In this document: positions 1-64,000 of the stretch, piece by piece
Layout: each line of letters starts with the position of its first letter
Position numbering within the stretch: position 1 is the first letter of the stretch
From: a virus
Lineage: Duplodnaviria; Caudoviricetes
Direction: 5' to 3' (one strand)
IMG/VR virus record: IMGVR_UViG_3300050029_000197
Span: 1,531 to 65,530 of that record
Length of the DNA stretch: 64,000 nt
Program-made: the position numbers and the translations under genes
Notes under the pieces: model-generated
Told to the model about the DNA's origin: nothing
What the model saw: the letters and a program-made list of their open reading frames with translations, nothing else
The model's database searches: none

Positions 1-66
1 CCGCACGGGTTCATCGCACACCGTTCGTGCTCGCCCGTCCGGCAATAGATCCCGAAGGTGCGAGGG

Positions 67-435
67 TCAGTCGTGGTGGTCATCGTCACCGACAAGCTCC
101 AAATCGACGTCGATCGGACGGACACGAACCGCGAGTTTCCAGACGATCGTTCGGCCGACCCGGTCGCCCGCGACGATTCCCGCTCGCTCGAGCCGCACCA
201 GGATCGGGTACACGTCGTGATTCCCCGCGAGGCGCCAACCCTCAACCGCACCTTCACGGTCGCGACACGTCGTGCACGGGGCGCCCGAGGACCAGCGGCC
301 CGGATGGCCGTCGACGAGGCAATGGCACGGGACCGTCCCGACCCGGCGCGCGACCTCGCGGGTTTCGGCCGGCTCGCGGACCGCCGCGACGATCTGGTCG
401 GTGAGCGCGAGCAACGCCTCCGAGGTGCGCCTCAT
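67..435 (-). CDS. hypothetical protein, possible winged-HTH with Cys-rich (Zn-binding) insert
   Basis: 122 aa ORF overlapping the upstream stop (ATGA); CHC...CTTC motif; C-terminal 'YPILVRLERAGIV...GRTIVW' resembles a wHTH wing. Confidence 0.5.
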   Translation of the reverse strand: MRRTSEALLALTDQIVAAVREPAETREVARRVGTVPCHCLVDGHPGRWSSGAPCTTCRDREGAVEGWRLAGNHDVYPILVRLERAGIVAGDRVGRTIVWKLAVRVRPIDVDLELVGDDDHHD

Positions 436-1340
436 GACGTGCCCAAGAACTCGGCGGCGATGAACTCGAGCGCCTGCGCCGGATTCGTCGCCTCACCGGC
501 AGCGAGCATCTTCTCGATCGCCTGCTCCACCACCGCGGCCGCCGAGGCGGGCATCGCGTCGACGAGCGGGACCGGGACCCAGTCCTCCGGAACGTCCGCG
601 ACCGGGCGCAGCTCTACCGGTTCGAGACCGGCGAGTTCGCGGTTCGCGACGTCGACAAGATGAGCGACGGTCGCACCCACGCTGCGGATGTCGCGCACCC
701 GGCCGATCGCGGCGACTGCCTTCGCGAGCGGCTCGAACTGCTCGAGGGGCGCGACGCCGATGAGGTCCGGGTTGCCGTCGATCTGCTTCGCGAGCTCCTT
801 GAACCCGTCGAACGCGGCGGGGAGGAACTCGAACGTCACGGTCCGCCACTCGAACGCCGCCGCCGGCGTGTGCAGCATGGTCGTGTCCGGTGCTGGGATC
901 GGGAGGAACTCGTCGGGGAGACCCGTCATGAGGAAATGCTCGGGGACGTCGATCATCCGCACCATCTGGCGGATCACGGCCGGGTCCGGTTCGCCGGCGA
1001 GTTCGTTGTGCGCGATCTGCTTCGCGACCAGCTCCGACCGGGACATCTCCTGGTAATCGACGATCATCGGGACGAGCTTGTGGCCCGCCTTCTTCGCCCC
1101 GCGGACCCGGTGGTGACCCGAGATGATCTCGACCCGTTTTCCGTCGTCGTGCGGTTTGCCGTACGGCAGCGACTCGAGCGCGCCCCGCTGACGGATGTTC
1201 TCGGCCAGACGGTCGAACTTCGCCGGCGTGAGCACCTGAGCATTGACATCCTGCTCGACGATGTCCTCGATCGGAACGAGCTCGACGTAGAGGTCGTCGC
1301 CGATCTGGAACCGTTCGCGGTCCGTCGTCGGCGCGGTCAT
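432..1340 (-). CDS. ParB/Sulfiredoxin-like N-terminal domain protein
   Basis: 'EQDVNAQVL...FDRLAENIRQRGALESLPY...EIISGHHRVRGA...QIAHN' ParB/Srx motif; start MTAPTT at 1340 overlaps the upstream stop. Confidence 0.85.
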   Translation of the reverse strand: MTAPTTDRERFQIGDDLYVELVPIEDIVEQDVNAQVLTPAKFDRLAENIRQRGALESLPYGKPHDDGKRVEIISGHHRVRGAKKAGHKLVPMIVDYQEMSRSELVAKQIAHNELAGEPDPAVIRQMVRMIDVPEHFLMTGLPDEFLPIPAPDTTMLHTPAAAFEWRTVTFEFLPAAFDGFKELAKQIDGNPDLIGVAPLEQFEPLAKAVAAIGRVRDIRSVGATVAHLVDVANRELAGLEPVELRPVADVPEDWVPVPLVDAMPASAAAVVEQAIEKMLAAGEATNPAQALEFIAAEFLGTS

Positions 1341-2089
1341 CGGGACTCCCGGCGGGCCTGGTCGGCGATCGCCTGCTCCACCCAGTCGACCAACGGCACG
1401 TCGCGCGCCTTCGCCGCCCGCTTCGCCTTGTCCCGGAGGTCCTCGCGCACCTTGAGGCTCCAGTACGGGACCGCGTCGCGTCGCACGCCCGGGCCCGTAC
1501 CGACGTGCCGGCCGATCCATCCCCGCACCGCCGCGCCGGAGCCCAACGAGCTCGGGAGCTGGGCCATCGCCTTGTCGTCCTTCAACAGCGACAGCGGGAT
1601 CGCGAGCGCGTCCCACAAGCCAATGCGACGCGAGTTGACCGCCATCTGCACGACCTCCGGGTACCGCAACAGCAGCAACGTCCGCGAGACGTGCGCCTGC
1701 GAACGTCGGGTGCGGGTCGCGACCTGGATTTGCGTCAGCCCCGAATCAACCAGGTCGCGGAACAGGCGCGCCTCGTCGAGCGGCGACATCTCCTGGCGGT
1801 CGAAGTTCTCCGCGGCCTGCGCCAACAGCCGGTTCTGCTCGGTCGCGCGCTGACGAAGGAAGCACGGAATCTCCGCCATGTCGATCAGCAGCGCCGCAGT
1901 GTGGCGACGGTGGCCGAACAGCACCTCGACGTCGTCGCCGTCCTCGGTCGGAACGACCGTGATCGCCTGCAACATGCCGTGCTCGAGCAGTGAAGCGGCG
2001 AGGTCCTCGATGCCGTCCATCGAGACGCGGACGTTGCGGCCCGGGCGGATCTTCTTCGGGTCCAGGTGAGTGAGCTGCGCCCGCTTCAC
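1337..2089 (-). CDS. ParB/RepB/Spo0J family protein
   Basis: 'NVR...IEDLAASLLEHGMLQAITV...GHRRHTAA...AENFDRQEMSPLDEA' followed by HTH 'TQIQVATRTRRSQAHVS'. Confidence 0.9.
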   Translation of the reverse strand: MKRAQLTHLDPKKIRPGRNVRVSMDGIEDLAASLLEHGMLQAITVVPTEDGDDVEVLFGHRRHTAALLIDMAEIPCFLRQRATEQNRLLAQAAENFDRQEMSPLDEARLFRDLVDSGLTQIQVATRTRRSQAHVSRTLLLLRYPEVVQMAVNSRRIGLWDALAIPLSLLKDDKAMAQLPSSLGSGAAVRGWIGRHVGTGPGVRRDAVPYWSLKVREDLRDKAKRAAKARDVPLVDWVEQAIADQARRESR

Positions 2090-2490
2090 CGGCTCTCACC
2101 CCGCGCTCGGTGAAGGTGCGCGTAGTACGCCTTGATCGCCCGGCCGCCCATGAGCAAGTTGCCGAACCCGGCCGTGGCGCGGTCCTCCTCGCTCTCGCCG
2201 CCCCAGAGTCCGAACTCGCGGCCCGCGCGCCCGGCGTCGCCGCACTCGTTGCTCACCGGACAGCGGCCACAGAACCGCAACCGCGCGTCCCATTCGCGCG
2301 CGGCGCGCATCTCGGGCCGCTCCCCCTCGAGCGCGAAGAACGGAGCAGGCCCCTCGCCTCGGCAGGCCGCGTCGGCTTTCCAGGCCATGCCCTCGAACAA
2401 GCGGCCGAACAGCTCCGCCAACGGCGAGGGATCGTCTTGCCTCTCGACCGGTTCGTCGTCGACGTCGGCCGGGTCGATCGTCGCCATCAC
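2086..2490 (-). CDS. WhiB family Fe-S transcriptional regulator
   Basis: 'WKADAAC...FF...CGRCPVSNEC...FGLWGGESE': four Cys plus the GLWGG motif. Confidence 0.92.
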   Translation of the reverse strand: MMATIDPADVDDEPVERQDDPSPLAELFGRLFEGMAWKADAACRGEGPAPFFALEGERPEMRAAREWDARLRFCGRCPVSNECGDAGRAGREFGLWGGESEEDRATAGFGNLLMGGRAIKAYYAHLHRARGESR

Positions 2491-2891
2491 GCCGCTTGCT
2501 CCGGGCGCAACAGACCGAGCTCGTGAGCGCGTGCTGGGTCGACGTCATGGATCCAGTGGTGCACCTTGGCGCAGACGAACAGCCCGCGTTCGGGATCGTG
2601 GACGCCGCGGTCGTGGTCCTCGGGGAACAGATGATGGGCATGGTGACCTTCGTGCGGCCACGGCGACGCACAGCCAAGAACGATCTCGGTGCCGTCGAGC
2701 ATGAACAAGGCCTCGCAATACCCGCCGCTGCGTCGGCGTAGCTCGGCACGGAACGCGTCAAGGGCGGGACGTTCGCGCTTCGCCTTCCGGCCCGGTCCCC
2801 GCCGCAACGCGGTGCGGGCGATCGCCCTGCGCGGCTTCCGCAACCAGGCCGCGATCTTGTCCGGATCTCGTTTGATCTCGGTGCGTTTCAT
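2487..2891 (-). CDS. HNH-like endonuclease
   Basis: 'RRSGGYCE...C...HHAHH...LFVCAKVHHWIH...AHELGLL' pattern of actinophage HNH proteins. Confidence 0.65.
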   Translation of the reverse strand: MKRTEIKRDPDKIAAWLRKPRRAIARTALRRGPGRKAKRERPALDAFRAELRRRSGGYCEALFMLDGTEIVLGCASPWPHEGHHAHHLFPEDHDRGVHDPERGLFVCAKVHHWIHDVDPARAHELGLLRPEQAA

Positions 2892-3190
2892 GTCTGGCGT
2901 CTCGCCCACGCCGACCAGGCGAGGAGCTGCTCACGATCGTCCGCGTCGAGCCCGGGCTGACGGTACGCGAGCGCCGAGCACAGCGAGTCGAGCGCGACGA
3001 GGGCGCGCAGTTCGATCTCGACGATGATCCGTTCCCCCTCACCGGTCTCGACCCGGAACGGTCCCCCCGCCGGCACGACCGGTACCGGAGGCACGCCGAG
3101 TATCCCGGCGACCATCTCCATCGGCGGCATGTCCGGCCGTCGGATCGGACCCCACCAGCCGTTCGCCTCGAGCCATGCCCGGATCCTCAC
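2888..3190 (-). CDS. hypothetical protein
   Basis: ORF with 4-bp overlaps to both neighbours (GTG at 3190). Confidence 0.5.
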   Translation of the reverse strand: MRIRAWLEANGWWGPIRRPDMPPMEMVAGILGVPPVPVVPAGGPFRVETGEGERIIVEIELRALVALDSLCSALAYRQPGLDADDREQLLAWSAWARRQT

Positions 3191-3408
3191 GCCGCGACCG
3201 CCAGCAGCGACAACAAGAACCCGGGCCGCATCTCGTATATCGCCGCGAGGCCGAACAGGTCGTCGACGTCGAAGTTGCGTTCGCCACGCTCCCATTGGCT
3301 CACAACCCCGCGCGAGTAGCCAAGCTGGGCCGACACGCCATCGGCGGTGAGTGCCCGTTCGCGTCGCAACTGGCGGAGCACCGCACCGATCCGCTGCTCG
3401 AACGTCAC
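3187..3408 (-). CDS. XRE/Cro-type HTH regulator
   Basis: 'IGAVLRQLRRERALTADGVSAQLGYSRGVVSQWERGER' HTH_3 pattern. Confidence 0.9.
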   Translation of the reverse strand: MTFEQRIGAVLRQLRRERALTADGVSAQLGYSRGVVSQWERGERNFDVDDLFGLAAIYEMRPGFLLSLLAVAA

Positions 3409-4895
3409 GCCGCCGTCTCCTTCTTCCGTCGTCGCCCGGTAGTGACGCCCGAGGTCGCGCGCCCGTAGCGGGCCTCGTCCGCGATCCACCAGGCGAGCGC
3501 GTCCGCCCAGGTGCCCGCCTCGAGCGGCGCCGCGTAGAAGAGCCGGAAGCAGCCCTTGCGTTTCGGGTCGGTACGCCGCTCGACGAGGTCCATGAGCCCC
3601 CGCTTCGACTTCGACTCCGGGAGCCGGGCCTCGTCGACCGTCAGGATCCGGGCCGCGGCCGCGACGTGAATCGACGTCTTCGGTGACGCCAGTAGCTCCA
3701 ACGTGCGGCGCTGGAGCGAGACCTTGAGGATCAGTCTGCTCAGACGAGATGCGTGCGCGGCGGAGAACGCCCAGGTGAGCAGGATCGCGTCGCGGAACTT
3801 CGTGACCCCGTTATGCGGGTGCACCATCGTGTCCGGCGAGAACCCGCCCGCGCAGGCGAGATAGCCGTCGACGACGACCGCGAAGTTCATCGACGTCGAC
3901 GCCGAGGCCGGCCGGTGCGTCCACAACTCTTTCAGGTAGGCGGCCTCGGGCGCGCTGATCGCAATGACGTCGATCGACGAGTCGGCGGTGATCTGGTGGT
4001 CGGATGGCATCGGCTCCCGGCGTGGCCGTTCGAGCTGACCAGCGGACCTGCCCCCCACCTTCACCCCGACGAGGTCGCGCACCTCGTCCGGCCGGTTCGA
4101 CAGGTAGTAGATGTAGCGACCGTTCCCGAGGTAGCGGGCGTAGACGACCTGGCGTTCGTCGAGTGCCGCGGCCTTGGTCTCGGTCATCACGACGAGAAGG
4201 CCGGGCGCGCCCTCGGCGCGGGTGAGGAGCTCGCGGACGCCTTCGACCGGGTCGAACATCGCGAACGTCGGCTCGTCCCACGTCACACGCGCGCCCGTCG
4301 CGAACATCTTCTCGTAGCCGTTTTTGATCGTCGGCGGGTTGAGGAGGATCAGCGCGTGCTCGTCGTCGAGCGCGTCGAACGTGTGCTCGAAGAGGCAGCG
4401 GGGCCGGAAGTCGATGCCGGCGAGCGACTTCGACAGCGCCTGCAGCGTCTCGGTGAACTCGGCGATGTGGCCGTTCTGGCCCGTCCGGAGCTCGGCCAGC
4501 ACGCCCGCCAGGTATTCGGATGGCGCTTTCTCGTACTGGTACTCGTTGCGGACCAACAAGAACCGCATCAGCAGCTCCGCGCAACGGGCTTCGACCGTCT
4601 CCCCCACCGTGACGGCCGGTTCCCCGTCGACCCGCACGTCCAGGTCGAGCGTCGAACGCGCCGCGGCGACGCCGACGAGTGCGGGCACGAGCATCACGTC
4701 CGACGCCTCGATCCCGGCTGCGGGCCATCCGAGCTCGCGTGCGAGGAGGCTCACCGCGAGCATCCCCGCCGCCGGCTCGACGAGGCGCGTGTAGCGCGCG
4801 CGGTCAACCGTGCTCAGGACCTCGCGCAGGAACGACCTCTCGGGGTTCGTGAGCGAGCCGAGCCAGAGCATCCAGGGCTGCACGTAGGCGGGCAT
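3405..4895 (-). CDS. atypical Dam-like adenine methyltransferase domain fused to a probable GNAT/Mom-like C-terminal domain
   Basis: Motif I-like 'RLVEPAAGMLAVS', 'IEASDV', motif IV variant 'LLNPPT...GYEKMF'; C-terminal half has 'NFAVVVDGYLACAGGF' and 'SRLSRLI', reminiscent of a GNAT fold (inference). Alternative start ATG at 4871. Confidence 0.6.
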   Translation of the reverse strand: MPAYVQPWMLWLGSLTNPERSFLREVLSTVDRARYTRLVEPAAGMLAVSLLARELGWPAAGIEASDVMLVPALVGVAAARSTLDLDVRVDGEPAVTVGETVEARCAELLMRFLLVRNEYQYEKAPSEYLAGVLAELRTGQNGHIAEFTETLQALSKSLAGIDFRPRCLFEHTFDALDDEHALILLNPPTIKNGYEKMFATGARVTWDEPTFAMFDPVEGVRELLTRAEGAPGLLVVMTETKAAALDERQVVYARYLGNGRYIYYLSNRPDEVRDLVGVKVGGRSAGQLERPRREPMPSDHQITADSSIDVIAISAPEAAYLKELWTHRPASASTSMNFAVVVDGYLACAGGFSPDTMVHPHNGVTKFRDAILLTWAFSAAHASRLSRLILKVSLQRRTLELLASPKTSIHVAAAARILTVDEARLPESKSKRGLMDLVERRTDPKRKGCFRLFYAAPLEAGTWADALAWWIADEARYGRATSGVTTGRRRKKETAA

Positions 4896-4899
4896 CTCG

Positions 4900-4971
4900 T
4901 CCGGGAACCTCGGATCGAACGAGGACTACGACACCCCAAGCGTCGCGTGCTGCCAGCTACACCATTCCCGG
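4900..4971 (-). tRNA. tRNA-Pro(UGG), CCA not encoded
   Basis: Full cloverleaf: CCGGGAA/TTCCCGG acceptor, GTGT/GCAC D stem, CGACG-CTTGGGG-TGTCG anticodon arm, CCTCG-TTCGATC-CGAGG T arm; Pro identity elements C1:G72, A73 and G37. Confidence 0.93.
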
Positions 4972-4983
4972 TGCAGTCAACCT

Positions 4984-5001
4984 AAACCACACGCGTGTGG
5001 T
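4984..5001 (-). promoter_or_regulatory. class L (virion-gene) promoter motif upstream of tRNA-Pro
   Basis: Palindrome ACCACACGCGTGTGGT followed by TAGGTT 7 nt before the tRNA 5' end; same core recurs before structural genes. Confidence 0.7.
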
Positions 5002-5061
5002 GCGCAACGACAGTCGCGAACTACCTCGCAGCGCGCGCACGAATCGCGCGGACGGCGCGCA

Positions 5062-5499
5062 TCAGTCGACGTCGGGATGTGCGACGCGAACGAGGCTCTC
5101 GGCCACCCGCGTCAACGCGTTCAGCGCGTTGCCGAGGTGGGTCAGGTGCGATTCGGTCAGCCGGTCCAACGCGATCCCCCATAGCGCGTGCCCAACAGCA
5201 ACGACGATCTCGCGCTCGGCATCATGCAGCCGCTCGAGGAGGTCGTCATCGCCTGTCTCCCCGGCATCGCCGTAGGCCATCAGCGTGACGTACCGCACCT
5301 CATGCGCCGCACTGACCAAGGTCCCCGCCTTATCGGCCCGGTAGTGGCGGCTGTCGTGGTCGCCGATCCGACAGACCATGTCCGCGACGTCGTAGAGCGG
5401 GCTCACGATCGACCGTTCCGCGTAGTTCTCGGCCTCGTCAAGCTCGTGGAGCTGCTCACGGAGGTAGGTGCGGGCAGCGTCGAGCGGTGAAGTGGTCAT
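5062..5499 (-). CDS. hypothetical protein
   Basis: ORF MTTSPLD..., overlapping the upstream stop. Confidence 0.55.
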   Translation of the reverse strand: MTTSPLDAARTYLREQLHELDEAENYAERSIVSPLYDVADMVCRIGDHDSRHYRADKAGTLVSAAHEVRYVTLMAYGDAGETGDDDLLERLHDAEREIVVAVGHALWGIALDRLTESHLTHLGNALNALTRVAESLVRVAHPDVD

Positions 5500-5759
5500 G
5501 GGAGCAACTCCTCTTCGGTGATCTCGTAGCTCCGATAGGTCAGGCCAGGAACGACGCCGGCCAGATCGCGCGCGATGATCGAGTCGGCATACACCTCCAG
5601 CTCCCACTCTGCCGTGTGGTTCTTGGAGTGCATCTTCTCGATCGCCGCGAGCGCACCGTCGAACGAGCGGCACGCGGCCAGAGTGCGCGGACCGTCGTAT
5701 TCGTTCTCGCGCACCATGAACACACGCTCGCGCTCGTCGTCCGGGTCCCAGCCGCTCAT
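5496..5759 (-). CDS. hypothetical protein
   Basis: 87 aa ORF, translationally coupled on both sides. Confidence 0.55.
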   Translation of the reverse strand: MSGWDPDDERERVFMVRENEYDGPRTLAACRSFDGALAAIEKMHSKNHTAEWELEVYADSIIARDLAGVVPGLTYRSYEITEEELLP

Positions 5760-6133
5760 GGCCGCATCGGTCCGATCGCTATGACGGTCTCGTGGGTTTC
5801 CGGGTCATGCCACGTCTCGAGCTTCGTGCGCTGGTCGACCTTGATCGCTGTCGCGTCCGAGATCCGCATGACCATCCGGCCCTGCTCGTCGAGCTCACCC
5901 TTGTCGACGAGCAGCATCCCGATCGTCATTTTGGCGTCGCGCCGCTCGCGCGCATAGCGATCGTGGTCCTCGACGAACGCGAGGAGTGCCCTCGCGTCCA
6001 CCGCCACCTTCATCGGTCGATCCAGTACGGCCTCAGGCCAGTCAGCCGTCGCGGTTCGCCAGCGGTCTTCGAGAAGCCTGCGCGCCTCCTGGGCGATTGC
6101 CTCGCTCGTTGCTCGGTCGTCGGCGTCGCTCAT
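5756..6133 (-). CDS. hypothetical protein
   Basis: ORF MSDADDRAT..., coupled to neighbours. Confidence 0.55.
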   Translation of the reverse strand: MSDADDRATSEAIAQEARRLLEDRWRTATADWPEAVLDRPMKVAVDARALLAFVEDHDRYARERRDAKMTIGMLLVDKGELDEQGRMVMRISDATAIKVDQRTKLETWHDPETHETVIAIGPMRP

Positions 6134-6570
6134 CAGAAGAGTCTCGTCTCCGCCGGCGTCTCGCGCTCGGGCATCGGCCGGTAGGTGTGCTCGCAGGACA
6201 GCTCGCGCACGTCGATCCCCCACCGCTCGTGGAGCCACTGGGCGGCGAACTCGCGGTGGCAGAGATCCTTGCGGACGTCCTCGAAGCAGAGGCAGACGAT
6301 GGTTTGCCCTGGGTACTTCTCCGCGACGCCGAGGAGTTGCGCCTCGATCGCGTCCGCGAGCCCGTCGAGCCGCGCGATGTATCGCGCGGCGAACTCGTCC
6401 GGGTCGGCGATCTTGAGCAGGCCGTACGGGGCCAGCTTCGAGCCCGACTCACAGGCAATGTTGCGGATGAGCCCGACCGTCGTTCGCAGCGGCACCCCGT
6501 ACTCGTTCTTGAATGCTCGGATCGAACACGTTGCGATTTTCACGTCGTGAATGTCCATAGGTCCCATCAT
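6133..6570 (-). CDS. DUF488-like protein
   Basis: 'KLAPYG...EFAARYIARLD...IVCLCFED...CHREFAAQWL' matches the DUF488 LxC(F/Y)E...CHR signature. Confidence 0.75.
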   Translation of the reverse strand: MMGPMDIHDVKIATCSIRAFKNEYGVPLRTTVGLIRNIACESGSKLAPYGLLKIADPDEFAARYIARLDGLADAIEAQLLGVAEKYPGQTIVCLCFEDVRKDLCHREFAAQWLHERWGIDVRELSCEHTYRPMPERETPAETRLF

Positions 6571-6571
6571 G

Positions 6572-7372
6572 TCAAGCTGCTGCCCCAACCCGCTCGGCGG
6601 CGAGGATCGCGCGGACCCGGTTGCGGTGCGTGTGATCGGCGTCGCCGACGACGAACGCTTCGAGCAGGCCGAGCAGCTCGGACCGGCCGACACGTTTCGC
6701 CTTGCGGGCGTCGTCGATCAGCTCGGCCACCAAGAATGCGGAGGCGTCGAACATCCCGTCTGCGTTCTGTTCGGCCGCCAGCTTGTCGCACGCCCGGCGC
6801 GCCGAGTACCAGTCGAGCCCGCCCGACAGGATCGCCTGCGCGGCGAGCACCTGACGGTTCGTGTCCAGCCCGCGGAGCATGTCCGCGAATCCGACCGTCA
6901 ACGTGCCCGCCGAGACCAAGGCCCGGATCTCGGGCGCGAGGTCGAGGAGGGCGGTGCGGCGGTCGATCGTCGCCATGCTCACTCCGACCGCGTCGGCGAG
7001 CTGCTCGCGCGAGACCCCGGCGTCGAGACGCTTGCGGTAGGCGGCGCCCTCCTCGATCGGGTCCAGATCCACCCGGCCCACGTTCTCGGCCAGCATCACG
7101 GCCTGAGCCGCGTCGTCGTCGAGTGGCCGCACGAACGCCTCGATCTCGACCAGGCCGGCGAGCCGACAGGCTCGGACGCGCCGCTCCCCCGCCACCAGTT
7201 CGTATCTTGATACGGCATTCCGGATTCCCGATTCTCGAACCGTCGGCGGCTGCACCAGGCCGATCTCGCGGATGCTCTTCGCCAACTTGTCGAGCTCATC
7301 GTCGCGGAACGTCTGACGGTCATTGTCGCCCGCGACGATCGCGTCGAGGCGAACCGTGCGCAGCGCGCTCAC
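6572..7372 (-). CDS. ParB/RepB/Spo0J family protein
   Basis: 'NDRQTF...LDKLAKSIREIGLVQPPTVR...YELVAGERRVRA...LAENVGRVDLDPIEE' plus HTH. Confidence 0.92.
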   Translation of the reverse strand: MSALRTVRLDAIVAGDNDRQTFRDDELDKLAKSIREIGLVQPPTVRESGIRNAVSRYELVAGERRVRACRLAGLVEIEAFVRPLDDDAAQAVMLAENVGRVDLDPIEEGAAYRKRLDAGVSREQLADAVGVSMATIDRRTALLDLAPEIRALVSAGTLTVGFADMLRGLDTNRQVLAAQAILSGGLDWYSARRACDKLAAEQNADGMFDASAFLVAELIDDARKAKRVGRSELLGLLEAFVVGDADHTHRNRVRAILAAERVGAAA

Positions 7373-7599
7373 TCCCCCACCACCGCGACCGTGCGCTGCC
7401 GGAGCTGCGCTGCTGCTCGGTCGGCTTCGTGGATCGCTCCCCGATCGCCCGAGGACACGAACCCACCGCCCAGATCCCGCACCTCCCAGGTGCCACGCCC
7501 CTCCGTGTCGAGCGAGACGTTCACGACGTAGCCGATATGCGCGCCGTCGTCGACGATCCCCTGCCACCGGGGTCGGGTCGTCGCCTGGAGCACGATCAC
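7369..7599 (-). CDS. hypothetical protein
   Basis: Coupled short ORF (GTG at 7599). Confidence 0.5.
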   Translation of the reverse strand: MIVLQATTRPRWQGIVDDGAHIGYVVNVSLDTEGRGTWEVRDLGGGFVSSGDRGAIHEADRAAAQLRQRTVAVVGE

Positions 7600-7775
7600 G
7601 CGAACACCACCAGCGGGGCGACCCAGATCGGCTGCGGACCGTTCGGGATGACCGCGGCCCGCACGTAGGAGACCCACGTCGCCTCGTCGACCACGCCGGC
7701 CTTGTACGCCGCCCGGACCTCGAAGTAGGCGTCGGTGGCCGGATTCGGGATGATGGTGGCGAGCAGGGCGATCAT
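7596..7775 (-). CDS. hypothetical protein
   Basis: Coupled short ORF MIALLATIIPN... Confidence 0.45.
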   Translation of the reverse strand: MIALLATIIPNPATDAYFEVRAAYKAGVVDEATWVSYVRAAVIPNGPQPIWVAPLVVFA

Positions 7776-8014
7776 GACGCCACCCGGACGAGGTCGCCGT
7801 GCCAGAAGCCGTTCGGCGCCCAACGGAACACGCCGTCGGCGAGGCGCAGCTCCATGCCGGCGAGCCACTCGACGACGTCGGCGAAGTGAAGGAAATCGGT
7901 GTGCTCGCCCCAAGGGCCGCAGATGCCGGCGCGCACGCTCCGGTACACGAGGGCGTCGAAGCGGTATCCGGGCTTCGGGGTGATGCACACCTCGTAGGTG
8001 ACGTCGGCGCTCAT
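7772..8014 (-). CDS. hypothetical protein
   Basis: 80 aa coupled ORF. Confidence 0.55.
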   Translation of the reverse strand: MSADVTYEVCITPKPGYRFDALVYRSVRAGICGPWGEHTDFLHFADVVEWLAGMELRLADGVFRWAPNGFWHGDLVRVAS

Positions 8015-8145
8015 CGGGTGTACCCGTTGGTCTGCGCCGCTTCCATTGCATCGCCGTGGGTCGCACCGCAGCCGGTCGCCTCGTAGTAAAGGCTCTGCTG
8101 CTCGGACGTCAGGGCGTCGAACTCGGCTTGCTGGCGTGCCTTTAT
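8011..8145 (-). CDS. 44-aa hypothetical protein with apparent ATA start codon
   Basis: GGAGG, 8 nt, then ATA AAG GCA CGC...; open to a TGA that overlaps the ATG at 8014. Confidence 0.5.
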   Translation of the reverse strand: MKARQQAEFDALTSEQQSLYYEATGCGATHGDAMEAAQTNGYTR

Positions 8146-8161
8146 GACTGCTACCTCCCTA

Positions 8162-8215
8162 CCCAAGTCCCTCTTGGGTATAGGATAACTATACCACGCC
8201 AGCTAGGGGAAGCAA
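8162..8215 (-). promoter_or_regulatory. class E sigmaA-like promoter with palindromic operator
   Basis: TTGCTT-N16-TATAGT; palindrome GGTATAG-N5-CTATACC (8177-8195); 38 bp identical to 63814-63851. Confidence 0.8.
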
Positions 8216-8230
8216 GGAGAATGACGCGGG

Positions 8231-8385
8231 AAAGGCGCCCCCGTACCGAGGCGCCTCTCCGTTGCCCTTCTCGGCTGATTCGTCCGGGCCAGACGCAGCA
8301 CATGGCCGAGTCTCACGAGTAGCGGCTATCGACGTAGAGCTTTTGCCGCCACCTGAGCCAGTCTCTCGTCCGTCGAGGCTCGCAA
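8231..8385 (-). ncRNA. candidate structured small RNA
   Basis: No convincing ORF; lies behind a TGTCTCAG-N8-TACCGT motif; four consecutive hairpins, the last terminator-like (AGGCGCC...GGCGCCT-TT). Confidence 0.45.
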
Positions 8386-8391
8386 AGCGTG

Positions 8392-8413
8392 ACGGTACAG
8401 GACGGCTGAGACA
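8392..8413 (-). promoter_or_regulatory. class M promoter motif
   Basis: TGTCTCAG-N8-TACCGT, recurring with identical spacing elsewhere. Confidence 0.65.
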
Positions 8414-8416
8414 GAA

Positions 8417-8707
8417 TCAGTCGTCGTCGGCTTCGTCGACGAGCTTCCGGCCGGCGACGACCTGCTGTTGCATCAGCGACTTCGACTTGTCGAACGCCTC
8501 GGCGAGTTGATTCAGCCCGACCCCACCGAGGTTCGCGTCGAAGATCGCGATCGATCGCTGATCGACGATGCGGGCGCGGAGCTCGTCGACGTCATCGAGG
8601 AGCTTGTCGAGCACGAGACCGCGCCCGAGCGGGTCCGCGATCTCCTTCGCACGTTCGAGCCGTCTCTCTACCGAGTACGCCATTTCGTCTCTCCCCACAT
8701 CGTCCAT
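8417..8707 (-). CDS. hypothetical protein with C-terminal HTH
   Basis: 'GVGLNQLAEAFDKSKSLMQQ' HTH-like. Confidence 0.55.
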   Translation of the reverse strand: MDDVGRDEMAYSVERRLERAKEIADPLGRGLVLDKLLDDVDELRARIVDQRSIAIFDANLGGVGLNQLAEAFDKSKSLMQQQVVAGRKLVDEADDD

Positions 8708-8765
8708 GACGTGAGCAGCGTCGGATACCACCAGAGCCACCTCGGAGAGTCAGCGAACATGATGA

Positions 8766-9293
8766 CTATACCCCGCGGGTGTTCTGATGGGTGTTCGACG
8801 ACAGCTCGACCCGTTCGTTCCTGGCGCGTCTCCCCCATCGGCGGCGCGGTTTCGGTGCTTCGATGATCGTCGGTCGGGGCGCTTCGAGCATCCGGAGTGC
8901 GGTGCGGAGGTCGGTGAGCGCGTTCTGACGTTCGATCGCGAGCGCCTGATACAGGTCGCGCTCCGCGCGCGCCCGCGCCAGGTCCACGCGCTGGGTCTCG
9001 ACCTCGGCTCGAAGATTCTCGTCGGGGTCTTGGGCGCGCTCCCCCATCGCGGGCGCGTCCGGCTCCGGATGCTGGATCTTGTGCGGATGCAGGCCGGCGC
9101 CGAGAAGGTCGTCGATCGGGATGACCCACGTCCCGCCACCCTGGCCTCTCGGGCCTTCGAGCTGGCGGGCGTTCGGGAACGTGCCCGCATCGAGGCGACG
9201 TCTGATCGTGATCCGTGCGACACCGCACGCCTCGGCCGCGGCGGTCAGGGTGAGCTCGGGCCGGCGGACCTGTTGGTCCTCGTCTGGTTGCAT
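8766..9293 (-). CDS. excisionase/MerR-like HTH protein with coiled coil
   Basis: 'LTLTAAAEACGVARITIRRRLDAG...WVIPIDDL' then a coiled-coil segment. Confidence 0.7.
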   Translation of the reverse strand: MQPDEDQQVRRPELTLTAAAEACGVARITIRRRLDAGTFPNARQLEGPRGQGGGTWVIPIDDLLGAGLHPHKIQHPEPDAPAMGERAQDPDENLRAEVETQRVDLARARAERDLYQALAIERQNALTDLRTALRMLEAPRPTIIEAPKPRRRWGRRARNERVELSSNTHQNTRGV

Positions 9294-9416
9294 GCACGCG
9301 AAAGCCTTACACGCTGCCCTACGCCTGTCCACAATCGAGGACGCGCGAGGCTGGTCACGCGGCGTGTGTGCCGTCTACAGCCGTTCCGGCCGTGCAGCGT
9401 ACGGCGGTGAGCGCGT

Positions 9417-9890
9417 TCAGGCCGCGACGAGTACCAGGCGCGCGATCTGCGGTGGGACATACCAGGCGCCCCGCTGCAACCCGGGCGCCGGGACCGGCTC
9501 CTCGAGGAGCTGCGGGTCGTAGAGCTGGTAATGGAAGCCGCCACTCCCCCACGGCCGACAACACCCACGATCCGGGTGCACGTCGACGAGGTGAGCGGTC
9601 GCGATGATCCCGCCCGTCGCCTCGGTGATCCGGGCCCACAGCACAGAGTCGGCCCGATGCAGGCGGCAGTCGCGCGCGGCAGTCTCCCACGGCTGGCCGC
9701 TACAGGTGCAGTCCAGCGCGGCCCGGACGTGTTCCAGGCGCAGCGCGCTCAGGTCCCACGGGCCGCTGGAGTAGAGCGCGATCAGACCACGCTCGGCGGT
9801 CGGCTCCGCAAGGTCGATGATCGATGTCGCGCCCGTCGCGGCGAGCCAACCCCACGGCGGTCGAAGCGTAATCGCTCGCACCTGGCTCAC
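9417..9890 (-). CDS. ASCH/PUA-like domain protein (degenerate)
   Basis: 'RAITLRPPWGWL...GGIIATAHLVDV...LEEPVPAPG..G.W'. Confidence 0.7.
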   Translation of the reverse strand: MSQVRAITLRPPWGWLAATGATSIIDLAEPTAERGLIALYSSGPWDLSALRLEHVRAALDCTCSGQPWETAARDCRLHRADSVLWARITEATGGIIATAHLVDVHPDRGCCRPWGSGGFHYQLYDPQLLEEPVPAPGLQRGAWYVPPQIARLVLVAA

Positions 9891-10077
9891 CTCCCCTCGG
9901 CGACAGCGCGTCGTCCCTGCTCCTCAAGGGTACAGGACGGTTAGCCCCATGTCACCGCGATATATCGCGGGTCGGGCGCGGCGGGGGAGTAGAGGGGGGC
10001 GCGAGCGGCAAGCGCGACGATCCACGTGAATCATCGCGAGCGCGGTTGAGCGTCCTGAGTCGGACTCGCGACCTAGA

Positions 10078-10647
10078 TCAGCCGCCTGCGTAGCACCCGT
10101 CGCCATACCAGTTGCTGGCCCCGCGCCCGCCGGCGAACACAATCGCTGCTCGTTCATTCTGGACGCTCGGCGGAGCATCCTTGGCATGGCGATAGCCGCC
10201 ATAGCCCGCCCACGTGTCGTCTGTGAACTGCCAGAGCCCACTCGAGCTCGAGGTCGGGTTCTGCGCCGTCGGCGTACCGTGCGACTCGTGGATGAGCGTG
10301 CAGCACGAGGGAAGTGATCCGCCACACGGATAGCCGTTGACCGCCCCCGCGCTAACGACGGTGCTCCCTGAGGCGGTCTGAGAGGGGCGTAGCGTCGTGC
10401 TCGTCGTCGGCGGGTGTGCCGCGGCGACGAACGCCCAGACGGCCGCCTCGTCGACGGTGGTCGTCGTGACCGGCACGGTCGTCGCCGACGTCGAGCTCGG
10501 CGCCGGGGGGTGTGCCGATTGTGCCGATACCACATCAGGCGCGACCCTGATCCTGGATCGCGAGCTAGGGGAGTGGGCGCCCAACGGAGCGGCGAGCAGC
10601 CCGAGGATGGCGACCAGCCCGAGGGCCGATCCCACCCGTCCCCGCAT
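10078..10647 (-). CDS. secreted Rpf-like/lytic transglycosylase domain protein
   Basis: Signal peptide, Thr-rich linker, 'HESHG...NPTSSSSGLWQFTDDTW..YGG...A..APPSVQ...GASNW'. Confidence 0.85.
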   Translation of the reverse strand: MRGRVGSALGLVAILGLLAAPLGAHSPSSRSRIRVAPDVVSAQSAHPPAPSSTSATTVPVTTTTVDEAAVWAFVAAAHPPTTSTTLRPSQTASGSTVVSAGAVNGYPCGGSLPSCCTLIHESHGTPTAQNPTSSSSGLWQFTDDTWAGYGGYRHAKDAPPSVQNERAAIVFAGGRGASNWYGDGCYAGG

Positions 10648-10750
10648 CTACCGGCGCCTCGCTCGGCTATCAGAGGTTCGCGTGAGCGCGCGGCGGTGCT
10701 GATCCAGGGTCAGATCCATGCGCCCATGATGCAGGAGCACTGCGACAGGA

Positions 10751-11035
10751 TCAGGCCGCCAGCCACTCCACGTAGTGCTCACCCCAAATCGCGAGCGGAT
10801 GCACCCCCAACTTCACGGCGATCCGATCAGCCCACCGCAACGGGATCCGGCCCGACGTCCGCCAACGGACCACCGTGCGATCCGAACAGCCAGCCAGGTC
10901 GGCGAAGTCCTGACGGTGATACGGCCACTCGCGCGAGCTCATCCCGCGGCCGCCGGTACCGACCTGCTCACAGAAGTGGGGGCCGAGGAACCGTTCGAGC
11001 GGCTCGAGCGGGAGCTCGAAATCGTTGACGGTCAC
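10751..11035 (-). CDS. HTH DNA-binding protein (Cro/Ner-like)
   Basis: 'DFADLAGCSDRTVVRW...WADRIAVKLGVHPLAIWG'; resembles 63424..63711. Confidence 0.7.
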   Translation of the reverse strand: MTVNDFELPLEPLERFLGPHFCEQVGTGGRGMSSREWPYHRQDFADLAGCSDRTVVRWRTSGRIPLRWADRIAVKLGVHPLAIWGEHYVEWLAA

Positions 11036-11742
11036 GACGACACCAGCATCGGCGGTGGGGGAGGGGACCCGGCGTCGGTCCACTCGCGGTGGGTCATGCC
11101 GTGCAGCGTCCAGGGTGGGGGAGTGGGGTCGGCCGTGTCGCGCTCTCGGGTGGTGCAATCACACGCGCGGTCGACGACGCTGGCGACCATCTTGCCGAGC
11201 TCGTCGAGGCCGGTACCGCGGCCGGGAATCGTGCCTCCGCCCTGGCACTGCGGGCAGTCGGGGTCCGGGTCTCCTGTGGAAAACTCCGCGGTCTTGTTCT
11301 GCTTGGGCTCTTCTTGAGTTCGGGTCGCGTGGCGCGACCCCTTTGGTCGCGTGGTGCCAGAGGAGGGGTCGCGTGATGACACCCCTCGGTTCGAGAAGGG
11401 GGTCGCGTAGTGCGACTCCTCCTCCTCGTCGTCCACAGGCATTCCCTTACGCCCGCGCGGGTCGTAATGGATCGGGACCGCGGGAAAGAGCATCCGGTAT
11501 CGGGTCGTGCTACCTCGGCGCTCTTCGAGGACCTCGAGATATCCATCCTTGACAAGCGACTGCAGCGCGCGCCGGGCCGATGCTTCGCTGCAACGTGCCT
11601 TGCGAGCGAGTTTCTCGACCGACGACCAGAGCTCGTAACGATGCTGCTCGTTGGCGGAGTCGCCGAGAGCGCAGTGAACCTGAAAAGTCGTGCCGTCGAA
11701 AGCCGAGTAGGAGAACACCCAGCCGATCGCATCGCTACTCAA
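11032..11742 (-). CDS. phage replication initiator (HTH_36/RepA-like)
   Basis: 'MS..AIGWV...VHCALGDSANE...WSSVEKLARKARCSEASARRALQSLVKDGYL...STTRY'; contains internal iterons. Confidence 0.8.
   Translation of the reverse strand: MSSDAIGWVFSYSAFDGTTFQVHCALGDSANEQHRYELWSSVEKLARKARCSEASARRALQSLVKDGYLEVLEERRGSTTRYRMLFPAVPIHYDPRGRKGMPVDDEEEESHYATPFSNRGVSSRDPSSGTTRPKGSRHATRTQEEPKQNKTAEFSTGDPDPDCPQCQGGGTIPGRGTGLDELGKMVASVVDRACDCTTRERDTADPTPPPWTLHGMTHREWTDAGSPPPPPMLVSS
11323..11416. repeat. iteron array, probable replication origin inside the rep gene
   Basis: GGTCGCGT(G/A) at 11323, 11345, 11367 and 11401 (spacing 22, 22, 34 bp), partly palindromic, next to a pyrimidine-rich tract at 11292-11320. 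Confidence 0.7.
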
Positions 11743-11978
11743 CGGTCAGCCTCCAGGTCCTGCAGCGGACGGTCACACACGTGGGATTCTTGCCACCGAC
11801 GTATGGTTTACGCCACCCTCGCGCGGTCTGTCCAGCCCGTCAACCACCTCGCGCGGACCGCGCGACCAGCCCAAACGTCATCGCGCGGAGCGCGCGAGAC
11901 GCGGCCAGGACTGACGAACGAGGGCGGACCTCGACGAAGACCCAACCCGTGTGGTCTATCTCTATCTCAGGTTGAGGG

Positions 11979-12101
11979 TTAGTCGTCGATCGCCCAGAAG
12001 ATCAGCGCGAACCCGGCCAGCATCACCAGCGCGAGGCCAACGATCGCGGCCAACACTTGCCACTCGGGCGCGGTTGCCATGAACCAGGTGACCCAACTCA
12101 C
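11979..12101 (-). CDS. small membrane protein (40 aa)
   Basis: VSWVTWFMATAPEWQVLAAIVGLALVMLAGFALIFWAIDD, one hydrophobic helix. Confidence 0.5.
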   Translation of the reverse strand: MSWVTWFMATAPEWQVLAAIVGLALVMLAGFALIFWAIDD

Positions 12102-12143
12102 GACACAACCGCGCGCGCTGTCTCTCCGTCGACGTGAGCCATA

Positions 12144-12671
12144 TCAGAACGGCTCTTCGCCGTAGTCGTCGAGGCCCGGGTCGTAGGCGGTGGACGCTCC
12201 CGTCGGGGCGCCGGCAGGGGGGCCTTCGTCGTAGTCGTCGTCGACGGGGTGCGTCGGCGCCTCGTAGCGGGCGACGTACTCCTTCGGCGGGTTGAATGCC
12301 CGGTTTGTCGCTTCGCCCTCGCGGAGGAACTTCATGCCGAGTTTCCCGCCGATGCCGACACCTCCCGCACCCGACTTCTTCACCGCCGTCGAGAGGGCTT
12401 CGCGCATCCCCTTGGAGCCGACGTAGAGCTTGCGGACGCCGCTGTCGTTCTCCGCCTGCTGGTCGCGCTCATCGGTTTGGAGCGTGATGATCATCTGCAT
12501 CATCGGAGAGCCGTCGTCCCAGGTCTTCGGCTTGTTGTTCGCCGGGTCACGTTGCTGTCCCATCTCGACGGCCATGATCTGGCCGTGGTGCTCGTCGCCC
12601 AGGTTGAGGAACGAACACGAGGGGACGCTCGACCCCATCAGCCAGCCGTTCGCTTCGTCGATTGCACCCAT
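12144..12671 (-). CDS. phage single-stranded DNA-binding protein
   Basis: 'KPKTWDDGSPMMQMIITLQTD...DSGVRKLYV' plus acidic tail ending 'EEPF'. Confidence 0.75.
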   Translation of the reverse strand: MGAIDEANGWLMGSSVPSCSFLNLGDEHHGQIMAVEMGQQRDPANNKPKTWDDGSPMMQMIITLQTDERDQQAENDSGVRKLYVGSKGMREALSTAVKKSGAGGVGIGGKLGMKFLREGEATNRAFNPPKEYVARYEAPTHPVDDDYDEGPPAGAPTGASTAYDPGLDDYGEEPF

Positions 12672-12717
12672 TGCGTCACTCCCATCGGTCTATCCCCCAG
12701 GTCATAGCTACGTCGGG

Positions 12718-12736
12718 GGTATAGGGAGACTATATC
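12718..12736 (-). promoter_or_regulatory. class E promoter/operator variant
   Basis: GGTATAG-GGAGA-CTATATC upstream of the SSB gene. Confidence 0.6.
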
Positions 12737-12834
12737 CGAGGGGTGCGCCAGTGATCCTGCCGCGCGCCCGCGCGCCTGGCGCGCGATCCAGGGGTCCACT
12801 TGACGCCTGTCCGTGGTCGCGTACACTTGGGGAC

Positions 12835-13254
12835 GTGAGCACCGGGACCATCCGAGACGCGTCGGTCGGCGCGCTTCTCCTCACCACGAAGCAGGTCGCC
12901 GCCTACGCGGGCGTGTCCGTTCGCCAACTTGACCACTGGGTCCGGATCGGCGAGGTGATCCAGCCGTCCACGACGCCGTGGCAGGGGTCCGGGAACCATC
13001 GGCTCTGGACGGCGGAGGAGGCCCGGGTCGTGCGGGTCCTCGGTCAGCTTGCCGCCGCCCGCGCCCCGCTGAGCGCGCTCGCCGCCGCCGCCGAGGTGCT
13101 GATCTCGGACGTGCCCCGGGTGGGGGACTCGCGCTGGATTGTCGTCGACCGCGATCGGGCTGAGCTTGTCGCGCTCAAGGACCTGCGCCGCGTCGCGGGC
13201 ACCGCCGGCTATTGGTTCGTGCCCCTCGCCATTGGGGCCGAACCCGCCGCGTAG
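12835..13254 (+). CDS. MerR-family HTH regulator, divergently oriented
   Basis: 'LTTKQVAAYAGVSVRQLDHWVRIG.VIQPS...GSGNHRLW' typical actinobacterial MerR HTH. Confidence 0.85.
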   Translation: MSTGTIRDASVGALLLTTKQVAAYAGVSVRQLDHWVRIGEVIQPSTTPWQGSGNHRLWTAEEARVVRVLGQLAAARAPLSALAAAAEVLISDVPRVGDSRWIVVDRDRAELVALKDLRRVAGTAGYWFVPLAIGAEPAA

Positions 13255-13257
13255 ATT

Positions 13258-14829
13258 CTAGATGCCGACGATGCCGTTGAGTTCGAGGGTCCGGACCCGG
13301 CGGGCGAGCTGGCGGAGATCCTCGTAGCCATTCGGCCGGAAAATCGGGTCGCCGGGCAGCACCTCCGACAACGTCGCGCCGGACACCTTCACCAGCCCGT
13401 CGTCGGCGACCGTGAACGTCGCGGCGGTGATGCGGTACTCGGTCGCCGGGAAACGATCCGACGGGATCACCAGATCGACATCATTAGCGATCACCTGGAC
13501 GATGTCGCCGACCTTCCAGGTCCCGAACGTCGCCTCCGGATGCGCCACGTCAACGTCAGCGGTCAACGTGACAAGCGCCCGCGCGTTGCGCGCCGCGCCG
13601 GCCTCGGCGGCGGCGAACAGGGCGGCCGCGTCGGTCGTGTCCTTCTGCGCCAGGACCACCTCGAGCATCGGGCCGGTCAACGGGCCGTCCGCCGACTGCA
13701 ACGCTGGCGTCGTGCTCGTGCTCGCACCCGCGACCCACGCCCGGCGCGCACGGGCGGTGCCGTCACGCGACACGCCGGTGATCGTGATCGCCTTGCCGTG
13801 CTCCCACGTCTGATCGAGCACGACGCCCATGCGCGGATACCAAAAGTCGACGGTGCGGGTCACCTCGGCGCCCGGGCTGCCGTGCGCGCCCCAATCAAGC
13901 GTGAGGGCGAAGTCGAACCCGTCACTGAACGCCGAGAGTTTCTGCAACTGGGCGAGGATCGACGTCAACTGTGTTGGTGTCCACGCCAGGTTGCGGAGGA
14001 TGCCAGTCGACGGGCCGGGCAGGCTGCGGGTCGTTGCCCCGAAGTCGGGTGCGTGAGCGACGAGGAAACCGGCGAGGTCAACCTGCTCCATCGCGGTGAT
14101 CGTCGACGTGTCATGCAGGAACACGCGGGCGAGGTAGCCGATGAGCTCCGGGCCCGACAGCTCCCACCCTTTCGACGACCATTTCGACGACTCGACCACC
14201 CCGCCGAACAGGGGAGGGTCGTCGCCGTACCCGACGTAGATGACCGATTCCCACTCGTCGAGAAGCTGGCCGAGGCGCGGGTCGCCAGTCTTCACGGTCG
14301 CGGACCAGGTGCCGGCCCGGTCAAGTATCGGCGTCCATGACGCGGCGGTGAGTTCCACCTCGTCAACGACCTGCAAACTGCCGACCGAACCAATGTAGTA
14401 ACGCAGCCCCTTCGGTCGGCGGGGCGTGAAAACGGAGGGGACGATATGCACGGCGGGCACGACGGACGTGTACCGGTAATGGTCGGGTGCGCTGATCGCC
14501 GACGTCGCGACCGGGGTCGTGACGCGCACGTCGATCGTGCCCGGCGCACCCGCGGGCGCGACCGCGGTGATCTGTGTGTCCGCATCGACCGTGAACACGG
14601 ACGCGGGTGTCGTGCCGAACGTGACGTCGGTGGTGCCGGTGAATCCGACGCCGGTGATCGTGACCGACGTGCCACCCAACTGGGGCCCGTTGTTCGGTGC
14701 GAGCGCGGTAACCACCGGCGATGTCGGCGGGGTGACGCCGCCGAGATGATCGAGGACGAGCGCGTCGCCGGACCCGTCGATGAGGAGATGATCGCCACCC
14801 GGATCGATGAGGAGAAAGTCGTCGGGCAT
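13258..14829 (-). CDS. minor tail/hub protein with N-terminal IPT/TIG domain
   Basis: 'PVVTALAPNNGPQLGGTSVTITGVGFTG...ITAVAPAG' IPT/TIG; C-terminal part resembles actinophage minor tail proteins. Confidence 0.7.
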   Translation of the reverse strand: MPDDFLLIDPGGDHLLIDGSGDALVLDHLGGVTPPTSPVVTALAPNNGPQLGGTSVTITGVGFTGTTDVTFGTTPASVFTVDADTQITAVAPAGAPGTIDVRVTTPVATSAISAPDHYRYTSVVPAVHIVPSVFTPRRPKGLRYYIGSVGSLQVVDEVELTAASWTPILDRAGTWSATVKTGDPRLGQLLDEWESVIYVGYGDDPPLFGGVVESSKWSSKGWELSGPELIGYLARVFLHDTSTITAMEQVDLAGFLVAHAPDFGATTRSLPGPSTGILRNLAWTPTQLTSILAQLQKLSAFSDGFDFALTLDWGAHGSPGAEVTRTVDFWYPRMGVVLDQTWEHGKAITITGVSRDGTARARRAWVAGASTSTTPALQSADGPLTGPMLEVVLAQKDTTDAAALFAAAEAGAARNARALVTLTADVDVAHPEATFGTWKVGDIVQVIANDVDLVIPSDRFPATEYRITAATFTVADDGLVKVSGATLSEVLPGDPIFRPNGYEDLRQLARRVRTLELNGIVGI

Positions 14830-14831
14830 CT

Positions 14832-17800
14832 CTACGATCCGAAGTCCGAGTAGAGGCGGCCGGGCCCGCCGAACAGGTCCGCGTAGGTGACGACACGACC
14901 GTTGAGGCCGTAGAAGTTGAGCGACCCGGCCGCGACGATCACCACGTCCGTCTCGGATGACGTGTCGTAGGTCGACGAGCCGCCGTAGCTGGCGGTCACG
15001 TTGTAGATGCCGTTCGTGAGCGTGCCGCCGGGGACGGTGAGCGTCGCGGTCGCCTGATTCGGTCCGGACGGTACAAGAGTGCCCGCGCCGAGGATGTCGA
15101 CACCGTCATCGAACATGACCGGGCCGGTCGGCGCGCCGTGCGTGAAGTCGCCGGTCACGGTCGCGGTCAACACGAGCGGTGTCGCGGTTGTCGGTAGCGG
15201 GTTCGGTGATGCGACGAGCGCGGTGACCGTCGCGGGCAGGTCCGGGACCTGCGAATCGATCGCGCCGGTCCACCGGTTCCCGGAGATCGCCCAGTGTGTG
15301 ACCCATGCGGGCGGCGGATCCGCCCACGGTGGCGGACCGCCCGGCCAATACAGCCCGTAGGAGCCGGTACCGGCGTTCGGTGTGCCACCCGGGTGCGTTT
15401 TGAACGCGTGACGGTTGCCGGTGATCGTGACCCGATCCCATGACGACTCGATCAGCGGCTCGAGACGGCCGGGCTTGACGCCCGCACCGTCGTAGAGCTT
15501 CCCGGACGTGTTCACGTTGTCGACGACGGTGAGGCCCGTGCGCGGCATCATCGTGCCGGCCGTGTCGGCCTTCCCGCGGCCGCACGCCATGTGCATGTGA
15601 CCGAAAACGATCGTGTTCGAGTCGAGCGTCAGGTCACGCCACCGGGCGAACGGGCCGAGCTGCCACGGCTGATTCGTGAGCGTCATGAGCGCCGGTTGCG
15701 ACAGGCGCAGCCAGCCGGCGTCAAGGTTCACCTCCTTGACGTAGGTGCCGTCGGGCAACGCCGGCGTCGAGATGAGCGCCTGGCCGGCGTCGTAATACTT
15801 CGACTTGTGCGTCGTGAACGTCACGAACGGCGACCCGACCGTCGTGTTCAGGTCGGTTCCGGTCGTCGGCGGCGCGTACTTGCCGCCTTCGCTCGCGATG
15901 GACAGGAACCCGTAGCCGCTTTGCGACAGCGTGTTCCGGTGCAAGGTGACGCCGAGCATCACACCCCACGGTGTCTCCGAGTCGAAAACCTGGTGCCGGC
16001 ACCCGGAGATGTTGCAGTCCTCGACGAGCATGTCGACCGCGTCCTGACAGGTGATGCCCTGCCGGCCGCATTTCGTCATCGTGACCCGCAGCACCTGCAG
16101 ATCCCAGTTATGGAAGTCGGCGAGAACATTGAACGCCGGCTTCGGACTGCGGACGTTCGTGTAGAGGAAGTCGCCCCATATCGTGCGGATCTCGAGGTCT
16201 TGGATCGTGCACGCGCGCGAGCCGCCGACCGTGATCCCATGCCACGGCTCGCGGCCGGCCTGCACACCGTCGGCGGTGTGATTGCCGAGACGGTTGCCGC
16301 CCTGGATACCACCGCCCGGTCGTGAGGTGAGGATCCGTACCCGGGTCGTGAGGCCCGCACCCCACGTTCCCGGAACGAACGTGTTCCCGGTCGCGACCGG
16401 CCAGAAGCCGGGCGACTGGATCGCGAGCATCGCGAACCCGAACGCGCGGCGCGGCTGCACCATGTAGTCGGTGAAGTGGATCACCTGCCCGACCGTCGTG
16501 TATTGGGGCGCCGTCTTCATCGTGATCTTGCGGTGTGCGGTGTCGACACCCCATGTGACCGTGTCGATCGCGAAGTTGGTCGGGATGACCGTGGGGCTTC
16601 CACCGCCCGCCTTCGCGGGGTTGTAGAAGACGATCGTCGCGTCGACCCACGTCGAATCCGCGGTGACGGTCAGCGCGGTCACGTTCGGGCTACCGACCGT
16701 GAGCGTCCCGTCGAACAGGACGGTCGCGCCGCCGACGAGCGTCGCTTTGAGCGGTACGACGCCGCCGAGCTGCGCGTTCTGTGACGCGACGAACGCCGTA
16801 CCCGATTGGGACAGCACGGTCGTCGTGACTGGCGTCACCCCCACCTTGAGCGGGAACGGGGCCAGCACGAACGACGCGGCGAGTTTCCCGGCCGCCCATG
16901 CGAGATCGACGACGTTCGTCATCTGCTGATCGGCGACCGTGCCGTCGTGGAGCGTGAGGACCGCGGTCGTGACGGTCCCGATCGCGGCGATCGGCAGGTT
17001 CGCGGTCGGGGAGCTCGACAAGGTTCCGTGTGCCGCATCGACGACGGTGCCGACGTATGCGGGGAACGGGATGCCGGCGAGGTCGTCGGTGATGAGCCGC
17101 CCGACGTCGGCGCTGGTGAGCGCGGCGGTCGCGCTCGAGAAGTTCGCGGACGCGGCCGCGACGTGACCGTCCGCTGCGGTGATGCGCGTCGCGGCACCTC
17201 GATATATCTGGACGTTCGTGATGTCTTTCGACCCTTGGGTCGTGTCGCCGATGATCCAGAAGTATTTGTTGCCGTTGTTCTGTGACCAGTTCTGCTGGAA
17301 GGTCGCACCGTTGCGGTCGAGGTCGAGATCGGACCAGAAGTGCGCCGGCATGGCGGGCCATACGACTGTTCCCGACCCGTTCTTCACCGCCGTACCCGCA
17401 GCCGCGCGACCGACCCGCAGGCCGGACTCGAGCGGATAGATCGCGTCGGCGGTGAGAAGCACCCGGTTCGGGTCGCCGAGCACACCAGACGCGACGGGCG
17501 GGCACGTGACCGCCTGCGTGACCCACGACCCGTTGGGAGTCGTGTCGAGCACGGTGACGGTCGACGAGCCGAACACGGCAGCGACGGTGTGCGCGACGCC
17601 GCCGACCTTGATTGGGATAGCGCCGGTCACGCGTGCCGGGTTCGACAGGGTGATCGTTGCGCCCGCGTACGACGAGACGGTCGTGCCCGCGAGGAAGTAG
17701 AGGGCGCTCGTCCCGTTCGTGAGCCAGTAGTTGAGCGGGTCGGATACGTCCGCGAACCAGGTCACGATCTGATCGGCGATCGTCCAGCGCGATTTGCCGC

Positions 17801-18155
17801 CGAGGGTCACGGTGCGGGCGCCGCCGTTCATCGTCTGCACGTAGCCGGCGCCGTCGTCGATGAGGTACCCCTTCGGCAAGGGCGGTACGCCGACGGTGAA
17901 GTCGCCAGAGAAGGCGGTCATGCCGCCGAGCCATCCGGCCTTCGGTGTCAACGGGTTCCCGAGCACGTCGCGGACGTTCGACAGGACGGCGGAGTCTTTC
18001 GTCAGGTCCGCGAGGAAGTAGTCGGTTCCGCCGATCCAGTCGGACGCGACGGTGAGGCCCGGCGGCGGCGCGATGAAGTTCGGATGGCCGGGCAGGAGAT
18101 GGTCGTAGCCGAGTGCGTCGGTCACGACAAATGGGACCGGCCAGGTCGTCCCCAT
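14832..18155 (-). CDS. large receptor-binding/tailspike-like protein with parallel beta-helix and C-terminal Ig-like domain
   Basis: 'HGITVGGSRACTIQDLEIRTIWGDFLY...RQGITC' beta-helix repeats; 'ASPNP...LTATVTG...PTGPVMFDDG...YNVTASYGGSSTY' Big_3-like. Confidence 0.65.
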   Translation of the reverse strand: MGTTWPVPFVVTDALGYDHLLPGHPNFIAPPPGLTVASDWIGGTDYFLADLTKDSAVLSNVRDVLGNPLTPKAGWLGGMTAFSGDFTVGVPPLPKGYLIDDGAGYVQTMNGGARTVTLGGKSRWTIADQIVTWFADVSDPLNYWLTNGTSALYFLAGTTVSSYAGATITLSNPARVTGAIPIKVGGVAHTVAAVFGSSTVTVLDTTPNGSWVTQAVTCPPVASGVLGDPNRVLLTADAIYPLESGLRVGRAAAGTAVKNGSGTVVWPAMPAHFWSDLDLDRNGATFQQNWSQNNGNKYFWIIGDTTQGSKDITNVQIYRGAATRITAADGHVAAASANFSSATAALTSADVGRLITDDLAGIPFPAYVGTVVDAAHGTLSSSPTANLPIAAIGTVTTAVLTLHDGTVADQQMTNVVDLAWAAGKLAASFVLAPFPLKVGVTPVTTTVLSQSGTAFVASQNAQLGGVVPLKATLVGGATVLFDGTLTVGSPNVTALTVTADSTWVDATIVFYNPAKAGGGSPTVIPTNFAIDTVTWGVDTAHRKITMKTAPQYTTVGQVIHFTDYMVQPRRAFGFAMLAIQSPGFWPVATGNTFVPGTWGAGLTTRVRILTSRPGGGIQGGNRLGNHTADGVQAGREPWHGITVGGSRACTIQDLEIRTIWGDFLYTNVRSPKPAFNVLADFHNWDLQVLRVTMTKCGRQGITCQDAVDMLVEDCNISGCRHQVFDSETPWGVMLGVTLHRNTLSQSGYGFLSIASEGGKYAPPTTGTDLNTTVGSPFVTFTTHKSKYYDAGQALISTPALPDGTYVKEVNLDAGWLRLSQPALMTLTNQPWQLGPFARWRDLTLDSNTIVFGHMHMACGRGKADTAGTMMPRTGLTVVDNVNTSGKLYDGAGVKPGRLEPLIESSWDRVTITGNRHAFKTHPGGTPNAGTGSYGLYWPGGPPPWADPPPAWVTHWAISGNRWTGAIDSQVPDLPATVTALVASPNPLPTTATPLVLTATVTGDFTHGAPTGPVMFDDGVDILGAGTLVPSGPNQATATLTVPGGTLTNGIYNVTASYGGSSTYDTSSETDVVIVAAGSLNFYGLNGRVVTYADLFGGPGRLYSDFGS

Positions 18156-19411
18156 TAGAACGGCGTCTTCGGCGTCCGAATCAGTAGGGCCATCGCCCGG
18201 CCCGACGTCATCGAGATCGGGAAACTACCGGCGCCGGGCGCGAGGAAGTGCTGCATTCGGAAGTCGATGAGCAGATCGTTCGCGGTGATGTCCGCGACGG
18301 TGAACGTGCCCGCACCGCCGCCGTCGTCGTTCACTTCCGTCGCCGAAGAGATCGGGCCCCACCGGACCGCGCCCGTGCAGAACTTCGATTCGATCTTCGC
18401 GATGACGTGCGTCGTGTCGAGGATCATGCACACCGCCCGGAAGGTGAGCGTCTTCGTCGCACCACCGCCGAGTTGCATCACCCCGCCACCTTCGGCATCG
18501 GAGCCGAGGATGAAGAACCCTTCGACTTCGCGGGTCGCGCCCGACGAGTTGACGGAGGTCACACCGAGCTCGAGGATGAACCCGTCGCCCGGCTTCATCG
18601 TGCCGGCCGGGGCGACGAAACCGCCGTCGAGCATCGACTGTTTCGCGATCGCCGTCGCGGGCGACCAGGTCGCCCCGACACCGAGGCCGAGCTGCGTGCC
18701 GGTCAGCTTGAGCGACTGAATCGCCGCGGCGGCGTCGGCGAGCGAACCGGTCGGCGCGATGTCCGACGCGAACGCCTGGTAGAAGGCGACCGCGTCGGCG
18801 GTCAGCGCGTTGAGCTCAACATGGCCGGCGGTGTGATGGCCCGCATGCACGGCCGGTGTCGCCGGGTCGGTGTCCCTGACGATCGGCAACGCCGACGCCG
18901 CGGCCGGATAGTTCGCCTGGATCGTGCCCGACGGTGCGACGACGTTGTTGGTCTGCGCCCACACGAGGTTCGTGGTCCCAACCGTGATCGGGGCGGGTGT
19001 CGTCTGCAGCCAGAACGTCGACGCCTGCGTCGTCCCACCGAGGACGTAGACGACGGCGAGGGCGAGCTCACCGGACGTGTCGGCGTCGGTGGAACGGGTC
19101 GGCGCGCCTGACGCGTTGACCGTATAGAGGCCATCCTCGGCTTTGGCAACCTGATCTTTGATGAGGATGCGGTCATCGGTATGGATCGTGACCCCGTCGA
19201 TCGTCGAGCCGTTGAAGAACGAGGAGGACAGGGTGCCGGGCCCGGCCGTCGCCGCGACGGCCTGCACCTTCCACTGGTAGCCGGGTCCGGCGAGGCCGAG
19301 GACCGTCGCGAGCGGCACCTTGACGGCGACGCCGCCCTGTTCGATCGCGATGAGCTCCGAACCGTCGAGCGTTGCCGCCGCGTCGAGCTCGTGGAACTGC
19401 CTATTCGCCAT
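18155..19411 (-). CDS. tail fibre-like protein
   Basis: 'IDGVTI..DDRILIKDQ...EDGLY...TRSTDAD' motif common in phage fibre/decoration proteins. Confidence 0.65.
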   Translation of the reverse strand: MANRQFHELDAAATLDGSELIAIEQGGVAVKVPLATVLGLAGPGYQWKVQAVAATAGPGTLSSSFFNGSTIDGVTIHTDDRILIKDQVAKAEDGLYTVNASGAPTRSTDADTSGELALAVVYVLGGTTQASTFWLQTTPAPITVGTTNLVWAQTNNVVAPSGTIQANYPAAASALPIVRDTDPATPAVHAGHHTAGHVELNALTADAVAFYQAFASDIAPTGSLADAAAAIQSLKLTGTQLGLGVGATWSPATAIAKQSMLDGGFVAPAGTMKPGDGFILELGVTSVNSSGATREVEGFFILGSDAEGGGVMQLGGGATKTLTFRAVCMILDTTHVIAKIESKFCTGAVRWGPISSATEVNDDGGGAGTFTVADITANDLLIDFRMQHFLAPGAGSFPISMTSGRAMALLIRTPKTPF

Positions 19412-19418
19412 TGGTCCC

Positions 19419-20372
19419 CTACTCGAACGTCACACAGAGGTAGGCGGTCGAGTCGCCGTCGACCCGGATCGCGCCAGAACCGGACACGTTGTTCGCGAAG
19501 ACGCGCATCACGACCGACGTGCCGGCGAGGGATGAGCAGTCGACGTCACCCTCGAGCACGAGCGTCTGGCCGGTCGCGGCGGTGACGAGCATGTTATCCC
19601 ATCGGATGCGGGCGCCCGCGTCGACCGCGAGCGTGTCGAGCTGCAGCTCGACCGCGGTATTGCAGACGCTGGTCACGGCGTAGACCTTTTCGATCACGGC
19701 TCGCAGATGCGCGCTTGTCGCCCAGGCGGGCACGCTGACCGTTTTGTGCAGGCCGACCGGCCATGTCGCGTTGCTGGCCGACTGTTCGACGCCGGACGGC
19801 TTGTAGCGGACGGAGTCGCGGGTGCGGGGCTGTGCTGCGAACAGTGGGAGGGCGCGGCGGGTGATGTCATCGGAGATGAACGTCGTTTGCGCCGCCCGCC
19901 GTTTGCATTCGGCGAGGACGAGGAACTGGCCGCCCGGATCGGCTGGCGCGGCACCGCCGGGCGTGCCGGGGATGATCGCGTAGACGGCGTCGTTGTCGCC
20001 GCTCGAGTCGAGCTCGTTGTCGCGTACGTGGAGGCAGAGGAGGTCGATCGTGTCGAGCGATCCGTCCGCGGCGCCGAAGCCGGTGACGACGGTCGTCGCG
20101 TTCTCGTGCGCGAGATGAAAACTGGACGCGGTCGAGTCGGTCGCGATGATGCCATACCCGCCAGCACAGGTGACGGCGAAGCCGCCTGCGCCGCCCGCGG
20201 TGACGACCAGATCGGCCGCCGAGGCCGCGAAGCCGATGGACGCGCCACCAGCGAACAGCGGCAACTGGGGGCCGGACGCGAGGCGTGCGAGGACCGCGAG
20301 GATGCCCCGCAGGTCTGACGCCGTGTAGATGGGTCCGGCCTCCTCGGCGAACAGGACTCGGTCAAGACTCAT
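19419..20372 (-). CDS. minor tail protein
   Basis: 'IDLLCLHVRD.ELD...IIPGTP...P...LVLAE' typical actinophage minor tail protein; follows Dit. Confidence 0.7.
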   Translation of the reverse strand: MSLDRVLFAEEAGPIYTASDLRGILAVLARLASGPQLPLFAGGASIGFAASAADLVVTAGGAGGFAVTCAGGYGIIATDSTASSFHLAHENATTVVTGFGAADGSLDTIDLLCLHVRDNELDSSGDNDAVYAIIPGTPGGAAPADPGGQFLVLAECKRRAAQTTFISDDITRRALPLFAAQPRTRDSVRYKPSGVEQSASNATWPVGLHKTVSVPAWATSAHLRAVIEKVYAVTSVCNTAVELQLDTLAVDAGARIRWDNMLVTAATGQTLVLEGDVDCSSLAGTSVVMRVFANNVSGSGAIRVDGDSTAYLCVTFE

Positions 20373-20388
20373 AGCTCTCCTTGGTCAT

Positions 20389-21366
20389 CTACCTGAACCA
20401 CGCGTCTCTCCAGCAGACCTGCATGACGGCCGACCCGTTCAGGGCCGAGAACGCGAGTGATGTGACGCCCGACGGCAGATCAATCCACCGTGAGCCGGGC
20501 CGATGCACCCACTTCGACGCGAGGGTCGCCCCGTCCGGTAGCTGATCGACGGGCGCGTCGAGCGCGAGCCCACTGATAGGACCCAACTCGAACGGTCCGC
20601 CCGGCATCGTGAACACGATCCCTTCACCCATGTCGACAATCAGATGGGTGCCCGCAGTGAGGACACCGTCCCAGCGGAACTCGAGGTCGCGGGCGTTGTC
20701 ACGCACGATGAGCGGACCGACCGTGTCGGTGAGCGCAATGAACCGCACGACCGGCCATGTTGTTGACGTTCCGACGTTCATCACGTCGGTGGGGCCGGTC
20801 GAGTCGGAGGTACCGAACCCGAACGGGAACCCGAACGGGAACCCGAACCCGGCGCCGGTCACCCCTGCGATGCCGGCGGCGAGGTTCGGGAGTTGGCTGT
20901 AACGGACCGGGTGCGTCGCCTCGAACAGAAGCTGCGTGTAGATGATCGACGACCGCACGTGCTTCTCGTCCTGCATCGTGTCGCGCGGCTTACCGCGGTA
21001 CGCGTATTGCTGGCCGATCGGGTCAGTCACATACAGCCAGGCGGGGAGCGTGCGTGGCGCCCATGCGCCGAGGAGCGCGTCGAGTTCGTGTTCGGCGTTT
21101 TCGGGTGTGTCGGTGAGGATCTCGATCGGACAGTTCACGTAGATCGTCGACAGCATGTCGGGACGGCGCGAGATAGCACCTGCGCGCAACGGTCGTGAGG
21201 TGTCGTCCTTGCGGATGGGTTGGCGGCGGATTGATACCGGGTCGGGGCCGATCTGTGACAGGCGTGCACTGCCGACGTGATGCAAGATCGTGGTCCCCGC
21301 GGCCGGGTCGTAGTCGCCGATACCGATTTCCCATGCGCCTGTCGGGGCGAGACTCGTTTCGGTCAT
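20389..21366 (-). CDS. distal tail protein (Dit)
   Basis: Directly after the tape measure; 'FEATHPVRY', 'FPFGFPF', 'NVGTSTTWPVV', 'WIDLPSG', 'WRDAW'. Confidence 0.8.
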   Translation of the reverse strand: MTETSLAPTGAWEIGIGDYDPAAGTTILHHVGSARLSQIGPDPVSIRRQPIRKDDTSRPLRAGAISRRPDMLSTIYVNCPIEILTDTPENAEHELDALLGAWAPRTLPAWLYVTDPIGQQYAYRGKPRDTMQDEKHVRSSIIYTQLLFEATHPVRYSQLPNLAAGIAGVTGAGFGFPFGFPFGFGTSDSTGPTDVMNVGTSTTWPVVRFIALTDTVGPLIVRDNARDLEFRWDGVLTAGTHLIVDMGEGIVFTMPGGPFELGPISGLALDAPVDQLPDGATLASKWVHRPGSRWIDLPSGVTSLAFSALNGSAVMQVCWRDAWFR

Positions 21367-24300
21367 GCGGGCAACCTCAGATCCCACGCGATGCGATGCG
21401 CGGTCTCCGCGGCCAAGTGTTCGGGGTCGAGGGCTTGGAAGATCGCACCCCGGAAGTCGAAATGGGAGCCGGTCGCGCTCGACGGAGACGTCGACGTCGA
21501 ACGGTCGGCGTGTGAGGGCGTCGACGTGGCGGTCGATGCGGACGCGTGCGCTTGGGAGAGGCTCACCGTTGACGTACCGAGCAGGTGCCGCGATTGGGGG
21601 TTGGACAGAATCTCCACACCGCCGGTGGGGAGGCCGCGCGCGAGCTCGAACCCTTCCTCCCCGACGGTGAAAACCTCGTTCGGGCCGCCGATCCCGCCCG
21701 CAGCGTTCGCCGCGGTGCTCTGATTCCCGTGCGGGTGCGCGGCGTTCGACGCAGCACGTCCCGCCGACGTGCTGAGATCCACGACCTGACCGCCGACGAT
21801 ACCGACGTTCGAGCCGGCGAAGGCCAACGCCGACATTGCGACCAGCTTTGCCTTGGCCGCGTTGATCGCCGGGTCGAGCGCAGCCGCGAGCAGGGGCTCC
21901 GTATCGACCACGGACTGCAGGCTCTCGACGTAGGTGAGCATGCCGGCCGCGACCGAGCCGGTCGACTTTTCTATGGCCTTGCCGGCGTTGGTCGCTTCGG
22001 CTTGGGCGGCGGTTGCGGCCGCGTCGAGTTTCGTCTGGAAGTTGTCGAGCGCGGCGGCGGCTTTCGCGGGACCGCCCCCCGAGCCGGACGATGCGACGAG
22101 GGACCCGTTCAACTCGTCCTGGGCGCGTTGCAGCGCGAGGGCGTGCGTGGCGACCTGATCCTGCACGTCGCGCACACCGTTGAGGGCACTCGTGACGGCG
22201 TCGCTCGCACTCTGCCCGGCGGTGAGCGCGGTGGTGAGCTGATCCTGCGCGGCTTTCGCTTCGGCCGACGCTGGCGGGAACCCTTGGACGGTGCCGGTGT
22301 AGATGCGCTGCGCCTCGGTCTGCGCGACCGTCACGTCATGGTTGCGTAGGCGGGCTTCGGCGAGCGCGATCTCGGCCCGCTGAATCTTCTCGTTATCGGA
22401 CGTCTGCGTCGTCGCCGACAACGTCTTGGCGTCCTGCAACGTCTTCTCGGCAGTCGCGACCTGAGCCGCGGCGGTCGCCTTCGTCGTCGCGAGGTTCGTT
22501 TCCGCTACCGCGATCGTCGCCGGGTTGAGGTTCGCGGCCCGGTATTCGGCGAGCTGCTGTTCCGCCTGCTGTACCTGCTGTGCGGCGGTGGTCTGCGCCG
22601 CGCCGGCGGCGGTGGAAGCGGCTGCGACGGCCGCCGCGTTGGTTGCCGCGTCGGTCTTCGGTGCCGCGCGGGCAGCGCCGAGCGCGAGTTCGGCGTCGTG
22701 GACGTCGAGCACCGCGGATTGGGCGTCGAGGCGCGCTTTAGTCAGGCTCTCTTGCGCGTCTTGCGCCACTTTCGTATCGGCTGCGACGCCATGAAGCACA
22801 GAACGCAGATTCGATTCGGCAACGATGACGTCCGCGGCCGCGATCTTCTCCGCCGTCCGGGAGGCGGTGAGCTGCTCGTTCGCTTTTTGGAGATTGAACG
22901 TCTCGTCGTGCACGGTCTTGAGCGCGTCTCGAAGGGCAAGCTCCTTTTGTTGCTGATCGAGCGCAGCCTGCGCGGCGGTCGTGTGCGCCCCACCCCCACC
23001 GCCACCACCCGACGATGCTGCGGTGCCGGCGGTGTGCAACGCGGCGAGCGCGCTCGTCAGATCGGACGTGACCTTGTGCGAGTCGATCGCGCCCTGAGTC
23101 GCTGCGAACGACTCGGCTTCCATCGAGGCGAGCGCGCTCGCCGCATTGGACGCGCTCTGTGCGACCCCTTCGATCGCGGCCTGCTCCGCCGACAGCGCGG
23201 GAGCGTGACCGGCCGCGGCCGCGGTGCCGGCATCGGTCGCCGCGTTGACCTGGTTCTGAGTGTCGGTCTGAGCGGTGGAGGCGGCGGTGACCGCAGCCTT
23301 GTCGTCGGCGAGTCGTGCGGTCGCAGCCGAGTTGCCTTCCGATGAGAGCACCAGGTCGTCCGCATACTGCTTCTGCGCCGCGGAGAGCTCAAGCGTCTGG
23401 ACCCCGGAGGCGCCGTACTGCTTCGTGAGCGCGTCGAGGGTGGCGATCGCGTACCGTTCCTCGTCGGTCGTCATCCGCACAGCCGTCGCGTACTGGCTGT
23501 TCGTCACCTTGAGCGCGTCGAGCTGCTCCTGCGACATTTGCGACGCTTTGGCTGATCCGACGAACCCGGCGGCGAGCGCGCGTTCGGTGTCGAGCGTCAT
23601 CGCCTCTTTCGAGGCGAGGAGCTGGCTCGCGGTCGCGCCGTCGCGCAGTTCCTTCGCGTAGTTCGCGATGTCTGCGGCAGCCTGCTTGCCGGCGTTGTTG
23701 GTCGAGAAGCTCAGATCGAGGGTCTTCGGGACGACGATACGGGCGATGTCCGCCTGCGCAGCCTTCGCGGCCGCGCCCATGTCATTGAGGGCCTTAGCGT
23801 CCGCCTCGATCGCCTGGGTCGTCTGATTGTTGTCGCCCCAGTGGAGTGCGATGACCCCGGCCGCGGTCGCGAAGGTCGCGGCGACGACGCCGACGGTCGC
23901 GATGACCGGCAGAAGGGAAGCGTCGAGAGCTGACCCGGCGACTGCTGCGCCACCTTCGGCTTCGGCGAGCGTCCCAATGCCGAGCGCCGCGAACGCCGAA
24001 CCTTCACCGGCGGTCGCGGCAGCCATGCCGACACCGGTCTGCGCGGCGGCGTCGATGTCGGCCGCGAGCGCGGCGGTCATCTCCGCGGATTCGAGATTCG
24101 CCGTCGCGAGGGCGTCCGCCTCGTCGAGCGCGATCTGCTGCGCGTCCGCTGCGGTCTGCGCCTCGGTGGCGGTCAGGAGCCCGGCCTTCGATGCGGCTCG
24201 CCGCTCTTCCGCGGTGGTGAGAACGACGGTCGCGTCCGCGGCCGCGTAGGTACGGGCGATGAGGAAGTCATCCGCGGCTGCGGACGCGGTGGCAGCGTTG

Positions 24301-25697
24301 ACGCGCGCCGCCGCGAGGGCCTGCTCTGCGGCGATGCGGACGGAGGACGTCGTGATCGTCTCCGCCGCGTCGGCGCTCTCGGCCGCGATCGCCGCGAACG
24401 TCGACGCGGTGCGCTGGTCGATCGCGGCCTGCACGATCCCTTCGGACGTGACCCGCTCCCCGGCCGCCGTCGCCGCGGTCTGCGCCGCCGCGACGTTCGC
24501 GGCTGCTTCCGCTTCGGCGGCGCTGGTCGTGAGCCCGAGGGTGCTGGCGACGCGCCCGTAGGTGGAGACGACCCCCTCGCCGACCGAGATCAGTTTCTCT
24601 CCGGCGAGGAACACGAGCGGGATCGCCGCGCCCACGAGTACGAGCCGGCCGGTCCAGCCGTCCGTTGCGGCGTTGATCGACTGGAACGTGTTGACACCGG
24701 CGAGGAGGCCGGTGACGAGATGTTCGACCTGGGGGATGATGAAGTTACCGATCCCGACGCCGAGGTCTTGACCGGTCGCGGACAGCGTCTTGAGTGACCC
24801 AGCGAACGTATCGGCAGCGGCGGCGGCCTGGCCGCCGTAGAGCTGCGTGATGAGGTTGACCGCGTCGGCTTCGGAGTGGATTGAGTTGACCTGAGTTTGT
24901 GACAGGCCGATCAAGCGGCCGAGGAGCGTGTACCGGCCGCCCTCGACGCGCACCAGCGCAGTCGTAGCGGCCTCGAGCGACGTGTGCCGGCCGGCGGCGA
25001 GGTTCGCGACCGCGGCCTCGTCGGCGATCGCTTTCGACGCGGAGCCGGTGACCGGGATCAGCTTCGAGATCGAGTCTTCGGTCTGCGCGTGCGTGAACCC
25101 GTACTTCTCCATCGTTTTTTCGGTGGAGGAAAGCTGCTTGTCGTACTCGGATTGTTGGTGGCCCGAGTCGAGGATCGCCGTGTCCATCCGGGCATGCGCC
25201 GTCTCGAACGTGTCCGCGAGATGGACCGCTTCGACGCCGACGGTCGCGAGCGCGAGCCCGCCGACAACTGCTTCCTTTTGGCCCAGGTTCGCGAGGCTTT
25301 GCCCGAACGAGGTCGCTTTCGTCTGGGTCGCGTCGAGACCCTTCGACACCGCCGCGAGCGCACCACCGAACGGCAGACCGAAGGTCGCGAGCTGACCGTC
25401 CACGCTACGCGCGATGGTGCCGATCCGCGACAGGCCGCCGACTGACTGCGCCGCGGTCTGTTCGACCTTGCCGCCCAGCACACCGAGCGACGACGCCGCG
25501 GCGGTGCCGTAGTTCGCGACCTCACCGGTCAGACCCCGAAGCGCGGCCTGACCGGCATTCGTCGACGCGTTGACTTTCGATTCGACCGCCGTCAGGCCGG
25601 GGAGGATCTGCGCTTCGGCTTGCGCCGCGAATGTCGGCGACGCGATCGGCCGCAGCTCGATATAGGCGCCGCCGACAATGTCGCCGAGTCCGGTCAC
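21363..25697 (-). CDS. tape measure protein
   Basis: 1444 aa Ala-rich helical protein after the chaperones; N-terminal 'VGGAYIELRP', C-terminal 'AAGG...VGEEGFEL'. Confidence 0.92.
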   Translation of the reverse strand: MTGLGDIVGGAYIELRPIASPTFAAQAEAQILPGLTAVESKVNASTNAGQAALRGLTGEVANYGTAAASSLGVLGGKVEQTAAQSVGGLSRIGTIARSVDGQLATFGLPFGGALAAVSKGLDATQTKATSFGQSLANLGQKEAVVGGLALATVGVEAVHLADTFETAHARMDTAILDSGHQQSEYDKQLSSTEKTMEKYGFTHAQTEDSISKLIPVTGSASKAIADEAAVANLAAGRHTSLEAATTALVRVEGGRYTLLGRLIGLSQTQVNSIHSEADAVNLITQLYGGQAAAAADTFAGSLKTLSATGQDLGVGIGNFIIPQVEHLVTGLLAGVNTFQSINAATDGWTGRLVLVGAAIPLVFLAGEKLISVGEGVVSTYGRVASTLGLTTSAAEAEAAANVAAAQTAATAAGERVTSEGIVQAAIDQRTASTFAAIAAESADAAETITTSSVRIAAEQALAAARVNAATASAAADDFLIARTYAAADATVVLTTAEERRAASKAGLLTATEAQTAADAQQIALDEADALATANLESAEMTAALAADIDAAAQTGVGMAAATAGEGSAFAALGIGTLAEAEGGAAVAGSALDASLLPVIATVGVVAATFATAAGVIALHWGDNNQTTQAIEADAKALNDMGAAAKAAQADIARIVVPKTLDLSFSTNNAGKQAAADIANYAKELRDGATASQLLASKEAMTLDTERALAAGFVGSAKASQMSQEQLDALKVTNSQYATAVRMTTDEERYAIATLDALTKQYGASGVQTLELSAAQKQYADDLVLSSEGNSAATARLADDKAAVTAASTAQTDTQNQVNAATDAGTAAAAGHAPALSAEQAAIEGVAQSASNAASALASMEAESFAATQGAIDSHKVTSDLTSALAALHTAGTAASSGGGGGGGAHTTAAQAALDQQQKELALRDALKTVHDETFNLQKANEQLTASRTAEKIAAADVIVAESNLRSVLHGVAADTKVAQDAQESLTKARLDAQSAVLDVHDAELALGAARAAPKTDAATNAAAVAAASTAAGAAQTTAAQQVQQAEQQLAEYRAANLNPATIAVAETNLATTKATAAAQVATAEKTLQDAKTLSATTQTSDNEKIQRAEIALAEARLRNHDVTVAQTEAQRIYTGTVQGFPPASAEAKAAQDQLTTALTAGQSASDAVTSALNGVRDVQDQVATHALALQRAQDELNGSLVASSGSGGGPAKAAAALDNFQTKLDAAATAAQAEATNAGKAIEKSTGSVAAGMLTYVESLQSVVDTEPLLAAALDPAINAAKAKLVAMSALAFAGSNVGIVGGQVVDLSTSAGRAASNAAHPHGNQSTAANAAGGIGGPNEVFTVGEEGFELARGLPTGGVEILSNPQSRHLLGTSTVSLSQAHASASTATSTPSHADRSTSTSPSSATGSHFDFRGAIFQALDPEHLAAETAHRIAWDLRLPA

Positions 25698-25719
25698 GCG
25701 CGGACCTCGATCCCGGCGG

Positions 25720-25980
25720 TCACACGAACCTCACGTCCGTGTCAGGGTCGGAGAGCGCCTGGTGAATGCGGGCTTGGCGTGCGAGTTCGGGGTCGATGGA
25801 ACACTCGAACGAGAACCGGTCCTCGGCGCTCATGTGTTCGGTGACGATCCCGAAGATGACCATCATTGCGCGTCGGGCTCCGATGTCGAGGAGTCGGATA
25901 CCTCGTTGTTCGCATCGCCATTCGAGCCATCCCCATTCGTCGACGGCGGCCCGTCCGAGAGTGCGGACGCGTCCAAAGGG
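25720..25980 (-). CDS. tail assembly chaperone, -1 frameshift extension
   Basis: The -1 frame is open from the slippery heptamer C CCT TTG (25974-25980) to just before the tape measure. Confidence 0.7.
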   Translation of the reverse strand, partial: PFGRVRTLGRAAVDEWGWLEWRCEQRGIRLLDIGARRAMMVIFGIVTEHMSAEDRFSFECSIDPELARQARIHQALSDPDTDVRFV

Positions 25981-26420
25981 AGCGCGGTGCCTCCTCGGAC
26001 GACGTAACCGCACAACTCGTCGAGGACGTCGGACGTGATCCGGGACGCGGAGACGGCGTTCGCGATCGACGTGATGGTCGCGGTGACCTGCGCGAGCGCG
26101 AGCGCCTGATCTGCCGCGGCGATCGTCTCCTCGTCGGCGCCTTCGGCGCGCAGGCCCTCGACCTTGCGTTGCTCGATCCCGACCTGACGTTGGCGGGCGA
26201 GATCATCGGCGGAACGGTCAACGCACGCTTCGAGGAGTGCGATGCACGCGCGCGCGTACCCGGTCGTGAGGCCGAAACGGCCGGTATCGACCCAGCGCAG
26301 GATCGGGCCGACCGGGATCGGGACGTGGACGGTGAACGTCTCGGCGGCGAGGGTGAACGTGCTGGCTTCGGTCTTGTCGATCTCCGCTATCGCGGCGTCG
26401 AAGTCTCGGTGTTCGGACAT
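25863..26420 (-). CDS. tail assembly chaperone
   Basis: Between tail tube and tape measure; contains the CCCTTTG slippery site. Confidence 0.8.
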   Translation of the reverse strand: MSEHRDFDAAIAEIDKTEASTFTLAAETFTVHVPIPVGPILRWVDTGRFGLTTGYARACIALLEACVDRSADDLARQRQVGIEQRKVEGLRAEGADEETIAAADQALALAQVTATITSIANAVSASRITSDVLDELCGYVVRGGTALPLDASALSDGPPSTNGDGSNGDANNEVSDSSTSEPDAQ

Positions 26421-26446
26421 GGTGGGCGACTCGTTTCAAGGTCGAT

Positions 26447-26475
26447 GCGGCGCGCGCCATGAAGGCGCGCGCCGC
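26447..26475. terminator. GC-rich hairpin after the tail tube gene
   Basis: Perfect 12-bp stem GCGGCGCGCGCC-ATGAA-GGCGCGCGCCGC; no U tract. Confidence 0.5.
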
Positions 26476-26510
26476 GGAGCGGACAGCATCGGGAAGTTCG
26501 GCTGGGCGGA

Positions 26511-27068
26511 TCAGGCGGCGCGCGTTGCTGCGTCGAACAGCGCGAAGAACGGGTCTTGGCCGGTCACGCCGTACGCGGTGAACTCGATGTTCAACACGGC
26601 GAGGTCCGCGGTCTTCGTGCGGCGCGGGATCGTGAGCGCGGACGTGTTGAGGCAACGGCGCCACACGCGACGTTCGTCGCCCGGGGTGGATTCCCAGCCG
26701 ACCGCGACGTACAGCTCGCCACCGATCTTGAGCGGCGTCACCTTCGTTGTCGCGCCGGCCGTGGCGATCGTGCCGCCGTTCATCGCCCGCTTGTAGTTCA
26801 GGGCGGTCATCTGTGCGGCGGAGAACATCACTGACGCCTTACGCGACGACGTGATGCCCTTGATCGGGTCGAGGACTTCCTCGACGATCGCGTCGACGAT
26901 CGTCTGCGTGAGCTTCTCCTGCACGCCGTCTTTCGTGAACCCGATCTCGACCCAGCCCGCGTCCCACGCGGTTGTGCAGTCGGTCGGTTCCACCGCGCCG
27001 ACAGCCCCGAGGAGGAGCCGGCCGGAGCCGAGTTGTGTCTGGTCTACGTTCCCTGCCGGGGTGCCCAT
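26511..27068 (-). CDS. major tail (tube) protein
   Basis: 'LGSGRLLLGAVGAVEP...WVEIGFTKDGV' and position in the tail operon. Confidence 0.85.
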   Translation of the reverse strand: MGTPAGNVDQTQLGSGRLLLGAVGAVEPTDCTTAWDAGWVEIGFTKDGVQEKLTQTIVDAIVEEVLDPIKGITSSRKASVMFSAAQMTALNYKRAMNGGTIATAGATTKVTPLKIGGELYVAVGWESTPGDERRVWRRCLNTSALTIPRRTKTADLAVLNIEFTAYGVTGQDPFFALFDAATRAA

Positions 27069-27085
27069 GGTTCTGTCTCCCTGAT

Positions 27086-27517
27086 CTATTGCGCTACCGC
27101 GGCTGACTGCCACAGTCGGAACCGCGCCCCGACGAGATACCGAGCGAACTCGGCCTTTTCGTTGGGCCGCCACAACGGGCCGAGTGTGACGTCGCCTCCG
27201 TTGCATGCCACCCCGGGAGCGAACCGTTGTCCGCTCACGAGGTTCACCACGGCCGAAGCGATACGCCATGCGATCGCGGCCGCAGATTTCTTGTTACGCC
27301 CGTAGGCGTCGAACTGGATGACCGGCATCGTCTGACCCCGAATGTCGGAGTCGACACCCGCGTCGATGAGATGGATCGCGACGAACTCGCGGGGGATCTG
27401 CTCCCCGCGCGGGAGGCCGATGAACACCTTCCCCGACGCGAGTGGCCCAAGGTCGAGGGTCTGCGCCCACTTCGCCGCGGCCCAGTCCGCGTCGACAAGC
27501 TGCAGCAGGTCGGGCAT
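27086..27517 (-). CDS. tail terminator
   Basis: 'PVIQFDAYG.NKKSA...A' and synteny. Confidence 0.7.
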   Translation of the reverse strand: MPDLLQLVDADWAAAKWAQTLDLGPLASGKVFIGLPRGEQIPREFVAIHLIDAGVDSDIRGQTMPVIQFDAYGRNKKSAAAIAWRIASAVVNLVSGQRFAPGVACNGGDVTLGPLWRPNEKAEFARYLVGARFRLWQSAAVAQ

Positions 27518-27816
27518 CAGCCGGCCGCCGCCGCGAGCGCGGGCCGAAGGTACGGCTGCGGGGCCATGAACCGCGTGCCGAACTCGACATAGCCCGCGTA
27601 CTCGACGTTTGACCCGACGAGCGCGTACGCGCCTTCGGCGTCGACACCCATCTCGTGGTCGATCGACGCGCGGAGGCGGCCGGTGTCGACCGGGCAAAGT
27701 TGCGTCGCGCGGTTCTGCACGCGGAGCGCGGCCCGTTCGAGCTCAAGTGCGACGGGCCCGTCGATCCTGACCGCGAGCGCCATGACGGCGAGCTGGTCGA
27801 TATGGACGGCAGGCAC
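27517..27816 (-). CDS. HK97 gp10-family tail completion protein
   Basis: 'CPVDTGRLRASI...VGSNVEYAGYVEFGT..MAPQPYLRPAL'. Confidence 0.9.
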   Translation of the reverse strand: MPAVHIDQLAVMALAVRIDGPVALELERAALRVQNRATQLCPVDTGRLRASIDHEMGVDAEGAYALVGSNVEYAGYVEFGTRFMAPQPYLRPALAAAAG

Positions 27817-27825
27817 GGCGCCAGC

Positions 27826-27845
27826 AAACCACACGCATGTCGTTT
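27826..27845 (-). promoter_or_regulatory. class L promoter motif
   Basis: AAACGACATGCGTGTGGTTTGCT, 6 nt before GTG 27816. Confidence 0.75.
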
Positions 27846-27849
27846 GCGG

Positions 27850-27970
27850 GGGGACAGACGGGGCGCGGAACGGCCCGCCGGGGCGGCTGTGAGGCTTTAG
27901 CGGCGGGCCGTTCGTGCTGCAAGGACCCGGCGATCGGAGTATGCGGAGTCGGCCTCCGATCGACCAGGCT
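27850..27970 (-). ncRNA. candidate structured small RNA
   Basis: Behind TGTCTCAG-N8-TACGAT (27977-27998); two long stems CGATCGGAG/CTCCGATCG and GAACGGCCCGCCG/CGGCGGGCCGTTC. Confidence 0.4.
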
Positions 27971-28004
27971 CAGACGATCGTACGCGCGCCCTGAGACAAC
28001 ACCG

Positions 28005-28133
28005 TCAGGTCCGGGCGCATCGACAACCACACGCCGCGTGCGGCCGCTGAGGGTGCATTCCGATCCAACAGAGTCCGCAGACCGCGCGGATCGGGACGAG
28101 CGGGCCCGGTGGGGGAGGAAGCGGAGACGTCAC
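28005..28133 (-). CDS. small Cys-rich protein
   Basis: Coupled to the upstream MTase; 'CGLC...H...CGCRC'. Confidence 0.4.
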   Translation of the reverse strand: MTSPLPPPPGPLVPIRAVCGLCWIGMHPQRPHAACGCRCART

Positions 28134-28744
28134 AGCAGCGTCGCGTCCGGTCGAATCGTGCGCGCCTTCGCCTTGCGGAACACCAAAAGCGTGCTGTAGT
28201 TCCGGCGCGCGTGCACCTGTCGGGTACCGGCGGGCTGCTCGCGGTGGCCGAGGATCAAGAACGCGTCCACGAGCCGCAGCCCGAGCGTCTGTGCGTGCCC
28301 GGTGAACTCGTGGGTCTGCCAGCGGACCTTCCCGCCGTTCACCTGGTCCTGACACTTGACGAGGAGATGCCCGTCGAGCGCGAGCACCCGTTTGCATTCG
28401 GTGATCCCGTCCCGGATGAGCTGATGTCGGCCGTCGCGCGTGTCGACGACGTCCACGCCATAGGGGGCATCGACCTTGTCGGTCGGGGTGCCATTCAGCT
28501 TGTAGGGCGGATCGAAGGCGATCGCGTCGAACGACTCGTCGGGGTGAGGAAGATGGCGGAAGTCGACACCGTCGGTCTTGAGGTCATGCGCGACGAGCCC
28601 ATCGGGACACCACGCCGTCCACCACTTGCCGCGGCCGTAGGTGGGGTCGAGGACGCGGCCGGTCAGGTAGCCGAGCCGAGCACAGTCCGCGATCAGCTCA
28701 GCATTCGTCGCCCATGCCTGCGCGGCGAGGATCGTCTCCGTCAC
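28130..28744 (-). CDS. DNA N6-adenine/N4-cytosine methyltransferase
   Basis: 'VLDPTYGRGKWW' (motif I) and 'IAFDPPY' (motif IV). Confidence 0.85.
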   Translation of the reverse strand: MTETILAAQAWATNAELIADCARLGYLTGRVLDPTYGRGKWWTAWCPDGLVAHDLKTDGVDFRHLPHPDESFDAIAFDPPYKLNGTPTDKVDAPYGVDVVDTRDGRHQLIRDGITECKRVLALDGHLLVKCQDQVNGGKVRWQTHEFTGHAQTLGLRLVDAFLILGHREQPAGTRQVHARRNYSTLLVFRKAKARTIRPDATLL

Positions 28745-29085
28745 GCCGAGACGCGCTCGAGCTCGGGTCGCGCGCCGACGTACCCGTCGCGCGCCCATTT
28801 GTACCGGGCGGTCGCGAGGCGGATCCGGTCGAGGTCGTCGTCGACGCGCGGCCGTGCGAGGTACCGGCAGCGAGGCTGATCCGCAATGTTGGCGGTGCCT
28901 CGTTCTGCTGGTGGGAGACGGTTCACGAGCCCGACCGACACGAGCGCGTCGAGGAGCAGCCTCGTTTTGCGGTGCGAGATGGTGCCGTCGCGCATGGCGC
29001 CCAGCTTGACGACGACGTCGTGACAGGTTGACGGGCCCGACGCGTCGCGCAGAGCGACGAGGACCGTGAGGGCGCCGACCTTCAT
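28741..29085 (-). CDS. hypothetical protein, possible wHTH
   Basis: 'LLDALVSVGLVNR' wHTH-like; coupled ORF. Confidence 0.45.
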   Translation of the reverse strand: MKVGALTVLVALRDASGPSTCHDVVVKLGAMRDGTISHRKTRLLLDALVSVGLVNRLPPAERGTANIADQPRCRYLARPRVDDDLDRIRLATARYKWARDGYVGARPELERVSA

Positions 29086-29378
29086 CGTGCGGCCTCGCCA
29101 TCCCCGCATATTGGGCGCGCGGCGGCGAAGCACTCAGCGCAGTTCTGCTGCACGACGCCCGGACCGAACACGCCGCCGCCCACGCTCCATCCGCGAATAT
29201 CGGCCTCCTCGATCACGGCCCACGTCTCGGGGTCGCGCCGATCGAATCTCGTCAAGCCGCAGAGCGTGTCGCCTGGCGTGCCGCCGTTCTCGGATCGGCG
29301 AACGAGGTGCGTTGTCTGCACGTTCGGCCCGGTCGTCGTTCGTAGCGGAGCGGTCCCGTCAGGCACGATCGCGGTCAC
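29082..29378 (-). CDS. hypothetical protein with Zn-finger-like motif
   Basis: 'THLV...TLCGL...CAEC'; GTG 7 nt after a class M -10 element. Confidence 0.55.
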   Translation of the reverse strand: MTAIVPDGTAPLRTTTGPNVQTTHLVRRSENGGTPGDTLCGLTRFDRRDPETWAVIEEADIRGWSVGGGVFGPGVVQQNCAECFAAARPICGDGEAAR

Positions 29379-29381
29379 GCC

Positions 29382-29407
29382 GTTCAGTATGCCTGCACCC
29401 TGAGACA
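29382..29407 (-). promoter_or_regulatory. class M promoter, 26 bp identical to 57860-57885
   Basis: TGTCTCAGGGTGCAGGCATACTGAAC present twice. Confidence 0.75.
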
Positions 29408-29409
29408 CG

Positions 29410-29646
29410 TCAGTCGATCACGTAGAACTCGTCGCCGACCGGCCGCACGTGTGCGAGCGGCACCGACGAGCGCGACTCGGTGCCGTGCCAGTCGACGAGG
29501 ACCTGCAGCTCGTCGCACTCGACCCGCGACTGTTGGATGCCCCGGTAGAACCGCCACGCGGTGTGCGACACGGAGTGGACGTGGCCGACCGCGTTGCGGC
29601 GGTGGATGATCGCGCCGGCCGGGATGGTGACGGTCGTGTCACCCAT
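29410..29646 (-). CDS. hypothetical protein
   Basis: ORF MGDTTVTI... Confidence 0.5.
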   Translation of the reverse strand: MGDTTVTIPAGAIIHRRNAVGHVHSVSHTAWRFYRGIQQSRVECDELQVLVDWHGTESRSSVPLAHVRPVGDEFYVID

Positions 29647-30038
29647 CACGCGACCGCCTGGAGGACTGCGCTGGCGGCGTCTTGGAGCCAGCGGGGGGTG
29701 AGGTCGTAGAAGTCGGGGCGGCTGCAGGCCCGGCGGATCAGCACCAGCGACGCCTCGAGCAAGGCTGCCTTCTCGATCGCCTTGACCAGCATGACGTTGA
29801 GCCGGTCGGGGTCGTCGAGCAGCTCGAGGGCGCTGTCCAGGTTGCCGACCTCGGCGACTTCGAGCGCGAACGGCACGTACTGCACCTCCCACGGGGTCCC
29901 TCGGGTTTCGAGCCGTTGGACCCGCCAGAGGCCGTCGTCGGTCGTCGCGAGCCAACACTCGGCCCGGGTGCCCGACGTGGGGTCGTTGTGCCGCCGGAAC
30001 GTCTGGAGGTAGTGCTTCGTGATCGTCGGGGCGGTCAT
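29646..30038 (-). CDS. hypothetical protein
   Basis: ORF MTAPTITKHY..., coupled. Confidence 0.55.
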   Translation of the reverse strand: MTAPTITKHYLQTFRRHNDPTSGTRAECWLATTDDGLWRVQRLETRGTPWEVQYVPFALEVAEVGNLDSALELLDDPDRLNVMLVKAIEKAALLEASLVLIRRACSRPDFYDLTPRWLQDAASAVLQAVA

Positions 30039-30406
30039 GACTGTGCCGCCTTCAAGCGTGACGCCGCGGCCCGGTTGAACGAGCCGCGCTCGTCCTGGAT
30101 CGCGCACGCGAGCACGTAGGCCGCGTTGAACGTCGCCTCGCCGACCCACTCCGGCCAGGTCGGGCCGTCGTATTCGGCTTTCGTGCGCGGGCAGTCGTGG
30201 TCGCACGCGTAGCTGTAGCCGAAGCAGCGGTTGAACGCGTTGTCCGGGTGGAGCATGCACTTCGTCGAATGCTCCGGCCATGCCGCTTCGATGCCCTGCT
30301 GACGCAAGATCGACTGGGCGAGCGCCAGCCGGTGCGTCGTCCGGGCGCACTCGATGTCGTAGGTCCGGCCCTTCTTGACGAGCCGACCGCCGTTGGTCAA
30401 TGTCAT
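30035..30406 (-). CDS. hypothetical protein
   Basis: GGAGG RBS, first gene after a class E promoter. Confidence 0.6.
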   Translation of the reverse strand: MTLTNGGRLVKKGRTYDIECARTTHRLALAQSILRQQGIEAAWPEHSTKCMLHPDNAFNRCFGYSYACDHDCPRTKAEYDGPTWPEWVGEATFNAAYVLACAIQDERGSFNRAAASRLKAAQS

Positions 30407-30440
30407 TGCGTCTACCTCCCTGAACCCCCTGTCCCTCAAG

Positions 30441-30480
30441 GGTATAGGACAACTATACCAGACGGGTGGGCGGGAAGCAA
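30441..30480 (-). promoter_or_regulatory. class E sigmaA-like promoter with palindromic operator
   Basis: TTGCTT-N17-TATAGT; GGTATAG-GACAA-CTATACC. Confidence 0.8.
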
Positions 30481-30876
30481 TCAGGAATGTGGGCCCGGGG
30501 TCATGCCGTCGACGCGTTCGAGGTCGCCGATCGTCCGGTCGAGCATCGGAGCGAACGTCGACTGGCGGGCCACGCACCACCTCACCCGGTAGGTGAGGCC
30601 GGTCAGTTCGTCGTCGACCCAGTCGTCTTTGCGGAGATCGCACGGGTCCGCCGAGAGCGCGACGGCCATCTCGGGGAAGTTCGCGCCGTCGCGGAAGTCG
30701 CGAAACTTCGAGACGAGGATCTTGCCGATGTTCGCCGGGATGCCCGTCGCGACGACCTTCGTGCTCTCTGGGTCTTCCCACGGATCCGACCACGCGTCCT
30801 GATCGTCCGGGGCGCCGTCGGCGTAGTTGTTGGGCCGGCGGATCGTGATCGTCGTCACTGGCAGGGGGATACTCAT
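30481..30876 (-). CDS. head-to-tail stopper/head closure protein
   Basis: 'TTITIRRP...DPW...VATGIPANI...DLRKDDWV.D...YRV' and synteny. Confidence 0.65.
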   Translation of the reverse strand: MSIPLPVTTITIRRPNNYADGAPDDQDAWSDPWEDPESTKVVATGIPANIGKILVSKFRDFRDGANFPEMAVALSADPCDLRKDDWVDDELTGLTYRVRWCVARQSTFAPMLDRTIGDLERVDGMTPGPHS

Positions 30877-31109
30877 GACGGGCCGATCCCAGTCGCGATG
30901 CCGTCGTGGTCGTCGCAGCCGCGCGCGCAGCGCCGGTAGACGCCGGGCCCATACGCGACCCGCTCGTCGACGGTGCCGGCGAGGAGCAGCACGGCCACTG
31001 AGTCGAACCCGCAGGTGGGGCATTGTTCGTCGGGAAGCCGGGCCACGATCTCGACCTTGATGACAACGGCGACCGGGTCGCCGACCTTGTGCTCGCGCGG
31101 TTCGTTCAT
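30873..31109 (-). CDS. small Zn-ribbon hypothetical protein inserted among head-tail genes
   Basis: CPTC...CARGC; coupled on both sides. Confidence 0.5.
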   Translation of the reverse strand: MNEPREHKVGDPVAVVIKVEIVARLPDEQCPTCGFDSVAVLLLAGTVDERVAYGPGVYRRCARGCDDHDGIATGIGPS

Positions 31110-31612
31110 AGCTCGAACGGGAAGTTGGGCGGCAGGTCGTCGAGCCACCGGGGCAGGTCATCGTTCTCGACCCGCTGCGACGGAAGCTGCGGATTGTCGT
31201 GCATGCCGAGCCGGAAGTAGGGGCCGTCATCGACCGCGGTCAACCCGAGGCCTAGCGGGACACCCTTGAATGGTGCGAGCCCATCGACGCGTTCCGCCTG
31301 CCGGTCGAGGTCCTGACCCATGGCCTCGAAGTGTTCGAGCTGCGTCGCGAGGGACGCCTTCGCGTCCCCGTCGGCGACGTCGACACGTTGCGCAGCACGG
31401 GCTTTGATGTGGCGCATCGCCGCCGCCGCGGTCGTGTAGCAACGGTCGAGGCCGGTGAGCGGGTCGTTCCAGCGGGCGAGCTCGTAGGTGAGTTCGGCGT
31501 CGGACAGCCACCAGGCGCCGTCGAAGCCGGTGTCGCCGGTCAGGTGGCGGACGAGGTCAAGATGGCTCGATGCCGGGTCGCCCGTGTAGCGCGCGTCGCC
31601 GACGCTCGGCAT
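31106..31612 (-). CDS. head-to-tail adaptor
   Basis: 'YTGDP...DLVRHLTGDT...LSDAEL...F..GMHDN'. Confidence 0.8.
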   Translation of the reverse strand: MPSVGDARYTGDPASSHLDLVRHLTGDTGFDGAWWLSDAELTYELARWNDPLTGLDRCYTTAAAAMRHIKARAAQRVDVADGDAKASLATQLEHFEAMGQDLDRQAERVDGLAPFKGVPLGLGLTAVDDGPYFRLGMHDNPQLPSQRVENDDLPRWLDDLPPNFPFEL

Positions 31613-31615
31613 TGC

Positions 31616-32356
31616 CTACTCCGTGGCGACAGGCGGTGCGCCGACGGGTGTGTGAGCACCGAGGTCGGCGTCACCGCCCATGCCACCACTACCGGACTGC
31701 GTGTCGCCCTCGACGGCGGCCGGAGCGGTTCGTGTGATCGCCTGCGCTACCGCGGTCCTGGGATCGCCACCGTCGGGCACGTCGACCGGGTTGCCCCGCG
31801 TGTCGGTGAGTGACGCAAGATCGTGCTCGATGCTGTCCGGAGCGGTCTCGGCGTCGTCCGCGGGGCGTGAGATGACGGTGACGGCCGGCGCGTCGCCAGG
31901 TGCACTGTTCTCATCGTCGGGACGCGCTGCGACCGTGACGCCGGCGACACCGGGAGCGGCCGTGCCAGCGAGGCGAGCCTCGAGCTCGGCGATGCGTTGC
32001 AACGCATCGTGCAGCGACGCGTTGACGGCGCCCTTCTCCGGGTCGGCTTCATTCACATCGAGGACCGGGGCACGGTCGCCGAGGTCGACGGCCTCCTCGG
32101 AGAGCTGGTTCGTGCCGTTGTCGGCGTTCGTGATCAGAAACGCGCCGTGCGGCGCCTCCGGGATCTCGCTGGCGTCGACCGACCCGGCCGGGCCGAGGTA
32201 GCCGAGGTGCACGAGCCGAGTCGCGCTTATACCCCCGGACGGGATCCACGAGTCGTACACGACGGTGCCGGGCGGGCATTGGTACGACTCGTCACCGATG
32301 CCGAGCGAGAATGCGCCGGGCTTTTCGAGCACGACGTAGCGGGCGACACGTGCCAT
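31616..32356 (-). CDS. hypothetical head-associated protein
   Basis: Between the capsid and adaptor genes; low-complexity acidic C-terminus. Confidence 0.55.
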   Translation of the reverse strand: MARVARYVVLEKPGAFSLGIGDESYQCPPGTVVYDSWIPSGGISATRLVHLGYLGPAGSVDASEIPEAPHGAFLITNADNGTNQLSEEAVDLGDRAPVLDVNEADPEKGAVNASLHDALQRIAELEARLAGTAAPGVAGVTVAARPDDENSAPGDAPAVTVISRPADDAETAPDSIEHDLASLTDTRGNPVDVPDGGDPRTAVAQAITRTAPAAVEGDTQSGSGGMGGDADLGAHTPVGAPPVATE

Positions 32357-32385
32357 CGAAGGCTCCTACTCGAAGGTCGAAATTC

Positions 32386-33369
32386 CTATTGCACGAGCCC
32401 GGAGAAGAAGACGCCGAGGTCGGGGGCGACGACGCGCATGTCGTACGCGGTGCGGGCCTCGAACACGTCGGAGTGCTCCTGCTCCTCACGGAACCGTTCC
32501 ACCGCCGCGGGCGATGATGCGCCCTCGCCGAGGAGGCCGGTCCATGCGAACACGTACCCGGCGGACGGCACTTCGAGCCCGGGCTCTGGCGCGGCGTACA
32601 CGAGCAGCGCGTTCTTCGGGCCGACGATGAAGTCCGACGTGTACGCCTGGCCCTCTTCGGATGTCGTGTTGATCGCGGTCGCGACCCGGACCGAGTCGAC
32701 CGCGAAGTATTCGGCGGCCTTGCCGAGGTCCATCGACAGGGCACCCTGGGTGTATTTCACGCGGTCGATGAAGTCCGGGTGCTGGATCAGGGCCTGCTCG
32801 ACGTCCGAACCGAGGATGAGGCAGTTCGCGCCGTATCCGGTGAGCTTCGTCATCCCGCGCGACCGGCTGCGGATCGTCTTCGACGGCAACGACGTCCCGA
32901 GGTTCCAGAACACGTCGTGCGTCGCGTCGGTCAACGTCGCGTGGCCGGCGATGTCGGTCGTCCAGACGCCGGTCTTCATGAACGAGGACACGAACCGCTT
33001 GTCCCGGTGGATCATGTGCTGACCCATGATGAGCCGGATCTTGGCGCGTTCGCCGTCGTAGCCGGGCGACCAGTTCGCCCGTTCCGAGTCGTCGATCGCC
33101 GCGGACAGGCCCTCTTCGGTGCACGCGTAGCTGGCGGTCGTGAGGTCGTGACCGGTGCGCGGCGAACGGCCTCGCAGCGGGCGGGGGCCGACGTCGTCGC
33201 GGTAGAACGCGTCGCGCGGGTACACCCAGTAGATGTCGGTCTTGTGATTGACCGGCACCGTCGGGAACGCGCCCGGTGCGACGAACGCCGAGTCCTGTTG
33301 CATGTACGCAACAGAGATGGTCGTCAGCAGCGCATCGATGTGGCCCTGGTTGGCTGTCGGCTGGGGCAT
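32386..33369 (-). CDS. major capsid protein
   Basis: 'HIDALLTTISVAYMQ...FVA..AFPTVPV...PSAGYVFAWTG...DMRVVAPDLGVFF'. Confidence 0.92.
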   Translation of the reverse strand: MPQPTANQGHIDALLTTISVAYMQQDSAFVAPGAFPTVPVNHKTDIYWVYPRDAFYRDDVGPRPLRGRSPRTGHDLTTASYACTEEGLSAAIDDSERANWSPGYDGERAKIRLIMGQHMIHRDKRFVSSFMKTGVWTTDIAGHATLTDATHDVFWNLGTSLPSKTIRSRSRGMTKLTGYGANCLILGSDVEQALIQHPDFIDRVKYTQGALSMDLGKAAEYFAVDSVRVATAINTTSEEGQAYTSDFIVGPKNALLVYAAPEPGLEVPSAGYVFAWTGLLGEGASSPAAVERFREEQEHSDVFEARTAYDMRVVAPDLGVFFSGLVQ

Positions 33370-33413
33370 TGTCTACGCCTCCGGTTGGGAAAACATCGAG
33401 GGGGTCAGACGGC

Positions 33414-33785
33414 TCAGACGATGCCGCGGTACTGGAGCAGAACTGGGATGACCGAACCTGCGTTCGCGCATCCCTTTTCGCAGATCCCGACGATTGCGTG
33501 GCCGGTCGTCGCGGCGGTGATCGCGTGGCCGGATCCGTCGATCTGCACTTCGGCGCCGGTCGCGACCGCCGCACCGGCGATGACCTTCGCGGTGTCGCGG
33601 ATCTGCACGGTGCCGACCGCACCCGAGCGCGGGTCGTCGATCATGACGCCGATGGCCTTGCCGCCGGCGGCCGTGTGCAGGGAGATCGTGCCGTCGGACG
33701 CGAGGTCCATGAAGCACATGATGTTCGCGTGCTGGTCGCCGTTCGTGGGGTAGGCCCGCGTAGGGCCGTCCTGCCAGAAACTCAT
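33414..33785 (-). CDS. capsid decoration/cement protein (DUF2190-like)
   Basis: 'AIGVM...G.V.TV...AKVIAGAAVATGAEV..DGSGHAITA'. Confidence 0.8.
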   Translation of the reverse strand: MSFWQDGPTRAYPTNGDQHANIMCFMDLASDGTISLHTAAGGKAIGVMIDDPRSGAVGTVQIRDTAKVIAGAAVATGAEVQIDGSGHAITAATTGHAIVGICEKGCANAGSVIPVLLQYRGIV

Positions 33786-34573
33786 CGGCCGTTCTCCTTG
33801 TCGTACTCGGCCTTGAGGGCCGGATTGGCCTGGATCGCCTTGTCGACCGCGACCTCGGGTGTGATCGTCGGGTCCGCGGCACGGATGTCGTCGGCGGCCT
33901 TTTGGATCTGCGCCCACGCGCCGCCGACGGCGATGTCACCGGAGCCGTGGACCTTGAACGCGTCGGACTTCACTGCGACCGCCTCCGCGGAACGGAGCAC
34001 CCGCTCGAGCTCGGCGAACTGCTCCGGCTCGAGCGCGTCCCACGCGGCGCGCAGCACCGGCGCGAACGCCTTCGGGGTGACACCGATGTTGGTGAAGTCG
34101 GACTTGACGACGTCGACCCACTCGCCGTCGATGCGCCGCGACTCTTCGGCCTTCGCGACCCGCTCGGCCTCTTCGGCCCGCTTGCCCGTCTCCTCCGCCG
34201 TCTTCTGCACGGCGGCGAAGTGGGCGCGCAGTTCGGGATCGAGGGTCTCCATCGCCTTCGCGACCGCCTCTGGAGTGCCCGGCGCGGGCGCGCTGCCCGC
34301 GGCCTTCTCGGCGCGGAGCGTCTCGAGCTCGGCGGTCAAGGTGACGAGGTCGGCCTCGGCCTTCTCGGCGCGCTGTTCCGCGGTGGGCGTGTCGGTCGCG
34401 GTCGTCACGATTGCCTCCTCGACGGGGGTGCCGTCTGCCTTTTGTATGGCCCAGCCGTCGACTCCGTCGGCGCCGAGCTGCTCACGATTCGCGGCGCGAC
34501 GCACGCCCGCAACGCCGGTCTGCCGAAGCGCAGACATGCGCCGGGGGGCCGCCTTGGTGGTCGTCGCCGTCAT
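33782..34573 (-). CDS. scaffolding protein
   Basis: Helical Ala/Glu/Lys-rich protein upstream of decoration and capsid genes, ending 'ANPALKAEY'. Confidence 0.7.
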   Translation of the reverse strand: MTATTTKAAPRRMSALRQTGVAGVRRAANREQLGADGVDGWAIQKADGTPVEEAIVTTATDTPTAEQRAEKAEADLVTLTAELETLRAEKAAGSAPAPGTPEAVAKAMETLDPELRAHFAAVQKTAEETGKRAEEAERVAKAEESRRIDGEWVDVVKSDFTNIGVTPKAFAPVLRAAWDALEPEQFAELERVLRSAEAVAVKSDAFKVHGSGDIAVGGAWAQIQKAADDIRAADPTITPEVAVDKAIQANPALKAEYDKENGR

Positions 34574-34584
34574 CGAGCGGTATC

Positions 34585-34604
34585 AAACCACACGCGTGTC
34601 GTTT
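34585..34604 (-). promoter_or_regulatory. class L promoter motif
   Basis: AAACGACACGCGTGTGGTTTGAT shortly before ATG 34573. Confidence 0.75.
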
Positions 34605-34634
34605 AGCGGGGGGATACCCACCCGGCGCGCGAAA

Positions 34635-36167
34635 TCAGGCTGGGGGAGTGGCGTCGTCGTAGAGCGTGAACCCTTCGAGCGACAGGCCCTGGATCTCCTT
34701 GCGGAGCACCTTCTCCCAACCGAAGTCGTTCCACACGACGCCCATCCACACCGTCCCGGCCGGCACCTCGACTGATTTGCGGACACCGTCGACGGTCGCG
34801 AGCTCGCATGTGACCGGGTACGGCCAGGTGACGAGGTCGACCCATTCGCCGGCGTCGGTGCCGGGGAAGTGCTGGAGGTTGACGGTCCGATCCCCGCAAC
34901 GGACGTAGTCCCACTGCGCCTCTTGGAGCGAGTCCTCGGTGATCCATTCCTTGTGCGTGTCGAGCCGGCCGGGCACGTACATGGGTGCGAACGTGTATCG
35001 CTTCGCCGCGTCCGATTTGCCGACCGCCATCTGCACATACGACGGGCCAAGGTCCTGGTCGTCCATTGGTTCGGCCCACCCGCCGATGAGTGGGAAGTGT
35101 GCGACGACCCCGCCGACCGCGACACAGAACGAGTCGACGATCCACTCGGCCGACTCGGGCAACGGCAACGCTTGCAGCGCGGTCGGGTCGGTCGCGGTCG
35201 CGAGCGTCACGTGCGGGACGAACCCGTGCGTGAAGTCGTCGACGGGCAACCCTTGCGCGTTGAGCTGCTCGATCAGATCGGCACGCAGGTCGGACAGGTC
35301 GATCGAGTCGATGAGCGCGACCGCCGTGTACCAGGGGCCGTCACTGTCCGCATCACCGTCGTCTTCACCTTGGGCGAGGGGCGCGTCGTTGTCGTCATCG
35401 TCGTCGTCGGTGTCGGGGATGAAGATGCCGACACCGGACACCTCCGCACCGAACGGTGAGATCGAACATGCTGCGCGCATCGCCGACGCGACAAGCGTCA
35501 ACGCTTGCGACACCCGGCCCGCGGGGATCCGCACGTACGCGAGGGTGACGTGCATGTCCTCCGCGGCCTGGCAGAGCACACCATCGCTGTCGGGAAGTTC
35601 GAGCGCCATCGCGATGTCGGATGGGAGGCCGAACCCGATCATGCACGGCACGACCTCGTCGTCAGGAATGGAACCGACTGCGTCCATGAACTGGGAGCGC
35701 GCATCCGCCGGGGACAGGTCCGCCTTCTGCACGCCGACGAGCTTCTCCGCGACGTCGGCGTACAGGCGGGTCGCCTTCGCGATGTCGTACGCGACGAGCA
35801 CCCCATGCGACACCGCGCGCGGTTCGGCCTTCGCGAGCGGCGCCGGCAACCGCCGGTCCGGGTACAGGGCCCGGTACGCCTTCGCGATCCTGGGCGACGC
35901 CTCCGCGCGCGCGACGTCGTCCATGCGGGCCAGTGCACCCATCGCCGCGTGGAGCCGACCCTGAGAAATGACGCCGTCGGCGGTCTTCCACAGCGGATGC
36001 CGCCACGTGGACCGGTCGGCCCGATCGCCGATGAGGGCGAACGCGTCGGCGGGCAGGTCCGCGGCCTTGGCCGTCTGCGACGGGATCTTCGCCTTCGGCT
36101 TCTTCTTGCCCGTACCGCCCGAGAGGAGCTCGTCGACGTGACCTTCGTTCGCGGTGGGGTCGGGCAT
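34635..36167 (-). CDS. XkdF-like capsid maturation protease fused to a 2H phosphoesterase (2'-5' RNA ligase-like) domain
   Basis: Two HxT motifs (MHVTLAY, PHVTLAT); C-terminal 'KRYTFAPMYVP..LDTHKEW...GTVWMGV...WEKV..EIQGLSLEG'. Confidence 0.8.
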   Translation of the reverse strand: MPDPTANEGHVDELLSGGTGKKKPKAKIPSQTAKAADLPADAFALIGDRADRSTWRHPLWKTADGVISQGRLHAAMGALARMDDVARAEASPRIAKAYRALYPDRRLPAPLAKAEPRAVSHGVLVAYDIAKATRLYADVAEKLVGVQKADLSPADARSQFMDAVGSIPDDEVVPCMIGFGLPSDIAMALELPDSDGVLCQAAEDMHVTLAYVRIPAGRVSQALTLVASAMRAACSISPFGAEVSGVGIFIPDTDDDDDDNDAPLAQGEDDGDADSDGPWYTAVALIDSIDLSDLRADLIEQLNAQGLPVDDFTHGFVPHVTLATATDPTALQALPLPESAEWIVDSFCVAVGGVVAHFPLIGGWAEPMDDQDLGPSYVQMAVGKSDAAKRYTFAPMYVPGRLDTHKEWITEDSLQEAQWDYVRCGDRTVNLQHFPGTDAGEWVDLVTWPYPVTCELATVDGVRKSVEVPAGTVWMGVVWNDFGWEKVLRKEIQGLSLEGFTLYDDATPPA

Positions 36168-36258
36168 GAGGTGGACTGTACGCCGCCACGGTCGTTTCGG
36201 CTGGGTTGGGTATAGGGAGACTGTTTTCAGTGTCTCACCGGACTGCGATGCTGAGGTC

Positions 36259-36711
36259 GTGAGCACCGACGGACCCGACCTTCCAGTCATTGAGATATGC
36301 GTCGTCTATCGAGCCTTCGCCGCGGACCGTGAGCTCCTCTACGTGGGCGTCACATCACAGTTCATGCAACGTATGCACAAGCATCGCGCGCGCAGTCCTT
36401 GGTGGCGGCTGGCGAGCAGCGTTACCGCCGAAGTGTTTATGACCCGGGCGGAGGGAGTCGCGGCGGAGGCACGAGCTATCGCGGACGAACGTCCTCGGTT
36501 CAACCTGGAAGCCGCACAGCGGCGAAGCGCAGCGGGTCTGATCGCCGGCCGCAAACGAAATATCCTGCTGCGTACGCATTGTCGGAGGGGTCACTCATAC
36601 GACGAGGCGAACACGATGATACGGAAGAGCAAGGGAAGGACCTATCGTGTGTGCAGAAGTTGTGCGCGTGAACTCGGCCGGCTGAGATACGCCCGGCTCA
36701 CTCTTCGGTAG
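36259..36711 (+). CDS. GIY-YIG endonuclease with C-terminal Zn-binding domain (homing-endonuclease-like)
   Basis: 'VVYRAF...LLYVGVT...RM..H...W...E..AI..E.P.FN' plus 'THCRRGHSYDEANT...CRSC'; opposite strand inside the head operon. Confidence 0.85.
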   Translation: MSTDGPDLPVIEICVVYRAFAADRELLYVGVTSQFMQRMHKHRARSPWWRLASSVTAEVFMTRAEGVAAEARAIADERPRFNLEAAQRRSAAGLIAGRKRNILLRTHCRRGHSYDEANTMIRKSKGRTYRVCRSCARELGRLRYARLTLR

Positions 36712-37555
36712 TCGTGCCGAAGCTCGACAGGATGGTCGTGCACCGGCAGTTCGGGTGGTCTGGCGGCCCGTCGTCTCCGTTCGAGAACGTGTCGCCGAGC
36801 GTGATCTCTTCGCCGTTGAGCCCGTCGCACTCGTCGCAGGCGCCGTCCGCGGCCACCCATTGCACCTTGGCGTCGGTGCCGACGGCGCCCTGCGCGGCCG
36901 CGAACGCGTACCCGTCGAGCCGGCCTTGATTCGAGGCCCACATGGTTTCGTAGCGGGCGATCGACTCGCCGCGTTGGGCGAGCATCCGGTCCCGGTACTG
37001 CACCGACATCGCCCGGATCCGCGGCGACTCCACACCCTGCTTCACGAGCTGCTTCTCGAACCGGTCGAGCGCGAGCCCCTGACCGTCGGTGAGCCCAATG
37101 ACGTTCTGCAGCCTGCGTGAGATGTCGGGGATCGGGGACCCGTTCTGGAGGCCTTTGGCGATGACGTCGCGCACCGCGGCGCGGGTGCGGCGGTCGATGC
37201 CGGTGATGTGTTCACCGACGCCGGCTTCGGCGCGCGCGGACGCTTTTGCCATGGTGCCGCCGAAGTGGGCGATGAGGTCTTGGCTGATCGAGACGATCGC
37301 GTCGTACGCGGCGTTGGCGGCTTGGGCGCCGAGGCGGGTGGTCATCGTGTCGAGTGCTGCGGTCCAGCCGGCCCAGTCGAGTTCTTCCATGATGCCGTCG
37401 ACGTCTTGGGCGGAGATGCGGGCGAGGACCCGCTGGCCGCCCGCGGACTGTTGCAGGCGGGCGACGGCGTCGCGGAACGCCTGGCGGACCATCGTCTCGG
37501 TGAAGTTGAGGGGCGCGGCCTTCGCAACCTGAGACGGCCTGGCGCTACTTGACAT
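36698..37555 (-). CDS. MuF-like minor head protein
   Basis: 'RGESIARYET..A.NQG...KVQW...ACDECDGLNG...PPDHPNCRCT'. Confidence 0.9.
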   Translation of the reverse strand: MSSSARPSQVAKAAPLNFTETMVRQAFRDAVARLQQSAGGQRVLARISAQDVDGIMEELDWAGWTAALDTMTTRLGAQAANAAYDAIVSISQDLIAHFGGTMAKASARAEAGVGEHITGIDRRTRAAVRDVIAKGLQNGSPIPDISRRLQNVIGLTDGQGLALDRFEKQLVKQGVESPRIRAMSVQYRDRMLAQRGESIARYETMWASNQGRLDGYAFAAAQGAVGTDAKVQWVAADGACDECDGLNGEEITLGDTFSNGDDGPPDHPNCRCTTILSSFGTTTEE

Positions 37556-37608
37556 AATGGGGACTATCGGCGGGCTGGGGGAGTGTCGAGCGTGAACCGG
37601 GGCGCGCA

Positions 37609-38496
37609 CTACAGACCGACCGCCTGGATGACGTCCTCCGCGGCCGCGACGATCCCCTCCTCGGCATCGCGCACGATGCGGGCCACCTCGGCGCGGAACC
37701 GGTCGAGCGGACTCGGCCCGGGCGTCGGTGACGGAGCGGGCTGCGGTGCGGGCGCGGGTGGCGTCACCGGTCCAGGCGCGGGTGTCGGCGTCACCGTCGC
37801 GTGCGGGAGCGCCTGCAAGTCCGCGAGCAGCGCCGCGAACGCGACGTCGCCCATGTCGTCCTTCGTGACGATCGCCCACGCCTCTTCGACGCACGCCTGT
37901 TCCCATGTCCAGTCCGCCTCCTGGAGCGCGCCCCACGTGACGACGGTGCCGTACCCGTTCGCGCCCGTGGGCTGCTGTTGGCCCACCTTGAGAATCGCGT
38001 GCCCCTCGGCCGGGTCCGGCTGCTCGCCGTTCGCGACCGTCCACGGTTGTCCGGCGTTGAACAGCGCGTTGGCGTCGTCGGTCAGGTTCACGCCGAGGAT
38101 CACCCCGCGGCCCAACTGGCCCATCACCGCGTCGACGGTGCCGAGCTCGACCGGGGCGAACCCTTCGATCTCCCCGTTGTGGAACAGGTACAGCAGGAAG
38201 TCGGCGAGGTTCACGCCGACGTCCTGGCCGTGGTCGTACGTCTGGTACAAGCCAACCGTCTCCGCGGTCGTCGGGGTCGCGCCCGCGAGCATCCGGTCAT
38301 GCTCGTACGCGGCGACGCCGCAGTCGCCGAAAACATCGTTGCCGAGCATGCCGAAATCGGTGATGCCCTTCGAGACGTCGATCGGATATGCGGGCACAGG
38401 AGCCGCGGCGTACTCGTGCAGCCAGCGGATCGCGTACCGCTCCCCGACCGGCTTGATCGGGAGCCGTCCGCGGAGTCCTGCGATGCGTTCGGTCAT
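37609..38496 (-). CDS. papain-like cysteine peptidase domain protein
   Basis: 'GMLGND..GDCGVAA' (Cys), 'GHAILKVG' (His), 'VVTWG'; Pro-rich tail. Confidence 0.6.
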   Translation of the reverse strand: MTERIAGLRGRLPIKPVGERYAIRWLHEYAAAPVPAYPIDVSKGITDFGMLGNDVFGDCGVAAYEHDRMLAGATPTTAETVGLYQTYDHGQDVGVNLADFLLYLFHNGEIEGFAPVELGTVDAVMGQLGRGVILGVNLTDDANALFNAGQPWTVANGEQPDPAEGHAILKVGQQQPTGANGYGTVVTWGALQEADWTWEQACVEEAWAIVTKDDMGDVAFAALLADLQALPHATVTPTPAPGPVTPPAPAPQPAPSPTPGPSPLDRFRAEVARIVRDAEEGIVAAAEDVIQAVGL

Positions 38497-40016
38497 GGTG
38501 CTCCTCCGGTCGTGACGTTCTGCGCGTTCGCGTCGTCGGGCGCGTTCGGATCCTGGCCGCCCTGGTTCATCTTCCCGAGCTCGGCGAGCTGCGCGTTGAC
38601 CCGGTTCGTTACCTCGGTCTCGACGAGCAGGTCCTGCGCGCCTTTCTCCTCCGCGCTCATGTGCGGCGCGTCGAGCTGATCGAGCAGCCAGTCCGACAGT
38701 TGCGGATCAGGGAACACGTCAACGCCCGCCTGCGACAGCTTCACGATCGCGTCGAACAGCTTCGTGATGTCAACCTCTTGCACCGTGTCATGCTCGAGCG
38801 TCGGTGTCAGCTCGACCGGCCAGCCGTTCAACTCGACCAGTTCGCGGTAGCCGTTGTCGGTGACTTCGGTGCCGACCATCGTGAGGTTCGCGTCGAGCGA
38901 CGCGGAGAACAGTTCGACGCGGGTGGTGCCCATCGAGAAGCCGAGCGAGCCGACACCTTGCGCGCCGAGGAGGAGGAAGTCGGCGAGACCGTTCAACAAG
39001 ATTCGATGATCGAGCCGTTCAATCACCTTCGTCGTGTCGAACTGGCGTTGGCCGCCGGTGGTGAGGAGCTCGAACTTGAAACGGTTGTTGCCTTTCTCGT
39101 TCTCGTCGTACGGCAACATCATCCCGTCCGCCTCGTTACGACGGACGTTCTTCACCGCCTCCCGCAACGTGTTCGCGAGCGCCTTGTAACTCTCGGCGGC
39201 GTCAGGCGCGAGGTATTCGGGGGGGAGCCACATGACCGGCAGACCGACGAGGTCGCGTTCAATGCCGACCGCTTCGATGTCCTCAATACGCCGTTTCTGC
39301 AGCCATGGCCTCCACGCGCCCCGCAACATGGAACGGCCAAGCGGGTTGTCTTTGAGTGCGCTGGTTCGGAAGTGGAGCAGTTTCGCCATTGGGATCGACA
39401 CCGCGGCGTGGGTGAGCGTCCGCTGATTCGCTCCGACGAGCCGTTCGTTCGACGCGGTGCGCTGGTAGTCCCACCGCCAGATGGTGTCCTGCGCGCGGAT
39501 CGGGAGGTTCTCCCACCCGATCTTGCCGTCGTCGTACTTGCTCTTCGGCTGCCCGAACGGTTGCGCGTCGGTCGGCGGGCCGCCCTTGGGACCGAGGCGC
39601 CGCTTGTAGACCTTCTCGAACAGTCCGAAGCCGAACTGGCGGGTGGTGCCGATCGACGACTGCGTGTCAGGCCACGTGTCGAGCATGTCGCCGCGGCATG
39701 AGTCACAGTGGTCGGCGATCTCAGCCGCGAGGCGCGAGTCGTCCGCCGGCGTCGTCCGCCATGACACTTGCCGTTCGAGAAGCTCGATCGCCAACAGCAT
39801 CGCCGAGGTGGTCGCGTCGTTGTCGCCCATCTCGCGGAACACGCGCCCGGCGAGCGGCCACGAAAGCTGCTGGAGGAACTCTTCTTGGATGAACCCGCCG
39901 AACTGGCGGAGACCGGTCGAACCGATCTCGATGCCGATCGAGCCGGGGTCGGTGAGGATGTCGTCGAGTTGCACGCGCAGCGGGGAGGCTGCACCGTTGC
40001 TGTTGACGACGGTCAC
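38493..40016 (-). CDS. portal protein (DUF935-like)
   Basis: 'EIGSTGL..FGGFIQEEFL..L...EMGDNDA...NPLGRSMLRGAW..W..K..IE.IEAVGIERDL.GLPV'. Confidence 0.92.
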   Translation of the reverse strand: MTVVNSNGAASPLRVQLDDILTDPGSIGIEIGSTGLRQFGGFIQEEFLQQLSWPLAGRVFREMGDNDATTSAMLLAIELLERQVSWRTTPADDSRLAAEIADHCDSCRGDMLDTWPDTQSSIGTTRQFGFGLFEKVYKRRLGPKGGPPTDAQPFGQPKSKYDDGKIGWENLPIRAQDTIWRWDYQRTASNERLVGANQRTLTHAAVSIPMAKLLHFRTSALKDNPLGRSMLRGAWRPWLQKRRIEDIEAVGIERDLVGLPVMWLPPEYLAPDAAESYKALANTLREAVKNVRRNEADGMMLPYDENEKGNNRFKFELLTTGGQRQFDTTKVIERLDHRILLNGLADFLLLGAQGVGSLGFSMGTTRVELFSASLDANLTMVGTEVTDNGYRELVELNGWPVELTPTLEHDTVQEVDITKLFDAIVKLSQAGVDVFPDPQLSDWLLDQLDAPHMSAEEKGAQDLLVETEVTNRVNAQLAELGKMNQGGQDPNAPDDANAQNVTTGGAP

Positions 40017-40022
40017 CCGGTC

Positions 40023-40042
40023 AAACTACACGCGTGTGGTCT
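40023..40042 (-). promoter_or_regulatory. class L promoter motif
   Basis: AGACCACACGCGTGTAGTTT, 6 nt before the portal GTG. Confidence 0.7.
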
Positions 40043-40081
40043 ATCCCGGCGTGACCGAGGGTTCAGTGTGACTGACCCCGC

Positions 40082-40888
40082 CTAAGGCATCAGCGGAGGC
40101 GGCGGGCTCACCGTCGACGAGACGACCGCGCGCGCCCAGCGGAACTCGCCGCTCGAGTACGTCGCACAAAACCATGGGTATGGCGCTGGGAGACCCGCCG
40201 GACAGAAATGAAGGCCGATCTGGGGGCCGGCGACGATTGTGCGGACCGCGATCCGGTGAGTGGCTGGATTGCAGCCCATCGCGACGGTTTCGGTTGTCGC
40301 GCATCGTTTGGTCGGGGTGTACCGTCCGACGTTCGAGAGCGCCGCGCGACCTCGTGTCGAGATGCTCACACCATGGTAACGGGCGCCGAGTGCGGTCGCG
40401 ATGGTCGTCAGTCGTGCGACGTCGGCGTCGCGGACTGGGTCCAACATCGGCGGCCCGGCCATATAGACGACACGCGCGCCGGCCGCGGTGACCGTCGCGA
40501 AGAACGTGTCGAGATCGGTCGTGTACCGGTCGAAGAATCCTTGGGACCTGTCGACGAGCCGGACACCGTTGGCGTCAACCATGCACGGGAACGCCGGCCC
40601 GTACCCGTTCGCTGCGGTTTCGAGCGTGACGACCGTCGGCCGGTATTGGGCGAGATCCGTGGCGAGCCATGTGTCCCACAGGCAGGGTGCGGTCGCCGGG
40701 AACGCATGAATCCGTACCGGCCAGCCGGGATGCTGTGCGAACTGGGTGACGAGCTGAGGGGCCGACTCCCAGGTGAGCGAATCGCCGTAGATGAGCGCCT
40801 GGTGACGAACGGTCGCACCCGCAGGCGCCGACATGCTCGCGACGGTGATCCCTACCGTCGCGAGTAGTGCGATCAGAACGGTGCGCAC
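40082..40888 (-). CDS. secreted SGNH/GDSL hydrolase-like protein
   Basis: Signal peptide; 'IYGDSL'; C-terminal 'GLHF'. Confidence 0.7.
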   Translation of the reverse strand: MRTVLIALLATVGITVASMSAPAGATVRHQALIYGDSLTWESAPQLVTQFAQHPGWPVRIHAFPATAPCLWDTWLATDLAQYRPTVVTLETAANGYGPAFPCMVDANGVRLVDRSQGFFDRYTTDLDTFFATVTAAGARVVYMAGPPMLDPVRDADVARLTTIATALGARYHGVSISTRGRAALSNVGRYTPTKRCATTETVAMGCNPATHRIAVRTIVAGPQIGLHFCPAGLPAPYPWFCATYSSGEFRWARAVVSSTVSPPPPLMP

Positions 40889-40969
40889 CGGCCCATCTCC
40901 CTCCACCCCGGGCGGCCATTGTGGCCGCGCTCAGCCCTGCGCGTCCACCCTAAACGGTGGCTGCCCCCG

Positions 40970-41296
40970 TCAGGTCCAGCGGACGAAACCGGCGAACTCC
41001 ATCTTGGCGTCGATCTTCACCCACAACGCATACGTCGTCCCCTGCACTGCGCCCGAGAACGTGTGGCGGACGCTGTAGACGGGCAAGCGGCCCGACGCGT
41101 CGACGTTCCATACGGCCGCCGCCCAGCCTGTGTCGGTCGGTGACGGGGTCGCACGCCCGATCACGAGCAGCACCGCGACCGTCGCTCCGGTCGGGTCCTC
41201 GTCGACGCCGTTCGTTTCGCCCGCATGCACAGGGATATCGACCGGGTCGGCGCTGCCGAACGCGAGGTCGAGTACCGGTGAGGTCGTCGCGGTCAC
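40970..41296 (-). CDS. hypothetical (probable virion) protein
   Basis: 'DPTGATVAV...WAAAVW...GTTYALWVKI' beta-rich small protein. Confidence 0.55.
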   Translation of the reverse strand: MTATTSPVLDLAFGSADPVDIPVHAGETNGVDEDPTGATVAVLLVIGRATPSPTDTGWAAAVWNVDASGRLPVYSVRHTFSGAVQGTTYALWVKIDAKMEFAGFVRWT

Positions 41297-41307
41297 AGCT
41301 TCTCCGT

Positions 41308-41523
41308 TCAGATCGTCGGTGGGCCCGCGGTCAAGTCTGCCACCGGAGCCCCGGCGTCAGGGGACTGCGGGACGCGTCGCGGGCCGCTGACGGTCCACAC
41401 CGCGCGTGCCGGGCCAACCCGGCGGAGATGAAGGACCGTGGGCTGAACGATCGGCTCACCGTCGTAGGTGTAGTCAGACGAGTCGTACGCGACGGGCGCG
41501 TCGTACGCGATCGCGGTCATCAC
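41308..41523 (-). CDS. hypothetical protein
   Basis: 71 aa ORF with YD repeats. Confidence 0.45.
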   Translation of the reverse strand: MMTAIAYDAPVAYDSSDYTYDGEPIVQPTVLHLRRVGPARAVWTVSGPRRVPQSPDAGAPVADLTAGPPTI

Positions 41524-41524
41524 G

Positions 41525-42298
41525 TCAGTAGTTCTTCGGGTGGAACATGACCCGGCAGTAGTTCATGCGCGTGTTCAGCGAGGCCGACGCGTTGCTGTGG
41601 GTCGCGGTGATGTTGAAGTTCCGGGCTGCGTTGGTCGCGAGCGCCGCGTTGGTACCGAGGTCGAAGCCGTCTCGGACCTGGAAGCTGCCCGCCACTGAGG
41701 CCGCGTAGCCGGACCCTCGGGTGACGAGGCCGGTGACGGCGTTGAAGCCGAAATCCTCGTCGTCGATCGTGATTTGTCCGACGCTGGTCGTGCCGAGCAC
41801 GGTGACGGTCGCGGTGAGCTTGATACGCCACACGCGCACGTTGGTCGTCGTCGCGGTCGACGTGAGGGCCGCAGAGATGGCGCTGTGGATTGGGTAGGTG
41901 CCGTGGTACACCTGGATCTGCGACGTGTACGTGTTCGTGCCGCTTGAGTTCTGGAAGTAGCCACCCGCTTCGAGGACATAGCGGTCGAGGATTGCCTGCG
42001 CAGCGGGGAACCCGCCCGCGATTGCTGCGCCCGTCGAGAGCAGTGACGTTTCGGTGACGGTGCCGCCGACGTTCGCGCCGAGGTCGACGACCGACGCGTA
42101 GCCGGGCGGATAACGGTATTTCTGATCGGTGCCGTCCGATCCGAGGAACAGTCCGGCCGCTCCGAGAGGCTGACGAACCGGCAGGCCGGTGGAATCGCGG
42201 TAAACACCGTCGCCGCGCGCAGTGAGGAGCGCGGAGTTGCCGTATTCGCCCGGTGCCGCTTTGCCTGCCGTGTTGCCGATGAGGATGAGCTGGCCCAT
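41525..42298 (-). CDS. hypothetical fibre-associated protein
   Basis: ORF MGQLILIGN..., beta-rich, coupled to the upstream fibre gene. Confidence 0.55.
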   Translation of the reverse strand: MGQLILIGNTAGKAAPGEYGNSALLTARGDGVYRDSTGLPVRQPLGAAGLFLGSDGTDQKYRYPPGYASVVDLGANVGGTVTETSLLSTGAAIAGGFPAAQAILDRYVLEAGGYFQNSSGTNTYTSQIQVYHGTYPIHSAISAALTSTATTTNVRVWRIKLTATVTVLGTTSVGQITIDDEDFGFNAVTGLVTRGSGYAASVAGSFQVRDGFDLGTNAALATNAARNFNITATHSNASASLNTRMNYCRVMFHPKNY

Positions 42299-45200
42299 TA
42301 GGTGAACTCCAACAGGCGGGTGAAGCGCGAGGCCATGTCGGCGTAGCCGACGCCGCCTTCGTGGTAGCCGGACGTGTCGAGCGTGTCCATGAGTCCGTCG
42401 GCGTTCGCGGCGGCGAAGCCGACGTTGCCTTCCGCCGACCACGCCTTGTAGATGTCGAGCGTCGCGACCCGGTTCGTGGTTGCCCAATCGTCCAGAGCTT
42501 GCCGGTAGGTCGCCTGGAACGCCGCTGTGGATGAGACCGGATTGAGGGTGCCGAGACGGATCGTGCCTTGCTCGAACGGCACGATGAGCAACTGATCGGC
42601 GAACGGGTTGACTGCCGCGTAGAAAGTGTCGAGGCAATGTTTGATGCCCTGGTTCACGACCGCATCGGCGGTGCAGATCGTGACCGCGAGCCCGGTTTCG
42701 TTCGCGGTCGCGTTCGCTGACATAGCCGCATGCGTCGTATCGGTGTAGGTGCTGATCGTCGTACCCGGCATGATGCCGGCGCTGATCGCGATGAGCGCGC
42801 CCGCGTCGAGCGTCTCGAGGGTGCCTGTCGCCATCGTGAGTGTCGGGCTACCGATAGCGAGGGTCGCGGTGCCGAGCGTGTACGCGCCGTTGATCGCGGC
42901 TTCGAGGCCCATGTCGTTCGTCCAGCAGCCGTGGACGATGAGGTCGGGCATGAGCGACATCGGCGAGCCGTGCAGGGTGCGGAACGGGTCGCCGTAGCCC
43001 CCCTGGACAGTTACGGGGTTGTTGGCTGCGCCTGCGGTGACGGTGCCTGTCGCGTTGTTCGAGAGCGTGCAGGATGTCCCGGCCTGGGCGGTGATGCAGG
43101 TGTTGGCGGGGATGTTCGCTCCGACGATGAGCTTCCCGACATCGTCAGATGTGAACGCTCCGCGCGCAGCGTTGAGGGTCGCGTTTGCATTCGTTGTCCC
43201 GGCGTCAGCGATCGTGCGGGCGTTGAGGAAGTTGTGGAGGAACTGCTGCGCGTATCCGAAGTTGTGGACCTTCACGCCGGCGGTCGTGCCGTAGACGTTC
43301 GGCATGTTCCACACGTCGATACCGGGCGTCGAGCACGTCGACGCGGTACCGGATGCGGAGGCCATGCGGATCTTGAACGTCGCCGGGTCGGTGATCGTGA
43401 TGGACGTCTTGCGCATCTCGGGCCGGGCTTGCACGGTGTCACCAGTGACCGTCGTGAGCGCGTTGTACGCAGCGGGGCCGACGTACTGCACGTTCGTCAG
43501 CGTCGAGCCGGAGATGCCGTCGTAGGTGAACTGGGCGACGCACTTGAATGTGCCCGCGCTGCCGACGTTGACGATCACGAACCCCGAGTTGGGTAGGCCG
43601 GTGACGGAGGCGAGCGTCATGGTCTTGGTGCCGTCGAAGTAGTCGCATCGGCGGTTGTTGTCGGCGGAGTTGAGGGTCGTCGCCGCGGTCGGGAACGAGC
43701 GCGCGACCGGGTTGTCGATCCAGGTCGAGCCGCCGTCGGTGGAGTACGACCAGCCCTGTCCGGCTGTGCCTCCGAAGGCGGAGCATTCGACCCACCACAC
43801 GTCGATCTGGCCGACGAGGCAATCGGCGGGTCGCGTCCAGGTGAGGTTCGATCCCGTGCCGGACCCGAAGTAGACGATCCACGGTCCGAGGAAGTAGACG
43901 GAGTGGTCGAGGTTCCCGACGGTGAGGCCGGCGGTGTCCCACTCGTAGACCTTGCTGCCGGTGCGGGGGCCGCGGTAGATGCCGCGGAAGCCCCAGCCGA
44001 GTGAGCCGCCGAAGCGTTCGTTGAAGATGCGGCGGGTGCGGCGTACCCAGCCGTCCCATTGGCTGCCCGCGATGCCGGTGTTGACGCCTTCGCAGGTGGA
44101 GTCGCCGATGCACGTGACGTTGCGGACGCGGTCGTAGATGATCGGGTCGCCCGCGGTGTGTGATGCGGCGGTGGTGCCGTTAACGCCGCGGATGACGGTG
44201 AGGTTCGCGGTGCGTTGACCGCGGATTACCTGCATTTGCTCGATCACTCCGCCGGAGGAGATGCCGATGACCTCGTAGCAGCCGACACGCGTCGCGCGGA
44301 CGTTGTCGACGGTGATCGTCGTGACGGTGCTGTTGATGTTGCTGGTGAGGTTCGTGCCGATCCGGTTCGGCGCGCCACGGAACCGGTCGAGCGACCGGCG
44401 AGGGATGTCGATCGAACCGAGCAGCACATTCAACGAGGCGGGGATACCGAGATCGGCGGCGAGTTGCGCCATCGTGCGGTTTGTCCACGCGCCCGTCTTG
44501 CGTTGGATGATGTCGTCGTTCGATGGGGTGAGTGCGGCGATGGTGGTGAGGTCGGCGTCGTGTGCTTCGACGTCTGTGCCGATAGCGAGCCCGAGGTTCG
44601 TGCGCGCGGTCGCCTCGTTCGCGAGGTCCGAGAGGTTCGATGCTTTCTGCGCCGCTCCCGCGATCCGCGAGTCGTCACCAGCAGCGACGGTCCCGGCCGT
44701 TGTGCCGACGTTGAGGACGGCCGCGCCGCCTAGTCCCGCGGAGGAGCGCAGGGCCGCAGCATCGGCAAGGATGAGGAGCCCGCGCCCAAACGCTGTCGTC
44801 GCGAGCGCGGCGATAGCCGTGAGGTCGCTGTCGAGCGGCTGACTGGCCGCCTGTGCCGCGGCTGCTGCTCCGGAAGCATCAAATGCCGTCGTGTTCGATG
44901 TCGCCGCGGTCCCGAGCGCGAGCGCGGTCCGGGCCGCTGCTGCGTCCGCGAGCCCGAGAAACGCACGGCCGTAGGCCGTGGTGGTGAGTGCTGCAATGGC
45001 GGTCAGGTCCGAATCGAGCGGCTGCGACGCAGCCTGAGCCGCAGCGGCCGCGCCGGACGAGTCGAAATCGGTGCTCGCGTGCGTGGCCGCGGTCCCGAGC
45101 CCGGCGAGGGTGCGGACCGCGGCCGCGTCCGCCTGGGTGAGTACCGACCGGCCGAACGCGGTGGTGGTGAGCGCAGCGATCGCGGTGAGATCCGAATCGA

Positions 45201-45852
45201 CGGGTTGCGAGGCTGCGATGGCTGCGGCTTGTGCGCTCGCGGCTGCCCCGGCAGCATCGAAGTCGCCCGTGTTGTTCTGGGCTGCGGTGCCGAGTACGGC
45301 GGCGGATCGGAGGGCTGCGGCGTCGGCGAGAGTGAGGAGCCCGCGACCGAAGGCCGTGGTGGTCAGGGCTGCGATTGCGGTGAGGTCCGAGTCCAGCGGT
45401 TGGGAGACTGCGACTGCTGCGGCGAACGCTGACGCTGCGGCACCGGCTGCGTCGAAGTCGCCTGCTGCGTGCGTCGATGCCGTACCGAGCCCGAGCGCGA
45501 CAATGGCCGCGGTAGCGAACGATTCGGCGTTGGATTGTGCGGTCGCCGCTGCGCCGGCCACGTCGGCGCCGACGTCACCGGGCCCGAGTACGACGTCCGG
45601 GCCCGCGTCTCCGTTGACGGTCTGCACTCCGCCGGGCGGCGCAGCCTCCAGCCCTACGATGCGCGCGTCGTGCGAACCCGGGTCGGTGGATCCAGGGATG
45701 CCGACGACGGTCTCCAGGGCGATGATCGCGGAGTCGCGGATCCCGTCACCGCGCGAGTGGGGGACGGTCGCGAGTGTGCCCGACGCCAGGGTCGCGGCGT
45801 CAGGCAGGGTGGTGGTGTCGTCGAGGGAGTCCGGGTAGTTCGAGTCGCCCAT
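42298..45852 (-). CDS. fibre-like protein with tandem shaft repeats and SGNH esterase-like C-terminal region
   Basis: Four repeats 'SQP(L/V)DSDLTAIAAL(T/A)TTA(F/Y)GR'; 'CIGDST.EG', 'WTND', 'GYHEGG.GY'. Confidence 0.7.
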   Translation of the reverse strand: MGDSNYPDSLDDTTTLPDAATLASGTLATVPHSRGDGIRDSAIIALETVVGIPGSTDPGSHDARIVGLEAAPPGGVQTVNGDAGPDVVLGPGDVGADVAGAAATAQSNAESFATAAIVALGLGTASTHAAGDFDAAGAAASAFAAAVAVSQPLDSDLTAIAALTTTAFGRGLLTLADAAALRSAAVLGTAAQNNTGDFDAAGAAASAQAAAIAASQPVDSDLTAIAALTTTAFGRSVLTQADAAAVRTLAGLGTAATHASTDFDSSGAAAAAQAASQPLDSDLTAIAALTTTAYGRAFLGLADAAAARTALALGTAATSNTTAFDASGAAAAAQAASQPLDSDLTAIAALATTAFGRGLLILADAAALRSSAGLGGAAVLNVGTTAGTVAAGDDSRIAGAAQKASNLSDLANEATARTNLGLAIGTDVEAHDADLTTIAALTPSNDDIIQRKTGAWTNRTMAQLAADLGIPASLNVLLGSIDIPRRSLDRFRGAPNRIGTNLTSNINSTVTTITVDNVRATRVGCYEVIGISSGGVIEQMQVIRGQRTANLTVIRGVNGTTAASHTAGDPIIYDRVRNVTCIGDSTCEGVNTGIAGSQWDGWVRRTRRIFNERFGGSLGWGFRGIYRGPRTGSKVYEWDTAGLTVGNLDHSVYFLGPWIVYFGSGTGSNLTWTRPADCLVGQIDVWWVECSAFGGTAGQGWSYSTDGGSTWIDNPVARSFPTAATTLNSADNNRRCDYFDGTKTMTLASVTGLPNSGFVIVNVGSAGTFKCVAQFTYDGISGSTLTNVQYVGPAAYNALTTVTGDTVQARPEMRKTSITITDPATFKIRMASASGTASTCSTPGIDVWNMPNVYGTTAGVKVHNFGYAQQFLHNFLNARTIADAGTTNANATLNAARGAFTSDDVGKLIVGANIPANTCITAQAGTSCTLSNNATGTVTAGAANNPVTVQGGYGDPFRTLHGSPMSLMPDLIVHGCWTNDMGLEAAINGAYTLGTATLAIGSPTLTMATGTLETLDAGALIAISAGIMPGTTISTYTDTTHAAMSANATANETGLAVTICTADAVVNQGIKHCLDTFYAAVNPFADQLLIVPFEQGTIRLGTLNPVSSTAAFQATYRQALDDWATTNRVATLDIYKAWSAEGNVGFAAANADGLMDTLDTSGYHEGGVGYADMASRFTRLLEFT

Positions 45853-45873
45853 GCGATCCGGTTCCTGTCGGGC

Positions 45874-46464
45874 CTATCCGACGCGTTGAATGAGTGCCTG
45901 ACACGTTGCGGGGATACCCCACACCGACGCGTCATGGCTGATGACCGTCAACGTCGCCACGATCGTCGCCGCCGCGGGCAGGTAATAGGTGAACGACACC
46001 GCCGACTCGGCCGTGATCGCGACGGTTTCGGCGCCGCCACCGATCGATGTCTCGTTGAGACTGTTGAACACGACCGCGAGCTTCATCTCGTCGATCAGTT
46101 TCCCGGCCCCAACCGTTGCGATCGCCTCGATCGACACCGCGTACAGGCCGGCGGTGACAATGTCGAGCTTCGTCGCGTCGGACCCGTCGACGGCGACGTC
46201 GGTGCCGACCTGCTCGCCACCCGTGACGGTCCAGCCAATCGCCGCGGATGCCGCGGACGCGAGGCCGGTCTGGGCGGCGCTGACCGCACGGAGACGTGCC
46301 ACCGCGACCGGGCTGGCCGACCAGGGCGCACCGACTGCGAGGGCCTGCACGGCGTCGTAGAGCTGCCCGAGGTATGCGAGCGCGGACGGTTCGGCCAGCA
46401 CTCCCGCGGGACCGCCCGGGATTTGGACGCGCGGGTCGGGGATGGTCGTGAAGTCGAACGTCAT
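45874..46464 (-). CDS. hypothetical fibre-tip-like protein
   Basis: 'KLDIVTAGLYAVS' TNF/C1q-like beta pattern (weak). Confidence 0.5.
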   Translation of the reverse strand: MTFDFTTIPDPRVQIPGGPAGVLAEPSALAYLGQLYDAVQALAVGAPWSASPVAVARLRAVSAAQTGLASAASAAIGWTVTGGEQVGTDVAVDGSDATKLDIVTAGLYAVSIEAIATVGAGKLIDEMKLAVVFNSLNETSIGGGAETVAITAESAVSFTYYLPAAATIVATLTVISHDASVWGIPATCQALIQRVG

Positions 46465-46474
46465 GGCAAAGCTC

Positions 46475-46753
46475 CTATGGGCTCACTGGGGGCGCGACTT
46501 GAGGCGCGACGGGCGATACGACGGGAGGTACGACGGGCGGCGATGCGGGCGCGTTCGGAGGGCCGGCCTTCACACCGAAGAACGCGAAGATCGGCGCGGC
46601 CGCGATGAGGCCGAGAGCGATGTCGTGTGACACCGGACCGGACAGCACGCCGAGTGACAGGAGCGCGGTCGCTTCGGTGACGAGCACCGTCAGCAACGAT
46701 GCTGTCGCCTTTTTGTGCTGGGAGAACCAGACGGCAATGTTCGAGAGGCTCAT
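46475..46753 (-). CDS. holin-like membrane protein
   Basis: Two hydrophobic segments, in the lysis cassette. Confidence 0.6.
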   Translation of the reverse strand: MSLSNIAVWFSQHKKATASLLTVLVTEATALLSLGVLSGPVSHDIALGLIAAAPIFAFFGVKAGPPNAPASPPVVPPVVSPVAPQVAPPVSP

Positions 46754-46774
46754 GGGACGACGTTCTCCTTCTGA

Positions 46775-46939
46775 TCAGGCGTGAACCGTGTGCGACAACG
46801 TCGTGCAGAGGTCGATGATGATGCCGACCGACAGTGCGACGAGCGCCCAGCCGACCAGCGACCGGAACGCCGTCTGGAACAGGGACACGGCGCCGAGCAC
46901 TCCGGCAACGACGACGAGCAAAAACGCGAGCAGATTCAT
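46775..46939 (-). CDS. small two-TM membrane protein (54 aa)
   Basis: GAGG RBS; MNLLAFLLVVVAGVLGAVSLFQ...VGWALVALSVGIIIDL. Confidence 0.6.
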   Translation of the reverse strand: MNLLAFLLVVVAGVLGAVSLFQTAFRSLVGWALVALSVGIIIDLCTTLSHTVHA

Positions 46940-46941
46940 GG

Positions 46942-47340
46942 TTACCTCGTTGCGTAGATGATGAAGCTGATGATCGACGCGGCGGCAACTACCCAGCCAA
47001 GAATGTCCGCACGTCCGAGGGACCGCCCACCCGTAATCGTCTGCTTGTCCTCGATCGCCTTGATACGCGCGTCGGTTCGAGCGGCATCATCCTTGGCGGT
47101 CGACAGGGCTTCCTGTCGGGCCTTCTCCGCCGCTGCAAACGCCGCATCAAGAGTGGTGGTCTGTGTCTTGAACCGCTCGTCAAGAAGCCGTATGTCGCCC
47201 TGGCGTGCCATCTTCTCGTACGCCTCGTGATCGGCGAATCGACGCTCCATGAACAGCTTGAAGTCGGCGATCGACTGATCGAGGCGTTCGGACAGCTGCG
47301 GAATGTTCCAGGCCGGCGGTTCACCGTTCGGTATCGCCAT
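46942..47340 (-). CDS. coiled-coil protein with C-terminal TM helix (lysis cassette)
   Basis: Follows the endolysin; C-terminal 'ILGWVVAAASIISFIIYA'. Confidence 0.6.
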   Translation of the reverse strand: MAIPNGEPPAWNIPQLSERLDQSIADFKLFMERRFADHEAYEKMARQGDIRLLDERFKTQTTTLDAAFAAAEKARQEALSTAKDDAARTDARIKAIEDKQTITGGRSLGRADILGWVVAAASIISFIIYATR

Positions 47341-47344
47341 CAGC

Positions 47345-48292
47345 TCAGGCGAGGATCGCGGTGACGTTCACCGATGGCATCGGCATCCCCGGCCGCCAGT
47401 TCGGCGCGTCGACCGTCACCACGACATGATTCCCCCGCGCCTGCGCGCGCGGGGTCGCGCCGATCGAGCCCGGCCAGTAATCGTCCGGGCTCGACGGGTC
47501 CGCCTGGTGCGGGTCCGGGCCGTGCATCGACACCTGACAGCCCGCAACCAGGCCGCCGGCGTCGTAGACGCCGAAGAACTGGCGCAACGCCTGGCCGGCC
47601 GACGAGACGTTGATGACGGCGTGCTTCGCGGTTCCCATGTCGAACGAGATCCCTCCGGTCTGCGGCACAGGTGCCGGCGACGGCTTCGGTGGTACAGGTG
47701 CGGTCGGCCGCGGGTATTGGCCCCAGTCGGCCTTCACGACCGTGTTCACGTCGTACGCGCCCGGCAGACCCGGGAGCTGCTGGCCGAAGTGCTGCACCAA
47801 CACGGTGTGCACGGTCGGCGACTGATTGCCGGGAAACGACGTCGACTCCGACTCCCACCCGAACGTGACGGCGAGCGCCTCGAGCAGCGCACCCTCGCCA
47901 TACGCTCCGCGCGCGTGGCCGCATTGCTCGTGGAAACCCTGTTCGTAGGCGACCGCCGTCGGGAAGTCGCCCGGCATGACTTCCTCGTCGAACGACGGGA
48001 ACACCGGGATCTCCGCGCCGAGGCGGAGTTCGCGCATCGCCTGCGCGGCCGAGGAACCGTCGACCATGCCGGCGCCGTGTCCGCCGCGCCAGTCGCCCGG
48101 GTTCTTCTCGAAGTTGAACCCGACCGCGATACCCGCGCCGATCAGGCCGGCGAGCTCGCCGGGCGTGATTGCTTTCGGCCAACCCCACACTGCGGGGGCG
48201 ATGTAGCGCATGACGCCGGTCACACCCGCGGCTTTGAGCGCCTGCGGGGACGGCGGCCGCCAATCCGAGTAGTCGAGAACGATGCCGGTCAC
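47345..48292 (-). CDS. endolysin, DUF1906/GH25-like glycoside hydrolase
   Basis: 'LDYS...ALKAAGVTGVMRYI...KAIT..E...GFNFE...RGAYG...DVN....DWGQ'. Confidence 0.85.
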   Translation of the reverse strand: MTGIVLDYSDWRPPSPQALKAAGVTGVMRYIAPAVWGWPKAITPGELAGLIGAGIAVGFNFEKNPGDWRGGHGAGMVDGSSAAQAMRELRLGAEIPVFPSFDEEVMPGDFPTAVAYEQGFHEQCGHARGAYGEGALLEALAVTFGWESESTSFPGNQSPTVHTVLVQHFGQQLPGLPGAYDVNTVVKADWGQYPRPTAPVPPKPSPAPVPQTGGISFDMGTAKHAVINVSSAGQALRQFFGVYDAGGLVAGCQVSMHGPDPHQADPSSPDDYWPGSIGATPRAQARGNHVVVTVDAPNWRPGMPMPSVNVTAILA

Positions 48293-48705
48293 TCGAGCGG
48301 CTCGCGCCCCGGGGGATCCACCACCTCGGCGGTTCCCGACTGCTCCTCGCCGTCTGCGCCTTGCTCGCCCACGTCCGCATTGTCGTCGGGATCGATCAGA
48401 CCGACCTCGGGCGCGAGCTCGTCGTCCGTCGCCAAGGCGCCGAACTCGGTCGACTCTTCACGCTGCACGACGAGGATCCGGATCCAGGGTGCGTGCTCGT
48501 CGGTGCGGGCTGGATGCCATTCGACGGTGATCTCGACCGGGTCGGGAACCATGCCGGGCGACAAGAGCGCCGCGACCGCCTCCTTCACCGCGTTGACGCG
48601 GGCGTCGATGTCTTCGTCGCCGACGAACAGTTCGAGGAGCTGGCCGTCGACCGAGGCTTCGAGCTCGACCGCAACACCGGGACCGGCTGAGATTGTGCGG
48701 ATCAC
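48289..48705 (-). CDS. hypothetical acidic protein
   Basis: 138 aa coupled ORF. Confidence 0.55.
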   Translation of the reverse strand: MIRTISAGPGVAVELEASVDGQLLELFVGDEDIDARVNAVKEAVAALLSPGMVPDPVEITVEWHPARTDEHAPWIRILVVQREESTEFGALATDDELAPEVGLIDPDDNADVGEQGADGEEQSGTAEVVDPPGREPLE

Positions 48706-49031
48706 GGGAGGTGCACCACGGCGACGGTCACGCTGGTGACGGCCGAGTATGCGATCGCGGCGTGTCCGGCACCGTCGGCGTACCGGCCTGAGTCGAACGG
48801 GCCGGCTTCCTCTTCGGCGCCGGCAGCGACGGTTATCACGATGTCGTGATGGAACCCTTGCGAGCAGGGCACGACCGACGTGACGGTCGCGGTGTGCGGG
48901 GCGGAGTCGCCGTTCTTGATCCGCAGGTGGCAGCCGTTGCCGGGAGCGAACGTGTCTCCCCCGCTGGCGGCGGCGGCGAACGTGACCGCGGTGCCTGCTG
49001 CGGTGACTTCTTGGGTGCTCAGGAGGGCCAT
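48702..49031 (-). CDS. hypothetical virion protein
   Basis: 'FAAAASGGDTF...LRIKNG...AGPFD...IAYSAVTSVTVAV' resembles small actinophage structural proteins; behind a class L motif. Confidence 0.6.
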   Translation of the reverse strand: MALLSTQEVTAAGTAVTFAAAASGGDTFAPGNGCHLRIKNGDSAPHTATVTSVVPCSQGFHHDIVITVAAGAEEEAGPFDSGRYADGAGHAAIAYSAVTSVTVAVVHLP

Positions 49032-49040
49032 GGGCGCATC

Positions 49041-49060
49041 AAACCACACGCATGTCGTTT
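49041..49060 (-). promoter_or_regulatory. class L promoter motif
   Basis: AAACGACATGCGTGTGGTTTGAT, 6 nt before ATG 49031. Confidence 0.75.
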
Positions 49061-49083
49061 GCGGGTGGCATAGGCAGATCGGC

Positions 49084-50097
49084 TCAGTGCCGCCAGGCTC
49101 GGATGTAGTCGACCAGTTCCTCAGCGTGCGTCGTACTCGACAACACGGTCGGCGCCCGCGACGGCCCGAGCACCACCTGATAGCTCACGATGTTCCAGGG
49201 GGCTGACGGATGACCGGCGACCGAGCACACCTTCACACCGTCCACGTACCAGGTAGTACCGGTCGGCTCGATGTCGGAGCCATAGACGTGCAGGCCCGCG
49301 GTCGGGTCGAACGGCATCGTGTAGTGGCAGCCGCCACCCGACCCTGAGTGGGAGGTGAGATACAACTGGCTGTGGTTGTCGCCGTAGAACTCGAACGTGT
49401 CCGTCTCCTGCGACGCCCCACCTTGCGCCTGCCACGTCCACAAGGCGGGCTGGACGCCTGTCAGCGGTGAGAACTGGGCGCGCGTCTCGATGTAGCCGTA
49501 TGTGAACGCTTGCTTCGACCCGAGCTGTGCCGAAGTCCAGGCCATGCCGTTCGGCGCGGTCTCACGTCGCGACTGGAACGTCGCGACCCCGTTCGCGAAA
49601 CTCATGTTCTGGCCGTCGGTCTTGTAGTCGAGCTCACCGTTCCCCGAGTTGGACCGGCCACCGTCGCAGCATTCCCAGCTACCCCACGTGTTCCACTTCG
49701 TGCGGTCGAGGGTCGTGCCGTTGAACTCGTCGCCGAACGTCTGCGTCCAGGCACCGGGAACGCCGAGGGGTGACACTCCGCCGGACACAACCGCGGTCGT
49801 GGTGGTCGGCGCGACGGTCGTGGTGGTTGCCTGCGTCGTCGTCGACGCGCTGGCTGTGGTGGTCGTCGCCAGGGCCGTTGTGCTCGTCGTCGTAGAGGCG
49901 AACGACTGTGCGCGGGCGAGATCGGCGTCCGCGGCCTGCGATTCCGTTGCTGCGTTCTGCGAATGCACGCGCGCGCTCGCGAGGCACGACGTCACGTCCG
50001 GGCACGTCGCGGTCGCCGCACCCGACGAGGTCGCGACCGCGAGGCCGACCGTGACAATGACGGCAGTCGCGAGCGCGACGAACGAACGCCGCTTCAT
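49084..50097 (-). CDS. secreted glycoside hydrolase family 16 protein
   Basis: RR-containing signal peptide, Thr-rich linker, 'W...FGDEFNG.TLD..KW', 'YGYIETR', catalytic 'ETDTFE'. Confidence 0.88.
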   Translation of the reverse strand: MKRRSFVALATAVIVTVGLAVATSSGAATATCPDVTSCLASARVHSQNAATESQAADADLARAQSFASTTTSTTALATTTTASASTTTQATTTTVAPTTTTAVVSGGVSPLGVPGAWTQTFGDEFNGTTLDRTKWNTWGSWECCDGGRSNSGNGELDYKTDGQNMSFANGVATFQSRRETAPNGMAWTSAQLGSKQAFTYGYIETRAQFSPLTGVQPALWTWQAQGGASQETDTFEFYGDNHSQLYLTSHSGSGGGCHYTMPFDPTAGLHVYGSDIEPTGTTWYVDGVKVCSVAGHPSAPWNIVSYQVVLGPSRAPTVLSSTTHAEELVDYIRAWRH

Positions 50098-50140
50098 CAG
50101 GGTGGGGGCACGATGACCGACTCTGGGCATGCCGACCACG

Positions 50141-50160
50141 AAACCACACGCGTGTCGTTT
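50141..50160 (-). promoter_or_regulatory. class L promoter motif, back-to-back with a TATGCT -10 (50169-50174, +) for the tRNA
   Basis: AAACGACACGCGTGTGGTTT. Confidence 0.7.
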
Positions 50161-50182
50161 GCAGTCGGTATGCTCCCCCGCC

Positions 50183-50257
50183 AGCAGCGTGGAGCAGTCT
50201 GGTCAGCTCGTCGGGCTCATATCCCGAAGGTCCCCGGTCCGAATCCGGGCGCTGCCA
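50183..50257 (+). tRNA. tRNA-Met(CAU), initiator type, CCA not encoded
   Basis: AGCAGCG/CGCTGCC acceptor with 1:72 mismatch, GAGC/GCTC D stem, TCGGG-CTCATAT-CCCGA with three G:C pairs, CCCGG-TCCGAAT-CCGGG T arm. Confidence 0.88.
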
Positions 50258-50258
50258 C

Positions 50259-50894
50259 TCAGATCGACCCCCACGTCGGCGCCTCCTCCCCCTTCGGGAT
50301 CGTCTCCGCGGACATCCCGCCAAGCGCCATCCGTTCCCGCAAGAACTTCATCGCGCCGGACGACGCGTCGACCTGGTCATCATGCAGGCCATCCGGGAAC
50401 AGCTCGTGCTCGTCGAGATAGTCCTGATTCCATGCGGCTTCGACGAGGTCGACGTTGCCGGCCTGCGCGGCACGGCTGAACGGCTTCGCCCGCTCGGCCT
50501 TGTTCCCATCCGGGCTTTTGCCGTCGAAGTCGAGCCCGAGGAACACACCGCGCCGCATCCCGTCGACGTCACGTTTGCCGGACGCGCCGCCTTCCTGTTC
50601 CACGCGGATCGGGACCTGCTTGCGGGTCATCTCGTCGTCGAGCTCATGACGCTCGAACATCAGCCGGTCTGTCGTCGCCGGCGTTTCCCGAAACCGTGTC
50701 ACGTTGCAGACGATCCACCGGCCCTTCACCGTGCCCGGCATCTGACCGCGCGTCACCGCGAGCAACACGCCCGCCGTGAAGTCCGGATCGTGACCGGGCT
50801 TGAGTGGCTTCGTCGCCGCGAGGTCCCAGAACCGGACGCACTCGAGATCGGCGAGGATCGGCTCGACATCCTTACGCCACGAAATGAGCGCCAT
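50259..50894 (-). CDS. terminase large subunit, C-terminal RNase H-like nuclease domain as a stand-alone gene
   Basis: 'VRFWDLAAT...DPDFTAGVL...VEQEGGASGK...GNKAERA.PF...WN..YLDE...FPDG.HDDQVDASSGA'. Confidence 0.9.
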   Translation of the reverse strand: MALISWRKDVEPILADLECVRFWDLAATKPLKPGHDPDFTAGVLLAVTRGQMPGTVKGRWIVCNVTRFRETPATTDRLMFERHELDDEMTRKQVPIRVEQEGGASGKRDVDGMRRGVFLGLDFDGKSPDGNKAERAKPFSRAAQAGNVDLVEAAWNQDYLDEHELFPDGLHDDQVDASSGAMKFLRERMALGGMSAETIPKGEEAPTWGSI

Positions 50895-50926
50895 CTACAG
50901 GTTCACGGCGAGCACTCGGCGCGCAG

Positions 50927-51394
50927 TCATGTGTCCTCGGGATGAGCTGCCAACACCGAACAAGAACGCTGGCACGAACGGCAGGTGACGCTCGCCGGAC
51001 TGGTCGTGCTCGTCACGTCCTGCGACGACCATCGCTTGCCAACGCCGCACGCATACTCACCTATCCTCCCAATCCGGAGGTGCACGCGACCGCCTCGGAG
51101 CGCGCTCACGTTGCCTTTTCGGATCTCGCGAGTGTCTTCCTTGACGAGCGAGCGCCAACCGTCGCCACGTTGCTGCGCTATCTCAAGCTCTGAGCGAAGA
51201 CGTTCCACCTCAGACATCAACGCGACGAACGTGGGCGACACCGCCTCCTCGACATAGCAACACGTCGCGTCCGCCCGGGTGTCTTTCCGTGCCTTGACGA
51301 TCGCATCGTGGATCGTCTGGTGAAGTGTGCGGTCGAGTGTTGGCGGGCTTACTGGCTCACTCACCGCGCCGTTTTCGATTTTCGGCTCAGCCAT
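50927..51394 (-). CDS. hypothetical protein with C-terminal Zn-finger-like motif
   Basis: 'VH...ACG...VTCRSC'. Confidence 0.55.
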   Translation of the reverse strand: MAEPKIENGAVSEPVSPPTLDRTLHQTIHDAIVKARKDTRADATCCYVEEAVSPTFVALMSEVERLRSELEIAQQRGDGWRSLVKEDTREIRKGNVSALRGGRVHLRIGRIGEYACGVGKRWSSQDVTSTTSPASVTCRSCQRSCSVLAAHPEDT

Positions 51395-51423
51395 TCAGTC
51401 CCCCCCAATAGACGCACGGGCGC

Positions 51424-51669
51424 TCACACTTCGATCGGCAGGCCGGACGTGTTGCGATGGCACGGCGCGTAGTCCGGCCGCCCACACGAGCAGAGCGTCG
51501 CGTTCGGCATCCGCGGGATGAACGGATGTTTCGGTTCGCCGCGCAGAGCGGTAAGCGCGTCGTCGAGCTCGCCGAGCAGTTCGCCATCGTCGTCTTTCAG
51601 CGTCTCACCGCGCGCGACCGCCTCGCGGAGGCGCGAGTGGAACGGCTCGAGCGGGTCGTCAGCTCTCAC
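51424..51669 (-). CDS. hypothetical protein
   Basis: GTG coupled to the upstream stop; 'HPF...CSCGR...H'. Confidence 0.45.
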   Translation of the reverse strand: MRADDPLEPFHSRLREAVARGETLKDDDGELLGELDDALTALRGEPKHPFIPRMPNATLCSCGRPDYAPCHRNTSGLPIEV

Positions 51670-51863
51670 GACCGGTGGGCCGCGGCGATCGCCCGGCGCG
51701 ACTGACGCACCCTCTTCGGAACGTGACCGACATGGAACGCGCCGCAGAAGCCGCATTCGTACACGCCCATCCGGTCGAAGCAGCGTCGGCGGGCGGCCTC
51801 GCGTGTCGCGTACGCGATCTTCGATTCGCATGCTTTCCAACGTTGCGCACGCTTCGAGCTCAT
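51666..51863 (-). CDS. small C3H Zn-finger phage protein
   Basis: 'CESKIAYATREAA...VYECGFCGAFHVGH'. Confidence 0.65.
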   Translation of the reverse strand: MSSKRAQRWKACESKIAYATREAARRRCFDRMGVYECGFCGAFHVGHVPKRVRQSRRAIAAAHRS

Positions 51864-52081
51864 GGCGCCTCCAGGATGCATTCGACGCGATGGTGGCCGG
51901 TCTCGTTGAGGTGTCGGACGCACGCGGCCTGGGCGGCCAGCGTCGTCGGGCCACGCGCGCACCGGAACCCGAGCCCGCGCGCGCGTGGCCCGACGACGCT
52001 GGCCGCCTTCGCTTTGGGGGCCTGACCTACCGCGGCGAGGACCTGCGCCCGATACTTCGCCGGGAGATCCTCGAGCCGCAT
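51860..52081 (-). CDS. hypothetical protein
   Basis: 73 aa; ATG 7 nt after TGGCACAG-N8-TACCGT (class M variant, 52089-52110). Confidence 0.5.
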   Translation of the reverse strand: MRLEDLPAKYRAQVLAAVGQAPKAKAASVVGPRARGLGFRCARGPTTLAAQAACVRHLNETGHHRVECILEAP

Positions 52082-52113
52082 GCTCGTGACGGTACAGGAT
52101 GCCTGTGCCAGGA

Positions 52114-52464
52114 CTACGCGGCCTCGAGCTCGAGTGCGCGCTCGAGGCGGCGGAGGAACTCGGCGTCGCGCCGATCGGCCGCCTTGACGGCGTCGGCCGC
52201 CCAGCCGAGGTCGCTCTCGCGCGGCCGGCGGATGCGCACCTCGTCGATCGTCGGCGGCATGAGCCGCCCGGCCGTACCGACAGGGTCGATGTGCTCGTGG
52301 TCTCGATTGCAGCCGGCGCAGGTCCGCTGGAGCGGCGAGAGGATCGCGAGGAACCGCTCGTAAACCTCGGCTTCGGTGTCGCCGGGAACGAGCGCGACGC
52401 GGGTGCCGTAGAACACGAGCCAGCTCTGGCGCTCCTCGTCGTCGCTCAGACCGTTCCGCTTCAT
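52114..52464 (-). CDS. hypothetical protein
   Basis: 116 aa; ATG 6 nt after TACACT. Confidence 0.55.
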   Translation of the reverse strand: MKRNGLSDDEERQSWLVFYGTRVALVPGDTEAEVYERFLAILSPLQRTCAGCNRDHEHIDPVGTAGRLMPPTIDEVRIRRPRESDLGWAADAVKAADRRDAEFLRRLERALELEAA

Positions 52465-52503
52465 GGGTTCAGTGTACCTGAACGGTGCTCCCGGGCGAAG
52501 CGT

Positions 52504-52818
52504 TCAGAGCGTCCCGGCAGGCGCGTCGATCACGGGCCGCGCTGCGATCTCCTCCGGCGTTTCCGCCATCCGCATCAGAGCCGAGACGCCAACGATCAAC
52601 AGCGGGATCGTCGCCGTGCACGCGATCAGCAGCCACATAAGGGCATGCGACGTGACGGAGCCGTTGAGCTGCTGGATCTGGACCGCGGACACGTCGAACG
52701 ACTTGCGAATCTGATCGTCCGCGTTCATTTTCTGTGTCACGGTCGTGGCGGCTGCGGCGATCCAGGCGCCGAGCGCCACAAGCGCGCTGAGTTGCAAGGC
52801 TGGGGCAGGTCGACTCAT
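52504..52818 (-). CDS. two-TM membrane protein
   Basis: Two hydrophobic segments. Confidence 0.55.
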   Translation of the reverse strand: MSRPAPALQLSALVALGAWIAAAATTVTQKMNADDQIRKSFDVSAVQIQQLNGSVTSHALMWLLIACTATIPLLIVGVSALMRMAETPEEIAARPVIDAPAGTL

Positions 52819-52902
52819 AGGGCCAGATCATGCCGTGCGGCCGGACGGTGGGCAACTGGCGGTTGGCCGACGTCCAGCGATCAGGAACTGGTGGACGTCG
52901 CG

Positions 52903-53670
52903 TCACTGCCGCGGGAGCAGCTCGGCGGCGATCGCCGTGAGACCCAGGCTGTGCTTGTGCAGCGCCTCGGCCGTCGAGGCGAGATGCTTCGCCGCCCAGG
53001 TCGGGTCCGACTGCCAGGCCCTCACCAGTCCGACGAGCGTGCCGATCCGACGCGCACCTGACAGGCGGGTGAACTCGGTGACGCTGACACCGCTCGCCTC
53101 CTCGAACGCCACCAGATCAGCGCGGAGATCAGCGACGGTCTGAGCCAGCGCGACGTCGCTGGTCGCTCCTGCGCCGTCGCGTTTGCCGCGTTCGTAGCCG
53201 TGCTGCTCCCCCGCCTCTCGCGCACGGACCAGAGCGTTCGCACCGGCGCCGGACGCGCCGCGCATGATTCCGACAGTCGTCGCCCATTCGAGCGGCGCGG
53301 CGTCGTGCTTCGCCGCCTTCACCACGACCGCGACCTTGCCCTCGTTGACCGCGAGGAGACCCCATCCGGTCGGGAGCGTCTCGCGCACCCTGTCGGCGAT
53401 CTTCACCGGCACAGCGACATGGAACCGGTCCGCGTGGTTCCACCAGAAATCGGCCTTCTCGGGATTGTTGACCTCGCGCATCCAGTCGGACACCGACACC
53501 TTGATCTCGATGGCGTCGAGCTCGTAGCCGCGGCTCTTCCACAGCGACACGACGAGGGTGTCGATCTTGCGGCCCATCCGCATCGCGTCCTCGGCGCACT
53601 CGTGTAGCACGAGGTACTCGGACGGCTTCCAGTGCCGCTCGAGCGCGTCGCGAATCTCCGCCGCGTTCAT
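52903..53670 (-). CDS. PD-(D/E)XK nuclease-like protein (MmcB-like)
   Basis: 'RKIDTLVVSLWKSRG..LDAIEIKVSVSDWMRE..NPEKA...LPTGWGLL'. Confidence 0.75.
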   Translation of the reverse strand: MNAAEIRDALERHWKPSEYLVLHECAEDAMRMGRKIDTLVVSLWKSRGYELDAIEIKVSVSDWMREVNNPEKADFWWNHADRFHVAVPVKIADRVRETLPTGWGLLAVNEGKVAVVVKAAKHDAAPLEWATTVGIMRGASGAGANALVRAREAGEQHGYERGKRDGAGATSDVALAQTVADLRADLVAFEEASGVSVTEFTRLSGARRIGTLVGLVRAWQSDPTWAAKHLASTAEALHKHSLGLTAIAAELLPRQ

Positions 53671-53897
53671 GCGAAGAGGCTCGCCTGGCCCATGGCGTCG
53701 ATGAGCCGGCACGCGTAGTACGTGACCGCCGGCCTGGCGTCGCGGAGGTCGGCGATCGACGCCGCGCGCCCGGCCCGCATGTGCATGTCGGCGCGGAGCA
53801 GCGCGTCGGCGTCCGCTTCGGTCACATGGCGCGCGCGGCAGACGCGCCGGGCCATCTCGTCACCGCTCATGTGCTCGACGCCGTACTCGACAACCAT
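53667..53897 (-). CDS. hypothetical protein
   Basis: 76 aa coupled ORF. Confidence 0.5.
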   Translation of the reverse strand: MVVEYGVEHMSGDEMARRVCRARHVTEADADALLRADMHMRAGRAASIADLRDARPAVTYYACRLIDAMGQASLFA

Positions 53898-53901
53898 CGA
53901 C

Positions 53902-54159
53902 TCAGTCGGCCGAGTCCATCGGACGGTTCGGCACCGCGGCGAGCGCGCTGGTGCCGTGCACGTCGAGCGGCTCGAAGCCGACCATGAAGTGGTCGCGCAG
54001 CGCGGGCGCTTCGGCGGGCGAGCACGCGATCTCCATCGACCCGGACCCGTCCTCCGCTTGGAGGGTCACGATCGTTGCCGGGACGAGCTGCTCCGACATC
54101 GCGGACTCGCGGGCGCCGGTAGCAAGGCTCGCGACGATCATCTTCCTGGGTTCCATCAT
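53902..54159 (-). CDS. hypothetical protein
   Basis: GAGGAG RBS, 85 aa. Confidence 0.55.
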   Translation of the reverse strand: MMEPRKMIVASLATGARESAMSEQLVPATIVTLQAEDGSGSMEIACSPAEAPALRDHFMVGFEPLDVHGTSALAAVPNRPMDSAD

Positions 54160-54166
54160 CTACTCC

Positions 54167-55876
54167 TCATCGGATCGCTTCCATCAGATCGTCACTCGCG
54201 CGCCAGCCGTCTATGAGGCCGAGAGTGCGGAGTTTCGACACGTCGTTTCGGATCGTGGACAGGGCCGGGTCGTGGCCGGTGACCGCGCACACGTCCTGCT
54301 TCGTCAGTTCCGCGGGGTAGGCGTCGACGAGGACGCGCAGCACCTTGCGCGGCCCCTCCCCCACCTCGCCGAGCCAGTAGTCGTACAGGGCCGGACCGTT
54401 CGGGAGTTGCTCGAGCTCGCGGTCGGCGGCGAACGCCACGCCCGTGTCGGTGAGTCGCCACGGCTCGCCTTGTTCCATGAGCCCGGCGGTGCGGAGGCGT
54501 GACGCGATGTTGCGGATCGTCGACTTGCGCGGGCTGTAGCCGGCTATCGCCGCGACCCACCCCTTCGGCGCGCCGCCCGGGTAGCGCGCGAGCACTGTGA
54601 GTACCCGCAGCTCCGGCTGGCCGAGCCCTTCGACCGCTACCACGCCGGCGACGGAAGACGCTCGAGCCGAGGGCGGCCGCGGCGGAGTCGCGCGCGGCGC
54701 GGCCGCCCCGGGGACCGTCGGCGTCACCTTTGAGAGCGCGTCCAGTTCGGCGACAAGCGCAGAGAGCTCGAACCGGTCGTGCTCCAGTTGCGCGATCGCA
54801 CGATCAACGAGCGCGAGCGCGACATCGCCGTTCTTGATCGCACGCGCGGGAACGGTCGGAACCTCGATCACGGTCGGCTCAGGCGCGACGTCGGACGTAT
54901 CGGCTTGCGCGGCGGTAAGCGCCTTCTCAAGCTCCCGGATGCGCGCCTGCAGTTTCTTCGGGTCCTCTCGCTCGGCCCGTTCGATCGTCTCCGCCATCGC
55001 CGCGGTCAGACGGCCAAGATCCACCTTCGCGAGCACGCGCGGATCGCGGCGCTTCTCCCCCGCCTTCGGTGTCGCGCCACTATCGAACGTCGTCACCTTG
55101 CGGAACCGGGCCCGGGTGAGGGTGTCAAGCCATGACGGCGACCACACCCACGCCTCACCAACCTGCAGCGACGCGAGGCTGTCGATCACCTCCCGCAACT
55201 GTGCGGTCGGCGCGTTGCCTTTCACCCAGTCGCTGATGACCTCCTTGTCCTGCGGGGCGGTCGTCTGCAACGCGACGAGCACCTCGATCTGCGTGAGGAC
55301 GTTCTTGTTCAGCGACGCGGAGCGTTGCGAGATCATCGTGCAGCCGATACCGCGCCCGCCGCCTCGTTTCACGAGCGTCTCGAACGCGCCGAGCTGACGG
55401 TGCGTCGAGTCGCCTTTGACTGTCTGCGGTGCGAACTCCTCCGCCTCGTCGATGACGACCATGACGACGTCGTGCTGGTGTGCCTTCGCCCGGTAGAGCT
55501 GCTCGGCAAAATCGGTCGTGAACCTGACCTGCGCGGCCTTCGACGGGAAGTCGGACAGGTCGAGGATCAGTGCGATCGGCTGCGACGCGACGAGATTCGC
55601 GATGACCTTGCCGGCGGTCTCCTCGAGTGGCAGATGGCCGCGTGGGCCGCCGAGCACGATGACCTGCTTGCCGGGCCCGTCACCTTTCTCGTTCGAGAGC
55701 AGCCCCCACCAGTCGCCCTTCGGGTCCAACACGACGACCGGGAGGCCGGCGTCGATCATCTCCTCGACGAGGACCTTCGCCGCGTTGGTCTTGCCCGCAC
55801 GTTTGCGGGCGAGGATCCCGATGGTCTGTGTAACCGCGTCCTCGGGGAACTCGAGCCCCGGGCCGAGCTTGAGCAT
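54167..55876 (-). CDS. HerA/FtsK-superfamily ATPase (DUF87-like) with C-terminal wHTH repeats
   Basis: Walker A variant 'ARKRAGKT', 'VLDPKGDWWG', Walker B 'VVIDEAEEFAPQ', 'ISQRSA.LNK.VLTQ'. Confidence 0.85.
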   Translation of the reverse strand: MLKLGPGLEFPEDAVTQTIGILARKRAGKTNAAKVLVEEMIDAGLPVVVLDPKGDWWGLLSNEKGDGPGKQVIVLGGPRGHLPLEETAGKVIANLVASQPIALILDLSDFPSKAAQVRFTTDFAEQLYRAKAHQHDVVMVVIDEAEEFAPQTVKGDSTHRQLGAFETLVKRGGGRGIGCTMISQRSASLNKNVLTQIEVLVALQTTAPQDKEVISDWVKGNAPTAQLREVIDSLASLQVGEAWVWSPSWLDTLTRARFRKVTTFDSGATPKAGEKRRDPRVLAKVDLGRLTAAMAETIERAEREDPKKLQARIRELEKALTAAQADTSDVAPEPTVIEVPTVPARAIKNGDVALALVDRAIAQLEHDRFELSALVAELDALSKVTPTVPGAAAPRATPPRPPSARASSVAGVVAVEGLGQPELRVLTVLARYPGGAPKGWVAAIAGYSPRKSTIRNIASRLRTAGLMEQGEPWRLTDTGVAFAADRELEQLPNGPALYDYWLGEVGEGPRKVLRVLVDAYPAELTKQDVCAVTGHDPALSTIRNDVSKLRTLGLIDGWRASDDLMEAIR

Positions 55877-56000
55877 CAGCCAACCAGCTCCAGCAGCGCG
55901 CGCGCGTCGCGCTGCGCCTGGTAGAAGCGGTCGAGCTCCGCGCCGAACAGTCGCGCCGGCGGACGCGCGGTCGCGAGCGCGCGGAGGAGCGGGTAGCCGT

Positions 56001-56189
56001 TCACTTGCCGGTCGCGGCGTCAGTGCCGGGCAGCGCCGGCAGCGTCGGCAGGTACACCTCGAGCGCCTTCTCGATCAGGAACGCGGGCGCGAGCATCCGG
56101 CTCTCTGCTTCGGCCTTGAGCTGCTCGGCGACCGGCGTCGCGATGGACGCGTGGATCGCCGTCTTTGTGTTCGATGCGGGCTGGACCAT
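56001..56189 (-). CDS. ribbon-helix-helix-like small protein
   Basis: GAGGAG RBS; 'AIHASIATPVAEQLKAEA...FLIEKALEVYL'. Confidence 0.6.
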   Translation of the reverse strand: MVQPASNTKTAIHASIATPVAEQLKAEAESRMLAPAFLIEKALEVYLPTLPALPGTDAATGK

Positions 56190-56191
56190 GG

Positions 56192-56470
56192 TCAGGGCTC
56201 CTCTACTACTTCGGGCAGGTACACCATTTCGCCGGTCGCGCGGTCACGGCCGTTGAGCCGGAACCAGCGGCCGCGATGCTCGATGCGGCGAAACGAGCGC
56301 GGCGCGTTGCGGAACGCGACGACGACCTCGCTGGTGCTTTCGATCAGCACCAGGTGGTCGCGTTGCAGCAACGGCTCCGCGTACATCAGGTGACGCCGAC
56401 TCGGCGCGGGCGCTGGGGCCGCTCTCACCTCGCGGCGTCGTGCCTTCGCTCGCTTGCTCGCGGTCGTCAC
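56192..56470 (-). CDS. hypothetical protein
   Basis: 92 aa coupled ORF. Confidence 0.5.
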   Translation of the reverse strand: MTTASKRAKARRREVRAAPAPAPSRRHLMYAEPLLQRDHLVLIESTSEVVVAFRNAPRSFRRIEHRGRWFRLNGRDRATGEMVYLPEVVEEP

Positions 56471-57501
56471 GACGAGCGCATCGGCATGAACGCGCCGTGC
56501 ATCTCCAGGTCGGGATCGTGGTTCGACACCTTGAACAGCACCGGCCGGTCCGGCCCGCAGAACGTCCAGTCGAGGATCGGATCCTCACCGGTCGGGAGAC
56601 GCAACGACCCGAGCCGCTTCATCACATGCGCGCCGAACGTGCCGCCGTCGATGTCGCCGACGTCGTGTTCGAGGATCCGCTCCCAGGTCGGGAACACGCC
56701 CTCGTCGTACAACGGCAACACCAGCTCGGAGTCCGCAACCTTCAGTGTCAGCTCGCCGGCGTTCGTGAGTGCGCTCGTACCCTTCTTCGACTTCTCGTCG
56801 CTCTCGCCTTCGTCGGCAGCCTCGACGGGCGCCGGCATGCGGAACCCGTAGAGGTCGAGCTGCTCGACGTTCATCAGCACCTCGCGGGCGCCGAGCTCGC
56901 GGTGGGGGCCGACGACGCCGTGCGCTTCGAGCTCGCCCATGATCCGCTGCGCCCGATGGAACGAGATCCGCAGCCGACGTTGCAGCATCGACACCGCACC
57001 CAGGTCGGTCGCGACGACCAACTGTGCGGCGGCGGCGATGAGCGGATCCTCGAGCTCCCCGACCGCCTCCGCGAGCTTCGCCCACTCCGAGATCGGGATC
57101 TCCGGGCCGTCGTTGATCGAGATGGTCATCTCCAACTCGTCGGCGTCGTCCGCGTCCGGATGCCCACACACGAGGTCACAGGGGATTTCCTTCACGCCCT
57201 GCAACAGGGCGCCCATGAGGCGGAGCGAGTCGCGATGCACGAGCGCATGCCACTCCCCCCGCCCGGTCTCATGATCAAGGCGCGCTTCGCGGCCGATGAC
57301 CAACTCCTGCACGAGGAGCAGGTAACTGTCGGTCGAGATGATCTGCAGCCGGTCCTCGTCCGCGATCATCTCCACGCAGCACAACACCGGTCGGAACTCG
57401 TCCGAGCTGGCGATCGTCGACGCGTTCGACAGCGCCGCGTTCAGCGCCTTCGGGTTCGTGATCGTCGACCACGGCGGCGAGACAACGTCAGTCGGCGGCA
57501 T
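56467..57501 (-). CDS. DNA Pol III beta-clamp-like protein with inserted FtsK gamma domain
   Basis: 'ASSDEFRPVLCCV...LQIISTDSYLL', 'GVFPTWERIL', C-terminal 'FMPMR' (DnaN-like); 'DPLIAAAAQLVV...AVSMLQRRLRISFHRAQRIMGELEAHGVVGP...REVL' (FtsK gamma). Confidence 0.8.
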   Translation of the reverse strand: MPPTDVVSPPWSTITNPKALNAALSNASTIASSDEFRPVLCCVEMIADEDRLQIISTDSYLLLVQELVIGREARLDHETGRGEWHALVHRDSLRLMGALLQGVKEIPCDLVCGHPDADDADELEMTISINDGPEIPISEWAKLAEAVGELEDPLIAAAAQLVVATDLGAVSMLQRRLRISFHRAQRIMGELEAHGVVGPHRELGAREVLMNVEQLDLYGFRMPAPVEAADEGESDEKSKKGTSALTNAGELTLKVADSELVLPLYDEGVFPTWERILEHDVGDIDGGTFGAHVMKRLGSLRLPTGEDPILDWTFCGPDRPVLFKVSNHDPDLEMHGAFMPMRSS

Positions 57502-57856
57502 GCTGGTTCACCACTTCCACTCGGTCGGCTCCGATCGTGAGCTGCAACGACGGCTGCGCGTCTCTGCTCACGATCACAACCTTGGGTTCGGTCGTCGTGA
57601 ACCAGGGGAAGGGATGGCCGTCGATCTCGATGCCGAACGCGCGGCCTTTGCGCGTCACCACGATCGTCCGCGCGAGGACGGGCTCCGAGACAAAGACGTG
57701 TCCATCGAGTCGACGCCAGACCTCGATCTCATCGACCACCTCCGCCACGAGTGCCGCGAGAGACCCGGGTTCGGGTTCGCCTGCGTTCTCGCGTGCGGTC
57801 GCCAGCCAGGTCTTGATCGGCGCGAGGTCGATCCCGTCGTTCTTCGGGGTGCTCAC
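57488..57856 (-). CDS. hypothetical protein
   Basis: GTG 7 nt after a class M -10 element. Confidence 0.55.
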   Translation of the reverse strand: MSTPKNDGIDLAPIKTWLATARENAGEPEPGSLAALVAEVVDEIEVWRRLDGHVFVSEPVLARTIVVTRKGRAFGIEIDGHPFPWFTTTEPKVVIVSRDAQPSLQLTIGADRVEVVNQHAAD

Positions 57857-57859
57857 GAG

Positions 57860-57885
57860 GTTCAGTATGCCTGCACCCTGAGACA
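57860..57885 (-). promoter_or_regulatory. class M promoter, identical to 29382-29407
   Basis: TGTCTCAG-N8-CATACT just after the TerL-ATPase stop. Confidence 0.75.
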
Positions 57886-57896
57886 ACATCGTCAGG

Positions 57897-58781
57897 TCAC
57901 GCGGCCTGCAAAAACCATGCTCTCTCGAACATGCGGCCGGCTTCGCTGATCTTCCAGTCGCCCGCGAGCATCCGTGCGAGGTCGATCGGGTCGAGACCTT
58001 GCTCGAGGCCGGCGACGTAGGTGTCGCGGTCGATGCCCGGGTTGTCGGACAAGAACGCGGGGATGAACACCCGATTGGGATTCTCGGTCAGCCGGTCGAG
58101 CCCAATCTGGAAGCGGGCCTTCACCCACGGCACGCCGGGCCCGATCGGGTTCGTCCCCGACCTGGTGCGCAACGGCACGTCGGCGAGCGTGAGCCCGCAG
58201 CTCGGGCATGCCTTGAGTCCCGCCCGGCCCTTCGCTGGGCGGCGGACGCGCGCGAACCCGATGTACTGGTACGGGCGGGCAGTCATCCAGCCGGTCAGCT
58301 CGTCGAACCCGACGTACTGGTAGGCGTGCGACGCGAACTTGAGCCGGTCGGCGTCGCGGTCGGCGTGTCCGAACTTGAGGATCGCGCCCGACGGGAACTC
58401 CCACACGTTCGACCCGAAAATCGAGTGCGCCGCATGCCAGATCGCGTCGGTGCCGGCGAGCCACTCCTCCGACCTGGGGATCAGACCCTCGGCGCCGGTG
58501 AGTTGGGGGGCCGTCTGGCGCATGAGCAGGGCGGCGTAACCGGGCACGCACACGTATTGCAGGGCCGCGTCGAGGAGATAATCCGACTTGCCCGATCCCG
58601 CGCTCCCGCCATAGAGCAGCTCGCGGACACGGTTCGCGTAGCCCGACAGCGCGGCCGACTGCTTCGCCGAGCGCGGGTAGTCGGGCCGGTATTTCGTGCC
58701 GCACGGGTCACGCGGTCTGAACTCGTCGAGCGTCGCGCGCGCCGCGCGCCGCGCCTCGATGGGTAGGACGAGCGCGGTCAT
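57897..58781 (-). CDS. terminase large subunit, N-terminal ATPase domain as a stand-alone gene
   Basis: 'SAKQ' Q motif, Walker A 'YGGSAGSGKS', Walker B 'YVGFDELT', 'GTNP.GPG..WVK.RF', 'FIPAFLSDNP', ends 'LAGDW...MFERAWFLQAA*'. Confidence 0.92.
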   Translation of the reverse strand: MTALVLPIEARRAARATLDEFRPRDPCGTKYRPDYPRSAKQSAALSGYANRVRELLYGGSAGSGKSDYLLDAALQYVCVPGYAALLMRQTAPQLTGAEGLIPRSEEWLAGTDAIWHAAHSIFGSNVWEFPSGAILKFGHADRDADRLKFASHAYQYVGFDELTGWMTARPYQYIGFARVRRPAKGRAGLKACPSCGLTLADVPLRTRSGTNPIGPGVPWVKARFQIGLDRLTENPNRVFIPAFLSDNPGIDRDTYVAGLEQGLDPIDLARMLAGDWKISEAGRMFERAWFLQAA

Positions 58782-59248
58782 GCCGGCTGCAGCGTGCCGA
58801 TCCGGTCGAGGAGCGCGAGCCGGGCGCCAGTCTCGTCCGGACAGCGCATCGCGAGTCGTCCGCCGGCGCCGTAGATCACGAGATCGCAGCTCCCGTCGTC
58901 GTGCGGGTCGAGCATGAACGCGTCGATGCGTTCGCCGTGGCCGGAAGTCGTGTCCAACGCACCGAAGCCTTCCCCGCATCGCGCGCGCCGTCAGGACCGA
59001 CGTCGTCGTCGTGGATGCCGAATCTGGTACAGGATGGCTGCACCGGACAAGGTTGTCAACGGGCAACACGCGTACGGCTGTGGCGCGACGCGCAACATCC
59101 CGAGCACCCGAGGCGGGAGGTAAAGCCTGCCAGGGCGACTCGGGATGTTGCTTCCGTGCGACGCGGCGAGGGACGCTACGCCGCCGGGCGCCAGGATCCT
59201 CGCGGACCGCAGCGCGACGACAACGCTACACGGCGGGTGTGCCCGAGA

Positions 59249-59392
59249 TCACCGAGGTGCGAGCTCGGCCGAGTGGCGGCCATCGGCGCACGGCATCGCG
59301 CCGGTCGCAACGTGCACGCGGGGCGCGCCGGGTCGGATTGTCGGCTGATCGCACCACGCACACCGCTCGTGCGTCTCGACGGTCGCGGTCAT
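59249..59392 (-). CDS. small Cys/His protein
   Basis: 'CAWC...H...C...H'; coupled to the upstream gene. Confidence 0.45.
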   Translation of the reverse strand: MTATVETHERCAWCDQPTIRPGAPRVHVATGAMPCADGRHSAELAPR

Positions 59393-59937
59393 GACGCCCT
59401 CCGGGCCATCTTCGCTGCAGCCGCGTTCAGGAACACGCTCGGGTCGGTGATCTCCCAGGCGTTCGCGTCGCGGTAGCCGGGGAGGTTCGAGATCGCGCGC
59501 TGCTCGAGCGCGCGGCAGAACGCGAACGCCTCGCTCTTGGGCCAGTCCGGCGTCTCGCACGCCTGGTACTCGAAGCACGAGATCGCCTTGAGGACGACAA
59601 CCGGGTCCGGGGTGCCCTGCAGCTCGCGGTAGATGTACGGCTCTTCGATCTCGGTCTCGTCGTAGCGGAAGTCGACCGAGCGCCGGTTCTCGGCCATGAG
59701 CATCGCGCCCACCTGGCCGGCCCTGTCTCGGGTGAGTTCCCGCATCGAGTCCCGGTAGACCTTGGACGCCGCCGGGCCCCACGGTTCGCCCGGCTCGAAG
59801 GCGCGGGCGTAGTCGGGGTGGTCCTCGATGTTGACGGTCCAGCGGATCGGGCCCTCGTGACGATGGGGCATCCCCCACACGACGCCCGCGGTGAGCAGCG
59901 CGTCGATGTGGACCTTGCCGACCTCGAATGCACTCAT
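59389..59937 (-). CDS. hypothetical protein
   Basis: GGAGG RBS; 'MSAF.V...HIDAL...ENRRSV..RY...LKAISCFEYQACE...W..SEA'; first gene after a class E promoter. Confidence 0.7.
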   Translation of the reverse strand: MSAFEVGKVHIDALLTAGVVWGMPHRHEGPIRWTVNIEDHPDYARAFEPGEPWGPAASKVYRDSMRELTRDRAGQVGAMLMAENRRSVDFRYDETEIEEPYIYRELQGTPDPVVVLKAISCFEYQACETPDWPKSEAFAFCRALEQRAISNLPGYRDANAWEITDPSVFLNAAAAKMARRAS

Positions 59938-59970
59938 AGCAACCTCCCTTGCGTATCCCCCGTCCCTCGG

Positions 59971-60011
59971 GGGTATAGGGAGACTATACCACAAGGCTGT
60001 CCGGTTGGCAA
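59971..60011 (-). promoter_or_regulatory. class E sigmaA-like promoter with palindromic operator
   Basis: TTGCCA-N17-TATAGT; GGTATAG-GGAGA-CTATACC. Confidence 0.8.
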
Positions 60012-60458
60012 TCAGGAAGACGGGACCACCTCCGGCTCCGAAGCGCGCACGCCACCGAAGCTGCAGTGCATCTCGCCTTTGTCGAGGATCCCGCCACACT
60101 GGTCGCACACCACTCCCGGCCGTCCGTCACCCGGGCCGCGTTCCTTGTCCCGCTCGAACGCGATCCACGACGCGTCACCGTTCAGCCGGTGGTCGGCCTG
60201 CTCGCCCGTCGCGAGCGCCGAGATCATCGTGCGGCGTTCCTGGAACGTCAGCGTCCGCGACCCGCACAACGAGCAGGCGGGCAGGCCGTCGACGACGATC
60301 ACCCGGCCGTGCATGGAACGGAAATGGCGGATGACGTCATCGACGGCCTCGAGGATCGTCGCTTCCGGGACCGCGGCCCGCCGGCGGCGGGCGAGCTCGG
60401 GCATCACCTGGAGCAGGCTCTCGCGCAGCTTGTCGACTTCGGTATCGGGAATGCTCAT
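60012..60458 (-). CDS. hypothetical protein with Zn-ribbon motifs
   Basis: CSLC...CDQC; GAGG RBS behind a class E variant (60478-60496). Confidence 0.6.
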   Translation of the reverse strand: MSIPDTEVDKLRESLLQVMPELARRRRAAVPEATILEAVDDVIRHFRSMHGRVIVVDGLPACSLCGSRTLTFQERRTMISALATGEQADHRLNGDASWIAFERDKERGPGDGRPGVVCDQCGGILDKGEMHCSFGGVRASEPEVVPSS

Positions 60459-60567
60459 CGGTTACCTCGTCCCTCGGGGTCTAGGCAGACTATACCGCGA
60501 GGGTGTGCCCGGAACGCGAGACGACCGCCCCGAAGGACGGCCGCCTCACTGAGAGCCCTCTTCTTCG

Positions 60568-61041
60568 TCAGACCGTGAGCTGTGCGCCCACCGCGGCGCC
60601 CGGGTTGACCGTCACCGCGACCGGGAGAACTGCCTGCCACGGTGTGCCGTCAACCTCGACGAGCGGGTTGCCCGACGCGTCCGCGAGGCGAACCGCGACG
60701 TTCGCGACGCCTTCACCGACGACGGTGATCGCACCCGAGGTCGGGTCGATCGTGAGTGCGGCTTCGTTGTCGGAGCTGAACGTGGCGACCGCGACGTCAG
60801 GCTTCGGGGCGTTGGTGTCGCCCTTGTCGTCGACGTACGCGAGGTTGGCTTGGGCGTTGACGGTATCGACCGTCAGGGTGGCTGTGCTCATGGGTGGTGC
60901 TTCTCCTACGGTCAGAACGGCCTTGGTGGCCGGCGGGCGGGCTTCTCCGAGCAGAACCGTCAACGGCTTGCCGTCGAAGTGGTGGTGCACGTGCACGTGG
61001 ATCTCGATCGCCGGGCGTTCGGGTCCATCGATGTCGGGCAC
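60568..61041 (-). CDS. Ig-like (Big_2-like) domain protein
   Basis: 'ATFSSDNEAALTIDPTSGAITVVGEGVANVAV'; start uncertain (GTG 61041 behind class M motif 61049-61070, or ATG 60891). Confidence 0.6.
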   Translation of the reverse strand: MPDIDGPERPAIEIHVHVHHHFDGKPLTVLLGEARPPATKAVLTVGEAPPMSTATLTVDTVNAQANLAYVDDKGDTNAPKPDVAVATFSSDNEAALTIDPTSGAITVVGEGVANVAVRLADASGNPLVEVDGTPWQAVLPVAVTVNPGAAVGAQLTV

Positions 61042-61086
61042 GTCTGCGACCATACGCTCGTGCTGAGACAGGATAAGTGAACCCGA

Positions 61087-61407
61087 TCAGACGACTTCGG
61101 CGCACGCTTCGGCCAGGGTGCGCCGAAGTCGCGAGCCGGCCATGTCGCCGAGCCGGTTCACTGCGATCACACCGTCGATCATGTCCGCGACAACATCAGC
61201 GAGGGGCCGGCCGTGCAGTTTCACCGCGACGACCGCTGTGCCGTTCGACTGGCGGCGGATCGTCCGGTTCACGCCCGGTTGGCGTGGTGGGCTACGGAAG
61301 GCGGGCACCTCGAGCTCCGCAGCGCGGATTGCCATGCCGATCCGGCGCGCGAGCTCTGCGAACTGCACCGACGGCACCTCGTTCCCGAGCGGCATCGCCG
61401 CGGTCAT
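61087..61407 (-). CDS. conserved-looking hypothetical protein
   Basis: 'VPAFRSPPR.PGVNRTIRR...VVAV...GRP...V.ADMIDGVIAVN'. Confidence 0.6.
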   Translation of the reverse strand: MTAAMPLGNEVPSVQFAELARRIGMAIRAAELEVPAFRSPPRQPGVNRTIRRQSNGTAVVAVKLHGRPLADVVADMIDGVIAVNRLGDMAGSRLRRTLAEACAEVV

Positions 61408-61519
61408 CGGAACGCCAGCAGGTACACGACACCTGCGCTCAGGACCCACATTGCGAGGCCGATCAGCGTGCCGATGATGCAGCCGCGCGCGGGGGCGAGC
61501 GGGTCGACGTCGTCGCCCA

Positions 61520-62056
61520 TCACTGCCCCCACGTCCAGAGCCCTTGCTTGCCCTTCGCGGGGATCGGCTCGTCGAACTTCACGACCTCATCGAGCAACAG
61601 GGCGAACCGGCCCGGAGCGAAGTCACCGAACGGACGCTCGCGCGTGCAGACCGTCAGGCAGTTGTGATTCTGCGAAAAGCCGTGGGTGCACGCGTCGTCC
61701 ATCGCGCCGCCGAGCCCGTAGTGATTCGACAACGTGGGACAGTCGCTCCACCCGATCTCCGCGGTCGGTACTACGTCGATGAGCTTGCACGTCCCCAGCA
61801 CCGCACCAAGACGGAGGATGTGGATTCGCGACGTGTTGCGCAGATGCAACTCGGGCGTAATGCACGGGCCGAATCGACCCGAGTGCCACTCCCCCAAGTG
61901 CTGCTGCTCGACGTGAGCGTCTGTCTTCGCCGCGTGGATTGCGATGGTCTGGCCGATCGCACTCCGCCACGGATGCTCCCGCCCGCGCGTCTCGATCGTC
62001 TTCACGCCCTCCACGATCAGAGATGCCCACGGTTGCCAGAGCGTGATCGTCTTCAT
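61520..62056 (-). CDS. ASCH domain protein
   Basis: 'MKTITLWQPWASLIVEGVKTIETR...IAIHAAK...PIPAKGKQGLW'. Confidence 0.9.
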   Translation of the reverse strand: MKTITLWQPWASLIVEGVKTIETRGREHPWRSAIGQTIAIHAAKTDAHVEQQHLGEWHSGRFGPCITPELHLRNTSRIHILRLGAVLGTCKLIDVVPTAEIGWSDCPTLSNHYGLGGAMDDACTHGFSQNHNCLTVCTRERPFGDFAPGRFALLLDEVVKFDEPIPAKGKQGLWTWGQ

Positions 62057-62862
62057 AGCTGAACCGGTACGGCATGGAGCGCGTCGAGGTACATGCCGTG
62101 ACCCGACGCGGTTGCCCACTCGCTGGCGCTCTCCACGCTGGTCCCCTCGCCCCACTCGTTGAATGTCGTGATGAGCTGCCACGGCGTCCCGTTGACCATC
62201 ATCGACACCAGCCATCGCCAGGTCGGCTCGTCCGCTCGGGCGAGCAGCGGCGCATCCCCCTTCTTCCAGAACCCCGGACTGATCGCCGTGGCGAAGTTGG
62301 CCTGATAGTCGAGGTAGCGGGACGGGTCGTACTGGTGCCACGAATCGGGTTGCGGTTGGGTGTTCTGATAGCCCGGATACACGCGCAGCGAGATATAGAA
62401 CCGGTGGTCCGCGTTCGCCTGCGCCCACCGGGCGACCATCGGCGCGGCGTCGTTCGGCCCGGCGCTCGAATAGACGAACAGGACCGGCCGGCCGTTCACG
62501 CGGAGATACGACGGCGACTGCGCGTAGCGCGTCCAGATGTAGTCGAGGTCCGTCTTGATCTGCGCCGGGTCCGGGTCGGCTCCCGCTTCGGCCTCGTAGT
62601 AGAGGCACCACTTGAACGCCGTGCCCGCCGCCGCTTGCAACAGCGTCGGGATACGGCCGTCCGTCTTCGACCCTCGCCCCCACCACGACGCAATCCCCGC
62701 CGAGATGTGGCCGTACAGCATCTCGGCGATGTGCGCCTTCACGACGTCGAGCGTCGTCGAGTAATGCCCGCGCGTCGGGTGGTAGTTCGTGAACGGAGCT
62801 GCCGGATCCGAGCCCCACTGCTCGGGGAACCACGGGTAGTAGAACGCTGCACGGATCGTCAC
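62053..62862 (-). CDS. glycoside hydrolase family 99/71-like protein
   Basis: 'AFYYPWF...YHPTRGHYS...IASWWG...LYYE...NGRPVLFVY...ISPGF...ITTFNEWGEGTSVE'. Confidence 0.8.
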   Translation of the reverse strand: MTIRAAFYYPWFPEQWGSDPAAPFTNYHPTRGHYSTTLDVVKAHIAEMLYGHISAGIASWWGRGSKTDGRIPTLLQAAAGTAFKWCLYYEAEAGADPDPAQIKTDLDYIWTRYAQSPSYLRVNGRPVLFVYSSAGPNDAAPMVARWAQANADHRFYISLRVYPGYQNTQPQPDSWHQYDPSRYLDYQANFATAISPGFWKKGDAPLLARADEPTWRWLVSMMVNGTPWQLITTFNEWGEGTSVESASEWATASGHGMYLDALHAVPVQL

Positions 62863-63164
62863 GTCGCCTCCTCGTTCACGATGAGCCGGTATTCGTACAG
62901 CCCGCAGTTCGCGGGCCCACGATGGCGCTTGTCGACCGTGTGCGCTCCGAATCGTTCTTTGCGGAGATGTCGAAGCTGCGCCGACACTGAGGCGGCGGGC
63001 GCGTGCGCGGCGTGGGCGATCTCGTCGAGTGTCCGCCAGCCGCCGTCGACCATGACGTCGAAGACGCGCGCGAGCTGGCCGCGGAGACGGAAGTCGTCAT
63101 GGGTCGGGCTGTATTCGGCGCCCGCGAAGTCCGGGAACGGAACCGCACTCATCGGCGCGGTCAT
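62859..63164 (-). CDS. wHTH DNA-binding protein
   Basis: 'VFDVMVDGGWRTLDEIA...ASVSAQLRHLRK.RFG.H.V...GLYEYRL'. Confidence 0.7.
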   Translation of the reverse strand: MTAPMSAVPFPDFAGAEYSPTHDDFRLRGQLARVFDVMVDGGWRTLDEIAHAAHAPAASVSAQLRHLRKERFGAHTVDKRHRGPANCGLYEYRLIVNEEAT

Positions 63165-63427
63165 GGTTCGTACCGGCGCGCGTCGTCACGAGCTCGAGCG
63201 TTCGCGTCCTCAAGTGGCGCGCCCATCAGTATCGGTTTCCAGGTGACCGCGTCCGATGGGCCCGACACCGGGTATGCGGCGCTCACGCGCCAGGGCGTGC
63301 AGCTCGGACGATCGCGCATGAACTCGGCGAGCACGCCGCGCACGTCGTCAGCCCGGTACTCGGTCGCGTCGGGTTGACCCCGGAGGCGCCGCGGGTCGTG
63401 GTACTGGATCCGGTAGCGCGGCATCAC
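63161..63427 (-). CDS. hypothetical protein
   Basis: 88 aa coupled ORF. Confidence 0.5.
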   Translation of the reverse strand: MMPRYRIQYHDPRRLRGQPDATEYRADDVRGVLAEFMRDRPSCTPWRVSAAYPVSGPSDAVTWKPILMGAPLEDANARARDDARRYEP

Positions 63428-63711
63428 GCGACCTCGTCCCAGTCGAGACCGTCGACAATCTCGTCATCGACCCAGGACGGCCAAACCGCGTAGGGCATCA
63501 GCCCGCACGCGACGGCCCACCGGTCCGCTTCCCAGAATGTGAGGCCGTCACGCTGCCGACGTTTCTGCACCATCGTGCGGCCGACGCCGACGATCAGGGC
63601 GAGTTGGCCGTCGGTGTCGAGACCGGCGGCGTCCATGAGCGTGTCGATCGAATAGGGGCGCTCGGGCCGGTCGCCGCGGACGCCCGGGTCGAGCATCGCG
63701 AGTTGCGTCAC
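63424..63711 (-). CDS. HTH DNA-binding protein (Cro/Ner-like), similar to 10751..11035
   Basis: GGAGG RBS; 'QLALIVGVGRTMVQK...EADRWAVACGLMPYAVWP'. Confidence 0.7.
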   Translation of the reverse strand: MTQLAMLDPGVRGDRPERPYSIDTLMDAAGLDTDGQLALIVGVGRTMVQKRRQRDGLTFWEADRWAVACGLMPYAVWPSWVDDEIVDGLDWDEVA

Positions 63712-63813
63712 TGCTGCTACCTCCCTTTTCGGTGAGGTAGCACGGCGGTCATACCTGGGCTGCGTGGGGCAGGCACTTCCGGGGTTCCAACTCTTGACCG
63801 TGCTACCTCCCAT

Positions 63814-63869
63814 CCCAAGTCCCTCTTGGGTATAGGATAACTATACCACGCAGTCATCGGGATGGCAAA
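63814..63869 (-). promoter_or_regulatory. class E sigmaA-like promoter with palindromic operator
   Basis: TTGCCA-N17-TATAGT; GGTATAG-GATAA-CTATACC; 38 bp identical to 8162-8199. Confidence 0.8.
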
Positions 63870-64000
63870 CCCTTTCGTCCGCCGATCCATTCGCGGTCGG
63901 GACGTGCCCGCCGAGGTAGTGCGCGTGCAACCACGACGCCGACCAGCCCGTCGCGCGCGCCATCGCCCGCGTCGACACCCGCGCCAGCGACGCCGATCGA

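What the first reader, a model, noticed from the sequence alone, without database searches (positions are those of the whole stretch)
432..7372. Candidate tRNA-dependent DNA hypermodification system: tRNA-Pro + MTase/GNAT(Mom)-like fusion + ParB + DUF488
Seen: an intact tRNA-Pro(UGG) (4900-4971) ends 4 nt before the first ATG of a ~490-aa protein. Its N-terminal half carries Dam-like SAM-binding motifs but NPPT in place of the catalytic (D/N)PPY, and its C-terminal half is a separate domain. A divergent ParB/Srx protein (432-1340) lies in the same coupled gene run, and a DUF488-like gene lies just upstream. The tRNA is preceded by the same motif that precedes portal, scaffold, tail and lysis-region genes. 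Established: phage Mu Mom is a late-expressed GNAT-fold DNA adenine-modifying enzyme reported to use aminoacyl-tRNA (Gly) as donor, and ParB/Srx domains often accompany phage base-modification clusters. Inference: the C-terminal domain is GNAT/Mom-like, and the co-transcribed tRNA supplies an aminoacyl (prolyl) donor for a late, anti-restriction base modification, possibly combined with SAM chemistry. I know of no characterised proline-derived DNA base.
Basis: partly seen in the sequence, partly recalled or inferred. Interest (0 to 1): 0.9.

Follow-up and report, generated by a model that had tools for sequence, protein, structure and literature searches.

The report
Phage DNA-modification kit with private tRNA
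This actinobacterial phage carries a widespread but untested gene kit, made of an odd proline-type tRNA, a Dam-like/acyltransferase fusion enzyme, a ParB-like protein and a DUF488 protein next to the packaging genes, that probably uses charged tRNA to attach an amino acid to adenines in the phage's own DNA.

Summary
ARAGORN places a tRNA-Pro(UGG) at 4899-4971(-), next to the ATG of a 496-aa protein (3405-4895). That protein is Pfam DAM-like-phage1 plus GNAT-phage-like, with NPPTI where Dam has DPPY.

The fusion gene belongs to a conserved module: DUF488-like, tRNA-like, Dam-like/GNAT, ParB/Srx-like, then small terminase. A covariance model of the linked tRNAs gave 113 of 114 hits just upstream of the fusion gene on its strand. 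These lay in 91 of 99 sources, and in 78 of 80 loci of a second collection.

Of 64 distinct tRNA-likes, 60 share an unusual CCG...CGG acceptor stem, whatever the anticodon (Arg, Lys, Gly or Pro type). Only 11 of 64 have a decoding-competent anticodon loop. They look like private partner RNAs, not codon supplements.

Phage Mu Mom, which uses Gly-tRNA, is the top structural match of the GNAT domain (Z 10.4) but is tied with ordinary GNATs. There is no sequence-level membership in the Mom family.

The amino-acid-to-DNA chemistry is inference, about 0.5 likely. Proline applies to this lineage only. I found no paper on the module. Earlier notes of this scan describe the same kit on other genomes.

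The parts
6133..6693 (-). DUF488-like protein (family F3). The true start probably lies downstream of the GTG at 6693. It ends in ...AETRLF.
   Evidence: Pfam DUF488-N3a at E 0.0078, 16.9 bits, below the cut-off of 27. It shares the invariant C136, C145-H146-R147 and the near-invariant E138 with 20 positional homologues. Family F3 occurs in 28 of 33 representative loci, just upstream of the tRNA-like gene. ValentiniPuff gp112, at the same position, is PF04343 at 56.1 bits.
4986..5003 (-). Palindromic motif ACCACACGCGTGTGGTTT, 14 nt upstream of the tRNA. It is followed by TAGGTT, a possible -10 element (my reading).
   Evidence: It shares the core ACGCGTGTGGTTT with sites before a tail gene, a Neck1 gene, the gene before the major head gene and the unnamed gene 49084-50139. 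A variant lies before the portal gene.
4899..4971 (-). Private tRNA of Pro(UGG) type: C1-G72, C2-G71, G3-C70, A73, no encoded CCA.
   Evidence: ARAGORN. Model R1 gives 53.4 bits, E 6e-10. The MFE fold is a cloverleaf. Rfam RF00005 does not detect it.
3405..4895 (-). Dam-like (residues 1 to about 290) plus GNAT-like (about 296-480) fusion enzyme with a C-terminal helix.
   Evidence: PF22555 and PF22559. phrog_7858, unknown function, 6.2e-50. AF2 model pLDDT 93.6, pTM 0.86. Foldseek matches E. coli Dam and GNATs including Mom. VIA-align puts Mom first at Z 10.4.
432..1340 (-). ParB/Srx-like partner (family F2), with EQDxNA and SGHHR motifs.
   Evidence: ParB_N at 8.1e-06 (26.2 bits against 26.3). 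phrog_7405 at 3.2e-50. F2 occurs in 31 of 33 representative loci, usually overlapping the stop codon of the fusion gene. The complex prediction gave only weak support.
1337..3489 (-). Lineage-specific insertions between the fusion gene and its ParB-like partner: an HTH regulator (3187-3489), an unknown ORF (2888-3295), an HNH endonuclease (2487-2909), WhiB (2086-2490) and a canonical ParB-HTH (1337-2089).
   Evidence: Pfam and PHROGs. These genes are absent from this position in the other loci.

Best explanation
The window holds one copy of a conserved phage module that sits just before the packaging genes. Its order is DUF488-like protein, one or more private tRNA-like RNAs, a Dam-like/GNAT fusion enzyme and a ParB/Srx-like protein.

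Proposed mechanism (inferred):
1. The private tRNA is transcribed with the late genes.
2. A host aminoacyl-tRNA synthetase charges it, ProRS in this phage.
3. The GNAT domain recognises it through the invariant C1-G72/C2-G71/G3-C70 acceptor end.
4. The Dam-like domain binds phage dsDNA and flips a target adenine into the altered NPPx(Y/I) pocket.
5. The aminoacyl group passes from the tRNA 3' end to adenine N6, as Mom does with glycine.
6. The ParB-like protein acts as a DNA-bound activator or loader.
7. The DUF488-like protein acts on DNA or on the RNA end.

Shown here: the module, the tRNA linkage, the shared acceptor stem, the loss of decoding features and the folds. Inferred: charging, the donor role, the DNA target, the adduct and any protective role.
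For: Module. DUF488-like (28 of 33 loci), tRNA-like, fusion gene, ParB-like (31 of 33 loci), then TerS and TerL families. In this genome TerS lies at G000:C1:3-689 (phrog_6299, 5.6e-20). The cultured phages FP_Brigit and ValentiniPuff show the same order.

tRNA linkage.
- ARAGORN finds a same-strand upstream tRNA in 64 of 80 viral loci and 14 of 16 prophage loci, and no other tRNA anywhere in those loci.
- Model R1 puts 113 of 114 hits (E<=0.01) in the same-strand zone within 2051 nt upstream. That zone is 7.8% of the sequence searched. 91 of 99 sources have a hit.
- In a second collection 78 of 80 loci have a hit, 78 hits in all, every one upstream and on the + strand.
- The linkage spans 10 protein clusters at 50% identity and GC content from 0.35 to 0.72.

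Partner-RNA signature.
- 60 of 64 distinct sequences have CCG...CGG acceptor ends, against 0 of 45 tRNAs in a control phage.
- Pairs 1:72 and 2:71 are C-G in 31 of 31 sequences and 3:70 is G-C in 29 of 31, while pairs 4-7 covary freely.
- Only 11 of 64 have a 7-nt anticodon loop with T33 and a purine at 37. In the control, 44 of 45 have T33 and 44 of 45 a purine at 37.
- Ten loops are not 7 nt long. Three carry a GNRA-capped stem in place of the anticodon.
- N73 tracks the anticodon class: Arg 19/19 T, Gly 18/18 T, Lys 12/12 A, Pro 3/3 A.
- Some phages carry 3-4 tandem Gly-type copies.

Folds. The N-domain matches E. coli Dam (4rtq_A, E 7.9e-4). The C-domain is a GNAT with Mom 8bv8_B as top VIA match (Z 10.4, rmsd 3.6, 148 residues aligned).

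Conserved sites. Rossmann ligand-site residues are kept: G44 in 78/80 and D66 in 79/80. Basic GNAT residues are kept: R384 in 78/80 and R432 in 80/80. Inteins sit right after NPPxYK in at least 8 of the 11 long forms examined, which marks that site as strongly conserved.

Precedents. Mom transfers glycine from Gly-tRNA to N6 of dA in dsDNA (PMC13219725). A phage ParB activates a DNA-modifying dioxygenase on dsDNA (PMC13229309, abstract).
Against: - No modification, charging or binding was measured.
- The GNAT domain is not a Mom-family member. The Pfam scan gives no Mom hit and hhalign against Mu Mom gives probability 0.4%.
- Mom's structural lead is within 1 Z unit of many acetyl-CoA GNATs.
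- Closely related enzymes carry different tRNA types, for example L009 (Lys, A73) and L041 (6-nt loop, T73) within one 70% cluster. This is odd if the amino acid matters.
- Six-nt and tetraloop-capped anticodon arms may not be chargeable by synthetases that read the anticodon.
- The conserved SAM-type pocket, and a SAM synthetase gene near the module in 8 of 33 loci, fit ordinary or added methyl chemistry.
- A few loci keep only a 5'-deleted tRNA remnant (L014, L020, L034, L128).
- Rfam does not recognise the window's tRNA.
- Proline is a secondary amine, so a Mom-type rearrangement would give a different kind of product (my own reasoning).
Confidence: 0.5

Rival explanations
1. The tRNA-like RNA is the target, not the donor. 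The Dam-like/GNAT enzyme methylates or acylates the RNA, for example at its 3' end or its aminoacyl group as GNAT toxins do. The modified RNA then acts in packaging, regulation or anti-defence.
For: The invariant acceptor end would fit a substrate as well as a donor. GNATs that act on tRNA exist: TacT and TmcA are cited in PMC13219725, and NAT10/TmcA chains appear among the Foldseek matches. Decoding features are dispensable.
Against: The N-domain's nearest solved fold is the DNA enzyme Dam, with its DNA complexes. The module is tied to a ParB-like protein and to terminase genes. Tandem copies and class-specific N73 suggest charged, consumable RNAs.
Confidence: 0.15
2. The enzyme is a SAM-dependent DNA adenine methyltransferase, or a methyl-plus-acyl-CoA enzyme. 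The neighbouring tRNA matters only as a late-expressed codon supplement or moron at a hot spot before the packaging genes.
For: Rossmann motif I and II residues are kept. The family profile matches the SAM-binding stretch of glycine N-methyltransferase (E 0.0029). A SAM synthetase gene lies nearby in 8 of 33 loci. The window's own tRNA-Pro has a canonical anticodon loop.
Against: Motif IV has an inserted residue and lacks the aromatic residue in the window (NPPTI; Y in 54 of 80 family members). 53 of 64 linked tRNA-likes cannot be ordinary decoders, and 60 of 64 share an acceptor stem seen in 0 of 45 control tRNAs. No other tRNA occurs in the loci.
Confidence: 0.15
3. The tRNA is mainly a cis-acting 5' leader. 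Its 3' processing creates a nearly leaderless mRNA and so sets translation of the enzyme. This reading is compatible with the best explanation.
For: The tRNA ends 0-3 nt before the start codon in three separate lineages: the window, L005 and the L062 group. None of these encodes CCA.
Against: In other lineages the spacing runs from 21 to 2051 nt, with ORFs in between in some. In ValentiniPuff the record's ends fall between the tRNA-like gene and the enzyme gene. A leader role does not explain the invariant acceptor stem.
Confidence: 0.1

Closest known systems
Bacteriophage Mu Mom (PDB 8bv8; Silva et al. 2026, PMC13219725)
   Same: A phage GNAT-fold enzyme. It is the top structural match of the C-domain (Z 10.4). 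It acts late on dsDNA adenine N6 and uses aminoacyl-tRNA as acyl donor, as reported in the paper's abstract, structure section and discussion.
   Different: There is no sequence-level relation. Mom is a stand-alone dimer with an HTH-like insert and uses host tRNA-Gly. Here the GNAT is fused to a Dam-like domain and travels with its own tRNA-like gene of varying type, a ParB-like protein and a DUF488-like protein. The main text of the Mom paper has no occurrence of 'fused', 'fusion', 'ParB' or 'encoded tRNA'.
Dam-type N6-adenine DNA methyltransferases (E. coli Dam, PDB 4rtq/2g1p)
   Same: The N-domain fold matches (Foldseek E 7.9e-4 to 3e-3, target TM about 0.5). The motif I glycine, the motif II aspartate and the NPP of motif IV are conserved.
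   Different: Motif IV is NPP-x-(Y/I), not (D/N)PPY. The second motif I glycine is replaced by F or L. The domain is fused to a GNAT.
ParB-dependent phage thymine dioxygenases (O'Toole et al. 2026, PMC13229309)
   Same: A phage DNA-modifying enzyme encoded next to a ParB-like protein that lacks an obvious DNA-binding domain and activates it on dsDNA (abstract read).
   Different: The enzyme class and chemistry differ. Binding of the window's pair received only weak support.
Non-proteinogenic tRNA-Gly of Staphylococcus used by FemXAB (recalled, not checked in any call)
   Same: Dedicated tRNAs with altered loops feed a GNAT-fold aminoacyl-transferase instead of the ribosome.
   Different: They are host-encoded and serve cell-wall synthesis. 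The acceptor stem signature and the DNA target proposed here are different.

Membership tests
Pfam PF22555 DAM-like-phage1 plus PF22559 GNAT-phage-like fusion | Both profile HMMs matched above their gathering scores, in N-to-C order. | tested here: met
   148.1 and 92.7 bits against cut-offs of 27. All 4 word-search homologues carry the same two families.
Mom family (Mu Mom) | Sequence or profile membership. | tested here: not met
   The Pfam scan at E<=0.01 lists only PF22555 and PF22559. hhalign of the 80-sequence C-domain profile against Mu Mom gives probability 0.39% and E 0.15.
Mom family (Mu Mom) | GNAT fold similar to the Mom crystal structure. | tested here: met
   8bv8_B has Z 10.4, rmsd 3.6 and 148 of 202 residues aligned, ranking first of 48161 chains, but it is tied within 1 Z unit with generic GNATs. 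Foldseek gives E 1.9e-3.
Mom family (Mu Mom) | The HTH-like insertion and the essential residues R111, S124, D149 and R151 (PMC13219725). | not testable with these tools
   No residue-level superposition is returned. The family does have invariant R384, R432, H327 and E427, but their equivalence to Mom residues is unknown.
Mom family (Mu Mom) | Aminoacyl-tRNA as donor and dsDNA adenine as acceptor. | not testable with these tools
   Only indirect evidence exists: the conserved linked tRNA-like genes.
Dam-type N6-adenine methyltransferase | Catalytic motif IV (D/N/S)PP(Y/F/W). | tested here: not met
   The window reads NPPTI. In the family, N is present in 50/80, P in 72/80 and P in 78/80, then one extra residue, then Y in 54/80.
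Dam-type N6-adenine methyltransferase | Rossmann SAM-site motifs I and II. | tested here: inconclusive
   G44 is present in 78/80 and D66 in 79/80, but the second glycine of motif I is F or L. The profile matches motif I of glycine N-methyltransferase at E 0.0029.
Canonical tRNA-Pro | Cloverleaf with a canonical 7-nt anticodon loop. | tested here: met
   ARAGORN. The loop CTTGGGG has T33 and G37.
Canonical tRNA-Pro | Rfam RF00005 gathering score. | tested here: not met
   It is not reported. The tool finds 37 of 45 control tRNAs.
ParB/Srx N-terminal domain (PF02195) | Profile match and the GxxR-type box II. | tested here: inconclusive
   26.2 bits against a cut-off of 26.3. The SGHHR and EQDxNA motifs are invariant in 20 of 20 partner proteins.
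DUF488 (PF04343 / PF22751) | Profile match and the C...CHR motif. | tested here: inconclusive
   The window protein scores 16.9 bits against 27. The motif is present. The positional homologue ValentiniPuff gp112 scores 56.1 bits against 22.2.

The most novel reading that the evidence does not exclude
Phages of several bacterial phyla encode private, non-decoding tRNAs. Host synthetases charge them, and a Dam-like/GNAT fusion enzyme recognises them through a fixed CCG/CGG acceptor stem. The enzyme then writes different amino acids (proline here; lysine, arginine or glycine elsewhere) onto adenine N6 of phage DNA before packaging. ParB-like and DUF488-like helpers take part. This would be a family of aminoacyl-DNA marks whose chemistry is set by swapping the tRNA.
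Probability: 0.4. Interest if true: 0.9.

Novelty: new variant of a known kind. Interest (0 to 1): 0.8.

Why it matters
Mom is so far the only enzyme shown to move an amino acid from tRNA onto DNA, and it uses a host tRNA. This module would extend that chemistry in three ways. It has a different architecture. It spans many phage lineages of Actinobacteria, Firmicutes-type gut phages and others. It may use several different amino acids.

It would also give a function to a class of odd phage tRNA genes that annotation misses or labels as codon supplements. Two cultured phages carry the module, Microbacterium phage ValentiniPuff and Faecalibacterium phage FP_Brigit, so the claim can be tested directly by nucleoside mass spectrometry.

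Tried and rejected
Searches that found nothing.
- A single-protein scan of viral contigs.
The 10-sequence alignment A2 worked.
- blastn of the tRNA against phages, which gave one weak hit to a tRNA-Gln.
- A metagenome scan with the four closest proteins, which found no relative. The second scan, with A2, returned only relatives of 33% identity or less.

Ideas rejected.
- A suspected triple fusion with ParB in Streptomyces prophages (872-aa ORFs). The long ORFs carry only ParB_N and lie in another frame.
- The 670-792-aa forms as an extra enzymatic domain. They are intein insertions.
- An attP or integration-site remnant. The tRNA-like gene lies inside the packaging-proximal module in phage and prophage records alike, and I saw no integrase family among the conserved neighbours.

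Inconclusive tests.
- Columns that separate the tRNA types in the GNAT domain. There are 18, for example residue 374 (R/M/W/T) and residue 421 (E/Q/M/D). tRNA type is confounded with phylogeny, so I draw nothing from this.
- Complex prediction of the fusion protein with the ParB-like protein gave weak support. The score was 0.50 (three runs: 0.50, 0.51, 0.50) and the best of 3 controls was 0.00. The runs agree in at least 68% of contacts and the partner pLDDT is at least 65. The mark was reached by 58 of 80 solved complexes and 2 of 110 mismatched pairs. At 0.60 or under, only 7 of the 80 solved complexes reached it, as did both mismatches that passed. My own alignments were used.

Literature. 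Nine searches found no paper on this module. The paper that I recall as defining the DUF488 clades (NAR Genom Bioinform 2023) is not held. What I say about it is recalled. Supplements were closed. Those of PMC13219725, which cover the homologue network and the Pfam annotation of contigs, might mention Dam-like fusions.

Full report
CONTEXT. The window is bases 1531-65530 of a 65,530-bp linear virus record that is 78% complete by CheckV. It has 67.8% G+C, and nearly all genes lie on the - strand. A WhiB gene points to an actinobacterial host. The portal (38493-40016), major head (32386-33369), tail and Neck1 genes lie upstream on the - strand. The small terminase lies beyond the window's left edge, at G000:C1:3-689 (phrog_6299, 5.6e-20). 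The finding therefore sits directly before the packaging genes if the genome is read as a circle.

THE OBSERVATION. ARAGORN calls tRNA-Pro(tgg) at 4899-4971(-). Read directly, it has a 7-bp acceptor stem, a D-loop with GG, the anticodon loop CTTGGGG and the T-loop GTTCGAT. The discriminator is A and no CCA is encoded. CGAG then precedes the ATG at 4895.

Rfam's tRNA model does not report this tRNA in three different searches. It does find the window's tRNA-Met at 56.9 bits, and it finds 37 of 45 tRNAs in a control actinophage. I cannot explain the miss. My own model scores the tRNA at 53.4 bits.

The 496-aa protein is PF22555 (DAM-like-phage1) plus PF22559 (GNAT-phage-like). PHROGs files it under an unknown-function family. 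The ParB-like (432-1340) and DUF488-like (6133-6693) calls are weak by Pfam alone, but family comparison confirms them.

The motif before the tRNA shares a 13-nt core with four sites. Two precede genes with a PHROG name (a tail protein and a Neck1/tail-completion protein). One precedes the gene just before the major head gene. One precedes an unnamed gene. A palindromic variant lies before the portal gene.

THE PROTEIN. The AF2 model is confident (pLDDT 93.6, pTM 0.86). Foldseek aligns the N-half to E. coli Dam and its DNA complexes (E 7.9e-4 to 3e-3), and also to the rRNA methyltransferase AviRa (E 6.4e-5). It aligns the C-half to GNATs, including Mom at rank 9.

Folded alone (pLDDT 93.8), the C-domain was compared with 48,161 chains. 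Its best match is Mom 8bv8_B (Z 10.4, rmsd 3.6, 148 residues aligned). Generic GNATs follow at Z 10.2 to 9.4, so the lead is not decisive. Profile comparison with Mu Mom finds nothing (probability 0.39%).

Across 80 family members these positions are conserved:
- G44 (78/80) and D66 (79/80) of the Rossmann ligand site;
- N186 (50/80), P187 (72/80) and P188 (78/80), followed by one extra residue and then Y (54/80; I in the window);
- in the GNAT half, H327, R384, E427, K429 and R432 (80/80).

Eleven of the 150 listed representatives are 670-792 aa long. Of these 11, eight show an intein N-junction (a Cys right after NPPxY or NPPxYK) and seven show the C-junction (HN followed by S or T). This marks motif IV as a strongly conserved site. 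That reading is an inference from how inteins are usually placed.

THE MODULE. The full-library search gives 546 relatives at E<=1e-3. I clustered the ORFs of 33 representative loci. The conserved order is DUF488-like (28 of 33 loci), tRNA-like, fusion gene, ParB-like (31 of 33 loci, usually overlapping the fusion gene's stop codon), TerS, then TerL.

The window is an expanded version. Three small ORFs lie between the DUF488-like gene and the tRNA. Five genes (HTH, an unknown, HNH, WhiB and a canonical ParB) lie between the fusion gene and its ParB-like partner.

In ValentiniPuff the module spans the ends of the record. gp112 is a DUF488 (56.1 bits). An unannotated tRNA-like element lies at L102 3355-3429 (66.8 bits). 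Then come gp1 (the fusion gene), gp2 (ParB) and the terminase. FP_Brigit has an unannotated tRNA-Lys 162 nt before gp21.

THE tRNA LINKAGE. ARAGORN finds one or more same-strand upstream tRNAs in 64 of 80 viral loci and in 14 of 16 prophage loci. It finds no tRNA anywhere else in those loci.

I built a covariance model from 31 of these tRNAs. It gave the following:
- 114 hits at E<=0.01 in 99 sources (1.165 Mb, both strands);
- 113 of them upstream of the fusion gene on its strand, 0-2051 nt away (median 162), a zone that makes up 7.8% of the sequence searched;
- the one exception is the window's tRNA-Met.

Ninety-one of 99 sources have a hit. Of the 8 without, six have at most 456 nt of upstream sequence (L002, L014, L020, L044, L058, L076), L034 keeps a 5'-deleted remnant, and L082 has a weak hit of 21.9 bits.

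The model also found elements that ARAGORN had missed, in L031, L037, L040, L045, L046, L071, L096 and L099.

A second collection gave 78 of 80 loci with a hit. There were 78 hits in all, every one upstream and on the + strand.

Many loci are near-identical, so these counts are not independent events. The 80 viral proteins plus the window fall into 10 clusters at 50% identity. Nine of the 10 have an ARAGORN tRNA in at least one member.

WHAT KIND OF tRNA. Of 64 distinct linked sequences, 60 begin with CCG and close with CGG. Pairs 1:72 and 2:71 are C-G in 31 of 31 sequences and 3:70 is G-C in 29 of 31. Pairs 4-7 change freely with compensation. In the control phage Cece, 0 of 45 tRNAs begin with CCG.

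Anticodon loops:
- 11 of 64 are canonical (7 nt, T33, purine at 37);
- 15 lack T33;
- 15 have a pyrimidine at 37;
- 13 have both defects;
- 10 are not 7 nt long. In three of these (L087, L095, L100) a stem capped by GTAA replaces the anticodon.

In the control, 44 of 45 have T33 and 44 of 45 have a purine at 37.

The discriminator base follows the anticodon class without exception: Arg 19/19 T, Gly 18/18 T, Lys 12/12 A, Pro 3/3 A. One clade carries 3-4 tandem Gly-type copies with reduced D-loops and T-loops.

I read this as follows. The RNAs keep what a synthetase and an acceptor-end-binding enzyme would need, and they lose what the ribosome needs. The synthetase identity rules behind this reading (U73 with C35/C36 for Gly, A73 for Lys, A73 with G72 and G35/G36 for Pro) are recalled, not tested.

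The window's own tRNA is one of the 11 with a canonical loop, so it could also decode.

MECHANISM AND RIVALS. Mom shows that a GNAT can move glycine from Gly-tRNA to N6 of adenine in dsDNA, probably reading only the acceptor end (PMC13219725; abstract, results section 13 and discussion read). A phage ParB activates a DNA dioxygenase on dsDNA (PMC13229309; abstract read). ParB-fold fusions to DUF488-HTH and to methyltransferases exist (10.1101/2025.10.10.680097; passages read).

The simplest reading of the module is a Mom-like transfer. The Dam-like domain presents the adenine and the private tRNA brings the amino acid. I put this at about 0.5.

Points against this reading:
- no sequence membership in the Mom family;
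- the tie with acetyl-CoA GNATs;
- the preserved SAM-type pocket, and SAM synthetase genes near the module in 8 of 33 loci;
- changes of tRNA type between close enzymes;
- anticodon arms that some synthetases may not accept.

The rivals are listed separately: the RNA as target, ordinary methylation with an unrelated tRNA, and the tRNA as a cis leader.

The 0-3 nt spacing in three lineages, together with the missing CCA, fits an added leader role here. The 21-2051 nt spacings elsewhere show that this role is not the general function.

NOVELTY. The two Pfam families exist but carry no function. Nine literature searches found no description of the module. The main text of the Mom paper has no occurrence of 'fused', 'fusion', 'ParB' or 'encoded tRNA'.

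Earlier notes of this scan describe the same four-part kit on other genomes, with Gly-, Lys-, Arg- and Pro-type tRNAs. I saw those notes after my own searches had given the same picture. They are not independent evidence.

What this window adds:
- an actinophage, Pro-type, expanded copy of the module;
- the tRNA abutting the start codon;
- the controls and counts above, the acceptor-stem and N73 statistics, the intein placement and the DUF488 tail motif.

I class the finding as a new variant of a known kind. Mom-type tRNA-dependent DNA modification is the known kind.

Noticed in passing
Proteins P0010, P0012, P0013, P0023, P0034, P0041, P0043, P0049, P0059, P0138, P0145 (relatives; not in the window): The 670-792-aa forms of the fusion enzyme carry an intein. 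Of these 11, eight show a Cys right after NPPxY(K) and seven show HN followed by S/T before GYEKFF. P0013 has a weak LAGLIDADG hit.
   Followed up: partly
window 6133-6150 (C-terminus of the DUF488-like protein) and 20 homologues in alignment A5: By my reading of alignment A5, after a variable linker 17 of 21 DUF488-like proteins end in Q-x-x-(L/M/A/V/F)-(F/W/M), for example QLSLF, QTSLF and QMSLF. The window has ETRLF. This resembles the bacterial beta-clamp-binding motif (recalled) and would place the protein on replicating DNA.
   Followed up: no
window about 50143-50160, 49043-49060, 34587-34604, 27828-27845 (- strand), 40028-40045, 4986-5003: A repeated motif, about AAACGACAYGCGTGTGGTTTG, lies 12-25 nt before the start codons of four genes. 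Two have a PHROG name (a tail protein and a Neck1 protein). One lies just before the major head gene. One, at 49084-50139, matched no family. Palindromic variants lie before the portal gene and the tRNA-Pro. It may be a late promoter or a regulator site.
   Followed up: partly
window 50183-50258 (+): A tRNA-Met(cat) lies on the strand opposite to nearly all genes, next to one copy of the late motif. Rfam scores it 56.9 bits.
   Followed up: no
window 34635-36290 (-): A 551-aa protein between the portal and head genes combines a 2'-5' RNA ligase/LigT-like 2H phosphoesterase domain (PF13563, 7.7e-09) with an XkdF-type head protease domain (PF14550, 9.6e-09). An RNA-end enzyme in a head protein is unusual and might relate to tRNA-end chemistry.
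   Followed up: no
window 432-1340, 1337-2089, 6572-7567 (-): Three ParB-fold genes lie within 7.2 kb. Two are canonical ParB_N plus HTH_ParB proteins. The third is the module's Srx-like partner.
   Followed up: partly
L102 3355-3429 (ValentiniPuff record 62354-62428) and L001 6762-6838 (FP_Brigit): Both cultured phages carry module-linked tRNA-like genes that no feature in the fetched records' tables covers. The ValentiniPuff copy has a 6-nt anticodon loop.
   Followed up: yes
L031 3001-4212 and 7 other representative loci (family 15): A complete SAM synthetase gene lies about 1.9-3 kb upstream of the module in 8 of 33 representative loci. FP_Brigit gp17 is annotated the same way. This hints that SAM is used nearby.
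   Followed up: partly
L048-L061 and L060, upstream of the fusion gene: Arrays of 3-4 tandem Gly-type tRNA-likes (anticodons TCC, CCC or ACC; U73) have shrunken D-loops and non-TTCG T-loops. In most of these loci an ordinary-looking tRNA-Trp stands beside them.
   Followed up: partly

Follow-up and report, generated by a model that had tools for sequence, protein, structure and literature searches.

A tailed-phage large terminase encoded in two non-adjacent genes, with a variable gene block between its ATPase and nuclease halves

The two terminase genes and their surroundings

The large terminase (TerL) of tailed phages is normally one polypeptide. In the window (the whole stretch of 64,000 nucleotides that was analyzed, from a phage of peat soil) it is encoded by two genes on the minus strand, about 7 kb apart, as had been claimed in the initial annotation. 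The ATPase-half gene (57897..58781) encodes 294 aa that match Pfam Terminase_6N (E 1.6e-5) and positions 152-421 of the 642 positions of phrog_979 (E 4e-39), which corresponds to a complete ATPase domain; the same gene call is also present in the protein collection (P0072). The nuclease-half gene (50259..50894) encodes 211 aa that match Pfam Terminase_6C (E 1.8e-9), TIGR01630 (psiM2_ORF9) and positions 430-604 of phrog_979 (E 1.4e-36), which corresponds to a complete nuclease domain. Both halves match one family, at adjoining and complementary positions of the profile.

The ATPase half ends in GDWKISEAGRMFERAWFLQAA, followed by a TGA four codons past the F-x-R-x-W-F motif, and the nuclease half starts with MALISWRKDVEPILADLECVRFWDLAAT, its ATG lying directly 3' of an in-frame TAG, with the first catalytic Asp (VRFWDLAAT) following around 20 codons later. 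These ends agree with the initial annotation, in which the ATPase half was said to stop just after the linker motif and the nuclease half to begin about 20 residues ahead of RFWDLAAT. The catalytic motifs are indeed kept in both halves: the ATPase half has a Walker A (GSGKS) and a Walker B (GFDE) motif, with G64, K65 and D160/E161 invariant among split relatives (alignment A3), and the nuclease-half residues D24, D172, D173 and D176 are likewise invariant among split relatives (alignment A1). A TGA closes the ATPase domain, many stops interrupt the 7,002 nucleotides that follow and a TAG immediately precedes the nuclease ATG, so that the locus does not read as one polypeptide.

The intervening block (50895..57896, minus strand) was annotated on basis of the ORF list, Pfam, PHROGs, PADLOC and NCBIfam. 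Its 7,002 nucleotides hold about 14 tightly packed ORFs on the same strand, among them a 133-aa ORF from the ORF list (57488-57889), a protein with an FtsK-gamma domain and weak, sub-threshold DnaN-like matches at the N-terminus (56467-57501), a HerA-superfamily ATPase whose C-terminus gives a weak, sub-threshold winged-helix match (54167-55876), an MmcB-like nuclease (52903-53712) and small ORFs. Upstream of the ATPase half lies a 59-aa ORF (58778..58957, minus strand) that has no family match and whose stop overlaps the start of the ATPase half in the sequence ATGA.

Two repeated regulatory motifs bound this arrangement. The promoter-like site nearest 5' of the ATPase half is a sigma-70-like promoter (TTGCCA-17-TATAGT with TG) combined with a palindromic operator (59955..60011, minus strand), an element that occurs 6 times in the window (0 expected). 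Downstream of the nuclease half, the palindromic motif AAACGACACGCGTGTGGTTT is first met at 50141..50161 (minus strand); it occurs at 6 sites, or 10 strand matches against 0.02 expected, and recurs beside the starts of structural genes. Between the halves no promoter-like or terminator-like signal was found above chance, and a scan of 48500-61500 with the sigma-70-like consensus returned 1 site against 0.7 expected, at 60011-59983, upstream of the ATPase half. Judging from the positions of the motifs, the two halves seem to be transcribed together within a single, densely packed block. Of the earlier statement that at least 13 same-strand genes with their own promoters separate the halves, the genes are there but separate promoters are not supported, and neither is the suggested separate timing of the halves.

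The initial annotation had called for a check against misassembly. A 14,161-nt contig of sample X1, the possible source sample, covers 49683-60500 with 0 differences, and both junctions are bridged by contigs of sample X2 (50649-51150 and 56358-58709) and of sample X3 (50095-51480 and 56422-58273). The contigs of these two further samples rule out misassembly. A full-length TerL elsewhere, which would also have undone the claim, was not found: the 65.5-kb virus record (78% complete according to CheckV) contains just the two half matches and no second or full-length TerL.

Inheritance of the split among relatives

The family of these halves includes fused TerLs, such as gp12 of Gordonia phage ChisanaKitsune and ORF9 of Methanobacterium phage psiM2 (phrog_979 / Terminase_6). 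The fused phrog_979-type TerLs are 39-42% identical to the ATPase half and consist of one chain of about 490 aa, in which a linker of 12-14 residues runs from W-F to V/I-R-F/Y-W-D-L. Among the viral loci that have both domains, 29 of the 31 are fused in frame, and therefore the family is normally encoded by one gene.

A comparison of split and fused relatives showed that the split is inherited, that the close kin are split and that the fused forms are found at lower identity. More specifically, 12 further clusters with the ATPase alone (280-368 aa, 43-68% identical) end 3-8 residues past F-x-R-x-W(F/L/I), and 14 further clusters with the nuclease alone (189-221 aa) start around 15-20 residues before VRFWDLAAT. 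In the nuclease tree the latter form a clade with the window (SH-aLRT 99%), within which 3 fused forms are also found. All matches to the ATPase half at 55% identity or more are ATPase-only (8 of 8); fused forms start at 50-55% (P0085 has 55% over 81% of the query), and proteins of 516-2000 aa do not exceed 45%. A set of nuclease-only proteins on contigs of 0.9-5.4 kb (P0011, P0019, P0032, P0033, P0037, P0038, P0040 and P0045), which are possible fragments and fall outside the main clade, was not counted. The search of viral contigs with the nuclease alignment gave two split forms, L037 and L045, which are the contigs of the loci L003 and L034 described below, and otherwise fused ones. The best identity in the search of genome contigs was 49% among the matches listed, and the matches in metagenome contigs were at most 50% identical and started at query residue 13-20.

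The closest kin of the halves are Logan-derived proteins (P0002-P0005 and P0073-P0077). The nearest locus is the same for both halves, L003, and the two trees group the same kin, which rules out that the halves stem from unrelated TerL lineages, the other finding that would have spoken against a divided TerL. Genomic contexts were read for three loci, the window, L003 and L034, whereas in the other clusters the halves were paired by the identical lengths of their contigs. L003 and L034 share the split point of the window, their gaps measuring 3.5 kb and 1.35 kb, respectively, and each of their records contains a single ATPase match and a single nuclease match. The gene content of the gap is mostly different between the three. 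In all three loci the halves share the reading frame, and the ORF preceding the nuclease half has an in-frame TAG 0-3 codons before the nuclease start; each of these patterns would arise by chance in about 1 in 27 cases.

Two subunits, independent halves or a rejoined chain

The most probable reading of these data is a large terminase of two subunits, the halves of which act in trans, with a hot spot for gene insertion between their genes. In such a scenario the TerL of the phage lineage would have been cut into two genes at the flexible inter-domain linker, one giving a stand-alone translocating ATPase and the other a stand-alone RNase-H-like nuclease. The two chains would associate non-covalently on the packaging complex, in place of the single TerL chain, and the paired halves would cleave the concatemers and fill the procapsid with DNA. 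After the separation of the genes the boundary may have turned permissive, such that unrelated accessory genes were gained and shuffled, giving the present gaps of 1.35, 3.5 and 7.0 kb in the three readable loci.

A two-subunit motor had already been proposed in the initial annotation. The heritable two-gene TerL, the conserved split point and the retained catalytic residues are in line with that proposal, and for the binding itself the co-fold gives a weak indication. The predicted complex of the halves scored 0.45 against 0.01 for the best control; the runs shared at least 78% of the contacts, the partner pLDDT was at least 78, and the alignments were built in this analysis. Of 80 solved complexes, 58 reached the co-fold mark, as did 2 of 110 mismatched pairs, but at scores of 0.60 or below only 7 of the 80 solved complexes and both mismatched pairs did so. 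Moreover, the pass may reflect likeness rather than binding, because structures of full-length TerL have already been solved. A non-covalent terminase is also not trivial. The nuclease was reported to depend on the ATPase domain in the TerLs of P74-26 and T4, and the nuclease of studied TerLs requires a covalently tethered ATPase as well as inter-domain communication (PMC5389665, PMC3074133).

A bolder version of the two-subunit reading, which we consider rather unlikely as a whole, would combine three elements. The split would free the nuclease from a phi29-like translocating ring of the ATPase half alone, and the detachable nuclease would be separately dosed and dock only for the first and the last cut; the gap would be a lineage-wide cargo slot; and the TAG and the common frame could be part of a translational coupling that sets the ratio of the subunits. 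The genes in such a slot, for DNA handling or counter-defence, could then ride in the terminase transcript.

It is unlikely that the halves are largely independent, with a phi29-type, ATPase-only ring that translocates and a free nuclease that is recruited, perhaps at another dose, for the cuts at initiation and termination. Motors of the phi29 type were reported to run on an ATPase without active nuclease (PMC7672431), the co-fold support for association is weak, and the distance between the genes could permit unequal yields of translation. Nevertheless, the halves lie in one tight block that lacks intervening promoter-like or terminator-like signals above chance, and the reliance of the P74-26 and T4 nucleases on the ATPase domain argues in the same direction.

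It is very unlikely that the halves are rejoined before or during expression to give a one-chain TerL, be it by DNA excision, RNA splicing or trans-splicing, protein trans-splicing or recoding. TerL genes elsewhere do hold comparable interruptions: group I introns with demonstrated splicing in the Jug phages (PMC12880540), an intein in cyanophage Mic1 (PMC7156551) and a short bypassed insert in Hau3 (PMC10732093). As in the Jug phages and Mic1, the TerL coding sequence lies in pieces within the genome, but in those phages splicing at the RNA or the protein level restores one chain. Here the searches gave neither an intron nor an intein, and a stop ends the first piece while a start of its own opens the second. 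In fact, the absence of an intein or intron signature noted earlier was borne out by the Rfam and Pfam searches. At E<=1, Rfam returned no intron: the matches in 49500-59500 consisted of one tRNA and chance miRNA/snoRNA-like hits, and L003 and L034 gave none at all. Neither the two halves nor the ORFs flanking them contain a Pfam intein or homing-endonuclease domain, and with Pfam, PADLOC and NCBIfam no intein, homing endonuclease, recombinase or reverse transcriptase was found in the blocks, nor a transposase in that of the window. At the junction the ATPase half has 4 extra residues and the nuclease half around 19-20, without an N-intein on the former or a C-intein on the latter. Excision of the skin-element type would involve a recombinase, boundary repeats and a joined form; the ends of the intervening block carry no direct repeats, and none of the contigs in 4 runs joined the two halves, although contigs can miss rare forms. 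The blocks themselves, 1.35-7 kb long, consist of ordinary protein-coding genes, and their content changes from one relative to the next. The frame shared in 3 of the 3 readable loci, together with the TAG pattern, gives a mechanism of read-through or joining a slight remaining chance.

A TerL inactivated by an insertion, in a defective prophage or in a satellite that is packaged by the terminase of a helper phage, is highly improbable: although the L003 record is classed as a provirus, the three records are incomplete by CheckV (78, 40 and 27%) and decayed TerLs with stops or frame changes are found in scattered prophage loci of genomes (e.g. L140 and L144), the split is clean, with proper stops and starts and with invariant catalytic residues in clusters that are only 43-68% identical, the ATPase and nuclease halves both show a strong codon bias (GC3 of 0.89 and 0.85, respectively), genes for a portal, a major capsid protein, a tape-measure-sized protein and an endolysin are present in the window, and near-identical DNA was found in at least four samples. 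The recurrence of the clean split and the invariant residues therefore point to purifying selection on both halves.

Comparison with known systems and implications

The herpesvirus terminase ATPase/nuclease subunit UL15 is encoded in two exons around other genes, which are spliced to one mRNA and one protein. The locus described here is similar in that the terminase coding sequence is parted by other genes, but nothing points to splicing and the genes in the gap have the same orientation as the halves. A second parallel is nrdA of Aeromonas phage Aeh1, which is split by a homing endonuclease gene and belongs to the T4-like genes in pieces (PMC3045599). Here too an essential phage enzyme is encoded as two genes, and the Aeh1 products are reported to reassemble non-covalently. 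In Aeh1 the homing endonuclease gene lies within the gap and is reported to have supplied interaction domains, whereas here no such gene was found and the gap holds up to about 14 unrelated ones.

The closest precedent is formed by the Arthrobacter phages of cluster AY, cultured and plaque-forming actinobacteriophages in which the ATPase and nuclease domains are annotated in two consecutive genes (PMC11920828). As in BillyTP (genes 2 and 3, GenBank PP978841), the domains are in separate genes and the cut lies just before the first catalytic strand of the nuclease; in cluster AY, however, the genes are consecutive with an overlap of 17 nt, whereas in the present lineage 1.35-7 kb with other genes separate the halves. 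BLASTP of the window halves against BillyTP gave no detectable similarity (E 0.07 for the ATPase half and 1.1 for the nuclease half), and therefore the split arose independently in another TerL family. Thus the uniqueness implied by the initial annotation does not stand: the non-adjacent split is an independent variant of a two-gene TerL that was already annotated in cultured phages. Two TerL-domain CDS have also been noted in phiPDS1, which the authors of that report suspected to be a code or assembly issue. A description of non-adjacent TerL halves without splicing was not found in the open literature searched.

The suggestion that the split evades Avs defences is pure speculation, and in a study of EcAvs2 the ATPase domain by itself was reported to activate this sensor (PMC13601566).

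Models of the packaging motor rest on the covalent coupling of ATPase and nuclease, on inter-domain "communication" and on a tethered, flexible nuclease (PMC3074133, PMC5389665). A natural lineage that keeps both domains, with predicted activity, on separate chains and with kilobases of unrelated genes between them offers a system for asking which domain binds the portal, TerS and the DNA, what stoichiometry of the nuclease is needed and how cutting is restrained during translocation. Pipelines for annotation and virus mining that expect one TerL gene would call the terminase lacking or truncated, and TerL-based phylogenies would need concatenation of the halves. Moreover, the inter-domain boundary can turn into an insertion hot spot.

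A large terminase encoded in two genes

The virus record is linear (65,530 bp, CheckV completeness 78%), and its bases 1531-65530, which form the window, have a G+C content of about 68% and carry nearly all genes on the minus strand. The initial annotation placed the large terminase (TerL) in two distant genes, and database searches bore this out. The ATPase half (57897..58781, minus strand, 294 aa) matches Pfam Terminase_6N and positions 152-421 of the 642 positions of phrog_979, and the nuclease half (50259..50894, minus strand, 211 aa) matches Terminase_6C and positions 430-604, so that the two domains match adjoining positions of a single TerL family. The ATPase half ends in ...GDWKISEAGRMFERAWFLQAA, followed by TGA, and the nuclease half starts with MALISWRKDVEPILADLECVRFWDLAAT, immediately preceded by an in-frame TAG. 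In fused relatives the spacing between W-F and V/I-R-F/Y-W-D-L is just 12-14 residues; thus no part of TerL is missing and the cut falls in the inter-domain linker. The catalytic motifs were indeed found to be kept, with Walker A, Walker B and the nuclease acidic residues invariant in alignments of the split forms. Moreover, both halves show a high codon bias, which together with the invariant catalytic residues is the picture of purifying selection on two working genes.

Misassembly does not account for the split. In X1, the possible source sample, a single Logan contig of 14,161 nt spans 49683-60500 with 0 differences, and in two other samples separate contigs cross both junctions with no difference (50649-51150 and 56358-58709 in X2; 50095-51480 and 56422-58273 in X3). 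No contig joining the ATPase half to the nuclease half was found among the Logan contigs of the samples compared; the contig joints listed have sides of just 21-30 letters, the exception being a 75-nt indel elsewhere. A second, full-length TerL is likewise not apparent, as a family search of the whole record, which may lack about a fifth of the genome, returned the two halves only. The halves do not derive from unrelated lineages either: they have the viral relative L003 as common nearest locus (57% and 52% identity for the ATPase and nuclease half, respectively), and the same proteins surround them in both domain trees.

A separate observation concerns four cysteines (C27, C78, C192 and C195 in the numbering of the window's ATPase half, alignment A3 of ATPase-only proteins), which are invariant in 13 of 13 ATPase-only proteins and include a CPxCG motif; some of these proteins have an extra Cys-rich insert ahead of that motif. 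A zinc site in the ATPase domain is possible.

Inheritance of the split

Among the 34 viral loci found with the window's ATPase half as query, 31 hold both domains, which are fused in frame in 29 and split in two (L003 and L034). Both split loci are cut at the window's split point, with a gap of 3.5 kb in L003 and 1.35 kb in L034, and each record has exactly one ATPase and one nuclease match. A protein search (161-515 aa) yielded 12 other ATPase-only clusters of 280-368 aa and 43-68% identity, all with a C-terminus 3-8 residues past F-x-R-x-W(F/L/I), and a corresponding search for the nuclease (116-370 aa) yielded nuclease-only proteins of 189-221 aa, all of which start some 15-20 residues ahead of VRFWDLAAT. 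Every ATPase-half hit of at least 55% identity is ATPase-only (8/8). Fused forms first appear at 50-55% identity and below (cluster P0085, 55% over 81% of the query), and no protein of 516-2000 aa exceeds 45% identity to the ATPase half. The window and 14 nuclease-only clusters form a clade (SH-aLRT 99%) with three fused forms inside (P0080, P0085 and P0089). Judged by these comparisons, the split is inherited and no accident of this contig.

The 13 split forms require at least three state changes on the ATPase tree, the well-supported branches of which would be compatible with a single origin. The linker of the fused P0085 (...FERSWLEANRVAPRDVPWSDLEIVRAWDLAAT) reads like the ATPase tail and the nuclease head joined together; this fusion could represent the ancestral state or a re-fusion.

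Among the nuclease matches listed, 164 of 192 loci are open for 200 codons or more upstream and look fused, and eight have a stop within 60 codons upstream, namely the window's own, two split contigs (each counted twice) and three prophage loci, two of which look decayed. In the remaining 20 the contig ends too soon, or a stop lies at a greater distance upstream. On a Pirellulales MAG contig (L188, 10001-10441) a nuclease-domain match has a stop 10 codons upstream, with no ATPase match (E<=1e-5) within 10 kb upstream of the domain; it may be a further nuclease half on its own, or else a remnant.

The intervening block and its expression

About 14 tightly packed ORFs on the same, minus strand fill the 7,002 nt that separate the halves. 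One encodes a protein that has an FtsK-gamma domain and, N-terminally, weak DnaN-like matches below threshold, another an MmcB-like nuclease, and a third a HerA/FtsK-superfamily ATPase (54167-55876, minus strand, 569 aa) with a weak, sub-threshold C-terminal winged-helix match. The last also matches phrog_2666, annotated 'terminase large subunit' (E 1.7e-14). The reported lack of an intein or intron signature was confirmed, as no group I/II intron was found at Rfam E<=1 and no intein domain either. Family searches of the intervening blocks found no homing endonuclease, transposase, reverse transcriptase or site-specific recombinase, and there are no repeats at the block's ends. The blocks differ among relatives, with one small protein in common between the window and L003, and L003 has a HerA-like remnant (9519-9860; residues 1-65 and 529-569 only, the internal part being deleted) directly upstream of the ATPase half and not between the halves. 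On these grounds the gap acts as a site that tolerates the gain and shuffling of genes rather than as a discrete mobile element.

The block also contains a 34-nt inverted repeat (arms 51932-51965 and 51974-52007, 94% complementary). As a contig from run X4 lacks exactly the 75 nt at 51917-51991, this hairpin is a polymorphic insertion; it sits in the ORF homologous to the small L003 protein and replaces its Cys-containing stretch.

The claim that the intervening genes have their own promoters was not supported, since there is one sigma-70-like site in 13 kb (versus 0.7 expected), upstream of the ATPase half. This site forms part of a promoter-plus-operator motif, GGTATAG-N5-CTATACC, which has six copies in the window (8177, 12718, 30441, 59972, 60478 and 63829; 0 expected) and is embedded in a promoter-like site at 59955-60011 (TTGCCA-17-TGGTATAGT). 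These sites are candidate repressor-controlled promoters, and of the promoter-plus-operator copies, those nearest to the TerL genes are the upstream one at 59972 and, far downstream, the one at 30441. A near-perfect 20-nt palindrome (AAACCACACGCGTGTGGTTT-like) occurs at six sites (4984, 27826, 34585, 40022, 49041 and 50141), with 10 strand matches versus 0.02 expected. It lies at or just ahead of some gene starts and recurs beside structural-gene starts, e.g. that of the portal (40025); the first copy past the nuclease half is the one at 50141, just downstream of that gene, and in L003 a similar palindrome-like sequence, as read from the translation, precedes the homologous gene. The palindrome could be a regulatory site of late genes or an RNA hairpin. 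Within the block holding both halves most adjacent ORFs overlap or sit a few bases apart. From this tight packing in a common, motif-bounded block we infer that the halves are co-transcribed, which argues against the proposed separate timing and leaves it unsupported.

At the nuclease-half start no Shine-Dalgarno sequence is evident in our own reading of the sequence, and in all three split loci (window, L003 and L034) the start lies 0-9 nt (0-3 codons) past the TAG stop of the preceding ORF. This suggests that the nuclease half is translated by coupling to that ORF. In addition, the two halves have one common reading frame in 3/3 split loci, and the ORF that immediately precedes the nuclease half is in that frame as well (chance about 1 in 27 for the two halves, and likewise for the preceding ORF); the ATPase half stops with TGA in 3/3.

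Function, known systems and neighbouring genes

Of the motor assembled in trans from two subunits, as proposed in the initial annotation, the core stands without its separate timing: there are two intact, conserved genes, one per TerL domain, and a two-subunit large terminase is the best-supported reading and a probable one. The two products would assemble non-covalently into the terminase. Co-folding of the halves from our own alignments scored 0.45 versus 0.01 for the best control, a result that may reflect memory of the fold and not binding, because full-length TerL structures are solved. The mark used is reached by 58/80 solved complexes and 2/110 mismatches, and at <=0.60 by 7/80 and both mismatches; at least 78% of contacts agree between runs and the partner pLDDT is at least 78. 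Co-folding thus weakly suggests that the halves bind each other. According to the available portions of the sources, the nuclease of P74-26 and T4 needs the ATPase domain as well as communication between the domains (PMC5389665, PMC3074133), and by analogy a stable or regulated association of the halves would be expected.

A two-gene TerL has already been annotated in cultured cluster AY Arthrobacter phages (PMC11920828, available part). The BillyTP record has two TerL genes at 600-1679 and 1663-2259, the proteins of which do not resemble the window's halves in sequence, so that the latter represent an independent split in another TerL family. Unlike those of the AY phages, the window's genes are non-adjacent. 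Herpesvirus UL15 is spliced. As far as the available portions of the sources go, the pieces of intron- or intein-broken TerL genes are also rejoined (PMC12880540, PMC7156551), and in T4-type genes-in-pieces a homing endonuclease sits in the gap (PMC3045599). No description of TerL halves kilobases of genes apart without splicing was found in the literature searched, the scope of which excluded subscription journals and supplements. Escape from Avs defences had also been proposed; EcAvs2 is activated by the ATPase domain alone and SeAvs3 binds the folded nuclease too (PMC13601566, available part), and escape through a split TerL is unsupported and would be at best partial.

Beyond the halves the gene order, read along the minus strand, is GH16, endolysin, tail-fibre-like, portal, major capsid protein and a tape-measure-sized gene. 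The minus strand further encodes a fusion of a phage DAM-like with a GNAT-like domain (3405-4925), a ParB-like protein (1337-2095) and a 556-aa protein matching an RNA-ligase PHROG (34635-36305); no integrase was found among the window ORFs scanned. A tRNA-Met (CAT; 50183-50258, plus strand), which runs counter to all genes around it, abuts the nuclease-half stop. Contig depth there is 34-395 versus about 3-14 elsewhere, because short contigs from other organisms match at this position, and the tRNA may have been captured from a host or be the relic of an attachment site. The GH16 glycosyl hydrolase gene (49084-50139, minus strand), with a hydrophobic, signal-like N-terminus by our own reading, is bracketed by two copies of a 31-nt motif (49041-49071 and 50141-50171, 84% identical), and in L003 the homologue of the gene next after GH16 (115 aa) comes straight after the nuclease half; the GH16 gene therefore looks like an inserted moron.
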